A stretch of DNA of 47,665 nt from an uncultured Muribaculaceae bacterium (GTDB lineage Bacteria; Bacillota_I; Bacilli_A; RF39; UBA660). The position numbers and the translations under genes were made by a program. This document shows positions 1 through 47,665 of the stretch, piece by piece; positions within the stretch are counted from its first letter, which is position 1; every line of letters starts with the position of its first letter. Location of the stretch: NCBI GenBank assembly GCA_964561805.1, contig CAZLQU010000002.1, positions 1 to 47,665 on the forward strand. The letters run 5' to 3'. Below the pieces are notes generated by a model. That model was not told the origin of the DNA. It was given only the letters and a program-made list of their open reading frames with translations, and ran no database searches.

Positions 1-1
1 A

Positions 2-1057
2 GATAGAAAAACATTAGAACCAATATCAGGTATTACAACTGAATCAGCCTGTACAGCAGCTGGTGGTAGATGGCAAGGATATGGCGAATATTTCTGTGAA
101 AATCAAGACACTTTACAAAGAATGACAGAGTATACGACAGAGAATGCTTGTACAACAGCAGGCGGAACATGGAAGAGTGGGGGAAGTCCACTTAAATATG
201 CTGTATATAACAATAGTGCTGGTAACGGAACTCCATTGTCCGTCGACCATATTAGAAATTATAATATAGGCAATGATATTATTATCTATGATAATTTTTT
301 GGTTAATGCTACACAACAATATTATTATGTTTTTATATGGATAGATGGATATTTAGTAGATAATTCAATTAATAATCTATCATTTAGTGGCTATATAAAA
401 GCTGAAGCTAAACAAACATCACCAAAATGGGTTTATACTGCTAATACTTGGGATGGCAACACTACGACACTCTACAATGGTACTAATTTAACTGCAATAT
501 ATCTAAATACTGCAATTTCTAATAGCATAACACAGTATGCGAGTCCAGACGCAGCAATGCAGGCATTTAAAACAGAAAATGGTTTTTATCCTAATGTATT
601 TTTGCGACACACGATGGAAAATAATTTAGTAAAAGAAATATATTATGGTATTGTAATAACTGATGATTTTCTTGCAGTAATGAAGGAGTCGTGGATAAGT
701 GATAACTGTGATGAAGAAGATCCACAGGAGCAATATCAGCAATGCATAAATAGTTATCATGGTGGCACGCCAGGAACGTATTATATAAATGCTACTTCTT
801 ATGAGGATGATACGGATGGACCAATATTTACTGCCAACAAAGACGCTTTATTTACTGCTTTTGGAAACGATGCTTGTGATGACTATGATACATTCGCACA
901 GTGTGCCGCTTATACTTATGATGCTGAATTCGGCGCTGAGACTTATTATGATGCTGAGGGGCATGCATATTATCAAATAGGTGACAAATATTATGGTTGC
1001 AATATTACATGGGCTTCTCCTAATAGTTATGCTTATTGCAATGACAACTCTAATTAA
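2..1057 (+). CDS. C-terminal part of a Cys/Tyr/Asn-rich, probably secreted protein of unknown family (5' end lies outside the window)
   Basis: Frame 2 is open from the window edge into ORF-track 122..1057. Two copies of a T-E-x-A-C-T-x-A-G-G-x-W motif occur (ESACTAAGGRW, ENACTTAGGTW). The tail is Cys-rich and a hairpin terminator follows. I recognise no family. Confidence 0.6.
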   Translation, partial: DRKTLEPISGITTESACTAAGGRWQGYGEYFCENQDTLQRMTEYTTENACTTAGGTWKSGGSPLKYAVYNNSAGNGTPLSVDHIRNYNIGNDIIIYDNFLVNATQQYYYVFIWIDGYLVDNSINNLSFSGYIKAEAKQTSPKWVYTANTWDGNTTTLYNGTNLTAIYLNTAISNSITQYASPDAAMQAFKTENGFYPNVFLRHTMENNLVKEIYYGIVITDDFLAVMKESWISDNCDEEDPQEQYQQCINSYHGGTPGTYYINATSYEDDTDGPIFTANKDALFTAFGNDACDDYDTFAQCAAYTYDAEFGAETYYDAEGHAYYQIGDKYYGCNITWASPNSYAYCNDNSN

Positions 1058-1064
1058 TAACTAA

Positions 1065-1094
1065 AGTAGACACAAATTGTAGGTCTACTTTTTA
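1065..1094 (+). terminator. Rho-independent terminator
   Basis: Stem agtagac (1065-1071) pairs with gtctact (1083-1089), followed by a T-run. Confidence 0.7.
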
Positions 1095-1131
1095 ATTGAC
1101 TCATAAAAATGTATATTTTTCTTGTGAATTG

Positions 1132-1140
1132 TGATATAAT
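1132..1140 (+). promoter_or_regulatory. Extended -10 promoter element (TGaTATAAT) for the Abi-htrA unit
   Basis: tgatataat lies 9-18 nt upstream of the candidate start codons, which implies a very short or absent leader. Confidence 0.4.
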
Positions 1141-1148
1141 TTAATAAG

Positions 1149-2084
1149 GTGATGCTAGTGGAAAAGGATTTTAAAACTATCGACCAGCAAATTGATATTT
1201 TTAAGAAAAAGGGATTAATAATTGATGATGAAGTTATGGCTAAAGATATTCTTCTTAAAGAGAATTATTTCTTTTTGAATGGTTATAGACATATATTTAT
1301 GAATTCACCTACGGATAGGACTTTTGTATCCGGAGCTAGTTTTAGTGAGTTATATGCAGTATTTTGTTTTGATAGATACTCTAGAAATATATTTTTTAAG
1401 AATTTATTAATTATTGAAAATAGACTTAAATCAGTTATTTCTTATCAGTTATCTAAGAAATATGGATATAAAGAGAAGGATTATTTGAATCCTAGGAATT
1501 TTACGCGAGATCCAGAAAAGAAAAGAAGAGTTAAAGACGTTATTGAAAAGATGAAACGTCAGATTAGAATCAATACAGGTAGACATAATGCAACGATGCA
1601 CTATTTAAAAAATTATGGTTATATTCCTTTGTGGATTTTAGTTAAGGTTTTATCTTTTGGAATGGTATGTGAATTATATTCAATTATGACTGATGAGGAT
1701 AAATTAGAAGTATCTTCAGTATTTGATAGAACTGTTGATATGTTAGAGAGTTTTTTACCACTACTTTCTAATGATCGTAATGTATGTGCACCTGAGGATA
1801 TCGTTTTTGATCATAAGACTGAAAGAAGTATTCCTGATACTGAATATCATAAAAAACTTAATATTTTTAAGATGGATGATGAATATATTTATGGGAAGAA
1901 TGATTTATTTGCAGTAATTATCATATTTAAAATGATGCTTGAAGATGATGAGTTTAGAATGATGTTAAAAGAGTTTGAATATGAACTTGAGAAATTAGAT
2001 AGTAGGGTAGATTCAATACCGGTTGAAAAGATGCTTGATACGATGGGTGTACCTAAGAATTATATGGACATAATTGATATGTAG
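1149..2084 (+). CDS. Abi_2 family (AbiD/AbiF-like) abortive-infection protein
   Basis: N-terminus FKTIDQQIDIFKKKGLIIDDE...ENYFFLNGYRHIF and the later RNVCAP block fit the Abi_2 pattern. The start is ambiguous (GTG 1149, ATG 1152 or GTG 1158). Confidence 0.75.
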   Translation: MMLVEKDFKTIDQQIDIFKKKGLIIDDEVMAKDILLKENYFFLNGYRHIFMNSPTDRTFVSGASFSELYAVFCFDRYSRNIFFKNLLIIENRLKSVISYQLSKKYGYKEKDYLNPRNFTRDPEKKRRVKDVIEKMKRQIRINTGRHNATMHYLKNYGYIPLWILVKVLSFGMVCELYSIMTDEDKLEVSSVFDRTVDMLESFLPLLSNDRNVCAPEDIVFDHKTERSIPDTEYHKKLNIFKMDDEYIYGKNDLFAVIIIFKMMLEDDEFRMMLKEFEYELEKLDSRVDSIPVEKMLDTMGVPKNYMDIIDM

Positions 2085-2094
2085 AGGTGATAAT

Positions 2095-3288
2095 ATGGAA
2101 GAAAATGAAGTAGTAAAAGAAAAAGAGGAGAAAAGAGAGATACCAAGAGTGCTTGATGATGTTGTGGTTGAGGAGAAAAAACCAAAAGTGAAGAAGAAAA
2201 AAACTGTGAATGGTGTTGGTATTTTAATTTTAAGTATCATTATATCGTTTATATGTGGAATGTTGGGAGCTTATTATATAAGTAAAACTTTTAGTGTGGA
2301 GCAAGTTGTTAAAAATGTTACAACAAGTGAATTAATTGAGAATAGTATTTCATCATCTGTTGATAAGGTATATGGTTCAACGGTTGTAATTACAGCATAT
2401 GCGAGTGGTAAACAAATTTCTACAGGGACAGGTTTTATTTATAAGAAAAACGATAAATTAGCATATATTATGACTAATAATCATGTTATTGATGGAGCTG
2501 ATGAAGCAAAGATTGAGTTTAATGATAATGATAAGAAAATTGATGCTAAAATTGTTGGCGGAGATAAATATGCAGATATTGCTGTTCTAACTATTCCTGA
2601 TAATGAAGAGTATAAGACAGTTGAAATTGGTGACAATGAGGTTTTAAAATTAGGTGATACAATATTTACTGTGGGAACGCCCATGGGTTCTATTTATAAA
2701 GGAACGGTTACTAAGGGTATTTTATCTGGCAAGGATAGAATGATTTCTGTAAATGTAACTGGTAGTACGGCTGATTATTATATGAAAGTTATACAAATAG
2801 ATGCCGCAGTAAATCCTGGCAATAGTGGCGGACCATTATGTGATGTATCTGGTAATGTTATTGGAGTAATAAGTCTAAAGATTGTTGAAGATACAGTTGA
2901 AGGTATGGGGTTTGCAATTCCAATTGAAGATGCTTTAAAATATGCAAATCTTATCGAAGAAGGCGGCCAAATCAGTAGACCATATGTTGGAATTACAATG
3001 GCTGATTTATCAGAAGAATATTATTTATGGCAAAATAGAATTTCAATTCCAGATGGTGTAGATGAAGGCATTGCTGTAATTTCAGTAGAAAAAGGTTCTC
3101 CGGCCGAGAAAGCAGGACTTAAGAAAGGCGATATTATCGTCACTTTGGGTGGAGCAAAGGCTGGCAGTTTAGCAGAATTTAGATATGAACTTTATAAATA
3201 TGATGTTGGCGAAAAAGTTGAAATTGAATATTATCGTGATAGTAAAAAACAAAAAACGATAGTGACACTTGGTAAAAACCAATCATAG
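2095..3288 (+). CDS. htrA: Membrane-anchored HtrA/DegP-type serine protease with C-terminal PDZ domain
   Basis: Catalytic triad context TNNHVI / DIAVL / GNSGGPL. PDZ-like GSPAEKAGLKKGDIIV. N-terminal TM helix. RBS GAGGTGA precedes ATG 2095 (the ORF-track start 2074 is less likely). Confidence 0.9.
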   Translation: MEENEVVKEKEEKREIPRVLDDVVVEEKKPKVKKKKTVNGVGILILSIIISFICGMLGAYYISKTFSVEQVVKNVTTSELIENSISSSVDKVYGSTVVITAYASGKQISTGTGFIYKKNDKLAYIMTNNHVIDGADEAKIEFNDNDKKIDAKIVGGDKYADIAVLTIPDNEEYKTVEIGDNEVLKLGDTIFTVGTPMGSIYKGTVTKGILSGKDRMISVNVTGSTADYYMKVIQIDAAVNPGNSGGPLCDVSGNVIGVISLKIVEDTVEGMGFAIPIEDALKYANLIEEGGQISRPYVGITMADLSEEYYLWQNRISIPDGVDEGIAVISVEKGSPAEKAGLKKGDIIVTLGGAKAGSLAEFRYELYKYDVGEKVEIEYYRDSKKQKTIVTLGKNQS

Positions 3289-3293
3289 AATTT

Positions 3294-3317
3294 AACCCAA
3301 TCTAAAGATTGGGTTTT
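3294..3317 (+). terminator. Rho-independent terminator after htrA
   Basis: aacccaatc-taaa-gattgggtt hairpin followed by a short T-run. Confidence 0.6.
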
Positions 3318-3337
3318 AAAATGTATAAAAATGCTTT

Positions 3338-3367
3338 AAAAAAATTGCAAAATATGATAAAATATAC
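3338..3367 (+). promoter_or_regulatory. 30-nt conserved promoter/operator-like element, copy 1 (upstream of the sipW operon)
   Basis: aaaaaaattgcaaaatatgataaaatatac is 25/30 identical, without gaps, to 14464..14493 upstream of the giant gene. It contains AATAT direct repeats 10 nt apart. Confidence 0.5.
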
Positions 3368-3394
3368 TATGTATAGTAGTGGGAGGAGATTTTA

Positions 3395-3928
3395 ATGAAA
3401 GCTATAGGAAACTTTTTACTAGACATTGTAATAGGAGCATGGCTTATTGCCGCTATTTTTGTAACGGTTTGTTTACTATCATATAACGATTTTAGAGTTA
3501 CAACTTTTGGTAGTACAGCGTTATTAATTATTGACGATGATTCAATGGAGCCAACTTTTAAAGAAGGTGATTTAGTCATTGTTAAAAGAAATAGCGATAA
3601 TAAGATAAATGTTGGTGATAAAGTATTCTACTATAATAGTGCAATGGACAGTAATGTATGGATTTACTTAGATGATGTTGAAGAAAAGACACCAATTACA
3701 AGGGATGAAACATCATATAAACTTGCTGGTAAAACGGTATCAGGTGAATATGTTATTGGTAAAGCAGATGGCGCCAGGGTAATGCATCATGCAGGTACTT
3801 TCCTTGGAATATTTACTTCTAGATGGGGATTTATGTTTTTAGTAATATTCCCAACATTATTTGCCATTATTTATGAAATCATGATGATTATTGATGCTAG
3901 ACGTGATATGAAACATAGTGAAATCTAG
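3395..3928 (+). CDS. sipW: SipW-like (ER/archaeal-type, S26B) signal peptidase paralogue 1, divergent
   Basis: N-terminal TM, serine box DDDSMEPTFKEGDLVIVKR, C-terminal TM. It lacks the I-T-H-R and K-G-D-N-N blocks seen in paralogues 2 and 3. Confidence 0.8.
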   Translation: MKAIGNFLLDIVIGAWLIAAIFVTVCLLSYNDFRVTTFGSTALLIIDDDSMEPTFKEGDLVIVKRNSDNKINVGDKVFYYNSAMDSNVWIYLDDVEEKTPITRDETSYKLAGKTVSGEYVIGKADGARVMHHAGTFLGIFTSRWGFMFLVIFPTLFAIIYEIMMIIDARRDMKHSEI

Positions 3929-4478
3929 TTATAAAATATTTTTAATTGGATTATTTGTTCTATTTGTAACGACATTAATTGTCGTTGAAACATATGCATT
4001 ATTTGAAACCAATAGCAATGGCGCAAAGACATTAGATATATCTGATTGGGTAATCTACGTAAATGACACAGATATTACTGAAACAAGAACGATTACTTTA
4101 AATGATTTCACTTATGTAAATGGTTCACATACAAGAGCCAATCGTTTTGCACCGGGAAGTAGTGCATATTTTGAACTAGAAATCGATGCATCAGATGCAC
4201 AAGTATCAGTTGCTTATGATTTAGAGATTGATGATTCCCAAATAGCTGATTATCCAAATATTAATTTTACAATTACCGATACTGATACCAATACAGTAAT
4301 CAATGATACTGAATATAGTGGAACAATTCTTCTTAGTGATCAAAATAGAACAAAGACTTTGAGAATTAATTTAGTATGGACTGATAATTCATTATATGAT
4401 GAATCAGATACCAGTTTAATTGGCGAGACCTTGGCATTTACAATCAATGCCCATTTTGAACAATATACTGGAGAATAA
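3918..4478 (+). CDS. Short-class TasA/CalY-like secreted protein with SipW-cognate-type signal peptide (P1)
   Basis: GTG start overlaps the sipW1 stop by 11 nt. Signal region KIFLIGLFVLFVTTLIVVETYALFETN. C-terminal motif LVWTDNSLYDESDTSL shared with P2, P4 and P5. Confidence 0.7.
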   Translation: MKSSYKIFLIGLFVLFVTTLIVVETYALFETNSNGAKTLDISDWVIYVNDTDITETRTITLNDFTYVNGSHTRANRFAPGSSAYFELEIDASDAQVSVAYDLEIDDSQIADYPNINFTITDTDTNTVINDTEYSGTILLSDQNRTKTLRINLVWTDNSLYDESDTSLIGETLAFTINAHFEQYTGE

Positions 4479-4499
4479 AAAGAGGAAGTGAGGTGTGAT

Positions 4500-5369
4500 A
4501 TGAGCCACCTAAAGAAAATTACACGAATTGTCGTAAATATTTTTACATGTTTACTTTTGGTAATACTTGTTTTAGTAGTTTATGGCAAATTAGCAACAAC
4601 ATTTGGTAAAAATAAGTATCCAAATTATTTTGGTTATACTTTTTTTGAGGTAGCAAGTGGCTCTATGGAACCGGCACTTTATGTAAACGATGTTGTTTTA
4701 GTTAAAATAACCCAAGATGATTTTAAGGAAAATGATATAATTGCTTTTCATAGTGAGGATGCAATTATTACCCATCGTATTTTGTTTATTGATGGCGATA
4801 TTATTACGGTTAAGGGAGATCATAATGATGTTATTGATAAACCAATTACAAGAAGTCAAGTAATTGGTAAGATAATTAAAGTATTTCCAGAAATGGGAAT
4901 ATGGAAAAAGGTTTTAACTGATCCAAAAATTATATTTGCCATCTTTATAACACTACTTTTATTTGATTTTGCTTTGTCTTATGGAGACAAGGATAAAAAA
5001 ATGGAAAAGATGCTTGATTTGGATGAAGGAAAACCAGTATCTGAAATGGTTACAAATGAACCAAAGGTAGAAGAAAAAGTTGAAATAAAAGAAGATAAAA
5101 AGAAAGTCATCGAATCTGAGAAACTGCTTGAATTAACAAGAAAAATTGATATTGATGAAATTAATAAATTACTTGAGGGAACTGAATATAAATTAGAAAA
5201 AAGAGAAATAAATAATATTAAAAAAGAAATCAGTAAGATTGAGGAAAGTAAAGATAAGGGCGAAGAAATTGTTCCAAAATTTAATGAAAATGAAAGAAAG
5301 GTTTTGGAATATACACTTAGACTTGATTTAAATAGGATTCAGAAGAATATTGATAGTAAAGTTAAATAG
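4500..5369 (+). CDS. sipW: SipW-like signal peptidase paralogue 2 with a ~125-aa Lys/Glu-rich C-terminal extension
   Basis: SGSMEPALYVNDVVLVK, ITHRILF and KGDHNDVID blocks, then a second TM, then a K/E-rich coiled-coil-like tail. RBS GAGGAAGTGAGGTG favours ATG 4500 over GTG 4488. Confidence 0.85.
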   Translation: MSHLKKITRIVVNIFTCLLLVILVLVVYGKLATTFGKNKYPNYFGYTFFEVASGSMEPALYVNDVVLVKITQDDFKENDIIAFHSEDAIITHRILFIDGDIITVKGDHNDVIDKPITRSQVIGKIIKVFPEMGIWKKVLTDPKIIFAIFITLLLFDFALSYGDKDKKMEKMLDLDEGKPVSEMVTNEPKVEEKVEIKEDKKKVIESEKLLELTRKIDIDEINKLLEGTEYKLEKREINNIKKEISKIEESKDKGEEIVPKFNENERKVLEYTLRLDLNRIQKNIDSKVK

Positions 5370-5378
5370 GTGAGGAGT

Positions 5379-5975
5379 ATGCGAAAGACCAAAAGAGCAT
5401 TTAAAAATGTAAATAGTCGTGATTTTAGATTATATTTGTTTTCATCAATTCTTTTGATTGTGACTTTAATTTCTTTTGGTAGACTAGAATTTACGCAAGC
5501 TAAATACGAAAGTGAAGTAGAGATTAGTGTAGAACCAACACTTGCTTTCTTTATTGTTGATGTTACAAATACTTCTGGGCAAATAAAATTGGATGGAATA
5601 ATACCTAGAGCTACGCCATACTTATTTACTTTTCAGGTATCTAATTTTACAACTACGAAACATGCTGATGTTGATTTAACATATTCGATTGAGATAATTA
5701 CAACGACGAATATGCCACTTAATTTTAAAATCTATAAGGGAAATGATATGAATACTGACCAAATTGATTCTGACTTTTCAACGACGGATGCTGATGGAAT
5801 GTACTATAGACATTTGGTAATCAATGATGTGTCAACGATGAATTATAGTCAAAATGTTACTGATACATATACTTTATCGGTGGAATTTCCAGTAAGTAGT
5901 GCGAGTAACCCCGATGCTTATGCCGGCATAATTGATTTGGTTGATGTCAAAATCAATGCTGAACAGGTTGTGTGA
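5379..5975 (+). CDS. Short-class TasA/CalY-like secreted protein (P2)
   Basis: Basic n-region, hydrophobic helix, then EFTQAKYES. C-terminal DTYTLSVEFP...DAYAG...INAEQV resembles P1, P4 and P5. ATG 5379 lies downstream of AGGTGAGGAG. Confidence 0.7.
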   Translation: MRKTKRAFKNVNSRDFRLYLFSSILLIVTLISFGRLEFTQAKYESEVEISVEPTLAFFIVDVTNTSGQIKLDGIIPRATPYLFTFQVSNFTTTKHADVDLTYSIEIITTTNMPLNFKIYKGNDMNTDQIDSDFSTTDADGMYYRHLVINDVSTMNYSQNVTDTYTLSVEFPVSSASNPDAYAGIIDLVDVKINAEQVV

Positions 5976-5978
5976 TGT

Positions 5979-6905
5979 ATGAAAAGAAGAATTAAATTGT
6001 CATATAAAAAACTTTTGCTTTTAGTACCAATTATAGCAATTATTATGATTGGAACGTATACATTAGCAAAATATGTTATTGAAGAATTTCATAGTTATTA
6101 TTTGCAATCAAAGCATTTCTATTTTACGAGTAATCGACTTAAAAAGAATTTAGCAACATATATGGTTAATAACTGGTCAGGTGTAGGATCTTTTGATATT
6201 TCATTTGATTTATCATCTGAGAAAAATAGTCTTGTTCATAGCGACTTTGATATTCCATATACAGTAACTGCTACATGTCCAAACGATGTAACATGTGTAT
6301 TTGATAAGCAATCTGGGACGGTATACGCTAATAGCCAGACACATTCTGATACGGTTACATTAACGGTAACACCATCACGTAATTATAATGAGAATGAACG
6401 TTTAGTCATATATATTGAAGCAAATAGTACTTCTCCTTATACGGAACAGTTAAAAGCTAATTTTGAGTATGTCGTTGGTAAACAAGGTGTTACGTATGAA
6501 GTAGAAGATGAAGCTAATAGACCATATATGTTACTTAAAATAACTAGTGCGGTTACATATTGTAAGGTAATTACAGCATTTAATAACTATCCAGTTAATT
6601 ATTTGCTTGATAATAGTATTTATCGTACGTTAACTGATACGGATAAAGCAAAATGTCAAGGCGAAGCAGTATCTGTTAGTTTTAATCCAAGTACGATTGT
6701 TTTGGATACGACTTCTAACATTGTTAATACGGCAACACTGGGGACAACGACACTTAATGGTGTTGCTTATATAAGTAGTTTGGATTTCTATATTGAACCG
6801 GTTAGTACAATGACAATTAAATTCTATAAGAATACACCGGCAAATAATTATAAATATCCAAACGATAACAACACTCCGTGTGTGGTAACAGTAACATTTC
6901 CTTAG
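5979..6905 (+). CDS. Secreted protein with SipW-cognate-type signal peptide, long variant (P3)
   Basis: KKLLLLVPIIAIIMIGTYTLAKYV signal region. Thr/Asn/Val-rich, beta-rich body. Lies 3 nt after P2. Confidence 0.65.
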   Translation: MKRRIKLSYKKLLLLVPIIAIIMIGTYTLAKYVIEEFHSYYLQSKHFYFTSNRLKKNLATYMVNNWSGVGSFDISFDLSSEKNSLVHSDFDIPYTVTATCPNDVTCVFDKQSGTVYANSQTHSDTVTLTVTPSRNYNENERLVIYIEANSTSPYTEQLKANFEYVVGKQGVTYEVEDEANRPYMLLKITSAVTYCKVITAFNNYPVNYLLDNSIYRTLTDTDKAKCQGEAVSVSFNPSTIVLDTTSNIVNTATLGTTTLNGVAYISSLDFYIEPVSTMTIKFYKNTPANNYKYPNDNNTPCVVTVTFP

Positions 6906-6917
6906 TAGGAGGTAAGT

Positions 6918-7895
6918 ATGAATTATAATATTATTGAAGAATATCTTAGTTTTAATCGTGAAAAATACTTAGAATTTTTTAAGATTTTACTTGGTAGTCG
7001 TTATCAAAAATATTTATGTGCACTATTTATAGATAAATATATTAGTGTTAGATATTTTAATGAAACTAATTATTTAACTGAGAAAGATTTTATTAAGAGA
7101 ATTAATAAAGAATTAGTTGATTTAACTGAAAAATTAGCAAATGATGATAATATTGAAGATATTAAAAATATCGTGGCTTTATTCGGCTACATAGTATATT
7201 TTGATGATATTTGTGTTGTTACCCAGGATATGGAACTAATTAATACTTTGGTAACTGATGATGTTATAAAGATAAGAAATAAAGAAGAATTAAAACAGTC
7301 AATTAAAGATTGGTATATCAGTTTAAAAAAAGGTAAAGAAAAGTTTAATAATACACTGATGACTAAAGATTTTAGCTTGCTTGAAGTTAGGTTATATCGT
7401 AAGTTATATAATTTGGAGTTAGAACACAACGTTAAGATATCAAATTTATATAGCGAATATGCAATTGATAAAGCTTATAATAGTGGAACAGTGAATGAAG
7501 ATAAATTATTTATTACTTATATTTTGGCATCAGATTTAGTTTTAAATAATGCAATTAATTTAGATTTTTCTAGATATTATATGGTTCCATTGGCTAATAC
7601 GTTATTTGAAAAAGAGAAGAAATTCACGAGACTTATTAATGTTATTAATAATGGCTTAGCTAAGAAATTTATATCAATTAGAATTACTTATAGTGATTAT
7701 AAAAAAAATAAAAATAAAATTAACGATTTGATTAGTGAAGGATATTCTTTTGGAATAGAACTCGATAGTAAATATACGGGGAATACGAGTGAACTTGTAT
7801 TGTTTCCATATATATTCGTGTATGAAGATACACCAGAATATGAGATGTTAATGCGCGAAAAAGATCTGTTAAAGTCGAAAATTATCAAATTATAA
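6918..7895 (+). CDS. Cytoplasmic protein of unknown function; the C-terminal half may be a degenerate EAL-like fold
   Basis: Strong RBS TAGGAGGT. No signal peptide or TM. Blocks LLEVRLY / YYMVPLANTLF / ISIRITYSDY / LISEGYSFGIELD / LVLFPYIFVYED occur in the same order as EAL-domain motifs, but with catalytic residues replaced. Confidence 0.7.
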   Translation: MNYNIIEEYLSFNREKYLEFFKILLGSRYQKYLCALFIDKYISVRYFNETNYLTEKDFIKRINKELVDLTEKLANDDNIEDIKNIVALFGYIVYFDDICVVTQDMELINTLVTDDVIKIRNKEELKQSIKDWYISLKKGKEKFNNTLMTKDFSLLEVRLYRKLYNLELEHNVKISNLYSEYAIDKAYNSGTVNEDKLFITYILASDLVLNNAINLDFSRYYMVPLANTLFEKEKKFTRLINVINNGLAKKFISIRITYSDYKKNKNKINDLISEGYSFGIELDSKYTGNTSELVLFPYIFVYEDTPEYEMLMREKDLLKSKIIKL

Positions 7896-7904
7896 GGAGG
7901 TACT

Positions 7905-9428
7905 ATGGATACTTTTTTAAGATTCTTGTATGAGTTTTTAGCTCAATTCTTTAATGGTATAAAATTTATTGCTTTGGGAATATTTAATGGCTTTAAAGCA
8001 ATTTTCAATGTGCCTGAATACATCAAAGTAATTAATGAATACAAAGATGATTTATCATTACCTGAATGGTTACTGGTAGGGCTTGCCATTCTTACTACGT
8101 TAATTGTTTTAGGTTTAATTGTCTTTGGTATATACTTCCTTATTAGAAAATATATAAGAGTAAGAAAAACTTTAGTCGATCAAGAATCATTACTTGAGGA
8201 AGTTGGAACACTTAATAATGAAGTAGCTAAATTAGTTCAAGAAAAACAAACAATTTTAGCAATGAAGGTTTCACAGCTTGGACTTAAACCGGGAGAATCA
8301 GCTACGGAAGATGCTAAAGAACCTGGGGATAATGTTGATCCTAATACAGAAATTAGATTTCCTAAGTTATATGATGTTGATCAGAAATTTAAAGATTATA
8401 AGATTCAGAATTATGGTAATTCATTTGAACTTCCAGAGTTTGTTGAATTATTCCGTAACTTTGCAGCTAGTCAATTAAAACTATATTATACGACTGATAT
8501 GATAAGATTGTTCGTATCGGCTTTGGCTAGTACAAAGTTAGTTATTTTACAAGGTATTTCTGGTACCGGTAAAACTTCCTTGGCATATGCTTGGGGAAAA
8601 TTCTTGAAACATGACTCATGTATTGCTTCAGTGCAGCCATCATGGCGTGATAGAACTGAGTTATTCGGATACTTCAACGAATTTACTAAACGTTTCAATG
8701 AGACTGAAGTATTAAAAGAGATGTATGTTGCAGGATATACAGATGATATATATACAGTAATCCTCGATGAAATGAACATCTCACGTGTTGAGTATTATTT
8801 TGCGGAAATGCTATCAATACTTGAGATGCCTAATAAAGATGAATGGATTGTTGAAATAGTACCAAGTGCATGGAAGAGTGACCCAGTACATTTAATGGAA
8901 GGTAAACTTAAAATACCACCAAATATGTGGTATATTGGAACAATCAATAACGATGACTCGACATTCATGGTAACCGATAAGGTATACGACCGTGATATGC
9001 AAATAGATATCAATGATAAAGGTCAAGTATTTGAGCCAATTGATACTCCGGCTCAAGATATAAACTTCTCTTATTTGGATAAGAAATTTCAAGAAGCAAT
9101 TAAGAATAATCCAATACATGAAGAGAATCTTAAGAAAATTGAAGAAATGGATGATTATGTTATTCAACACTTCAGAATTGCTTTTGGTAACCGTATCGTA
9201 GCACATATGCGTAAGTTTGTACCAGTGTTTGTAGCGTGCGGTGGCGATGAAATTAGAGGAATTGATTATTTCATTGCTCGTAAGATTTTAAGAAAATTTG
9301 AACAGTTAAAAATTGCATATATTAGAGATGAAATTGATGGCTTTGTCAAATTCTTGAATGATAATTTTGGTGAAGGTAAAATGGCAGAGTGCATTGAATA
9401 TTTATTAAGACTTAAAAAGATGGCGTAG
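7905..9428 (+). CDS. Membrane-anchored, coiled-coil-linked McrB-like AAA+ (AAA_5) NTPase
   Basis: TM WLLVGLAILTTLIVLGLIVFGIYFLI followed by RKYIRVRK, then a short heptad-like segment. Walker A LQGISGTGKTSLA (8553-8576). VQPSWRDRTELFGYFNEF. Walker B VILDEMNISRVEYYFAEMLSILE. IGTINNDDSTFMVTDKVYDRDMQIDI. Confidence 0.8.
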   Translation: MDTFLRFLYEFLAQFFNGIKFIALGIFNGFKAIFNVPEYIKVINEYKDDLSLPEWLLVGLAILTTLIVLGLIVFGIYFLIRKYIRVRKTLVDQESLLEEVGTLNNEVAKLVQEKQTILAMKVSQLGLKPGESATEDAKEPGDNVDPNTEIRFPKLYDVDQKFKDYKIQNYGNSFELPEFVELFRNFAASQLKLYYTTDMIRLFVSALASTKLVILQGISGTGKTSLAYAWGKFLKHDSCIASVQPSWRDRTELFGYFNEFTKRFNETEVLKEMYVAGYTDDIYTVILDEMNISRVEYYFAEMLSILEMPNKDEWIVEIVPSAWKSDPVHLMEGKLKIPPNMWYIGTINNDDSTFMVTDKVYDRDMQIDINDKGQVFEPIDTPAQDINFSYLDKKFQEAIKNNPIHEENLKKIEEMDDYVIQHFRIAFGNRIVAHMRKFVPVFVACGGDEIRGIDYFIARKILRKFEQLKIAYIRDEIDGFVKFLNDNFGEGKMAECIEYLLRLKKMA

Positions 9429-9437
9429 GTGATATAA

Positions 9438-10544
9438 ATGGGTAAACTTAAAGTCACGGAATTACTTGATACATTGGGTGAACGTGAACAAGATAAGTTT
9501 AACAATAATATTCGTTCTAGTTTGGTAGTCAATACTGATATTAACAGAGTTGATGCTGATTTTGAGTGGCTTGAGATTATGGAAGATACGATTAAGTATT
9601 TGGATAATATCTTGAGAAACCCCAATAGATTTATCGTCAACGAAGAGGAGATCGTTAAAGTTGAACTTGCTAGGAGAATAACTGTCGAGAGTATTAGGCA
9701 TTTATCAAAACATACCAATTATATTCAGAAAATTGAAGATAATGGGGATGTAAAACCATCTAAAATTTTAAATATTCAAAAAGATGAAAGTTATGATACT
9801 TATGAAAATAGGTTGATATATACATTGATTGAAAATATGCGTAACTTTGTGGAAATTAAAAAGAAAAGTTTGGTTTCAACATCTAGTATTAAAGATGTTA
9901 AGAAAGCTAAATATAATGCTAAAACGAGTATTGGCAAAGAGCAAGTATTTATTGAACTAAACTATACATCTAGTCTAGTTGATAAGAAGGAACCACAGGG
10001 TGAAAGACCGCTTGAAGAGCGTATTAAAAGGCTTGAAGATGATATTACGATGCTTAGCAATACAGATGTGTATAAGACTTTAAAGAAATTACATGTGGCA
10101 AGAGTAATTCCCCCAATAAAGAAAACTAACGTAATTTTAAAGAATACAAATTTCCAATATGCGATGAAATTATGGGATTTCTTGCAGAATCATGTTGCTG
10201 ATGATACGAAAGTATTTAAAAGTAATAAGAAATTTGAAGATAATGGCATATTAAAAGAATATATTAATAATACTTTCCTTTTGGATTATTTGGCAATGAA
10301 TACACTTAGTGAAAAAAGGCCAAAAGAAAAACAACGTGAGGTTGTCGAAGAACTTACAGATAATTTAATTCAGCGCATTGTGGAATTAAATGTCGATTTA
10401 CCACTTACTGAGTTGAAGGAAAAAATTGGCGATAAAATGGCGATTATTAAATATCGCAGAGAAGCTAGTTTAGCTGAGGTTCAGAATGCTTTTTCTGAAC
10501 GTATTAAGAGTTACTTAGAGAAAATTGAAAACTTAAAGTTGTGA
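9438..10544 (+). CDS. McrC N-terminal-domain-like (DUF2357-like) partner protein without a recognisable PD-(D/E)xK nuclease
   Basis: Starts 9 nt after the AAA+ gene. Block ILNIQKDESYDTYENRLIYTLIENM resembles the McrC-family x-D-x-x-E-N-R-h-h motif. The C-terminal half is helical and K/E-rich, and I see no D...(D/E)xK context. Confidence 0.55.
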   Translation: MGKLKVTELLDTLGEREQDKFNNNIRSSLVVNTDINRVDADFEWLEIMEDTIKYLDNILRNPNRFIVNEEEIVKVELARRITVESIRHLSKHTNYIQKIEDNGDVKPSKILNIQKDESYDTYENRLIYTLIENMRNFVEIKKKSLVSTSSIKDVKKAKYNAKTSIGKEQVFIELNYTSSLVDKKEPQGERPLEERIKRLEDDITMLSNTDVYKTLKKLHVARVIPPIKKTNVILKNTNFQYAMKLWDFLQNHVADDTKVFKSNKKFEDNGILKEYINNTFLLDYLAMNTLSEKRPKEKQREVVEELTDNLIQRIVELNVDLPLTELKEKIGDKMAIIKYRREASLAEVQNAFSERIKSYLEKIENLKL

Positions 10545-10552
10545 GGTGACAT

Positions 10553-11080
10553 ATGAAAACTTTATTTAGAATTATTAAAGGAATAATTACAGTCTTTTTG
10601 TGTGTTGTTTTACTACTCGTAATATTCCAAAAGTTTACAAAAAATAGAGTTGCTTTAGGAAACATATATATATTTCAAGTTGTTTCTGAAAGTATGATAC
10701 CTGAGTATAAAATTGGCGATATTATTGTCACTAAAAAAGCAAATCCTGTATCTTTAAAAGTTGGAGATGACGTTACATACGTTGCGTCTGCTGAAGGCAT
10801 TAATGGGATGACTATTACCCATAGAATTATCAGTAAAAGAGAAGCTGGTGGCAAGTATTATTTTGTGACTAAAGGTATTAATAATCCAATAGAGGATCCG
10901 GAAATATCAGAAGATATGATCTATGGTAAAGTAATATACCATACAATTCTATTTAGTTTTGTTGGTAGGTTAATGACCAATATTGTAATTTATTACATTT
11001 TATTTGTTAGTGTCGGAGTAGCTTTTTCATATGAGGTTGTTTCATCATTTTTCATAAAAGACAAAGACGAGGATGATTAG
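10553..11080 (+). CDS. sipW: SipW-like signal peptidase paralogue 3
   Basis: SESMIPEYKIGDIIVTKK serine box, ITHRIISK, TKGINNPIEDP, N- and C-terminal TMs, RBS GAGGTGA. Confidence 0.85.
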   Translation: MKTLFRIIKGIITVFLCVVLLLVIFQKFTKNRVALGNIYIFQVVSESMIPEYKIGDIIVTKKANPVSLKVGDDVTYVASAEGINGMTITHRIISKREAGGKYYFVTKGINNPIEDPEISEDMIYGKVIYHTILFSFVGRLMTNIVIYYILFVSVGVAFSYEVVSSFFIKDKDEDD

Positions 11081-11081
11081 T

Positions 11082-11717
11082 ATGTCCGATGATAAAAAGA
11101 AAAAAAGGCGCCATTTATTAAAACCATCAAGACTTGTATTCTTGATTGTTTTACTAGCGGCCAATACTTTTGCATGGTTTATTTATGCGACCAAGATCAA
11201 TACCGATGTTTCTGTCCATGTTAGGGCTTGGAATGTCGTTCTTGAAAGTGGCGAGAATGAATTATCAAACGATGTAGATATTGATATTGATAGTATTTAT
11301 CCAGGAATGGATGACTATGAATATGAGATAACGGCATATAATCATAGTGAAGTTAGCGCAAGTATGACTTATGAGATACTTAGCGTGAGAATTCTAAGTA
11401 CTTCCTATTATACGGCAGAAGAAAAGCAACGATTAGGATTAACCATTACTGGTGATGAGCCAACTTCAGCAGATTTAGAAGATATGCTTGAAAATGACTT
11501 CCCGTTTAGTATTACATTTGAAACCTCAAGCAATACGATAGCTCAAGGGAATGGTGAAGAAACATACACCTTAGCCGTTGTTTGGCCATATGAAAGCAAT
11601 GATGATGAAACAGATACCTTATGGGGTAGTAATGCTTATACATATAAACAGAGCAATCCTACAAGTCCTAGTATTGCTCTGAAAGTTAGAATTATAATTA
11701 CACAAAATCCAGACTAG
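11082..11717 (+). CDS. Short-class TasA/CalY-like secreted protein (P4)
   Basis: KKKKRRHLLKPSRLVFLIVLLAANTFAWFIYATK signal region. VVWPYESNDDETDTLWG C-terminal motif. GAGGA sits 8 nt before ATG 11082 (ORF-track start 11073 is less likely). Confidence 0.7.
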   Translation: MSDDKKKKRRHLLKPSRLVFLIVLLAANTFAWFIYATKINTDVSVHVRAWNVVLESGENELSNDVDIDIDSIYPGMDDYEYEITAYNHSEVSASMTYEILSVRILSTSYYTAEEKQRLGLTITGDEPTSADLEDMLENDFPFSITFETSSNTIAQGNGEETYTLAVVWPYESNDDETDTLWGSNAYTYKQSNPTSPSIALKVRIIITQNPD

Positions 11718-11719
11718 TA

Positions 11720-12316
11720 TTAGCTGGCTTTTTGTATGAAATCAACACTTACATTAACGGCAGCGACACCATTAAGTGAGGCGTCAGTATCGTCTTCATT
11801 ATCCATAGTTTCACCACTACCATCTTTCCATTCAAGATAGAAAATGTAAGTATTAACAGTATTTTGTTCACCTAATAAATGCGTTTCGGTAATAGTTGTT
11901 ACACCATTTTGGAAATATACTATGGCATCGTTATTTTTTTTGTATCCAGTGAAAACTAAGTCGGTAACGGTATTTGTTGTAGCCCCTGAAAGGGTAATGG
12001 TTTCATCAAATGAAACGCCAACGTTAGATGAATCAATAATTACTTGAATTTGTCCAGTACTTGTTGGGGCAATGGTGTTTGCACCGATATGTGAATTAGC
12101 ATCAAAAGTCGGAGTAATAGTGTTTGAGAAATTACTATTAGAAACGACATCCTGGCTATTTACGGAAAAGGCCCATCTTGCAATCGTGAAATTGGTGTTA
12201 GCATCAGCACTGGTTACGTACTTGGCATAAGTATCCTGCACTAAATCAACAAGTATTAATAATGATATACATGCAAGCAAAAGCCTAAATTTACGATTAT
12301 TAATAATCTTTTTCAT
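11720..12316 (-). CDS. Short-class TasA/CalY-like secreted protein (P5), convergent with P4
   Basis: RBS AAAGGAGG precedes ATG at 12316 (MKKIINNRKFRLLLACISLLILVDLVQDTYAKYVT). C-terminal LEWKDGSGETMDNEDDTDASL motif. Its stop lies 2 nt from the P4 stop. Confidence 0.75.
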   Translation of the reverse strand: MKKIINNRKFRLLLACISLLILVDLVQDTYAKYVTSADANTNFTIARWAFSVNSQDVVSNSNFSNTITPTFDANSHIGANTIAPTSTGQIQVIIDSSNVGVSFDETITLSGATTNTVTDLVFTGYKKNNDAIVYFQNGVTTITETHLLGEQNTVNTYIFYLEWKDGSGETMDNEDDTDASLNGVAAVNVSVDFIQKAS

Positions 12317-12428
12317 GCAGGGGCCTCCTTTACTATATACAATAATTTTATCAAAGAAAGTGGTTAAAGTGGTCTTTTTGAACATATTTTTTTAAAATTG
12401 ACAAATTATTGACATTAAAAATAATAAC

Positions 12429-12457
12429 AAAAAACGACAAAAAATAATAAATATTGC
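12429..12457 (+). promoter_or_regulatory. Weaker third copy of the A-tract-CGACA element, in the divergent P5/P6 promoter region
   Basis: aaaaaacgacaaaaaataataaatattgc shares the A-tract plus CGACA core and part of the AT-rich half with 14464..14493. Confidence 0.3.
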
Positions 12458-12536
12458 TTGCAATTTTATTAAAAAAGTATTATCATTGTATTATATGATA
12501 CAAGGCGTATGCGTTAGATTAAGTTGGTGGTGATTT

Positions 12537-13250
12537 ATGGCCAAGGAGGTAATTGTTACTGCTGATAAGGTTAGAAATAGAAAACGAATGGCTAAGATCG
12601 TTCGTAGAGCCTTATTCATATTACTGATATTCTTAATTGTTATATATGTAATTCTAAGTGTTATATATAATGAAGGAAAGTTTACAGTAATACTCGATTC
12701 CAATGAGACATTGGAAAGCGGACTAGCAATATTTGATAGTTTAAATAATTCACATGGTAAGAGGAAACTCGAAGCCACACCAATAAGATTTATGGATAAT
12801 ATTTCTTATAGATGGATTCCAGAAAATGTCGATACGGAAGCCGATGGGTCTCATAATGGACAAAACTATATTGCTTATAGTTTCTATGTTGAGAATCAGG
12901 GCGATAGAGTACTTAATTATCATTACGAGTTATACGTCGACGATATTATTAAAAATGTTGATGAAGCAATTCGAATTAGAATATATCGTAATGGTGAAGA
13001 TACAACGTATGCGAAGAGAAATTTCTTGGATAATCAGCCAGAAAGAGATACAGAACCATTTAAAGAAATAAAAAATGCCGAAGGAGTAATTATTTCGGAA
13101 CGTGTCGCTGATTTCAATCCAGATGATTTAGATCGTTATACGATATTAGTATGGATTGAGGGCGATGATCCCGATTGTACTGATGCCTTATTAGGTGGAG
13201 AAATAAAAATGCATATGGTCATTACCGAGGAACATATAGATCAAGGTTAG
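12537..13250 (+). CDS. Membrane-anchored paralogue of P7 (P6); N-terminal basic tail plus TM, without the A-x-F type cleavage motif
   Basis: RRALFILLIFLIVIYVILSVIYNEGKF anchor. Shares YIAYSFYVEN and LVWIEGDDPDC blocks with P7 (FIAFDIFLKV, YMWIEGQDIDC). Confidence 0.75.
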   Translation: MAKEVIVTADKVRNRKRMAKIVRRALFILLIFLIVIYVILSVIYNEGKFTVILDSNETLESGLAIFDSLNNSHGKRKLEATPIRFMDNISYRWIPENVDTEADGSHNGQNYIAYSFYVENQGDRVLNYHYELYVDDIIKNVDEAIRIRIYRNGEDTTYAKRNFLDNQPERDTEPFKEIKNAEGVIISERVADFNPDDLDRYTILVWIEGDDPDCTDALLGGEIKMHMVITEEHIDQG

Positions 13251-13263
13251 GAGTGATATATAA

Positions 13264-14406
13264 ATGAATGAAGGAAAAAAACAAAATAGAAAGAGAAAAA
13301 GACTAAGAACACTGATACTGCTACTATTTTTGACAATTATCATGTTTGGAACATCAACTTACGCATGGTTTACTGCCAATAGAGTAGTTACTATCGAAAG
13401 TATCAATGTTCATGTAGAAACAAGCGATGGCTTGCAGATATCTACGGATGGTACGACATGGAAGTCAGTAATCACTAGAACGGATATTTTAACTAATAAA
13501 TATTCTACTGCTGATAACTTTATTCCAAGTACTTTGGATGCCGTATCTACAAACGGTGGTACGACCGATGATAGCCAAGGCCATACAAGACTTTTAAATA
13601 TGTATGCTAGTAATATCCAATCAGATATTAACGTTAACAGTGGTAATTATACAATTTATACTACGAAAGTTGACGAAAGTACTGATAAGACAAAATTTAT
13701 TGCTTTTGATATATTCTTAAAGGTTAGTTCAGATAAACCAGTTTATTTGAATAGTTCAAACTCAAGTTTCTCAAATGTTGTAAAGAGAACAGATACTCAG
13801 GAAGTAACTTATGCTGATAGAGGTTTGAAAAATGCCGCAAGAGTTGCTTTTGTACCTATTGGTGAAGCAGCAGCTACAGCATCTCAATCAGATATTGTTT
13901 CAGCATATTATACTGGTACTGCTCCAGCAGTTAAGATTTGGGAGCCAAATAATGATACTCACTCACAGGCTGTTGTAAACAGTGTTGGCCCTGAGTATGG
14001 TTATACTGGTTCTAGTGCTTTAACAAATACAGCAAGTGCTAGACTTGATTATTATGGTATGATTGTAGCTATTCCTTCAACTGAAAAGAAAGACTTGATT
14101 GGTACAGTAAGAGGTACAATTACTTCTTATGGAACATCACCAACAACTACTTTCTCAGAAGTTATGTCACAAGGAACTGTTACTGATACTTCAGCATTAT
14201 ATGCAACTACTGGTGTATTAATATCTACTCCAGCAACACTTGTAGCAAATAAAGATTACAAAGTATTTGAATTACATCAAGGTATTACAAAGATGCGTGT
14301 ATATATGTGGATTGAAGGACAAGATATTGACTGTGAAAACAATGCTTCTGGTACTGATATTACTTATAATATTGAATTAAGTATTAGAGAAACAACTAAT
14401 CCATAA
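13264..14406 (+). CDS. Long-class secreted protein with SipW-cognate-type signal peptide (P7), candidate major subunit
   Basis: RKRKRLRTLILLLFLTIIMFGTSTYAWFTANRVV. C-terminal MRVYMWIEGQDIDCENN. Strong terminator directly downstream. Confidence 0.8.
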   Translation: MNEGKKQNRKRKRLRTLILLLFLTIIMFGTSTYAWFTANRVVTIESINVHVETSDGLQISTDGTTWKSVITRTDILTNKYSTADNFIPSTLDAVSTNGGTTDDSQGHTRLLNMYASNIQSDINVNSGNYTIYTTKVDESTDKTKFIAFDIFLKVSSDKPVYLNSSNSSFSNVVKRTDTQEVTYADRGLKNAARVAFVPIGEAAATASQSDIVSAYYTGTAPAVKIWEPNNDTHSQAVVNSVGPEYGYTGSSALTNTASARLDYYGMIVAIPSTEKKDLIGTVRGTITSYGTSPTTTFSEVMSQGTVTDTSALYATTGVLISTPATLVANKDYKVFELHQGITKMRVYMWIEGQDIDCENNASGTDITYNIELSIRETTNP

Positions 14407-14420
14407 TTAATTAGTGATTA

Positions 14421-14448
14421 AAAAGAAGATGTAAATCTTCTTTTTTTT
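14421..14448 (+). terminator. Rho-independent terminator after P7
   Basis: aaaagaagat-gtaa-atcttctttt hairpin followed by an 8-T run. Confidence 0.8.
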
Positions 14449-14463
14449 GTGGCTTTTATCTTT

Positions 14464-14493
14464 AAAAAAACGACATAATATGATAGAATATAC
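14464..14493 (+). promoter_or_regulatory. 30-nt conserved promoter/operator-like element, copy 2 (upstream of the giant gene)
   Basis: aaaaaaacgacataatatgatagaatatac is 25/30 identical to 3338..3367. It ends 20 nt before ATG 14514. Confidence 0.5.
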
Positions 14494-14513
14494 ATAGTAG
14501 GAGAGTAGGCGTT

Positions 14514-17500
14514 ATGGTTAAAATAAAAGCGTTCATAAAACAACATAAAAAACCAATATTAATGGCAGTATTTTTTATTGCTACGCTTTTAGTGTGCAGA
14601 TTTATTGATACTTTTAGTGAAACTGTTACAGATAGCGCCTGGGATGGGGTAGTTGCTAGGGATTTTACTAGTGGAACAGGTACACTTGAAAATCCATATG
14701 TAATATCTAATGCTTCAGAATATGCTTACTTTAAAGAATTGCTTGAAGGCGAAGATGCAAGCGCTTATATAGATAAGAATTATGTCATCGCTAATGGATT
14801 TAATTATGGTGAATATGAAATAAGTATTAACAATACCATTCCTTTTTCTGGGAATATTGATGGTAGAGGTAATTTAATTTATAATGCCAAAATTGTTAAT
14901 AATTTATTTAATGTAGTTGAAGAGGCAACAATTAAGAATATTAATTTTGATGAGATTGAGTACTCTTTAACTAGTGAAACAGGTGCATTGCTTGCTAATG
15001 AAATGTCCAATTCAGAAATTGAAATGGTAGTATTTAATAGTGATGTTACTATTTCAGATGAAGGAGATTATTCGTTTGGTGGATTTGTATATACATCTCA
15101 AAATAATAAATACAATAACATTATAATTAATTCAAATATTTTAAGTGAAGTTACGGATAGTTATAAGTTTGTTTCTGAATCAGCCAATGATGAAGGAAAT
15201 AACATTTTAATTAATAAAGACAATTATAGTAATAGTAAAGATGATATTGATATAGATATTGCTAATTTTAAAATTGTTGGTGACAATATTAGTTTAATTG
15301 ATATAGATAATCTTGAAGATTATGTTACCAATAATTATAAAATTGTGACTATTAATGATAAATTTGTCATTGAGAAAATCGAGACTGAAGAGATTGAACA
15401 AGATACCGATGATAATGACAAAAAAGATGATACTACTCCAGATAGAGCACCTATCAAAAGAAGTGCGGTAGCATCTGATACGATTACAGAACATGCTAGT
15501 GGGTCTGATGGTAATACTTTATATATTAATGACTTAACAGCTGATAAAAACTATTTAAAAGGATTAAATTATGCTGAAGTTAGAAGCACAAGTATTCCTA
15601 GTGGTGTTAGTACAGGGTATTATAATGATGATTATTTGGTTAAGGTAGAAATTATCTATGATGGAGCAGATATTAATAATTCTTCATTAGTGGGAGCTTT
15701 GTCCCCTATTAATAATGAAAACACTAATAAATTCGTTTATTTTAAGTATTATCCATTAGTACGAAATAGTAATGGTAGTTTAGCTACTAATAGTGATGGG
15801 GATAATTATATTAGAATAGAACTTATCGACAATCCATTTACTAAAAGACCTTATGTAAATAATGTTGAATATGGATTTAATGGTTGGGTATGTAATCAAA
15901 GTGTTGATACGACAGCTAATCTATGTGAAAATGCAACCTTTAGCTTTAAAAAAGATGATTATACAAGATATATGGATGTACCAGTTAATGGCGGTAGTCA
16001 GCTTATCATTCATTTGAATGCTACTTGGTATAGAGCTGATGTAGTAACTAGCTATAATGACATTTATGACTTTAATTCTATGTCAATGCAACCTACGTGG
16101 TATACGACTACTGAGACGGTTACTCATAGATATAATGCTTATTGGAAACAAAACTATACACAGATGGAATATGATCGCTCATATAACTATAATGCTGGTT
16201 ATTTGCCAGTAGGCATTTGGTATAGGACAAATAGAAACAGTGGGACATATAATTATGTATCACGGCCTAATTCGGTTAGAGCTGATAGATATTGGGGTAA
16301 TACTACACTATATGCATTTAACGCGAATACTACTGCTATTTCCGAGGGTACAAGATATACTGGTGGATCTGTTACTTTTGTTGCTAATTTTAACCCAACT
16401 GGAAGCAATACGGATACAACAATTAATAACTATAATACGACATATATGAATCTTGTTGAAGAAGCTAATGGAACATTTACAACTACTGAACAAGTTACAC
16501 ATTCAAATTCATATATTTCAACTGGGGCTAATACGGAGGGATACTACTACAAGGTAAGCAATCCTACTGCTAATATGATTTCAACTGGAGAATACTATAC
16601 GAATGATGGATCTGTTTGTACAAGTGCTAATGCTTGTACTACTGCTTATAAATTAATACAATATAACGATTCAGTAACTAATTCAAATGGTAATTCAATC
16701 TATTTAACTGAAAATGATAATGGCTATATGTTGGATGCTGATAAATACTATTATCTTGTTACTAGGGATATGAATATATATAGGCATACTAGTACAACTG
16801 GTGTAAGTTATACTAACTTAACTTATTACAATAGACCATTTACAGTGACGGGGGCAGCTGTTAATGGAACAACGGCCGCTGGTAGAATAAATATTACAAG
16901 CAATCAGTTAAGTCTTAAAAATGATTTAGTCATTGAAAATATTAGAATTGATGGACCAAATTATGATTTAACTGTAACTGGCCGAAATGGGTATGATAAT
17001 AAGCAAACTGGTGCTGATACAACTTCTGGTGCAATATATGCTAATTCACATAATTTAAAGATAGGTCGTAATGTTAGTAGTTATGATGGCACATCATATA
17101 TGGTTGTCCAAGGTATATATGGTGGTGCTAATAATGCTAGCCCATCAGGAACATTTAGAGTTATTATTGAAAGCGGTTACTACTATGCATACCATAGTGG
17201 AAGAATGAATGGTGGTACAACTACTTATACATTTAATGAAACAACTATTTTTGGTAATGATTATGATCGTATAAAGAATAGTAATCAAAAATTAAGATTT
17301 TTAATTGGCTTAGATGGTTATGCTGGAGGAGATAATTATGCCGGAAATGATTCTTTATTTGCTTCATATAATATAATTAAGAGTGGTTCATTTGGATATA
17401 ACTATGATGGCTCTGCGAATACTGATAATACAGCTGGTTTATACATTGGTGCACGATCTGATCTTTATATGAACTCATTGACAGGAGTTAAAATTGAAGG

Positions 17501-25226: not shown

Positions 25227-26855
25227 ATGAGTGACTATAGTGTTGTTATTAGCGATAATATTTTTAGTAAATATGAAGCAGCATTAATTATTGATGTTCA
25301 AGGTGATAAGATCTATAAGTATGTTAATAATGCTGGTCATTTTGCGTGTGAGAAAGAATCTTCTTATATCGAATATTTCGATGAATGTCGTAAATTTATT
25401 GATCCTGATGATGTCGAAGGTTACATCGATTCACTTTCTATATCAAAATTAGAAAATACTGGTGGTAAAGCAGTATATAATTATAAGATGCTATCAGATA
25501 AAATTGGTAGTTATTTAGCATATACTAATGAAATATCTTTATATGAAGAAAATGATAAAAAAATAGTCGTTGTATTGGTAGCTAAGATGGTCGGTACACC
25601 AGTAATTGAAAAGGCAGATAACACAAAAACCAATTTAGAGGGGAAACTTAATAAATTAGTGGACGCTGTTAGCTTAGCAATGTTAAAAATTCATAATATT
25701 ATTAATATGGATAATAATTTAAGACCCAAAGATGAGTATATAAATTCGATCTTAGTTGGATTAACGACTGATTATCCAGAATTGAATAAATCATTTACCG
25801 ATAATGCTTCTGAGATTTATAGTAGTGGTAGAACGGCAATTATGATCATTGATGATGATTCAATGACATGTAATCTAATTGGTAAGATATTTAATAAAGA
25901 TTATGATATTATTACAGCCGGTAATGGTGAAGAAGCAATTGCGAAGTTAAAGGATGCTAAAACAAATAATATTAATATTTCTTGTATTTTCCTTGATTTA
26001 ATTATGCCAGTATTAGATGGTTTTAGTGTATTAGATTATTTAAATGGCAACAATTATTTAAATAAGTTACCAGTAATTATCATTAGTGGTAATTATGATA
26101 AAGAAACAAGAAATAAAGCATATAGTTACCAAATTGCCGATATGCTAGAAAAACCATTTAATGCACAAGTTATTAGGCATAGAATTGAAAATTTAATAAA
26201 TTTATATCGTTCTAGTGGTAATATCAATGAAATGATGTTAAAGCAACATGAAAATTTAAAAAACATTATTAGTTCTATTGTTGTCTCTTATGAGATGGAT
26301 AATGGCCTAATGATGGCTAATATTAAGAAATATGTAAAATTATTAGCAATGCAAGTATCGGTAGAATATCCAGAGTATAATTTAAGTAGTAATATGATTG
26401 AAAAGATTAGTAATTCAGCAAGTTACTATGCAATCGGTAATTATACATTATCAAAGGCATTGCTTGATAAAAAAGGCGAATATACCGATAGTGAGAAAGA
26501 AAGTATTAAAAAAGCAAATATTAATGGGGCTGCAATTATTAAGTATGTTGTTTCACTTAATAATAATGAGATTGATTCTAAGTATGCTTATGAAATTGCT
26601 AAATATTACAATGAAAGATATGATGGTATGGGATATCCTGAAAAACTTAGTGGGGAAGGGATTCCTTTGGCAGCACAAATTGCTAGTTTAGCTATTGAAT
26701 ATGCACATCTAGTAAATACGATGGTTCCAGTTGATTATGGTAGAATTGCATCATTAATTATTATGGAAGCAGGTCATAAATTTAATCCAAAGATGGTTGA
26801 AGCATTTAAGAAAGTAGAACCAGAATTTGCCGCTATTACTAAATTAGGAGGCTAG
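25227..26855 (+). CDS. Response regulator: unknown N-terminal domain, canonical REC, and a degenerate HD-GYP output domain
   Basis: REC: IMIIDDDS, IFLDLIMPVLDG, VIIISG, LEKPF. HD-GYP region: YYAIGN in place of H-D-x-G-K, YYNERYDGMGYP in place of H-H-E-R-x-D-G-x-G-Y-P. Confidence 0.85.
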   Translation: MSDYSVVISDNIFSKYEAALIIDVQGDKIYKYVNNAGHFACEKESSYIEYFDECRKFIDPDDVEGYIDSLSISKLENTGGKAVYNYKMLSDKIGSYLAYTNEISLYEENDKKIVVVLVAKMVGTPVIEKADNTKTNLEGKLNKLVDAVSLAMLKIHNIINMDNNLRPKDEYINSILVGLTTDYPELNKSFTDNASEIYSSGRTAIMIIDDDSMTCNLIGKIFNKDYDIITAGNGEEAIAKLKDAKTNNINISCIFLDLIMPVLDGFSVLDYLNGNNYLNKLPVIIISGNYDKETRNKAYSYQIADMLEKPFNAQVIRHRIENLINLYRSSGNINEMMLKQHENLKNIISSIVVSYEMDNGLMMANIKKYVKLLAMQVSVEYPEYNLSSNMIEKISNSASYYAIGNYTLSKALLDKKGEYTDSEKESIKKANINGAAIIKYVVSLNNNEIDSKYAYEIAKYYNERYDGMGYPEKLSGEGIPLAAQIASLAIEYAHLVNTMVPVDYGRIASLIIMEAGHKFNPKMVEAFKKVEPEFAAITKLGG

Positions 26856-26859
26856 TTCC

Positions 26860-29046
26860 ATGTTTAATGCTATTTCTTTACAATTTGCCAGTCTTATATA
26901 TGTAGTAGTTTTAGCAGTAGTATATTTTTTAAAGCGTAAGTATAACTTTATGGAAAGTAAAATATATAAGATTTTATTAATAGTTACGATGTTTGTTTTG
27001 TTATTTGATATGCTAAATATTTATATAACTGTTAAAAATATTTATATATTTGGAGTATTACCAGTAATAACGGAACTATATTTTATTAGTTTGTTTGTTT
27101 GGTTAATACTCTTTGTTTCATATGTTTTATTAAGTAGAAGTAATAAAAAGTATGAGTCTCTTAGCGCGGTAATTGACGAATATCCTATTACATATTTATG
27201 GATTGGAATTATCGTTGTTGTATTTATCTTATTAATAATTGCACAGTTATTGATTGAATACTATCAGGTTAACTATTACGGGCAGGATGTCGATTTAATT
27301 TATATTTTAGGTATTATTGGTTCTTTGATAGTTTTATTTGTGCTTATTGTTAAGAATAAAAATGTTCCTAATTATAAGAATTGGGCTGTATTAGTTTCAA
27401 CTTTAATTTTGCTTGTAACAATCGTAATTCAAATGTTTAATAAGGAATATTCAATTATTGGTACGGGATTCTCATTGATTACATTATTTCAATATTTTAC
27501 CTTGGAAAATCCCGATTTAAAGTATATTGATGAACTTAATGCATTGAAGGTAAAGGCTGAAGAAGCTAATATGGCAAAGACTAATTTCTTAGCTAGTATG
27601 AGCCATGAAATAAGGACACCAATGAATGTAATAATTGGGTTATCAGAGACAATTCTTCAAGGTAATCCACCACCAGAGTTAAAAAATGATATTAAAAATA
27701 TTAATGAAGCAGGTACAATTCTTTTAGAGATTGTTAACAACATTTTGGATATTACAAAGGTTGAAGCTGGTAAAACAACACTTCACAATGCTCCATATAG
27801 TTTAGCCGATACAATTGCTAAGTTATCACATATTACAAAGATATCATTAATGGATAAACCAATTAAATTTGATGTTGAAGTAATTGGTAATATTCCTAGT
27901 ACTTTAAATGGCGATGAGGTAAAAGTATATCAAATACTTATGAATATTTTATCTAATGCCGTTAAGTATACTAAAAAGGGAAGTATTAAATTTACAATTG
28001 AATCAGTAATATCAGGTAATAAAGATATTTTAACATTCAAAGTTAGTGATACTGGTATCGGTATAAAGAAGGCCGATAATGCAAAATTATTTGAAAAATT
28101 TGAGAGATTGGATCAGGAGCAAAGTGATATTCAAGGTACTGGACTTGGGCTTGTTATTACTAAAAAATTGCTTGACTTAATGGGCGGTAAAATTAGTTTT
28201 GAAAGTGAATATCAAAAAGGAACTACTTTTACTATTAATTTAGAACAGGAAATATTAGATAAATCACAAGTAAATTTTGAAACATATAAAGCTAAGAAAT
28301 TATCAGTTGATGAATACTTTGATGGTAGTAAGTATAAGGTTTTACTTGTTGATGATAATTTACTTAATTTGAAGGTGGCAGAGAAATTACTTAAAAAATA
28401 TAATATTCAAGTTACTTCAGTTAATAGTGGTTTAGAGTGTTTAAATATTACTAAAAATAATAAATATGATTTGGTTCTTTTGGATCATATGATGCCGGAA
28501 ATGGATGGTATTCATACATTATATAATTTAAAGAAAAGGGCATCAGGGTTTGATACGCCAGTAGTTGTTTTAACTGCTAATGCTATTGAAGGTTCTAAAG
28601 ATATGTATTTAAAAGAAGGATTTGTCGATTACTTATCTAAGCCAATCGATCAGGTAGAACTTGATAGAATTTTGCGTGAGCAATTAAAAATTGGTGAAGA
28701 TGCTCCAGTATTAGCTGAACAAACTGTTGTAAATCAACCTATGACTTCTTCTCAACCAGATTCACCAACTAAACCAGAACCACCAAAAATAATATCTGTG
28801 GAGCAACTAAGGGAAAGTAATGCGCCAGCTACTTCAGAAACAGCTCAACCAATATTTCCAGTAGAAAATACTACACAACCTGTAAATAATAATCAACCGG
28901 TTCAACCAATATTTCCAACTAGTAGTGAGCAGGTAGATAATAGTAGTGTTTCGGTAGCGCCAGTATTTCCAACGGAAAATCAACCAGTAAAAAATGAAGA
29001 TACGGTGGTAACACCAATATTTGATTTAGATAATAAAAATAATTAA
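26860..29046 (+). CDS. Hybrid sensor histidine kinase (polytopic N-terminus, HisKA, HATPase, REC, Pro/Gln-rich repeat tail)
   Basis: About 6 hydrophobic helices. H-box SHEIRTPMN, N-box NILSNAVKYT, G-boxes DTGIGI and GTGLGL. REC: LLVDDN, LLDHMMPEMDG, LSKPI. The tail has four (Q/A/T)P(I/V)F(P/D) repeats. Confidence 0.9.
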   Translation: MFNAISLQFASLIYVVVLAVVYFLKRKYNFMESKIYKILLIVTMFVLLFDMLNIYITVKNIYIFGVLPVITELYFISLFVWLILFVSYVLLSRSNKKYESLSAVIDEYPITYLWIGIIVVVFILLIIAQLLIEYYQVNYYGQDVDLIYILGIIGSLIVLFVLIVKNKNVPNYKNWAVLVSTLILLVTIVIQMFNKEYSIIGTGFSLITLFQYFTLENPDLKYIDELNALKVKAEEANMAKTNFLASMSHEIRTPMNVIIGLSETILQGNPPPELKNDIKNINEAGTILLEIVNNILDITKVEAGKTTLHNAPYSLADTIAKLSHITKISLMDKPIKFDVEVIGNIPSTLNGDEVKVYQILMNILSNAVKYTKKGSIKFTIESVISGNKDILTFKVSDTGIGIKKADNAKLFEKFERLDQEQSDIQGTGLGLVITKKLLDLMGGKISFESEYQKGTTFTINLEQEILDKSQVNFETYKAKKLSVDEYFDGSKYKVLLVDDNLLNLKVAEKLLKKYNIQVTSVNSGLECLNITKNNKYDLVLLDHMMPEMDGIHTLYNLKKRASGFDTPVVVLTANAIEGSKDMYLKEGFVDYLSKPIDQVELDRILREQLKIGEDAPVLAEQTVVNQPMTSSQPDSPTKPEPPKIISVEQLRESNAPATSETAQPIFPVENTTQPVNNNQPVQPIFPTSSEQVDNSSVSVAPVFPTENQPVKNEDTVVTPIFDLDNKNN
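28843..29025 (+). repeat. Four ~18-aa x-P-I/V-F-P repeats encoding the kinase C-terminal tail
   Basis: caaccaatatttcca (28846), caaccaatatttcca (28903), gcgccagtatttcca (28954), acaccaatatttgat (29008). Confidence 0.7.
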
Positions 29047-29076
29047 AAGCACTAATTGCTTTTTAATGAATTTTTT

Positions 29077-29101
29077 AGAAGCACAAAAATGCTTCTTTTT
29101 T
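29077..29101 (+). terminator. Rho-independent terminator after the kinase
   Basis: agaagca-caaaaa-tgcttct hairpin followed by a T-run. Confidence 0.75.
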
Positions 29102-29124
29102 CATATAATTAATTAGGTGATAGA

Positions 29125-30315
29125 ATGAATGATTATTTTGAAGGAGTAATAATTGATCCTGGGCATGGAGGAGTTGATAGTGGTGCTAGAGGAAATGGTG
29201 GATTAGAGAAAGATTACTCATTATTAATTAGTAAGTATATGTATGATAGGTTTAAGCAACTAGGAATACCAGTTTATTTAACGAGAGATAGCGACACTAC
29301 TTTAAATCCAAAAGATAGAATTGAAAAAATATTTTCTTTTTTTGGTAATGATCCCAATGTAATTTTATTATCTAATCACTTAAATGCAGGTATGGGTGAT
29401 GGGGCCGAAGTAATATATGCCCTTAGAAATAGTTCTAGATTGGCCAATGATATTTTAAATAATATTGGTAATACTGGTCAAAATACAAGGAGAGTATATC
29501 AAAGAAGATTACCAACTAATCCTACTAAGGACTATTACTATATTTTAAGGGATACTGGCAAATTGGAACCAGTAATTATTGAATATGGTTTTATTGATAC
29601 GCTTGATGATTATAATTTCGTTAAAGACAATTATCGTGAATTAGCAGAAGGGGTTATTAAAGCCGTTTTAGAGTATAAGGGAATACCATATATAAATCCA
29701 CAAGCTACTATTAGTGATACATATAAGGTAGTAAAGGGTGATACTTTATATGGGATAGCTAAAAAATTGGATACAACAGTCGATGAATTAAAGAAAATTA
29801 ATCAAATAGAAAATAATGTTATTAGTATTGGTCAAGTTCTTAAAGTACCAGCTAAGTCTATTGATTTAGGGGAGACAGAATTGTATCAAGTAAAAGCTGG
29901 TGATACTTTATATAGTATAGCTAATAAGTATGGGATTACTTTAAAAGAATTAAAAGCAATTAATAATCTTAGTGATGATAAATTAGCTATTGGTCAATTA
30001 TTAAATGTTCCTAGTGGATTGTCATCAGCTAGTTCATATACAGTAAGTAGTGGTGATACACTCTATAGTATTGCTAAAAAATTTGGAATATCAGCCGATA
30101 AATTAAAGGAAATCAATAAATTAAAAGATAATATGTTAAGTATTGGTCAAAAATTAATTATCCCGTTAATTGAAGATACTACTTATGTTGTGAAAGCTGG
30201 AGATACACTCTATAGTATTGCTAGGGCGTTTAATACGACGGTTGATGAACTTAAAAGGTTAAATAATCTTGTGGATGAAGTTTTAACAATTGGTAAAATA
30301 TTAATTGTAAAATAA
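29125..30315 (+). CDS. N-acetylmuramoyl-L-alanine amidase (Amidase_3) with four LysM domains
   Basis: IIDPGHGGVDSGARGNG N-terminus. Four copies of Y-x-V-x-x-G-D-T-L-Y-x-I-A LysM cores. Confidence 0.9.
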   Translation: MNDYFEGVIIDPGHGGVDSGARGNGGLEKDYSLLISKYMYDRFKQLGIPVYLTRDSDTTLNPKDRIEKIFSFFGNDPNVILLSNHLNAGMGDGAEVIYALRNSSRLANDILNNIGNTGQNTRRVYQRRLPTNPTKDYYYILRDTGKLEPVIIEYGFIDTLDDYNFVKDNYRELAEGVIKAVLEYKGIPYINPQATISDTYKVVKGDTLYGIAKKLDTTVDELKKINQIENNVISIGQVLKVPAKSIDLGETELYQVKAGDTLYSIANKYGITLKELKAINNLSDDKLAIGQLLNVPSGLSSASSYTVSSGDTLYSIAKKFGISADKLKEINKLKDNMLSIGQKLIIPLIEDTTYVVKAGDTLYSIARAFNTTVDELKRLNNLVDEVLTIGKILIVK

Positions 30316-30336
30316 AAAAGCACTCAGTGCTTTTTT
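30314..30336. terminator. Bidirectional hairpin terminator between the amidase and bofA-like genes
   Basis: aaaaagcac-tca-gtgcttttt palindrome flanked by A- and T-runs. Confidence 0.7.
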
Positions 30337-30595
30337 AAATAATTCCAATTAAGTTTAAAAGTAATAAAATTATTACACCAGGTAATCCTAGAACACCTAC
30401 GACTAGACCGGTAATAATATTAACAGGAATATTGATTCCTAGAGAACCACCAAATCTATTAATTAGCCATAGTACAAGAATACCTAATAAAACATTGATA
30501 ACTAATTCAATTATTCTCTTAAGATTTACATGGAAAACAAATTTAGCTAATAACAAGACAACGATGGCTGTTAAGATAATAGTAAGATAATTCAT
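30335..30595 (-). CDS. bofA: BofA-family small membrane protein (pro-sigma-K processing inhibitor-like)
   Basis: 86 aa, two TMs. LINRFGGSLGINIPVNIITGLVVGVLGLPGVIILLLL resembles the BofA signature. Confidence 0.7.
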   Translation of the reverse strand: MNYLTIILTAIVVLLLAKFVFHVNLKRIIELVINVLLGILVLWLINRFGGSLGINIPVNIITGLVVGVLGLPGVIILLLLNLIGII

Positions 30596-30635
30596 ATTTA
30601 CTCCTCCCTAATACAATTATATCACAAAAACAAAA

Positions 30636-31856
30636 TTATTTTCTAATTAAGTGTGTTGGAAGACCATTTTTAAATATAGGTAATAATTCACCTTGTATTA
30701 GTGGCATAGCGTAATCTAGGTATTCTTTTTTCATCATATGATTATCTAAATCAATCCATTCAAGAGGTACTTTTTTCTCCACGTTGGCAATATTATGAAT
30801 ATCATATGTGCTAGTAGTTATTTTGTAATTATCTTTTCTTTCCATAATTACCATCATACCGGTACTGCCATTATTAGCTTCATTTACTGCTTTCATTCCA
30901 ACCATTTCAGCTTCATTAATATCGGTAAGAGAAGCAATATGGCTAGCTGCTCTTTGTAGAGTTGAAAATTCAATGGCTCTAGTTTTTAAACCGGTTTCTT
31001 TAGCAATAATATTAGCTAATGTAACGGCACAACCAGATAATTGTTTATGGCCAAAGGCATCAACTTTTCTATCAGCACTATCCAGTTCACAAACAAATTT
31101 ACCATCACTTGTTTTTAAACCTTCAGATACGGCAATAACTACACTTGCTTTCTTTTTTATTAATGCTTTGACATTATCTAAAAATTCATTTAAATCAAAA
31201 TCAATTTCTGGTAAATAGATGGCATCAACACCTTCAGAGTCTTCATTTTTGGCAAGCGCAGCAGCGGCAGTCAACCAACCAGCATGACGACCCATAATTT
31301 CAACGACACAAATGGTTTGTCTGGTTTTATCGAATGATGAGTTATCGCGAATAATTTCTTTTATACTGGTAGCAATATATTTAGCGGCTGAGCCATATCC
31401 AGGGCAATGATCAGTAATTGGTAAATCATTATCAATTGTTTTAGGGATACCCATAAATAACTCATGTTTATTATGTGCTTTTGCGTAATCCGATAACATT
31501 TTAATAGTATCCATTGAATCATTTCCACCAATATAGAATAAACCATCAATTTCATATTTTTCTAAAATAGAAAATATTTTTTCGTATGTTTCTTCATTAC
31601 CTTCGATTGGTGGCAATTTATATCTACATGATCCTAGGAAGGCAGATGGTGTTCTTTTTAATAATTCATAATTATCCTCATTTTTTAGGTAGTCATCTAA
31701 ATCAATGATGTTTTCTTTTAGAAATCCTTCAATGCCATATACCATACCATATACTTTACTAATGCCTAATTCTTTAGCCTTTTTATAGACTCCAGCAACG
31801 CTTGAATTAATGACAGCAGTTGGTCCACCTGACTGTCCAACAATAATATTTTTCAT
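30636..31856 (-). CDS. pfp: 6-phosphofructokinase, probably PPi-dependent type
   Basis: GQSGGPTAVINSS, GGNDS and PKTIDND. Asp in the GGxDS box and Lys before TIDND are the PPi-type signature. RBS GAGGA favours the MKNIIVG start. Confidence 0.85.
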   Translation of the reverse strand: MKNIIVGQSGGPTAVINSSVAGVYKKAKELGISKVYGMVYGIEGFLKENIIDLDDYLKNEDNYELLKRTPSAFLGSCRYKLPPIEGNEETYEKIFSILEKYEIDGLFYIGGNDSMDTIKMLSDYAKAHNKHELFMGIPKTIDNDLPITDHCPGYGSAAKYIATSIKEIIRDNSSFDKTRQTICVVEIMGRHAGWLTAAAALAKNEDSEGVDAIYLPEIDFDLNEFLDNVKALIKKKASVVIAVSEGLKTSDGKFVCELDSADRKVDAFGHKQLSGCAVTLANIIAKETGLKTRAIEFSTLQRAASHIASLTDINEAEMVGMKAVNEANNGSTGMMVIMERKDNYKITTSTYDIHNIANVEKKVPLEWIDLDNHMMKKEYLDYAMPLIQGELLPIFKNGLPTHLIRK

Positions 31857-31918
31857 TTTATTCCTCACTTTCTTAAATATTATAGCACATATAAATTAAA
31901 AAACTACTTTAAAAGTAG

Positions 31919-33205
31919 TTATTTTTCGGTTATTTTACCATCTTTATCAATCGTTGAATTATTACTCCATGAATTCATGTTATCGATTACTCTTTGTTTT
32001 TCATCATCATATAGGATTTTAGTATATTCATTTTCTTCTTTGGCAGGTATAAAGTAATAACTCATTTTTCCATCATCAGCAAATTTAATTTGAAAAATAC
32101 CGGTATCTTTAGTTTCATCATTGAAAATAAAGTCACCTAAATTATAAACGATTGGTTTATGATCATAAAAATCAATTCCTTGTAAGACATGAGCATGAGT
32201 GCCTACGATAACATCGGCTCCAGCATCAATATATAGTTTTGATGTGGTAATTTGAACATCTTCAAGTTCGTGAGAATCTTCTTTACCCCAATGGACTAAT
32301 AGAATTAGATAGTCACTATCTTTTTTTGTTTCTGATATTACTTTTTTTAATGGTTCTTCATCATAACATCTAAATACTCCGCCATCAGTTTCGGTAGCCT
32401 CAGGTGTTAAAATGTATTTTTCGGCTCTAGTGGCATTAACAAATGCTATTTTATAACCATTTAAGATGAAATAATATGGTTTTTTAGCTTCAGTAATGTT
32501 CCTTCCAGCCCCAATATATGGCATTTTATATTCATCTAGACTATCTAACATATCATTAAATGCCATTTTACCAAAATCGTAGACATGATTATTAGCTAAT
32601 GTTAATAAATCTGCCCCCATTTCATTATAGATTGGAATCCTTTTAGGAGATGCTCTAAAGGTATACATTTTATTAGGCATTTTTTCACCACGATCACTGA
32701 TTGTAAATTCACTATTAATGACCATGATATCAGTTTCAGTCATAATTTTAACAGTGTCTTCAGATAGAATACCATAGATACCTTTTTTTCTTTCATCGTA
32801 TTTAGGCATAATATACCAATTATCTGCCAAGGAAACATCACCAACAAAACTAATTGTGTTTTCTTTTGCGGTATCAATTATCGTAATATTGTCCATACTA
32901 TCAAATGTATTATGATATAAATCATCTAAAACAATTAAAGAATTACCAGTAGTTTTGTGCCATATGGCTTCATCATATGGATTATCTTTTAAGTATAAAC
33001 TAATTTCTTTTAGAGTATCAATTTTATAATTGTCAGCTACCCAAGTGAGAAAAGTTTCATCGATTGATTCATCATTAATATTTTCTTTAATATTAGCTAT
33101 TAATGTTGGTAATTCATTTTCATCGCTCTTTTCATAATTTTTTAAAAGAACACTATAAACAATTATTAGAATTATAACTAATAATAATGGTATTATTTTT
33201 TTCAT
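31919..33205 (-). CDS. CapA-family (PGA_cap metallophosphatase-like) membrane-anchored protein
   Basis: ISFVGDVSLADN, LANNHVYDFG, LVHWGKE and GTHAHVLQG blocks, plus an N-terminal TM. Confidence 0.8.
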   Translation of the reverse strand: MKKIIPLLLVIILIIVYSVLLKNYEKSDENELPTLIANIKENINDESIDETFLTWVADNYKIDTLKEISLYLKDNPYDEAIWHKTTGNSLIVLDDLYHNTFDSMDNITIIDTAKENTISFVGDVSLADNWYIMPKYDERKKGIYGILSEDTVKIMTETDIMVINSEFTISDRGEKMPNKMYTFRASPKRIPIYNEMGADLLTLANNHVYDFGKMAFNDMLDSLDEYKMPYIGAGRNITEAKKPYYFILNGYKIAFVNATRAEKYILTPEATETDGGVFRCYDEEPLKKVISETKKDSDYLILLVHWGKEDSHELEDVQITTSKLYIDAGADVIVGTHAHVLQGIDFYDHKPIVYNLGDFIFNDETKDTGIFQIKFADDGKMSYYFIPAKEENEYTKILYDDEKQRVIDNMNSWSNNSTIDKDGKITEK

Positions 33206-33290
33206 ATGTTTCACCTTACAATAATATTATAACTTAAAAATATGAGATTTACAATTTTGTGTCAAAAACAAGTGATTATATTTGTTATTA

Positions 33291-33320
33291 TTGATTTATA
33301 AAATTGATTTATGGTAAAAT
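33291..33320 (+). promoter_or_regulatory. Candidate sigma-A promoter of the effector cassette
   Basis: TTGATT, 18-nt spacer, TAAAAT (33315-33320). The leader shares 19/22 nt with the phosphorelay promoter/leader. Confidence 0.45.
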
Positions 33321-33351
33321 TTAGGTAGGAAAGTAGATGGGAGGATAGTAT

Positions 33352-34671
33352 ATGGCTGATTTTAATACTAATGATGATTTAACATGGTCTGATGAGTTTG
33401 ATACAACAAATATGCAAACTGTTGATTATAAACAATATTTTGAATCTAAAGGGTATATAGTTGAAGAAAAAACTACAGATTCAGGAACTGGATATATTAT
33501 AACTTCTGTTGGAACTAATGGTAAACCAGATGGCGGGGCAATTATTATTCCTCCGAATAGTCAAGAAACAAATACAGTTGCTTTTTTCGTTTGTGGGCAA
33601 GATGGCAAAGGTACTACAACATATGGAACAAGTACAAACGGACCACAATTAATAACTAAAGCTCAGGAAAATAATGAATGGCCACCATATACAGTGGTAA
33701 TTTCACCTAATGATTTATATGACACAAAAGGATGCAAATCTGATGGCTTAAATATTTTAAATGATGCTTATGGTGGGCTTAGAGCAAACGATGTACCTGT
33801 TGAAAATATTGGCGGATTAGGTTTTAGTAATGGGACATACGGATGTGTATGGACGGTCGATAAATTTTTGGAGCAGCATCCTGATGATGATTTGAATGCC
33901 AGAATATATTTAGCTGATCAATATAATGTTGGTGAGCATGTGTTTAAAGCTAAGCGCAATGGAACATATGATAGGACGGAGTTTAGTACATATGATGGTA
34001 ATGAACTCTCAACGCTTAAAGAAAAAGGTGTTGAAATAACGATGTCATATCGTGGCGAACAAGCTGGTGGAGTTCACAATGGTAGAAAAGACGTGCAATT
34101 AATGGATGCTGTTGGCATGTCAATGCTAGGATTTAATGTGCAATTAGCACAAAGAGGCGAAGGGACTCACCTTGAAAGTTTTCTAGATTTCTTTGATGGT
34201 GATTGGGGATATAATTATTTGGCTGGCGTAGAGGAAGAGACAGTTCATTCAGATAGTTATATGCAATTATTAAATTTATCAGATGAAGACTTTTATTTTC
34301 CCATTGATGAAAACATTGTTGGTTCAAATTCCATGTATGTATATAGTAAAATGAATGATATGTGTACTCAAATAAGGGACACGATTAGTTCAGCTAATAC
34401 TACTTTTGCTGCAGCTTCAGCACCAATCATAACAAGTATGCCTGAAGTATCAGCAAAAATTAATGAATGTTTAGGAATATATAATAATATGCTTGGTGTT
34501 CTAATGGAAAAACTGTATGATGAATCGAAAGTTGTTGTTAGTGTAGCAGAAACAATAGATGCGATGGAGGGTGAATTAACTACCCATGCTGAAGAGATTG
34601 AAGATGTTAATAATGAACCAATAAAAGAATTCGCCAAGGATGATACAAAATCCCAAACTGATAATGTATAA
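33352..34671 (+). CDS. Candidate T7SS-type effector with reverse architecture: N-terminal alpha/beta-hydrolase-like domain, C-terminal helical (LXG-like?) domain
   Basis: No Sec signal peptide. GLGFSNGTYG fits a G-x-S-x-G nucleophile elbow. The last ~120 aa are predicted helical (SKMNDMCTQIRDTISS...LGIYNNMLGVLMEKLYDES...). Confidence 0.5.
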   Translation: MADFNTNDDLTWSDEFDTTNMQTVDYKQYFESKGYIVEEKTTDSGTGYIITSVGTNGKPDGGAIIIPPNSQETNTVAFFVCGQDGKGTTTYGTSTNGPQLITKAQENNEWPPYTVVISPNDLYDTKGCKSDGLNILNDAYGGLRANDVPVENIGGLGFSNGTYGCVWTVDKFLEQHPDDDLNARIYLADQYNVGEHVFKAKRNGTYDRTEFSTYDGNELSTLKEKGVEITMSYRGEQAGGVHNGRKDVQLMDAVGMSMLGFNVQLAQRGEGTHLESFLDFFDGDWGYNYLAGVEEETVHSDSYMQLLNLSDEDFYFPIDENIVGSNSMYVYSKMNDMCTQIRDTISSANTTFAAASAPIITSMPEVSAKINECLGIYNNMLGVLMEKLYDESKVVVSVAETIDAMEGELTTHAEEIEDVNNEPIKEFAKDDTKSQTDNV

Positions 34672-34704
34672 GCAACTAAAGAATAATATTTTGAAGGTGA
34701 TAAA

Positions 34705-35307
34705 ATGGCATATAAAAGTGTAAATAAATTGGATGAATGTATTACCAATACAAAAAATGTTAAAGGTTCAATTGATGAATTTGAACCAGAAAAAACATTT
34801 AAAAGTAATGTTTCTGGTAGTCGTATGTGGAAGACTGTTATGAACAAACTTGATGATTTTGGAGCAACTACCAATAGTGCTACGAGTGTAAGCAATGTTT
34901 TAGGTGAAGCAGTAGAAAAAACTGTTAATGAAATTATTGCTTGTGTTGGTGAATACGATTATGAAAAACTGGATACGACAAAAATTGATGAATTAAAAGC
35001 TGAAAGAGATGCTATTAGTAATCGAATTAGTTATATTGAAACAAAAATTGGGAATACCAATACTATTACAGAATATGAAGAAGGCGGAGATGTGGAAATT
35101 AAGACATATCTTGGGATGCTTTCTGTGCTTAGAAAAGAATTGGCAACATCAAATACTTTAATTCAAAAACTTGAAGAGTTGAAAGCAGCACAGGAACAGG
35201 CAATAAAATTACTAGATGATGCTCTTGCTAGCCTTGAATCAGTAGATGGAGAAGTTGGTAGTTTACAACCAGGTAGACCAATAGCATTAATTTCAAGGAG
35301 ATGGTAA
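34705..35307 (+). CDS. 200-aa helical/coiled-coil protein, candidate effector-associated partner
   Basis: Helical composition. Co-directional and closely spaced within the cassette. Confidence 0.7.
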   Translation: MAYKSVNKLDECITNTKNVKGSIDEFEPEKTFKSNVSGSRMWKTVMNKLDDFGATTNSATSVSNVLGEAVEKTVNEIIACVGEYDYEKLDTTKIDELKAERDAISNRISYIETKIGNTNTITEYEEGGDVEIKTYLGMLSVLRKELATSNTLIQKLEELKAAQEQAIKLLDDALASLESVDGEVGSLQPGRPIALISRRW

Positions 35308-35311
35308 TATT

Positions 35312-35692
35312 ATGGATAATACTCATCAAAGTGAAACTACTAAAAAGGATGAATTAAAGAAAAAAATACAGGAGAATGATAGTAGTATAGCTAGATCAAA
35401 AGAAGCCATCAAAAAAATAAATGAGTTTGAAGGCGATTTAAGAGATTTAAACAAAGAATTTGATAAATATTTAGAATTATTAAATTCGGCAGTTAAGGGC
35501 CACAAAGTCAATGCAATGATTAATGAGTCGTCTTTTGAAAAAAATCATAGTTTAAATAAGACCCTAGTCGATTTAAATAAAAGAAGACAAATTATTACAG
35601 ATAAGTTAAAGAAAGATATGAATCATCGCGAAGAACTGTTAGATGAATATAATAAAGAATTAGAAAACGATAGTAAAAAAGATGACAATTAG
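35312..35692 (+). CDS. 126-aa Lys/Glu-rich coiled-coil protein, candidate Lap/Tla-like partner
   Basis: Starts 4 nt after the preceding gene. All-helical composition. Confidence 0.7.
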   Translation: MDNTHQSETTKKDELKKKIQENDSSIARSKEAIKKINEFEGDLRDLNKEFDKYLELLNSAVKGHKVNAMINESSFEKNHSLNKTLVDLNKRRQIITDKLKKDMNHREELLDEYNKELENDSKKDDN

Positions 35693-35750
35693 ATTTACAA
35701 TGATATCAAAATATGATATATTATAAGTAGATAAATTAGGAGGGAAGAGT

Positions 35751-36059
35751 ATGTCAGGTAGGTTTGTAGCACAACCAGATGTGTTGAGAGCAGAAGGTAA
35801 TTCAATTCTTGGAAAATCTGAAGAATTCGTTAAAAATGTTGATGAAATATATTCAACAATTAATGAAATGCTTCAGAGTAGTTATATGTCTCCAGCAGCA
35901 GCAGCTATTGCAAAAGATATAGAAACATATAAGGAAGACTTACAAAAAATGGCAAGAACAATCAACAACTATGGTAATTATTGTGTAAAATCTGCTAATA
36001 CTATCAATAGAAATGAAGAAAATATTATTGATAGTGTTAGTGGCGGAAGTATGATGTAA
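35751..36059 (+). CDS. WXG100-like small helical protein (Y-x-S in place of W-x-G)
   Basis: 102 aa. RBS AGGAGGGAAG. Central turn LQSSYMSPAAAAIAKDIE sits where WXG100 proteins carry W-x-G-x-A-A-x-x-F. Confidence 0.6.
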   Translation: MSGRFVAQPDVLRAEGNSILGKSEEFVKNVDEIYSTINEMLQSSYMSPAAAAIAKDIETYKEDLQKMARTINNYGNYCVKSANTINRNEENIIDSVSGGSMM

Positions 36060-36075
36060 TTATTGGAGGGATAAT

Positions 36076-36387
36076 ATGAATAATGCAGGAACAACTATTA
36101 CTTATGAAAGAGTAAGAGATGATGCTAATAAACTTAAAGAATGCGCAAGAATAATGAATGGCATTTTTGAAGACTTTGGTAGTTCAATGAATAGAGTTGG
36201 GGCTGAAGATGTTTATGCTGGTGATGCTAGTGAAACATTAGGACAAAAATTTAATACTTTGAAAACAAAATTTGATTCATATATTAGATTAGTTAATGAA
36301 TTCGCTGGTATGATTACTAGCGCTTCAGAACAAACTGAACAAACTGAACGTGAGTTAGCTGCTCAAGCTGATGAATTAGCTAGTTAA
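36076..36387 (+). CDS. WXG100-like small helical protein (Y-A-G in place of W-x-G)
   Basis: 103 aa. RBS TGGAGGGA. Central AEDVYAGDASETLGQKF. Helical flanks. A terminator follows. Confidence 0.6.
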   Translation: MNNAGTTITYERVRDDANKLKECARIMNGIFEDFGSSMNRVGAEDVYAGDASETLGQKFNTLKTKFDSYIRLVNEFAGMITSASEQTEQTERELAAQADELAS

Positions 36388-36389
36388 TT

Positions 36390-36418
36390 AAAAAAACAAT
36401 TATTTAATTGTTTTTTTT
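36390..36418 (+). terminator. Rho-independent terminator of the effector cassette
   Basis: acaatt-attt-aattgt stem within A-run and T-run flanks. Confidence 0.7.
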
Positions 36419-36457
36419 AATTTCATATGTTATTATATAGTGCTCGTAGGTGATACT

Positions 36458-37048
36458 ATGCAATATTTAACTGTTGGTACGCGTGAAATAACATCTGAAG
36501 CTTTTACTTGTGTCGAAGATACTGATATACGTAATATTAAGCCACGTGGTGGTATATGGTTAACTAGATATCAAGGGGAAAATTATAATGAATGGATTGA
36601 TTTTATTATTGACGATCCTGTTATTTTCTATTATAAAAGTAGGGATTATTCGCTTTGGGAGCAACCTTGTTCACTAGTAACATTGAAAGATGATGCTAAA
36701 ATATTTAATTTATGCCATAGGAATGATCTAGAATATTTGTTAAATAATTATCCAATTGATAAGTATAAGTTTTCATATAAGAAAATGAGTATGACATATG
36801 ATGGTATATATATTGATATGTATAGTTTGCTAAGAGAAGTAAAAGATGATGAGTTGCGTCAACGAATTTATAAATTTGGTGTTAATACATTAATATTATT
36901 TAATATAGAGTGTATTGATTATTATGAACCTGGGACCGTTTCAATTACACCATTTGATTATGAATATGGGGCATGTGAATTTCCTGAATATAAAATAAAT
37001 ATTAAAAAAGAAAAAAAGAAAGTTTTAAATAAAAAAACCGCAAATTAA
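36458..37048 (+). CDS. Hypothetical cytoplasmic protein (196 aa)
   Basis: RBS GTAGGTGA favours ATG 36458. I recognise no family. Confidence 0.65.
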   Translation: MQYLTVGTREITSEAFTCVEDTDIRNIKPRGGIWLTRYQGENYNEWIDFIIDDPVIFYYKSRDYSLWEQPCSLVTLKDDAKIFNLCHRNDLEYLLNNYPIDKYKFSYKKMSMTYDGIYIDMYSLLREVKDDELRQRIYKFGVNTLILFNIECIDYYEPGTVSITPFDYEYGACEFPEYKINIKKEKKKVLNKKTAN

Positions 37049-37060
37049 TTGCGGATTTTT
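37038..37060. terminator. Bidirectional hairpin between convergent genes
   Basis: ccgcaa-attaa-ttgcgg stem followed by a T-run; it overlaps the stop of the + strand gene. Confidence 0.6.
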
Positions 37061-37613
37061 ATTTTTTTAAAACTCTTTTTTCATATTTTTGATGTGTTTC
37101 ACGATATTCTGGGTATTTATAATTTTCACTAATTTTTTCTATATCAATTTTAACTTCTTTCCAAGTATGATATTCTTTTTTACTAAATAAATCATTTATG
37201 ATTTTTCTAATAATTTCAATTGTAAACCATAAGGTAATTGAAGTATCAATTTCGTTTGTTTTAGGTAATCCAATATGGCTAAAGAATGATCTTAAATCAA
37301 CAGCATTTTGATCATAATTATCATAACTATTTGAGCGATATGTTTGTATTATATCCAAATCAGCTAAATAATAAAAATGTTGATAGATATCTTCATTATT
37401 TATAGTATCTTTAGTTGTGGCAATTAAAATACGTGTTGTATTATTATATACTTCTCTAATTTTACTTCTATTTGCTTCTAATTCGTTGATTAAGGTTTCT
37501 TTTGCTTGCTGATGATCACTTGCTGTTTCATCAAGATAAGTGATGCGATTTTTAATAGTGTTGCTTCTGTTACTTAATTTATCAGCGTATTCTTTTCTAT
37601 CAAATCTTTTCAT
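37059..37613 (-). CDS. Hypothetical cytoplasmic protein (184 aa)
   Basis: Long ORF with RBS AAGGAGG upstream (reverse complement of cctcctt at 37620-37626). I recognise no family. Confidence 0.7.
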   Translation of the reverse strand: MKRFDRKEYADKLSNRSNTIKNRITYLDETASDHQQAKETLINELEANRSKIREVYNNTTRILIATTKDTINNEDIYQHFYYLADLDIIQTYRSNSYDNYDQNAVDLRSFFSHIGLPKTNEIDTSITLWFTIEIIRKIINDLFSKKEYHTWKEVKIDIEKISENYKYPEYRETHQKYEKRVLKK

Positions 37614-37718
37614 AATAGCCTCCTTGTGAAAATTTATTATAGCATAAATTAATAAATTATGTAAAGATATAATATTAAAAACGATAATTAGTAGTATAAT
37701 AATTATGAGGTGGATAGA

Positions 37719-38258
37719 ATGACTTTTTTGATTATAAGTGTAGTTATTATATCAATAATTGGAACAATTTCTCATTTTACTTATGATATGAGTAATCATA
37801 ATAAAGTTGTGGGATTGTTTTCAGCAGTAAATGAAAGTACTTGGGAACATATAAAGATCGCTTTGACACCAACATTATTATGGGGATTAATTGATGGCCT
37901 TATTTATGGAGAAAGTGCTAATTATTTTTTAGCTAAATTGGTTAGTTTAGTTATAATAATTGTTTTAATGCCGGCTTTGTTTTATGGATATAAAGCATCA
38001 CTAAAAAAAGAAATTTTTATTTTTGATATATTAATATTTTATATAGTTATTATATGTAGCCAATTAATATTTTGTAAAATAATTAAGATGGATGATATTC
38101 AGTATATTTATAGATATTTATCTTGTATAGGAGTATTTTTAGTGTTTGGTGGATATATGATTCATACATTATTACCAGCCAAGAGTTTTATATTTAAGGA
38201 TCCAATATCAAATAAATATGGTTTTAAAGGCCATACGGAATTAGATGATAAGAAATAA
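37719..38258 (+). CDS. Polytopic membrane protein (possibly DUF6512-like)
   Basis: 4-5 hydrophobic helices. The HFTYD...VNESTWEHIKIALTP block resembles a family I recall only loosely. RBS TGAGGTGGA precedes ATG 37719. Confidence 0.65.
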   Translation: MTFLIISVVIISIIGTISHFTYDMSNHNKVVGLFSAVNESTWEHIKIALTPTLLWGLIDGLIYGESANYFLAKLVSLVIIIVLMPALFYGYKASLKKEIFIFDILIFYIVIICSQLIFCKIIKMDDIQYIYRYLSCIGVFLVFGGYMIHTLLPAKSFIFKDPISNKYGFKGHTELDDKK

Positions 38259-38267
38259 GAGGGGACT

Positions 38268-38765
38268 ATGAAATTAGAAGATTTACGCTTTATTAATGAA
38301 AATGTTGATTTGGATAAATATATTGTGTTTCGTGAAGAAGTAAAGAAACATATGGAACATCCAGAATGGTTAGGAGATTTTAACAAGGAAGATTTAGTTA
38401 CTATGCTAAATACTGGATCTAAGATTTGGGTTTACTATTTGGATAATGATCCAGTATGTTCAATGATGTTAATACCAGCAGATCAAAGATCACTTGATAA
38501 ATTTGAACTTAAACTTGATTATATGGAAGTAGCTGATTATGGCCCAATGTTTGTAAATCCTAAATATGTAGGAAATGGACTACAATATCAAATGTTAATT
38601 GAACTCGATGATTATTGTAAACAATTAGGTTATAAATATGCAGCTGGAACAATTCATCCAGATAACATATTTTCAATTCGCAATCTAGTTAAAGACGATT
38701 TTGAATATAAAAATACAAAAACATTTACTAGAGGAATTAGAAATATATATGTAAAAAAATACTAA
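38268..38765 (+). CDS. GNAT-family N-acetyltransferase
   Basis: FVNPKYVGNGLQYQML matches the acetyl-CoA-binding motif A pattern. Size 165 aa. Confidence 0.75.
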   Translation: MKLEDLRFINENVDLDKYIVFREEVKKHMEHPEWLGDFNKEDLVTMLNTGSKIWVYYLDNDPVCSMMLIPADQRSLDKFELKLDYMEVADYGPMFVNPKYVGNGLQYQMLIELDDYCKQLGYKYAAGTIHPDNIFSIRNLVKDDFEYKNTKTFTRGIRNIYVKKY

Positions 38766-38782
38766 CAAAGTTAGTATTTTTT
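38760..38782. terminator. Bidirectional hairpin terminator
   Basis: tactaac-aaa-gttagta hairpin followed by a T-run. Confidence 0.6.
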
Positions 38783-38783
38783 A

Positions 38784-39302
38784 TTAGTCAATTTTTTCTG
38801 ATACGGTCCACTTATAATATTTAAATAATAGTATTTTCTTTTTTTCTTTGGTAACTAAGTAGTCTTTTTGATCACTTAGGTTTCTAATATATATATTATT
38901 TAAATAAGTTCCTTTTTCGTTATATAAATATACCGTTGCTGGAAGGTCAGAATTTTCTTCTTTTATATATGGAATCAATTCATCTATTTGATTTACTTTA
39001 TAACTCGATATGGTATATTCTTTAATATTATCATGAAATAAGGATTTTGAATCTATTCGTATTAGATAGTAATTATCATCTTTATCCTTATAGACATAAT
39101 CGTAATAGTCTTCAATATATCCTGGAAATGTGACACCACCATTTTGTTTGCAAGTAATGGTATCAACTCTTTTCCACTTTTTATTAATAATATCATTTTT
39201 AGTTAGTGTTTTTATAATGTCTTCTCTTGCTTTTTCAGATACACAACCGGTTAATAAAATAATACAAAGTAGCAATATAAAAAATTTTAAATATTTTTTC
39301 AT
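38784..39302 (-). CDS. Lipoprotein of unknown function
   Basis: Signal peptide with lipobox LLTGC (MKKYLKFFILLLCIILLTGCVSEK). Confidence 0.75.
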   Translation of the reverse strand: MKKYLKFFILLLCIILLTGCVSEKAREDIIKTLTKNDIINKKWKRVDTITCKQNGGVTFPGYIEDYYDYVYKDKDDNYYLIRIDSKSLFHDNIKEYTISSYKVNQIDELIPYIKEENSDLPATVYLYNEKGTYLNNIYIRNLSDQKDYLVTKEKKKILLFKYYKWTVSEKID

Positions 39303-39319
39303 ATTTCTCCTTTCACATA

Positions 39320-39539
39320 TTATTTATTGCTTCTTATACCATTTTTAAATTTTTCTTTATAGTCGTTATAATTTTCAAATGAATAGCATAATAGATAATC
39401 CCTGCTATCATCAATTATTATGCTGGCTGTCAGCATTTACTTCGCCCTCTCTAAATATTTCTAGGTTATAATTATTTATACCTTGTTTATCATAGATGCT
39501 TTTAGCTAAGGCTATTTTTTTATCTCTACTTATATACAT
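39320..39539 (-). pseudogene. Two overlapping short ORFs (42 aa and 38 aa) in different frames; possibly one frameshifted small gene
   Basis: MYISRDKKIALAKSIYDKQGINNYNLEIFREGEVNADSQHNN* (39411-39539) overlaps MLTASIIIDDSRDYLLCYSFENYNDYKEKFKNGIRSNK* (39320-39436) by 26 nt. Confidence 0.25.
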
Positions 39540-39668
39540 TCTCCTTTCTATATCTAAATGTCTATATATTCAATGTTTGATAATTTGTTATCATTATTAT
39601 TCCATGAATGAATAAAGCAATTTTATAATTATCGCTTTGCAGCATTTCATTTATGAAAGAATTAAACC

Positions 39669-39956
39669 TTATTGTTTGCTTTTCTGGTAATTCACTAATT
39701 GTTTTACTTCAAGATTTCTTTCATTAATTCTATCATCTAGTTTGATTTTTAGATTATTCATTTCAGTGACATGTTTTACGGTTCCTAATGCTCTAGAAGA
39801 ATCTGCTGCATATATTACATAGTTTTTTAACTTGCTTGATAATATCATGTTTCGATTATAATTATCCTAAGGTACATTTTTATAATCAGAATAATTATCT
39901 ATTTCAATAAAAGAAGTCAAATGTCTTATTAATATATTTTTTTCATTAAACTGCAT
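39669..39956 (-). pseudogene. 95-codon reading frame interrupted by an in-frame TAG at codon 30 (or a genuine 59-aa ORF starting after it)
   Basis: MQFNEKNILIRHLTSFIEIDNYSDYKNVP*DNYNRNMILSSKLKNYVIYAADSSRALGTVKHVTEMNNLKIKLDDRINERNLEVKQLVNYQKSKQ*. The in-frame stop is at 39867-39869. Confidence 0.3.
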
Positions 39957-40045
39957 CCAATACTACTATATCATATATTTTATATTATTATTTTTAAAGA
40001 AAAAATGCTTATTCATATAAAATTAAGCATCTTTATATATTCAAA

Positions 40046-40119
40046 TGGCAGGGGATGAGAGAATCGAACTCCCAACAGTGGTTTTGGAGACCATTATTAT
40101 ACCATTTAACTAATCCCCT
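40046..40119 (-). tRNA. tRNA-Trp: tRNA-Trp (anticodon CCA), CCA end encoded
   Basis: The reverse complement AGGGGAT-TA-GTTA..TAAT-A-ATGGT-CTCCAAA-ACCAC-TGTT-GGGAG-TTCGATT-CTCTC-ATCCCCT-G-CCA folds as a 74-nt cloverleaf. 7-bp acceptor stem, TTCGATT T-loop, anticodon loop CT-CCA-AA. Confidence 0.9.
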
Positions 40120-40197
40120 ATGGCGTTTTCTTTATATAATTTATCATAAAATTCTAGATTTAGCAAGTTTTTATTGTAAAAAAATCCCTAGTGGGAT

Positions 40198-40935
40198 TTA
40201 AATATTTATAATTTCTTTTTTATTATTTGGATACTTTTTTAAGAAGTTTGTAATAATTGCTTTTACTTCTTCTTTTCTTTCTTTTGTAAAGCAATCATGA
40301 GTAACTTTATCAATATTAACTAAGATATTAGTTTTTGATTTAATGGTATTATATACGAGATTGGTTCCTTCAATAGGGACTACGGGATCTTTTAAACCAT
40401 GAATTGTTAATGTAGGACAAGTAATGTTATTTAAGTCTTTTTGATATTCACTTACTAATTTTGTAAATTCAAGCATAGTTGGAATTGGGGTTTTTTGAAT
40501 TCTCTCAATTACTTTTTCTTTATCTTCTTCTTTTAATAAGGAAGGTAATCTTTTTAGTGTTTCATTAATACCTTTAATATCTACCTTGGCATCTTTAAAA
40601 TTGAAATATCTAAAAGCTGGAGCTACCAAAACAAGTTTTTTCACTTCTCTGTAATTAGCTGCTAGATGGGCTGCAATTACACCACCCATACTGTGACCAA
40701 TAACATAAATCTCTTTATAATTGTGTTTTAATAAGAATTCAATTTGATTTTCAGCTGCTTTTATCCATTCAGAATGTTTGACATTCTTTACAATATGTTT
40801 TTCATGGCCAGGTAAGGTAAATGTGTAAACATCAAAATTTCTATAAGTTTGTAATTCATTGGGAAAACTATCATAGTCATATATACCACCAACGAAGCCA
40901 TGAATAAATAGAATTGCTTTTCTTCTAAAAAACAT
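40198..40935 (-). CDS. Alpha/beta hydrolase (carboxylesterase or lysophospholipase-like)
   Basis: ILFIHGF oxyanion region and GHSMGG nucleophile elbow. RBS AGGTGA favours the MFFRRK start. Confidence 0.85.
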   Translation of the reverse strand: MFFRRKAILFIHGFVGGIYDYDSFPNELQTYRNFDVYTFTLPGHEKHIVKNVKHSEWIKAAENQIEFLLKHNYKEIYVIGHSMGGVIAAHLAANYREVKKLVLVAPAFRYFNFKDAKVDIKGINETLKRLPSLLKEEDKEKVIERIQKTPIPTMLEFTKLVSEYQKDLNNITCPTLTIHGLKDPVVPIEGTNLVYNTIKSKTNILVNIDKVTHDCFTKERKEEVKAIITNFLKKYPNNKKEIINI

Positions 40936-41076
40936 AATTATCACCTAATTGAATTATAACACTATTGTCATATATTGTGTTTTTTTAATGAGTATTTTAC
41001 GTAAAAAAGTGTAAATAAATGGTTAATTAATTGTTTAAAATATTAATGTGTGTTAGACTTTAAGTAGGAGATTGAT

Positions 41077-42471
41077 ATGAAAAAGCAAGTTAAGAAAAAT
41101 AAAGTTGATAAAAAAGAAAAAACTTATGAGAAGAATGAAGAGAGTATTCTTGAAGCAAAAAAGATAATAGCAGAACAAAAGAAAAAAATAAAAATTGAAA
41201 GAGCAAGTATTAAAAAGAAAAAATTTAAAATGTTTAAGAAAACTAAATTTGGAAAAGCTTTAGGTAAAATATGTTTTCTTTTTAGTGATGAAAAAGATAG
41301 TTATTCATTTTCAGAGGTTATGAGTGTGACTATTGTATCATTACTTTTAGGTGCTTTTGCTTGTTTTTGTGTATTTGCTATTTTATCAGGTGGTCGTAAC
41401 TATTTTAAAATGTCAAAACGTTTTGATAAATTTTATGATGTTTACGATGTAATTACTAGTAACTATAATGGTAATGTTGATGAAGATAAATTAATTGAAT
41501 CAGCCATTAATGGTATGGTTAATAGTGTTGGAGATGCATATACAAATTATAATGATATAGAGGCTACGGATGAATTCAATCAATTAGTAAGTGGTACATA
41601 TGAAGGAATTGGATGTACAATTACACAGACTGAGGATGCAATTGTTGTCATCGATGTATATAAAAAATCACCTGCCGACAAGGTTGGTATTGAGGCTAAT
41701 GATATTATTTTAACAGTTGACGGTCAAAATGCATTTGAATTAGGTACTGAAAAATTAGCCAACTACATTAAGTATGAAGCAAAAGGCGCCATCCAGATGG
41801 TTGTTAAAAGAGGGGAAGAAGAAAAGACATTTACTTTAAATAGAGGTAAAGTTGAGACCCCAACTGTTGGTTCACAAATATATGAAAAAAATGAAAAGAA
41901 AATTGGTTATATTGGTATTTCATTATTTTCATCAGTTACTGCTAAACAATTTAAAAATGAGTTAGCAAAACTTGAAAAAGAAGACATTGACGCTTTAGTT
42001 ATCGATGTCAGAGGAAATAATGGGGGATACCTTACAAGTGTAACAGATATTGCTGGTATATTATTACCACGTGGAAGAGCTATTTATCAAATTCAAGTTG
42101 GCAATAAGAAAAAAATAACAAAGGATAGAACTGTTGAAAAGCGTGAATATCCAATTGCAGTTTTGACTAATGGTGGTAGTGCTTCTGCTTCAGAAATTTT
42201 GGCTGCAGCAATTAAAGAAAGCTATGATCATGGTTATGTCGTAGGTACAAAGACTTATGGTAAAGGAACAGTTCAACAAGTTAAGAAATTGAAAGATGGT
42301 AGTATGATAAAATATACAGTTGAAAATTGGTTGACACCAAATGGTAATTGGATTAATGAAAAAGGTATTGAACCTACGGATATGGTAGAATTAGATGAAG
42401 AATACTATAAAAATTCAATTGCAGATAATGATAATCAATTACAAAGAGCTTTAGAGTTAGTTAGTGAATAA
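41077..42471 (+). CDS. S41 family C-terminal processing peptidase with PDZ domain, membrane-anchored
   Basis: Lys-rich N-terminus plus TM. PDZ-like SPADKVGIEANDIILTVDG. VIDVRGNNGG, NGGSASASEI and GTKTYGKGTVQ blocks. Confidence 0.9.
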   Translation: MKKQVKKNKVDKKEKTYEKNEESILEAKKIIAEQKKKIKIERASIKKKKFKMFKKTKFGKALGKICFLFSDEKDSYSFSEVMSVTIVSLLLGAFACFCVFAILSGGRNYFKMSKRFDKFYDVYDVITSNYNGNVDEDKLIESAINGMVNSVGDAYTNYNDIEATDEFNQLVSGTYEGIGCTITQTEDAIVVIDVYKKSPADKVGIEANDIILTVDGQNAFELGTEKLANYIKYEAKGAIQMVVKRGEEEKTFTLNRGKVETPTVGSQIYEKNEKKIGYIGISLFSSVTAKQFKNELAKLEKEDIDALVIDVRGNNGGYLTSVTDIAGILLPRGRAIYQIQVGNKKKITKDRTVEKREYPIAVLTNGGSASASEILAAAIKESYDHGYVVGTKTYGKGTVQQVKKLKDGSMIKYTVENWLTPNGNWINEKGIEPTDMVELDEEYYKNSIADNDNQLQRALELVSE

Positions 42472-42556
42472 CTCTAAAGTTTTTTTTGTAAACTTTATGA
42501 CAAATGTGTTGCTTTTTTGGTGAGAGAAGGTATAATTCTTTTTACGGAGGGATACA

Positions 42557-43264
42557 ATGCTTGATGTTATAATCTACGAAGAGGATGAAGTATCAATAAA
42601 AAAGAATAAAAGAATTATTAATAAAACATTAACTGGGGTATATACCACTAGAGTATTTAAAAAGTGCGATAGCGAACTAATTAGTTTAATTGATGAGGGA
42701 AATAGGAAACTATATATTATTAATATGGAGACAGAAAATAATTATGGTTTAAAGTTAGCAACTAGAATTAGAAAAAAACACTTTGATGATATAATTATTT
42801 TGACTGCTAAATGTGGAATGTATTATGACTTAGCTTTTAATAATAGATTGATGGCACTTGATTATATTTGTAAATGTAATGATTATGATAAACGATTATT
42901 TCAGACAATATCTGAGATAAATAAAATTGTTTATAGTGGTATGATATTTACATTTAAATATAATAGAGTGGTATATCGAATACCTTTTAAAGATATCAAT
43001 TATATTGAAAAGGAAACGAATATAAAGAGATGCATCATTCATACAGTTAATGGTAAATATTATATAGTTAATTCACTTGATTATTTACTTAATGAGTTAA
43101 GGAACGGTTTTTTGAGAACTCATCAATCTTGTATTATCAATGTTAATAATATTAAAATGTTGGATTGCACTAGTGGTGAAGTTATATTTATAAATAATGA
43201 TTATACAAGTTTATTAACAGAAAAGGCTAAGAGAGAAATTAAAAAACTAATGTTAGGAAACTAA
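42557..43264 (+). CDS. LytTR-family DNA-binding regulator with atypical receiver-like N-terminus
   Basis: C-terminal FLRTHQSCIINVNNI LytTR block. The receiver-like region has YIINMET where the phospho-accepting Asp is expected. Confidence 0.8.
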   Translation: MLDVIIYEEDEVSIKKNKRIINKTLTGVYTTRVFKKCDSELISLIDEGNRKLYIINMETENNYGLKLATRIRKKHFDDIIILTAKCGMYYDLAFNNRLMALDYICKCNDYDKRLFQTISEINKIVYSGMIFTFKYNRVVYRIPFKDINYIEKETNIKRCIIHTVNGKYYIVNSLDYLLNELRNGFLRTHQSCIINVNNIKMLDCTSGEVIFINNDYTSLLTEKAKREIKKLMLGN

Positions 43265-43316
43265 CATTTTTTTAATATATAAGGGAATAATATAAATGTA
43301 AAATTAATGTTATTAT

Positions 43317-43345
43317 TTGTATTTTGATACTATATTTGTTATAAT
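43317..43345 (+). promoter_or_regulatory. Candidate sigma-A promoter of asnB
   Basis: TTGTAT, 17-nt spacer, TATAAT (43340-43345). Confidence 0.5.
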
Positions 43346-43369
43346 TATTTTAGTGTGAGGTAGATATTT

Positions 43370-45187
43370 ATGTGTGGATTTGTAGGTTTTGTTGATAAAG
43401 TTCCAAACAAGAAAAAAATCATTAAGGATATGGCAGATATTATTAAGCATCGTGGACCTGATAGCGATGGATATTATGTTGGTGATGATTGCGCATTAGG
43501 TTTTAGAAGATTATCAATAATTGATTTGGACGGGGGAACACAACCTATTTATAATGAAAAAAATGACAAGTTAATAATTTTTAATGGTGAGATATACAAT
43601 TATAAAGAAATTAAAGCAGAATTATTAAAATGTGGTCATAAATTTAAAACTGATTCTGATACCGAAGTAATACTACATAGTTATGAAGAGTACGGAGATA
43701 AGTTATTAAATAAACTAAGAGGGATGTTTGCATTCATTATTTATGATATTAAGGAAAATATTATTTTTGGTGCTAGGGATTTTTATGGAATCAAGCCACT
43801 ATATTATTATAAAACAGATGATGAGTTTATGTTTGGTTCAGAGATAAAATCATTTTTGGCACACCCTAATTTTAAAAAAGAGTTAAATAGGGATATGTTA
43901 AAGCAATATCTAACTTTCCAGTATAGTGTTGGGGAAGATTCCTTCTTTAAAAATGTTTATAAATTGAGACCGGGACATTATTTTAAATACCAAGGTGGAA
44001 AATTAGAAATAAAGAAATATTATGAAATTGATTTAACGAGTGATCATAGTAAGAGTTTAGAAGAATGGAAAGATATTATTAGAAAAGAACTTAATGAATC
44101 ACTTAAATATCATAAGGTCAGTGATGTTGAGGTAGGTAGTTTCCTATCTAGCGGTGTTGATTCTTCAATCGTAGCAACACTTAGTAATGTCGATAAGACT
44201 TTTACCGTAGGTTATGATAATAAAAAATACAGTGAAGTAGATTATGCTAAGGAATTAAGTGAAAAAATTGGTGTTAAAAATATTAGTAAGAAAATTACGA
44301 AAAAAGAATATTTTGATAAATTTCCACTGATTCAATATCATATGGATGAACCATTAGCAGACCCTTCAGCAGCTGCTTTATACTTTGTGGCTAATACTGC
44401 TAGTAAGCATGTTAAAGTAGCATTATCTGGTGAAGGAGCTGATGAGATATTTGGCGGATATAATATTTACCATGAACCATATTCAGTAAGCTGGTACAAC
44501 AAAATTCCATATGTAATTAGAAGATTTGTTGGTATGCTTGCTTATCCATTTAGAAATCATACTGGCTTTAACTTTTTAGTAAGAAGAAGTAGAAAATTAG
44601 AAGATAGATATGTTGGTAATGCTTTTATCTTTGAACCACGTGATGCTGATAAGATTCTTAGTTATAAAGATAGTCATACTTTTAAGGAATTGACAAAACC
44701 ATATTATGAAAAAGCTAAAAACTATGATGATGTTGCTAAAATGCAATATATCGATTTTAATTTTTGGTTAATTGGAGATATTCTATTAAAAGCGGATAAA
44801 ATGAGTATGGCTAATTCACTAGAAGTTAGAGTGCCATTTTTGGATAGGGTGCTAATATCTAATGTTATAAGTATTCCATCAGAGTATAAAATAGTTGGTA
44901 ATGAAACGAAATATGCGTTTAGACAGGTATGTAAAGAAAGTTTGGATCCAAAATGGGCGGAAAAGAAAAAATTAGGATTTCCAGTACCTATGAGAGAATG
45001 GATTAAAGAAGATGAAACTTATAATGAAATATATAAATTATTTAGTGAAGCAAGTGAATTTTTCAATGTTAAAAAGATAATCAAACTATTAGATGATCAT
45101 AAGAATGGAAAAAGAGACAATAGTAGAAAGATATGGACAATCTATTCATTCTTAGTATGGTATCAAGAATATTTTGTAAAGCGTTAA
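43370..45187 (+). CDS. asnB: Asparagine synthase (glutamine-hydrolysing)
   Basis: MCGFVGF N-terminal Cys nucleophile, RGPD, PP-loop-like FLSSGVDSS, SGEGADEIFGGY. Confidence 0.95.
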   Translation: MCGFVGFVDKVPNKKKIIKDMADIIKHRGPDSDGYYVGDDCALGFRRLSIIDLDGGTQPIYNEKNDKLIIFNGEIYNYKEIKAELLKCGHKFKTDSDTEVILHSYEEYGDKLLNKLRGMFAFIIYDIKENIIFGARDFYGIKPLYYYKTDDEFMFGSEIKSFLAHPNFKKELNRDMLKQYLTFQYSVGEDSFFKNVYKLRPGHYFKYQGGKLEIKKYYEIDLTSDHSKSLEEWKDIIRKELNESLKYHKVSDVEVGSFLSSGVDSSIVATLSNVDKTFTVGYDNKKYSEVDYAKELSEKIGVKNISKKITKKEYFDKFPLIQYHMDEPLADPSAAALYFVANTASKHVKVALSGEGADEIFGGYNIYHEPYSVSWYNKIPYVIRRFVGMLAYPFRNHTGFNFLVRRSRKLEDRYVGNAFIFEPRDADKILSYKDSHTFKELTKPYYEKAKNYDDVAKMQYIDFNFWLIGDILLKADKMSMANSLEVRVPFLDRVLISNVISIPSEYKIVGNETKYAFRQVCKESLDPKWAEKKKLGFPVPMREWIKEDETYNEIYKLFSEASEFFNVKKIIKLLDDHKNGKRDNSRKIWTIYSFLVWYQEYFVKR

Positions 45188-45325
45188 AAAAACTATGTTT
45201 TGGTTATTATGTATACTATAATTATATTGTAGATGTGGACGTGAATATGAAAAAAATAGATTTTGGTTTTAATGATGATGATAGATTAAGTGCACAACGT
45301 CATATGTAATTTATAAAATATGATT

Positions 45326-45358
45326 GAAATGTTATATTAGTTAACATTTCTTTTATTT
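45326..45358 (+). terminator. Rho-independent terminator downstream of asnB
   Basis: gaaatgtta-tattagt-taacatttc 9-bp stem followed by ttttattt. Confidence 0.6.
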
Positions 45359-45436
45359 ATATGGCAATTATATGGTTGTACTATTTACTTTTGATAGTTA
45401 AAATGATATAATTTTAGTATATGTGGAGGTATCAAG

Positions 45437-47608
45437 ATGGCTAAAAGAAAAACTAAAAAAGATAAAGATAAATTTGAATATAGCAATGAGATAATGGGAG
45501 TAGTATTAATCTTGCTTTCAATTATTGGTATTTTAGGTTATGGAAGAGCAGGAAACTTTATTCGTAGTTTTACGGTTTTTCTTGTGGGAATTGCTTATTT
45601 TCCATTATTAATTGGTTTTTTAGTATTAGGGATATGTTTGATTGTGAAAAGAAAATCACCAAAGATGGTATCTCGCTCTTCAATTGGCTTATACTTAATT
45701 ATTATGGCTATTTTAACAATCCTTCATTTAGAATATGTTAAACAAGATGGTAGTACGAAGATGATTATTGAAACTTTTGATAATGTAATGGAAGCATTTA
45801 AATCAGCTGATTTTATTAAGAATTGTGGTGGTGGAATGACTGGTGCTGTTCTTGCTTATGCCTTTAATTGGGCATTTTCCACTGATGGTATTATGATTGT
45901 TGTAATTACATTGATTGTTTTGGGTGTAATTTTACTATTTAATACTTCAATTCTAAATGCCTTTAAGAAAATTAGGTTACCAAGGGTTGAAGAAGATGAT
46001 GATGAAGAGGAAGAGGAAGAAAGCAAAGCAGAAGAAGTACCTGATAATAGAATTGTAATATCTTCCATTGATGAACTTACAAATAAGAAAGAAGAAGTTG
46101 TAGATAACGATATTCCAATAAAGAAGGAATCAGATGCCGAAATGCATGAGGAAGAAGTCGTTAAAAATGATAATTATAAATTGCCATCAATTAATTTATT
46201 AGATACGGTAAAGAATGTCAATAGTAAAGAAAATGAACAAATAGCTAAAGAGAATATTCAAAAATTAGAGGAAGTATTAAAAGTATTTGAGGTTTCTGGT
46301 AAGATTGTGCAAGTTAATATAGGACCAACAGTTACTCAATATGAACTTGATTTAAAAGCTGGTACTAAGGTTAATAAATTACTTGGTATCCAAAGAGAAA
46401 TCGCTTTGGCAATGGCTGCTAAGGATGTCAGAATCCAAGCACCAATACCAGGGAAAAATACAATTGGTATTGAACTTCCTAATAGGGTAAATGCTTCAGT
46501 ATCAATTAAGGAAGTACTTCAAAATATGCCAAGTGTCAACGAAAAGACATTGCTTGCAGTTGGTCTTGGTAAAGATATTATGGGTAGAGTTAAATGGTGT
46601 GAGATTAATGCAACACCTCACTTACTTGTAGCAGGTTCTACTGGTAGTGGTAAATCAGTTTGTATTAACTGTATTATTACTTCACTTTTAATGAGAACAA
46701 AACCAGATCAAGTTAAATTGGTTTTGGTTGACCCTAAAAAAGTTGAATTTACAATGTATGAAGGTGTACCACATTTACTTAGCCCAGTTGTTACTGATCC
46801 AAAGAAAGCATCAATTGCCTTAAAGAATATTGTTTCTGAGATGGAAAGACGTTATGAGCTACTAGAACGCACTAGAAATAAAAATATTGTTGGTTATAAT
46901 CAATTTTGTGAAACTCATCCAGAGTATGAGAAATTACCATATATTGTAGTTATTATTGATGAGTTGGCTGATTTGATGCTTGTGGCTGCAAAAGAGGTTG
47001 AAGACTCAATTATGCGTATTACACAGATGGCACGTGCAGCTGGTATTCATTTGATTGTTGCTACGCAAAGACCATCAACAGATATTATCACGGGTGTTGT
47101 TAAAGCAAATATTCCATCAAGAATTAGTTTTGCAGTATCAAGTCAGATCGATTCAAGAACAATTCTTGATATGGGGGGTGCTGAAAAACTACTTGGTAAG
47201 GGTGATATGTTATTCTTACCAATGGGTGAATCAATACCTATGAGAGTACAGGGAGCATTTGTTTCTGAAAAAGAAATTGAAAAACTAGTTAAATACACTA
47301 TTAGTCAGCAAAAAGCAAATTATGATAACACGCTTACAGTTGATAAAAGTAGTGATAGCAGTTCAGTTAGTGGGGATGATTATGCATCAAGTGATGATTA
47401 TGATGATCCAATTTATAATGAAGTTGTTGATTTTGCGGTATCAGCGGGTAAGATTAGTGCAAGTTTAATTCAAAGAAAGTTTAGACTTGGATACAATCGT
47501 GCTGCTAGAATTGTCGATTTACTTGAAGAACGTGGCATTATTGGGCCACCAAATGGTTCTAAACCAAGAGAAGTACTTGTTAAATTAGAAAGTCATAATG
47601 AGGAATAG
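45437..47608 (+). CDS. ftsK: DNA translocase FtsK/SpoIIIE
   Basis: Four N-terminal TMs and an acidic linker. Single motor with GSTGSGKS and IIDELAD. C-terminal gamma winged-helix LIQRKFRLGYNRAARIVDLLEERGII. Confidence 0.95.
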   Translation: MAKRKTKKDKDKFEYSNEIMGVVLILLSIIGILGYGRAGNFIRSFTVFLVGIAYFPLLIGFLVLGICLIVKRKSPKMVSRSSIGLYLIIMAILTILHLEYVKQDGSTKMIIETFDNVMEAFKSADFIKNCGGGMTGAVLAYAFNWAFSTDGIMIVVITLIVLGVILLFNTSILNAFKKIRLPRVEEDDDEEEEEESKAEEVPDNRIVISSIDELTNKKEEVVDNDIPIKKESDAEMHEEEVVKNDNYKLPSINLLDTVKNVNSKENEQIAKENIQKLEEVLKVFEVSGKIVQVNIGPTVTQYELDLKAGTKVNKLLGIQREIALAMAAKDVRIQAPIPGKNTIGIELPNRVNASVSIKEVLQNMPSVNEKTLLAVGLGKDIMGRVKWCEINATPHLLVAGSTGSGKSVCINCIITSLLMRTKPDQVKLVLVDPKKVEFTMYEGVPHLLSPVVTDPKKASIALKNIVSEMERRYELLERTRNKNIVGYNQFCETHPEYEKLPYIVVIIDELADLMLVAAKEVEDSIMRITQMARAAGIHLIVATQRPSTDIITGVVKANIPSRISFAVSSQIDSRTILDMGGAEKLLGKGDMLFLPMGESIPMRVQGAFVSEKEIEKLVKYTISQQKANYDNTLTVDKSSDSSSVSGDDYASSDDYDDPIYNEVVDFAVSAGKISASLIQRKFRLGYNRAARIVDLLEERGIIGPPNGSKPREVLVKLESHNEE

Positions 47609-47665
47609 AAATATTCCTCTTTTACTTTTATTTTTTAGTAATTTGCGATATAATTAATCTAGGTG

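What the first reader, a model, noticed from the sequence alone, without database searches (positions are those of the whole stretch)
25227..26855. Response regulator with an HD-GYP domain in which all metal-binding His residues are replaced but GYP is intact
Where HD-GYP phosphodiesterases have H-D-x-G-K, H-x-x-x-G and H-H-E-R-x-D-G-x-G-Y-P, this protein reads YYAIGN, ANINGA and YYNERYDGMGYP. HD is replaced by YA and HH by YY, yet DG-x-GYP and the downstream IPLAAQI helix are kept. The domain is therefore predicted to be catalytically inactive and to act as a cyclic-dinucleotide sensor or protein-interaction module. The REC domain sits in the middle, preceded by a ~200-aa N-terminal domain that I cannot assign. 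If the degenerate EAL-like reading of the 325-aa protein holds, the locus would contain two inactive c-di-GMP-type domains and no cyclase.
Basis: seen in the sequence. Interest (0 to 1): 0.6.

Follow-up and report, generated by a model that had tools for sequence, protein, structure and literature searches.

The report
Catalytically dead HD-GYP response regulator
This gene encodes the last protein of a three-gene phosphorelay in an uncultured small-genome gut/rumen bacterium; its output domain is a c-di-GMP phosphodiesterase (HD-GYP) fold that has lost its metal centre, so it probably signals by protein contact, which is a known kind of regulator in a new family.

Summary
The ORF is real: 25227-26855 (+), 542 aa. 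The quoted motifs are present. The c-di-GMP-specificity motif RxY[K/R] is deleted. E463 and DGxGYP (466-471) are kept. No His in the domain is conserved. All 166 full-length relatives are degenerate. The same method recovers the full canonical ligand set in 112 of the 150 best library representatives.

The domain is under purifying selection (dN/dS 0.10-0.28). The unassigned N-terminus is a PAS-like fold followed by helices. The receiver residues are invariant. Only the Hpt-RR-hybrid kinase genes are syntenic, in 36 loci.

The lineage's only GGDEF protein is also degenerate (DGNEF). No EAL or PilZ was found. A c-di-GMP sensor role is therefore unlikely. The EAL-like reading of the 325-aa protein has no support.

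Verdict: a new family of the known class of inactive RpfG-type regulators (HnoD, NosR, DvhD-like domains). The partner is unknown. This scan has noted degenerate HD-GYP regulators before, on other genomes.

The parts
24764..24792 (+). Terminator-like hairpin ending the upstream fibre-locus transcript (after the 509-aa gene)
   Evidence: 12-bp stem followed by a T-run.
24810..24838 (+). Promoter-like site (TTTACC-17-TATAGT) ahead of the Hpt gene. Weak evidence only.
   Evidence: The number of such sites in the region does not exceed the shuffled expectation.
24854..25225 (+). Stand-alone histidine phosphotransfer (Hpt) protein, 123 aa, phospho-His H65 in VHALKSN
   Evidence: Pfam Hpt E 0.0027; TorS Hpt region E 4.9e-5. 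A profile of 11 orthologues hits solved HPt proteins and LuxU. H65 is invariant. The gene is present in 36 of 36 related loci.
25227..26855 (+). Response regulator gene, 542 aa: PAS-like, helical linker, REC, stalk helix, degenerate HD-GYP
25269..25586 (+). PAS-like sensor fold (residues about 15-120)
   Evidence: AF2 model with pLDDT about 90 in this part. The Foldseek top hits are almost all PAS/LOV domains, E 4e-5 to 1e-3. There is no Pfam match.
25623..25823 (+). Helical linker (residues about 133-199) between PAS and REC, with conserved K154, N157 and YIN 171-173
25833..26201 (+). Receiver (REC) domain, residues 203-325, with D210, D211, phospho-acceptor D257, S287 and K309
   Evidence: Pfam E 3.4e-19. 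These residues are invariant or near-invariant in 166 family members.
26163..26300 (+). Long stalk helix (residues 313-358) joining REC alpha-5 to the HD-GYP domain
   Evidence: AF2 secondary structure. Lowest dN/dS (0.03) in the closest pair.
26286..26846 (+). Degenerate HD-GYP domain (residues about 354-540). 7 of 8 metal ligands are replaced and RxY[K/R] is deleted.
26613..26639 (+). Retained E-R-Y-D-G-M-G-Y-P loop (E463 to P471), the most conserved stretch of the domain and the candidate interaction surface
   Evidence: Among 166 members: E463 in 165, G467 in 164, G469 in 164, Y470 in 154 (plus 8 F), P471 in 164.
26860..29046 (+). Hybrid histidine kinase, 728 aa: six predicted TM segments (1-190), HisKA with H249, HATPase, and REC with D542
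   Evidence: Pfam, NCBIfam BarA/TorS-like. Syntenic in 35 of 36 loci, duplicated in 19.
29077..29096 (+). Terminator-like hairpin closing the three-gene operon

Best explanation
The gene encodes the terminal response regulator of a self-contained multi-step phosphorelay. A membrane hybrid kinase (H249, D542) passes phosphate to a stand-alone Hpt protein (H65), which passes it to REC D257 of this protein. The output domain has the HD-GYP fold but has lost its di/tri-metal centre and its c-di-GMP-specificity motif. It therefore neither hydrolyses nor, most likely, senses c-di-GMP.

The former active site is filled by conserved Tyr, Ile, Met and Ala residues. The DGxGYP loop and a few pocket residues (D358, K415, E463) stay almost invariant.

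Inferred mechanism:
1. Phosphorylation of D257, modulated by the N-terminal PAS-like sensor, is transmitted through the long REC-to-HD-GYP stalk helix.
2. This changes the dimer arrangement or exposure of the dead HD-GYP domain.
3. The domain then binds or releases a protein partner through the GYP loop. RpfG does this with GGDEF proteins independently of catalysis, and HnoD does this with HnoB.

Shown here: the architecture, the loss of ligands, purifying selection, the conserved three-gene module, and the absence of other intact c-di-GMP enzymes. Inferred: the protein-contact output and the role of the GYP loop. The partner is unknown.
For: - Ligand mapping.
- Family-wide residue counts in 166 sequences: H221 position Y146/F19 and never H; D305 position I152 and never D; H189 position never H.
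- No family member has more than 4 of 7 canonical ligands.
- Positive control: 112 of 150 library representatives show the full canonical set with the same HMM alignment.
- Fold retained: Foldseek to PA4781 E 2.4e-13, also PmGH and DvhD.
- Purifying selection: dN/dS for HD-GYP* is 0.10-0.28, lower than for the PAS part.
- REC catalytic residues are invariant, Hpt H65 is invariant, and the kinase motifs are present.
- Only Hpt, RR and HK are syntenic across 36 loci. The genes are separated by 1 and 4 nt and bracketed by terminator-like hairpins.
- No messenger machinery. The sole GGDEF reads DGNEF/DGNEY in 11 genus orthologues and in 5 RR-bearing genomes (4 of them additional, drawn from other clades). 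No EAL and no PilZ were found in 94-95%-complete genomes.
- Precedents: inactive RpfG-family regulators acting by protein contact (HnoD, ECA3548; bioRxiv 10.1101/2021.11.05.467447), and the GYP-dependent, catalysis-independent RpfG-GGDEF interaction (PMC3749722).
Against: - No partner is identified. No gene other than Hpt and the kinase(s) is conserved next to it.
- Co-occurrence with the degenerate GGDEF protein is uninformative, because that protein is present in most family genomes with or without this regulator.
- Inactivity is inferred from sequence only.
- Several pocket residues (D358, K415, E463, D466, Y470) are conserved more strongly than a purely structural relic would need, which leaves room for a small-molecule ligand.
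- The genome is a 73%-complete MAG. Absence claims rest on its 94-95%-complete relatives.
Confidence: 0.6

Rival explanations
1. Metal-independent cyclic-dinucleotide receptor. The dead HD-GYP pocket would bind c-di-GMP or a related nucleotide, as the degenerate HD-GYP of Desulfovibrio DvhD does, and ligand plus phosphorylation would jointly set the output.
For: DvhD (HD>SQ, HH>MN) binds c-di-GMP without metals and does not hydrolyse it (PMC13090378). DvhD's HD-GYP is a structural match (9rbz, E 3.9e-8). The GYP Tyr (Y470), the KPG-like K415 and the acidic D358/E463/D466 are near-invariant.
Against: DvhD binding needs R650 and Y652/R653, which are the RxY[K/R] motif responsible for guanine specificity in PmGH. 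That motif is deleted here and absent in the window's clade. K225 is N405. The lineage has no intact GGDEF (DGNEF only), no EAL and no PilZ in 94-95%-complete genomes, so there is no evident endogenous ligand.
Confidence: 0.15
2. Specific messenger-free pairing. The phosphorylated regulator would dock through its GYP loop on the degenerate GGDEF domain of the lineage's single SBP-TM-GGDEF* membrane protein. This would couple the phosphorelay to an extracellular solute sensor using two relics of a lost c-di-GMP network.
For: RpfG binds GGDEF proteins through GYP irrespective of cyclase activity (PMC3749722). Every RR-bearing genome examined that is at least 92% complete has exactly one GGDEF protein, always the roughly 685-aa DGNEF/DGNEY orthologue. 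Both dead domains are strongly conserved.
Against: The GGDEF* protein also occurs in genomes of the same GTDB family without the regulator (G014, G015, G017, G018), so co-occurrence carries no signal. The two genes are never adjacent. The GGDEF* 'DxD'-type segment reads DLN/NLN. If that segment is the DxD motif RpfG needs, it is lost. No complex prediction could be run.
Confidence: 0.12
3. Still an enzyme. An alternative O-ligand metal site built from D358, E463, D466 and Tyr side chains (a purple-acid-phosphatase-like Tyr-Fe site) would support hydrolysis of some phosphoester.
For: D358, E463, D466, Y401 and Y470 are near-invariant and line the former active site. His>Tyr is the recurrent substitution across the family (YD / YPxxG / YHE in the distant clade).
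Against: The other ligand positions are hydrophobic or variable: I490; A430 (A/Y/S/T); 402 (G/A/D/S); 362 (M/N/A/S/I). The substrate-binding RxYK is deleted. All experimentally tested HD-GYPs lacking HD/HHE are inactive (HnoD, DvhD).
Confidence: 0.04
4. Decaying relic. The HD-GYP part would be a functionless remnant on its way to loss, and the protein would act only as a phosphate sink or through its PAS domain.
For: All catalytic residues are gone. Substitution patterns differ between clades.
Against: dN/dS is 0.10-0.28 for the domain, lower than for the PAS part. The domain is intact and full-length in 166 non-identical sequences down to about 30% identity, with invariant E463 and G-x-G-Y-P. 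No frameshifts or stops were seen in the full-length ORFs recovered from 33 of the 36 related loci. In the other three, the ORF is truncated at a contig end, contains masked residues (X), or was initially mis-extracted.
Confidence: 0.04

Closest known systems
HnoD (Shewanella oneidensis SO_2541), an inactive RpfG-family response regulator
   Same: REC plus a degenerate HD-GYP (HD>SE, HHE>QLE). It does not hydrolyse c-di-GMP, acts by protein-protein contact (it inhibits the REC-EAL enzyme HnoB), and is fed by a phosphorelay network (Galperin & Chou, bioRxiv 10.1101/2021.11.05.467447).
   Different: HnoD works inside an active c-di-GMP network. Here no cyclase, EAL or PilZ is detectable. This protein has an extra N-terminal PAS-like domain and different substitutions (YA, YNE).
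NosR family (NCBIfam NF053512), REC plus HD-GYP-type response regulators of Burkholderia
   Same: It is the best NCBIfam hit (E 2.2e-22, residues 338-534) and has the same REC/HD-GYP-type output.
   Different: The score is 79.7 bits against a cut-off of 400, so this protein is not a member. NosR has no PAS-like N-terminus.
DvhD HD-GYP domain (Desulfovibrio vulgaris; PDB 9RBZ/9RC0)
   Same: The HD-GYP fold has HD and HH replaced and GYP kept, with no metals and no hydrolysis (PMC13090378). It is a structural match. A PAS domain and a helical stalk precede the domain.
   Different: DvhD is a membrane dCache-PAS-HD-GYP c-di-GMP receptor that keeps the RxYR binding motif. Here that motif is deleted, the protein is a cytoplasmic REC-containing regulator, and the organism appears to lack c-di-GMP synthesis.
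RpfG (Xanthomonas campestris)
   Same: REC-HD-GYP regulator downstream of a hybrid kinase. The GYP motif mediates phosphorylation-dependent binding to GGDEF proteins independently of catalysis (PMC3749722).
   Different: RpfG has the full HD/HHE ligand set. There, the Hpt is part of the kinase RpfC rather than a separate protein (from my own knowledge).
PA4781 and PmGH (active HD-GYP phosphodiesterases; PDB 4R8Z, 4MCW)
   Same: They are the closest solved structures by sequence (E 2e-15) and by fold (E 2.4e-13). DGxGYP and the following IP-helix are shared.
   Different: Every His and Asp metal ligand present in those enzymes is replaced here, and RxYK is absent.
PA2572 'YN-GYP' protein of Pseudomonas aeruginosa
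   Same: From my own knowledge (Ryan et al. 2009), not verified here: a REC plus HD-GYP variant in which HD reads YN, which is enzymatically inactive but regulatory. The H>Y replacement is the same as here.
   Different: A review held in the library says only that two of the three P. aeruginosa HD-GYP proteins (PA4108, PA4781, PA2572) show activity, without saying which. No sequence comparison was made here.

Membership tests
HD-GYP domain (homology / fold) | Significant match to the HD-GYP sequence model and fold | tested here: met
   Pfam HD_5 36 bits, above the 27.2 cut-off. phmmer to PA4781 E 2e-15. Foldseek to 4r8z E 2.4e-13, also 4mcw and 9rbz.
Active HD-GYP phosphodiesterase | Metal ligands H189, H221-D222, H250, H276-H277 and D305 (PmGH numbering) | tested here: not met
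   They read M362, Y401-A402, A430, Y461-N462 and I490. None is restored in any of 166 relatives beyond 4 of 7. The same method finds the canonical set in 112 of 150 representatives.
Active HD-GYP phosphodiesterase | RxY[K/R] guanine-specificity motif and the KPG motif | tested here: not met
   RxYK is deleted (TMV---P against SERVYKD). KPG reads KKG, with K415 invariant.
Active HD-GYP phosphodiesterase | GYP motif within HHExxDGxGYP | tested here: met
   E463 and D466-G-M-G-Y-P471 are present and near-invariant in the family.
Active HD-GYP phosphodiesterase | Hydrolysis of c-di-GMP, pGpG or cGAMP | not testable with these tools
   Needs a biochemical assay.
RpfG family of response regulators (REC-HD-GYP), inactive subgroup | Phosphorylatable REC directly upstream of an HD-GYP-type domain | tested here: met
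   REC E 3.4e-19. D210, D211, D257, S287 and K309 are invariant. REC is followed by the stalk helix and HD-GYP*. There is an additional N-terminal PAS-like domain.
NosR family (NF053512) | Score above the curated cut-off (400 bits) | tested here: not met
   79.7 bits.
DvhD-type degenerate HD-GYP c-di-GMP receptor | Canonical-site binding residues (K582, GYP Tyr Y621, R650, Y652/R653) and measured c-di-GMP binding | tested here: not met
   The GYP Tyr is present, but the R-x-Y-R equivalent is deleted. Binding itself is not testable here.
HDOD (HD-related output domain) | Match to the Pfam HDOD model | tested here: not met
   HDOD is not among the Pfam hits at E<=1. Only HD_5 is found.
Multi-step His-Asp-His-Asp phosphorelay | Hybrid kinase with H-box and receiver Asp, an Hpt with phospho-His, and a terminal REC with Asp, all encoded together | tested here: met
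   HisKA, HATPase and REC in the kinase, with H249 and D542. Hpt H65 is invariant and the profile hits HPt proteins and LuxU. D257 is present. The three genes are contiguous in 36 loci. Phosphotransfer itself was not tested.
PAS domain | Five-stranded antiparallel sheet with flanking helices, and similarity to solved PAS/LOV domains | tested here: met
   The AF2 model has pLDDT about 90 over 15-120. The Foldseek top hits are nearly all PAS/LOV, E 4e-5 to 1e-3. There is no Pfam PAS match, so this is fold-level only.

The most novel reading that the evidence does not exclude
These small-genome gut Bacilli may have lost c-di-GMP itself but kept two of its protein modules as a nucleotide-free signalling pair. 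The phosphorylated PAS-REC-HD-GYP* regulator would dock through its invariant GYP loop on the dead (DGNEF) GGDEF domain of the single SBP-TM-GGDEF* membrane protein. A phosphorelay and an extracellular solute sensor would then converge by pure protein contact: a fossil second-messenger network working without the messenger.
Probability: 0.12. Interest if true: 0.65.

Novelty: new member of a known kind. Interest (0 to 1): 0.3.

Why it matters
Automated annotation will call this protein an 'HD-GYP domain response regulator' or a c-di-GMP phosphodiesterase. In this lineage that is almost certainly wrong: genome-based inference of c-di-GMP signalling in these uncultured gut and rumen Bacilli would be a false positive.

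The case adds a well-conserved family to the small set of inactive HD-GYP regulators. The family has 552 homologues at E<=1e-5 and occurs in 37 species-level genomes. It also offers a clean natural experiment: the only GGDEF and the only HD-GYP domain of a 1.2-1.4 Mb genome are both catalytically dead yet under purifying selection. That makes it a good system for asking what the GYP loop does when no nucleotide is involved.

It does not change any general principle. Inactive RpfG-type regulators (HnoD, NosR) and a metal-free HD-GYP receptor (DvhD) are already described.

Tried and rejected
1. Regulator dedicated to the adjacent surface-fibre (SipW / McrBC-like / giant beta-helix protein) locus: rejected.
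   - Adjacency is seen only in close relatives (L003, L013, G012).
   - The phyletic patterns of the fibre genes and of the regulator are uncorrelated. Seven genomes have the RR without the fibre genes, including the 95%-complete G003 and G005. Four have the fibre genes without the RR, including the 97%-complete G024.
   - Terminator-like hairpins separate the operons.
2. EAL-like reading of the 325-aa ORF (6918-7895): no Pfam hit to EAL even at E<=10, and no EAL anywhere in the genome or in 5 relatives.
3. Metal ligands from shifted positions: the domain has only 3 His and none is invariant in the family.
4. Co-occurrence of the regulator with the degenerate GGDEF protein as evidence of partnership: uninformative, because the GGDEF* protein is nearly ubiquitous in the GTDB family.
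5. Conserved flanking genes as a clue to the target: all-against-all clustering of ORFs in 36 loci found nothing beyond Hpt, RR and HK.
Full report
**Observation**

Pfam finds a receiver domain at 205-320 (E 3.4e-19). It also finds HD_5, the HD-GYP-type model, at 386-513 (E 7.7e-9, above the curated cut-off). Nothing matches residues 1-200. The closest solved relatives are the HD-GYP phosphodiesterases PA4781 (4r8z, E 2e-15) and PmGH (4mcw).

I aligned the protein to those two structures and to canonical REC-HD-GYP proteins from the 1.84-billion-protein library. In PmGH numbering the alignments give:

| PmGH residue | Here |
|---|---|
| E185 | D358 |
| H189 | M362 |
| H221-D222 | Y401-A402 |
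| K225 | N405 |
| K235-P-G | K415-K-G |
| H250 | A430 |
| H276-H277 | Y461-N462 |
| E278 | E463 |
| DGxGYP | D466-G-M-G-Y-P471 |
| D305 | I490 |

The RxY[K/R] motif is removed by a three-residue deletion. There is one register correction: HH becomes YN, not YY.

**Is it an alignment artefact?**

No. I built an HMM of the domain and aligned the 150 best library representatives to it. Of these, 112 show the complete canonical string E-H-HD-K-K-H-HHE-DG-GYP-D. Every protein that also carries this N-terminal domain is degenerate. The domain contains only three His (341, 494, 517), and none is invariant across the family: H341 is kept in 105 of 166 members, H517 in 86 and H494 in 2. His ligands cannot be supplied from shifted positions.

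**The family**

A word-indexed search found 552 homologues at E<=1e-5, the best 120 of them at 62-99% identity. A genome scan found the gene in 37 species-level genomes. All are uncultured gut or rumen 'Bacilli / Mollicutes / Erysipelotrichaceae / Clostridiales' MAGs of about 1-1.4 Mb.

Residue counts in 166 non-identical full-length members:
- The H221 position is Y (146) or F (19), never H.
- The D305 position is I in 152, never D.
- The H189 position is never H.
- H276 survives in 21 members and H277 in 32.
- No member has more than four of the seven His/Asp ligands. The three that have four (P0130, P0131, P0139) have lost or damaged the DGxGYP loop instead.

The more distant clade reads YD / YPxxG / YHE. 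The window's clade reads YA / ANING / YNE. By contrast, D358, Y400, G404, Y406, K415, E463, D466, G467, G469, Y470 and P471 are invariant or nearly so.

The domain is under purifying selection, with dN/dS of 0.10 in the closest pair and 0.16-0.28 in others. That is lower than for the N-terminal domain. It is a maintained, non-catalytic domain, not a decaying one.

**The rest of the protein**

An AlphaFold2 model built on 42 family sequences has mean pLDDT 81. A separate model of residues 1-200 also has mean pLDDT 81, rising to about 90 over residues 15-120.

The N-terminal model matches almost exclusively PAS/LOV domains in the PDB: Brucella LOV-HK, YtvA, FixL, HIF/ARNT and EcDOS, with E from 4e-5 to 1e-3. 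Residues about 15-120 are therefore a PAS-like sensor fold. They are followed by helices 133-199, then REC, then a 45-residue helix (313-358) that runs into the HD-GYP fold.

The REC residues D210, D211, D257, S287 and K309 are invariant or near-invariant in all 166 members, so the receiver is phosphorylatable.

The N-terminal domain is specific to this family. A profile of it found matches only in the window's own GTDB family. There it hit 10 of 13 other genomes of the genus and two other genera. It found nothing in about 180 other genomes of the class.

**Context**

The gene is separated by 1 nt from an upstream 123-aa gene and by 4 nt from a downstream 728-aa gene.

- The upstream protein is a stand-alone Hpt. 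It matches Pfam Hpt and the TorS Hpt region. A profile of 11 orthologues hits solved HPt proteins and LuxU, and H65 in VHALKSN is invariant.
- The downstream protein is a hybrid kinase with six predicted membrane helices, HisKA (H249), HATPase and REC (D542).

Terminator-like hairpins lie at 24764-24792 and 29077-29096 and bracket the three genes.

In 36 related loci the only genes conserved with the regulator are Hpt (36 of 36) and the kinase (35 of 36). Nineteen loci carry two tandem kinase paralogues. Two loci have the order HK-Hpt-RR. This is a self-contained His-Asp-His-Asp phosphorelay whose terminal acceptor is the protein in question.

The neighbouring surface-fibre locus was described in earlier notes of this scan. 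It is adjacent only in close relatives, and its phyletic pattern is uncorrelated with that of the regulator. I do not regard the relay as dedicated to it.

**Is there any c-di-GMP to sense?**

Six-frame HMM searches of the window's genome (73% complete) found one HD-GYP (this gene), one GGDEF and no EAL.

The GGDEF protein is about 685 aa, with solute-binding-type extracytoplasmic domains, a membrane helix and a GGDEF domain. It reads RTDGNEF where cyclases have RxGG(D/E)EF, and IDLNNIK where they have DxDxFK. The same degenerate signature (DGNEF, SGNEF or DGNEY) is found in all 11 orthologues examined in the genus and its GTDB family, and in 5 regulator-bearing genomes (4 of them additional, drawn from other clades). 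In each of those genomes it is the only GGDEF match.

Genus genomes that are 94-95% complete have no EAL and no PilZ. One 67%-complete MAG has an extra canonical GGDEF fragment, which may be contamination. On present evidence the lineage cannot make c-di-GMP.

**Comparison with what is known**

Catalytically inactive RpfG-family regulators are established. HnoD (HD>SE, HHE>QLE) does not hydrolyse c-di-GMP and inhibits HnoB by contact. ECA3548 is another example (Galperin & Chou). The best NCBIfam hit here is the NosR family, at 79.7 bits against a cut-off of 400, so the protein is not a member.

RpfG binds GGDEF proteins through its GYP motif after phosphorylation, independently of any enzyme activity (PMC3749722).

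In 2026 the degenerate HD-GYP of Desulfovibrio DvhD (HD>SQ, HH>MN) was shown to bind c-di-GMP without metals. It uses the GYP tyrosine together with R650 and Y652/R653 (PMC13090378). Those last residues are the RxY[K/R] motif, which also sets guanine specificity in PmGH. That motif is exactly what is deleted here.

It favours a phosphorylation- and PAS-gated protein-contact output (about 0.6). A specific pairing with the dead GGDEF protein is an attractive but untested sub-hypothesis (about 0.12).

The Tyr, Ile, Met and Ala residues at the former ligand positions most simply read as a hydrophobic filling that stabilises a metal-free fold. This is inference only.

**Verdict**

The object is a new, lineage-restricted family (PAS-like, REC, dead HD-GYP) of an already known class. 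Its modest extra interest is that it sits in organisms whose whole c-di-GMP toolkit consists of two dead domains. This scan has already noted degenerate HD-GYP regulators in other genomes, with HnoD and NosR as the closest known relatives.

No complex prediction or 3D conservation mapping could be done.

Noticed in passing
G000 contig C18, about 7400-9320 (locus L002:1-1935): The genome's only GGDEF-domain protein is about 685 aa, with solute-binding-type extracytoplasmic domains, a TM helix and a GGDEF domain. It has a degenerate signature: RTDGNEF instead of RxGG(D/E)EF, and IDLNNIK instead of DxDxFK. The signature is conserved as DGNEF/SGNEF/DGNEY in all 11 genus and family orthologues examined, and in 5 regulator-bearing genomes, 4 of them additional ones from other clades. 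It is strongly conserved overall, so it is probably a non-catalytic sensor.
   Followed up: partly
L014, L016, L018, L019, L021 and others (about 7600-11300 in each locus): In 19 of 36 related loci, two tandem hybrid histidine-kinase paralogues follow the regulator instead of one. In L035 and L037 the gene order is HK-Hpt-RR.
   Followed up: partly
Proteins P0130, P0131, P0139 (library representatives): Some distant family members show the opposite decay pattern. They keep H250 and HHE (and YD for HD), but the DGxGYP loop is lost or damaged: it is fully lost in P0131 and P0139, while P0130 lacks only the GYP Tyr. Different parts of the active site therefore decayed independently in different clades.
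   Followed up: partly
window 3395-3928, 4488-5369, 10553-11080: Three paralogous S24/S26-type (SipW-like) signal peptidase genes lie in the upstream fibre locus. An Abi_2 protein (1149-2084) and an HtrA-like Trypsin_2-PDZ protease (2074-3288) lie at its 5' side.
   Followed up: no
window 7905-9428 and 23251-24780: The McrB-like NTPase and the 509-aa coiled-coil protein of the fibre locus have identical phyletic patterns among 31 relatives: the same 9 genomes, including one from another family of the class. This fits one mobile or patchily retained module that is independent of the phosphorelay.
   Followed up: partly
G006 contig C4:13233-13661 (locus L043): One 67%-complete genus MAG carries a second, canonical GGDEF domain (RYGGDEF) in a short 215-aa frame. 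It could be contamination or a rare intact cyclase in the genus.
   Followed up: no
window 24764-24792 and 29077-29096: Terminator-like hairpins bracket the Hpt-RR-HK genes, marking them as a transcription unit separate from the giant-protein operon.
   Followed up: yes

Follow-up and report, generated by a model that had tools for sequence, protein, structure and literature searches.

A candidate split cargo/LXG substrate module for a T7SSb-like system in uncultured rumen and gut Bacillota

A cluster of plus-strand genes in the DNA stretch analysed here (i.e. the window of 47,665 nt, essentially the whole of a 47.7-kb metagenome contig) raises the question of whether a hydrolase lacking a signal peptide is a T7SSb substrate with a domain order opposite to that of LXG toxins. 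A reading of the sequence alone (hereafter the sequence-only reading) had proposed a T7SSb-style effector cassette in which this hydrolase ends in an LXG-like helical region and is followed by four small helical proteins. The signal-less hydrolase and its small helical and WXG100-like partners were recovered, as were the relationships of gene E to EsxA and of gene B to the LXG domain of TelA, but the anatomy of the cassette proved to be different. The domain order was indeed reversed relative to LXG toxins, with the cargo N-terminal and the helical region C-terminal in the product of gene A.

The A-F operon and the hydrolase of gene A

ORF calling placed all five predicted genes (A-E) on the plus strand in one unit at 33352-36387, exactly where they had been reported beforehand. 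These are real genes and not chance ORFs, because they are syntenic in a sister species and recurrent in many divergent loci. Genes B, C, D and E were present downstream of A as had been described, but the unit also includes a sixth gene, F, and spans 33352-37048; A-F form a single operon. Upstream of A, a promoter-like site (TTGATT-18-TAAAAT, with TG; 33291..33320, plus strand) was recognised by consensus scan and inspection of the sequence as a pattern match only, and an RBS (GGGAGGA, about 33340-33346) was read from the sequence. The unit is closed by a bidirectional intrinsic-terminator-like hairpin (CCGCAAATTAATTGCGG, 37038..37054) with T-runs on both strands, which is the sole terminator-like site at the A-F unit. 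A scan of 42 of the 43 window ORFs of at least 100 aa (i.e. all except a 214-aa ORF at 11073-11717) revealed no T7SS core family, in agreement with the earlier statement that EssC, EsaA and EssB are missing from the window. An FtsK protein encoded at 45437-47608 carries alpha and gamma domains and is therefore a DNA translocase.

Gene A (33352..34671, plus strand) encodes a 439-aa putative cargo protein, which was characterised by ORF analysis, profile search, AF2 modelling and Foldseek as a signal-less serine alpha/beta-hydrolase with a C-terminal helical hairpin. The hydrolase domain (residues 1 to ~300; 33352..34250, plus strand) was delimited by conservation, AF2 and Foldseek. As expected from the claim that A has no Sec signal, the N-terminus was hydrophilic with neither a signal peptide nor a TM segment. 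When 1.84e9 representatives were searched with a profile, 90 relatives were recovered. The G-F-S-N-G nucleophile elbow recognised in the sequence-only reading occupies residues 157-161, and S159 (nt 33826-33828) was invariant in alignments of 16 and of 34 diverged homologues; among the 34, the only invariant columns were S159, G45, G82 in a PGxGG-type loop (nt 33595-33597) and H273 (nt 34168-34170). An AF2 model built from a 34-sequence MSA (mean pLDDT 78, core above 90) combined an alpha/beta domain with two helices, 325-352 and 364-419, on its C-terminal side. In this model S159 lies at the junction of strand 152-158 and helix 159-175 and H273 comes after strand 262-268. The candidate catalytic acid is D189, which follows strand 182-188, or D279; both are kept in most members, with Asn or Glu replacing D189 in some.

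Foldseek returned 300 PDB matches at E<=1e-3 for this model. The best 50 of these were all alpha/beta-hydrolases (probability 1.0, TMt up to 0.55), with the esterase D family, EstA and HSL esterases on top (E=7e-8 to 7e-6) and with CesB and feruloyl, cinnamoyl and acetyl-xylan esterases also represented. No class-3 lipase was described among the best 50 of the 300 matches, and no Pfam match for A was found at E<=1, Lipase_3 included. An earlier low-confidence model had the same fold class. By predicted fold and conserved Ser/His, A is a serine alpha/beta-hydrolase of the esterase/lipase type, closest in the modelled structure to esterase D/HSL-type carboxylesterases. The suggestion of a lipase- or esterase-like domain was thus borne out by Foldseek for the alpha/beta serine hydrolase fold, but with esterase D/HSL enzymes and not class-3 lipases as its closest relatives.

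The C-terminal hairpin and its helical partners

The C-terminal ~120 aa of A had been described as helical. This was correct, but the actual module is a two-helix hairpin of ~95 aa (residues ~318-419, helices 325-352 and 364-419; 34303..34608, plus strand), which may serve in trafficking or docking. The family consensus is SSxxxYVxxxMNxIRxxIKxS...INxxxNxYY...ETxxxxSxAQxxxDMDxDL, and the turn reads GIPGC in most members, being missing in the A protein of the window. A hairpin HMM matched about 100 proteins at position ~300-420, and the hairpin was also found as stand-alone proteins of 94-126 aa. Searches of PDB and Pfam with the hairpin profile found no relative and no LXG or WXG100 match, and hhalign against the E family gave a probability of only 14%. 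At the level of sequence, the hairpin of A is itself not detectably LXG-like; the proposed LXG-like character of this region was not upheld, and the LXG-like element of the cassette is the separate protein B. In many A-family members a TM anchor or a small additional domain is present at the C-terminus, and many paralogues have low-complexity Pro/Thr/Glu linkers together with either one TM helix or a small domain at the C-terminal end. The A protein of the window is without any anchor.

Gene B (34705..35307, plus strand) encodes a stand-alone LXG-like helical protein of 200 aa with no toxin domain, as judged by synteny, alignment and PDB profile. It directly follows A in essentially every locus whose contig continues, and is the obligate downstream partner of A. 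An alignment of 26 sequences contained an L-x-G-x-x-W-D motif with an invariant G38. The profile of these sequences, when searched against 177,635 PDB sequences, had as its best match the LXG domain of TelA (8gmh_B, E=6.4e-5) from the TelA-LapA3-LapA4 targeting complex (8GMH), the second-best match being at E=0.012. The alignment with 8gmh_B covered 166 columns with the L-x-G aligned and scored 26 bits, which is a modest similarity. A 7-sequence profile also placed the TelA LXG domain on top (E=6.3e-4), and the Pfam LXG model (PF04740) was matched weakly and below its cutoff by three of the 26 members (best E=0.013). Protein B stops after ~200 aa and some homologues extend only as Thr-rich tails; no polymorphic toxin domain was found C-terminal to the LXG-like part in the B family. 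Gene C (35312..35692, plus strand), downstream of B in many loci, encodes a small charged helical protein of 126 aa, a Lap-like candidate for a third bundle member. No PDB or Pfam relative of C was found, and no resemblance to a Lap, WXG100 or LXG family could be detected for either C or the hairpin.

Both of the last two helical proteins, which had been called WXG100-like, retained this assignment. Gene E (36076..36387, plus strand; 103 aa) encodes an EsxA-like WXG100 protein that reached the Pfam WXG100 cutoff of 27.3 bits (PF06013, E=3.3e-6, 27.7 bits) and matched NCBIfam ESAT6_2 at 2.3e-11; its homologues bear precomputed PF06013 annotation. The best five PDB matches of the E family profile were all of the EsxA type (i.e. 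3zbh, 2vrz, 2vs0, 3gvm and 3o9o), and the best solved relatives are firmicute EsxA proteins. Gene D (35751..36059, plus strand; 102 aa) encodes a divergent WXG100-like protein that fell below the cutoff (E=3.8e-4, 21.1 bits), and its profile gave no EsxA match in PDB. The W-x-G motif is replaced by Y-A-G in E, with an invariant G49, and by Y-x-S-P in D, which is invariably paired with E across loci.

Gene F (36440..37048, plus strand) encodes a protein of 196-202 aa (ATG at 36458), with no terminator found between E and F. The protein was predicted to be cytoplasmic, without TM segment or signal peptide, and is restricted to the window clade and the L001 clade (58% identity); searches of Pfam, NCBIfam and PDB found no relative. 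In the window clade, F might act in immunity or as an accessory factor. Across loci there was no conserved gene family downstream of the cassette, hence no conserved immunity gene, and Pfam searches of the window gave no DUF576- or DUF1433-like genes or immunity array. A toxin role for A is unproven, because there is no immunity-gene array.

Distribution and explanations of the cassette

The A->B->(C)->(D-E) order was found again in about 25 distinct loci, with identities of 20-50%, and all samples carrying the family were rumen or gut metagenomes. Of about 20 distinct loci, whose members are very divergent, 11 had D-E immediately after A-B(-C), and the order never varied. The cassette was syntenic in the sister species, where A, B and C were only 25-44% identical (41% for C, which diverges as fast as A and B) as compared to 78-96% for the flanking genes. 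Sequence identities covaried between the hairpin and B (r=0.85, Mantel p=2e-4) and between D and E (r=0.81), as against r=0.10 between the hairpin and E, a type of covariation that is also produced by simple co-inheritance. By this measure D/E are evolutionarily uncoupled from A/B. EssC adjacency was observed in one of about 25 loci (i.e. L025), in which two A-family genes lie 2-3 kb downstream of an EssC fragment (TIGR03928, 2e-133) and two WXG100 genes; the MAG CAMOMI01 holds both this locus and an A-B pair on L023. No cross-matches were found between D/E and the WXG100 pair that adjoins EssC in L025, from which D/E are distinct. A further locus, L020, contains a triple effector array followed by an FHA-domain ORF, whose FHA protein is generic only. 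This array includes a second cargo type, i.e. at least a second N-terminal domain on the hairpin-plus-B module.

The relatedness of E to EsxA and of B to the TelA LXG domain, together with the single EssC-adjacent family locus, gives the cassette a genuine link to T7SS, and the T7SS reading is partly supported, with a changed anatomy. With a probability of roughly 0.6, A-F is a substrate module for a T7SSb-like system, belonging to a previously undescribed family with a split cargo/LXG arrangement. Protein A would be the cargo, in which an N-terminal hydrolase without a signal peptide is followed by the ~95-aa hairpin. This hairpin would dock, together with C, onto B as a cargo-less stand-alone LXG-like protein, and the three could form a helical shaft of the LXG-Lap-Lap or PE-PPE kind; gene order and covariation point to such a physical bundle. 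The enzyme would be carried on a Lap/PE-like subunit, with the LXG-like subunit working in trans. D and the EsxA-like E may form a WXG100 heterodimer, which would serve an EssC ATPase from another part of the genome as its lineage-specific adaptor or as a co-substrate. Export of A would be T7SS-dependent, and A may have a toxic or other extracellular role.

Several features of the cassette could also be explained by a Tsl-type reverse lipase toxin, in which the A tail would be an LXG-like targeting domain, B-E Lap-like proteins, A an antibacterial phospholipase and F its immunity factor. TslA and TslM provide precedents with the same domain order and adjoining WXG100-like partners; additionally, F is co-transcribed, and the hypervariability of A, B and C at a syntenic site is like that of polymorphic toxins. 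This explanation is nevertheless improbable: the ~95-aa hairpin differs in length from the ~150-aa helical domain of TslM (aa 384-536) and has no LXG/WXG similarity, the LXG-like signal is in B and not in the A tail, and the fold of A is of the esterase D/HSL type with no Pfam Lipase_3 match and no class-3 lipase among the best 50 fold matches. Furthermore, no DUF576/DUF1433-like gene or immunity array is present, and F is clade-confined and lacks a TM segment or signal peptide. T7SS-dependent export of a non-toxin, i.e. a surface or secreted esterase acting for example in envelope remodelling or in degradation of plant or lipid esters in the rumen, is a possible though doubtful alternative. 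Thr-rich tails and Pro/Thr/Glu linkers are typical of wall-spanning surface proteins, and the former occur on some B proteins while the latter occur, along with one TM helix or a small domain at the C-terminal end, in many A paralogues; the TM anchors or additional small domains at the C-terminus of many members are more in keeping with an enzyme retained at the surface than with a diffusible toxin. The lack of a conserved immunity gene, the rumen or gut origin of every sample and the presence of esterase D and feruloyl, cinnamoyl and acetyl-xylan esterases among the top fold matches are consistent with the same role. However, rumen fibre-degrading esterases normally carry Sec signals, the A protein of the window lacks an anchor, and both the modular, fast-diverging A/B/C unit and the multi-effector array of L020 resemble polymorphic toxin loci.

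The link to secretion itself would be lost if A-B-C were a cytoplasmic or membrane-associated hydrolase complex with coiled-coil partners and D-E were unrelated or only regulatorily linked. Against such a complex, D-E directly follow A-B(-C) in constant order in 11 of about 20 distinct loci, B is nearest to a genuine T7SS LXG domain and E to EsxA, and one family locus adjoins EssC; to our knowledge, proteins of the WXG100/LXG superfamily (EsxAB clan) are T7SS-specific. A non-secreted complex is therefore unlikely, although about half of the family loci carry A-B without D-E, the evolution of {A,B} is independent of that of {D,E}, neither the hairpin nor C resembles a T7SS family, no T7SS core gene occurs among the scanned window ORFs, and a C-terminal TM anchor without an N-terminal signal leaves the enzyme cytoplasmic by default.

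Comparison with known secretion substrates

As in EsxA-EsxB pairs, D and E are helical proteins of ~100 aa encoded by adjacent genes, with E at the WXG100 cutoff and nearest to firmicute EsxA structures. Unlike these pairs, D and E have Y-x-S-P and Y-A-G, respectively, in place of W-x-G and are encoded with an effector module and not with essC. The TelA(LXG)-LapA3-LapA4 complex (PDB 8GMH; PMC10801868) is resembled by the cassette in the length and aligned L-x-G of B (E=6.4e-5), and LXG-Lap toxins share with it the co-encoded small helical partner genes and, presumably, a heterotrimeric helical shaft as the likely export signal (PMC10801868). In contrast to LXG-Lap toxins, the LXG-like protein B has no toxin domain and stays short of the Pfam LXG cutoff, the cargo is on another subunit (i.e. 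A) where it is N-terminal to a Lap-sized hairpin, and the partner genes are downstream and not upstream of the cargo gene.

LipY is a mycobacterial PE-lipase exported by ESX-5, with its PE part N-terminal. By analogy with such PE/PPE proteins, A would join a two-helix hairpin of ~100 aa to an HSL-type hydrolase, pair with a helical partner of ~200 aa and be exported without a Sec signal. The cassette differs from these proteins in its opposite domain order, its phylum and its T7SS subtype; similarity in sequence was not detected, and an EspG-like chaperone is missing. A structural parallel between LXG and PE-PPE has been pointed out (PMC10801868).

Earlier work has described T7SS substrates of reverse orientation that have WXG100/Lap partners (PMC10730906, PMC13560087), i.e. 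the 'reverse' T7SSb lipase toxins Tsl1 (TslA/B/C) and Tsl2 (TslM-P) of Staphylococcus and other Bacillota. The sequence-only reading had regarded TslA as the sole reverse arrangement and the cassette as a possible second example; this place was already taken by Tsl2/TslM, which has appeared in print as the second such family (PMC13560087), and T7SSe/g loci have likewise been noted to contain reverse lipases (PMC11217815). Like Tsl1 and Tsl2, the cassette encodes a protein that lacks a signal peptide and joins an N-terminal alpha/beta-hydrolase with a Ser nucleophile to a helical C-terminus; the cassette also has adjacent genes for small helical or WXG100-like partners (B, C, D and E) and is usually remote from the T7SS core. 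The tail of A, however, is a ~95-aa hairpin whereas TslM has an LXG-like helical domain of ~150 aa (aa 384-536) on the same polypeptide (PMC13560087), and a separate 200-aa LXG-like B is encoded downstream of A as its obligate partner. Protein A has four partners (B, C, D and E), TslA two and TslM one. Protein A is esterase D/HSL-like whereas the N-terminal lipase fold of TslA/TslM is, according to published descriptions, 3O0D/Lip2-like (Yarrowia lipase) (PMC10730906, PMC13560087). Other differences from Tsl1/Tsl2 are the absence of a DUF576 lipoprotein or DUF1433 membrane-protein immunity array near A-F, the lack of Pfam or NCBIfam model matches for A and the host lineage of uncultured rumen Bacillota.

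The two experimentally characterised reverse T7SS substrate families are both staphylococcal-type phospholipases with an LXG-like C-terminus of their own, and their authors ask about other arrangements (PMC13560087). We tentatively propose, at slightly less than even odds, that the cassette represents a third 'reverse' class, in which the cargo is N-terminal to a Lap/PE-sized hairpin and a separate cargo-less LXG-like carrier acts in trans. Such a 'split LXG' would consist of a WXG100 pair conserved within the lineage and, preceding it, {cargo-hairpin + LXG-like} modules that can be exchanged, and would be widespread in uncultured rumen/gut Bacillota and entirely unannotated. If so, a T7SS targeting bundle can carry its cargo on a small Lap/PE-like subunit with the LXG-like subunit in trans, the hairpin-plus-B module is portable, as L020 bears at least a second N-terminal domain type, and T7SS effector biology extends to uncultured rumen Clostridia and Erysipelotrichia-like lineages. 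Five families are without a Pfam model (i.e. the N-terminal domain of A, the hairpin, B, C and D) and would aid both metagenome annotation and T7SS substrate prediction.

Gene order and surroundings of the cassette

The five open reading frames that the sequence-only reading had placed at 33352-36387 were all found at exactly these coordinates on the + strand. They encode the hydrolase A (33352-34671, 439 aa), the LXG-like protein B (34705-35307, 200 aa), the helical protein C (35312-35692, 126 aa) and the WXG100-like pair D (35751-36059, 102 aa) and E (36076-36387, 103 aa), with gaps of 4-58 nt between genes. The proposed unit of four small helical proteins after A was recovered and gained a member, a sixth gene (F; + strand, from a GTG at 36440 or an ATG at 36458 to 37048) being present after E. 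As a promoter-like site lies upstream of A together with a strong RBS, no terminator was found between E and F, and the sole terminator-like structure found was a bidirectional hairpin at 37038-37054, A-F are best read from these signals as one operon.

The window has a GC content of ~30% and the cassette is flanked by ordinary chromosomal genes (i.e. PGA_cap, PFK, amidase-LysM, two-component genes, AsnB and FtsK). In agreement with the earlier statement, no T7SS core gene was recognised by Pfam in 42 of the 43 ORFs of ≥100 aa (one 214-aa ORF at 11073-11717 was left out of the scan); this search covers the window only, which is approximately the entire 47.7-kb contig. An FtsK/SpoIIIE protein at 45437-47608 carries the alpha and gamma domains of FtsK, which rule it out as a candidate EssC (the T7SS ATPase) and mark it as the DNA translocase.

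Several other features of the window were recorded. A tRNA-Trp (CCA) gene at 40046-40119 (-) adjoins the gene for a Hydrolase_4/Abhydrolase_1 protein (40198-40944, -), which is ordinary, no kin of A and by appearance routine chromosomal content. A giant ORF of 2869 aa (14514-23123, +) with an N-terminal TM/signal-like segment and no Pfam match possibly encodes a large surface protein; local GC reaches 0.38-0.41 at 18-20 kb. Two further ORFs lacking Pfam matches follow it (23251-24780, 509 aa; 24854-25225, 123 aa) and are kept in a sister species with 81% and 96% identity, respectively. Three S24/S26 signal-peptidase-like genes (3395-3928, 4488-5369 and 10553-11080) are interleaved with several ORFs lacking Pfam matches at 3395-11080 (+). 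Similar SipW-like genes, together with small secreted 'AYFTD' proteins that we take to be TasA/camelysin-like, were present just downstream of A-B-C in two other loci (L030, 13398-17620; L043, 12920-17729) and may be a recurrent neighbour of this cassette. An Abi_2 (abortive-infection-like) protein and a DUF2357 protein, encoded at 1149-2084 and 9438-10544 in the left part of the window, may be defence-related.

The hydrolase domain and helical tail of A

The N-terminus of A was hydrophilic with no TM segment predicted, consistent with the claimed lack of a Sec signal. The protein is very rare, with four clusters among 5.8 billion in a word-indexed search and 90 relatives when 1.84 billion representatives were searched exhaustively with a profile; no consistent Pfam annotation was present among these 90. 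A homologue search using a 34-sequence alignment yielded at least nine proteins, a scan of representative genomes with a close alignment gave no match, and a broad alignment (A3) had diverged too far to yield search patterns. When A, B, C and F were scanned as single sequences against Pfam and NCBIfam, no meaningful match was obtained, and phmmer of A against the PDB returned noise only. A mobile-element origin was rejected because no phage or plasmid relatives of A were found.

Across diverged members (~20-45% identical), aligned in sets of 16 and 34, the only invariant columns were G45, G82, S159 and H273. G82 sits in a PGxGG-type loop, S159 is the serine of G-F-S-N-G, and D189 or D279 is the candidate catalytic acid from the alignment. 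A first AF2 model (five sequences, pLDDT 54) was poor and was superseded by one based on the 34-sequence MSA, with a mean pLDDT of 78 and a core of >90. In this model, S159 is predicted to sit where strand 152-158 passes into helix 159-175, as in a classical nucleophile elbow, and H273 follows the last core strand (262-268). A Foldseek search of the PDB produced 300 matches at E≤1e-3, of which the best 50 were all alpha/beta hydrolases. The top matches (E=7e-8 to 7e-6, TMt up to 0.55) were led by the esterase D/S-formylglutathione-hydrolase family (3i6y, 3fcx, 3ls2 and 4b6g) and included pneumococcal EstA (2uz0), HSL-type esterases (7cih), CesB, and feruloyl and acetyl-xylan esterases. The invariant residues, modelled elbow position and fold matches uphold the proposed N-terminal alpha/beta hydrolase and identify A as a predicted serine carboxylesterase/lipase-like hydrolase. 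The lipase/esterase-like part of the earlier proposal thus stands with esterase D/HSL-type folds, but a TslA-type lipase fold was not supported: none of the best 50 of the 300 matches was described as a class-3 lipase, the class of the reported TslA template (3O0D), and Pfam Lipase_3 did not match A.

The anticipated helical C-terminal region was apparent in the AF2 model as two long helices (325-352 and 364-419) within residues ~318-419. An HMM of this ~95-residue hairpin matched essentially all A-family members at about position 300-420, as well as stand-alone proteins of 94-126 aa, with the consensus SSxxxYVxxxMNxIRxxIKxS...(GIPGC)...INxYY...ETxxxxSxAQxxxDMDxDL. The profile had no significant match in the PDB or Pfam and hhalign detected no significant profile-profile relation to the D and E families; a WXG100- or LXG-like designation by homology was therefore dropped, and with it the LXG-like C-terminal domain that the TslA comparison had implied for A. 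The helical domain of TslM is ~150 aa (PMC13560087). These profile comparisons indicate that the tail of A represents a new family of hairpins, similar in size to Lap/WXG100/PE proteins, and not an LXG-like domain. Two types of extension recur past the hairpin, one in which a low-complexity linker is followed by a conserved TM helix (KKKG..ILPVVAGLSVAAAAGIGAKAYID) and then by an acidic tail that closes with ...YTAR..EELADMQ, and the other with a linker and a ~75-aa domain (..REDGSK/FEDGH...KY.YEF...) with no Pfam match (loci L032, L037, L039, L041, L042, L047, L048; L006, L025, L027, L030, L031, L036, L043, L046).

Partner proteins and their recurrence

A homologue of B (~190-220 aa) lies directly 3' of the A-type gene in essentially all fetched loci with a continuing contig; in L025, a locus with two A-type genes, no B directly follows the first. 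The B family contains a literal L-x-G motif (L-x-G-x-x-W-D-x-V-R-x-K-L), whose Gly was invariant in a 26-sequence alignment. Among 177,635 distinct PDB sequences, the top match of the B profile was 8gmh_B, 'LXG domain-containing protein', with E=6.3e-4 using 7 sequences and 6.4e-5 using 26; the alignment spans 166 columns and brings the L-x-G motifs into register (runner-up, E=0.012). The 8GMH structure is the TelA(LXG)-LapA3-LapA4 export-targeting complex of S. intermedius. Single B sequences never reached the cutoff of Pfam LXG, with weak matches in 3 of 26. On the motif and the 8gmh_B match, B is read as a distant, cargo-less LXG-like protein. Some B proteins carry long Thr-rich tails.

Protein C is small, charged and helical and follows B in many loci; its profile had no informative match in the PDB and its relatives were not detectable. 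The assignment of the two ~100-aa proteins as WXG100-like was confirmed for E, which scored 27.7 bits against Pfam WXG100 (cutoff 27.3) and 2.3e-11 against NCBIfam ESAT6_2, and whose family profile had firmicute EsxA-type proteins as its top five PDB matches, with Y-A-G where W-x-G is expected. D, which always accompanies E, matched WXG100 more weakly (E=3.8e-4); its profile found nothing informative in the PDB, the top match (a CBS-domain hemolysin segment) appearing spurious. F was found only in the window clade and its sister clade, with no other relatives and no TM segment or signal peptide predicted; its sole PDB match, a WW-like segment, was put down to chance.

All six genes of the cassette recur in the same arrangement in a sister species (L001, L016-L019), where they also have the same neighbours on either side, with identities to the window of 78-96% for the flanks, 77-78% for D/E, 58% for F, 44% for A, 41% for C and only 25-28% for B. 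Genome and metagenome scans detected 26 further loci. HMM annotation placed B after A in nearly all of these; C was present in many, and D-E followed directly as a pair in 11 of about 20 distinct loci. As A-B(-C) lacks a nearby D-E pair in approximately half of the family loci (L003-L008, L023, L030, L038, L039, L043, L046), a local WXG100 pair is not strictly required. In L003 (3697-4934), the A-family gene is broken into ORFs of 353 and 58 aa, likely a frameshift/pseudogene or assembly error; L004 and L005 are intact at 412 aa.

A simple division into 'fast' A/B/C and 'slow' D/E was refined using 12 full-module loci. Identities of the hairpin and B were tightly correlated (r=0.85, Mantel p=2e-4), as were those of D and E (r=0.81), whereas hairpin or B identities were uncorrelated with those of E (r=0.10-0.15). 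This pattern argues that {A,B} is inherited or exchanged independently of {D,E}, the two forming separate units. It fits cognate cargo/carrier modules ahead of a lineage-conserved WXG100 pair, covariation alone not being proof of contact. One locus (L020, 1-8255) has three effector modules in tandem, each with its own B, and two of these carry a second N-terminal domain type (G-Y-S-S-T, no Pfam match) on the same kind of hairpin. A 752-aa member in this locus continues through a Pro/Glu-rich linker into a C-terminal TM helix.

Proposed export model and comparison with known systems

Family records derive from rumen or gut metagenome assemblies/MAGs labelled Clostridia, Erysipelotrichaceae or Bacillales. 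In one (L025, MAG CAMOMI01), the contig starts inside a multi-domain FtsK/SpoIIIE ATPase that matched TIGR03928 (firmicute T7SS EssC) at 2e-133 over model positions 615-1294. This gene is followed by two bona fide WXG100 genes and, 2-3 kb downstream, by two A-family genes; another CAMOMI01 contig (L023) carries an A-B pair. In L020, an ORF with an FHA domain, cut by the contig end, follows the effector array. T7SSb-type EssC proteins begin with FHA domains, but this FHA match was a generic one. No EssC-like gene was present in the flanks of loci other than L025 and no T7SS genes in the short contexts of P0021, P0030 and P0035; absence of a nearby EssC is usual for LXG and Tsl loci. The T7SS link rests on one clear EssC-adjacent case and the homologies of B and E.

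An LXG-like partner accompanies A in nearly all loci; a small helical protein and a WXG100 pair are often encoded there too, and the hairpin and B co-vary. We consider the cassette, with a probability of about 0.6, to be a substrate module of a T7SS whose LXG-like carrier is split off and acts in trans. A helical shaft resembling LXG-Lap-Lap (or PE-PPE) would be built from the hairpin, B and C and would offer the N-terminal enzyme for export to an EssC-type ATPase with its gene at another site, and D-E would act as a conserved co-substrate or adaptor. The enzyme may be an antibacterial toxin, as could be expected from the very fast divergence of A/B/C at a syntenic site and the known multi-effector arrays (i.e. 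L020). However, a conserved immunity gene was not found beside the cassette, and the Pro/Thr/Glu-rich linkers followed by a C-terminal TM helix or small extra domain in many A paralogues suggest that these are surface-retained enzymes.

The closest known systems to this putative split-carrier module are the Tsl1/Tsl2 (i.e. TslA/TslM) reverse T7SSb lipases, the LXG-Lap complexes and, by analogy, PE-PPE pairs (e.g. the PE-lipase LipY). Only two reverse families were recognised in the 2026 TslM paper (PMC13560087); further reverse lipases at T7SSe/g loci were noted in a 2024 survey (PMC11217815). Whilst the cassette would work in a similar way to these systems, its cargo bears neither an LXG-like C-terminal domain nor the type of lipase domain reported for Tsl, and immunity arrays are missing. 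As these defining features of Tsl membership fail, the cassette is probably not a second, distant TslA-type example, as had been proposed, and is set apart from the Tsl families.
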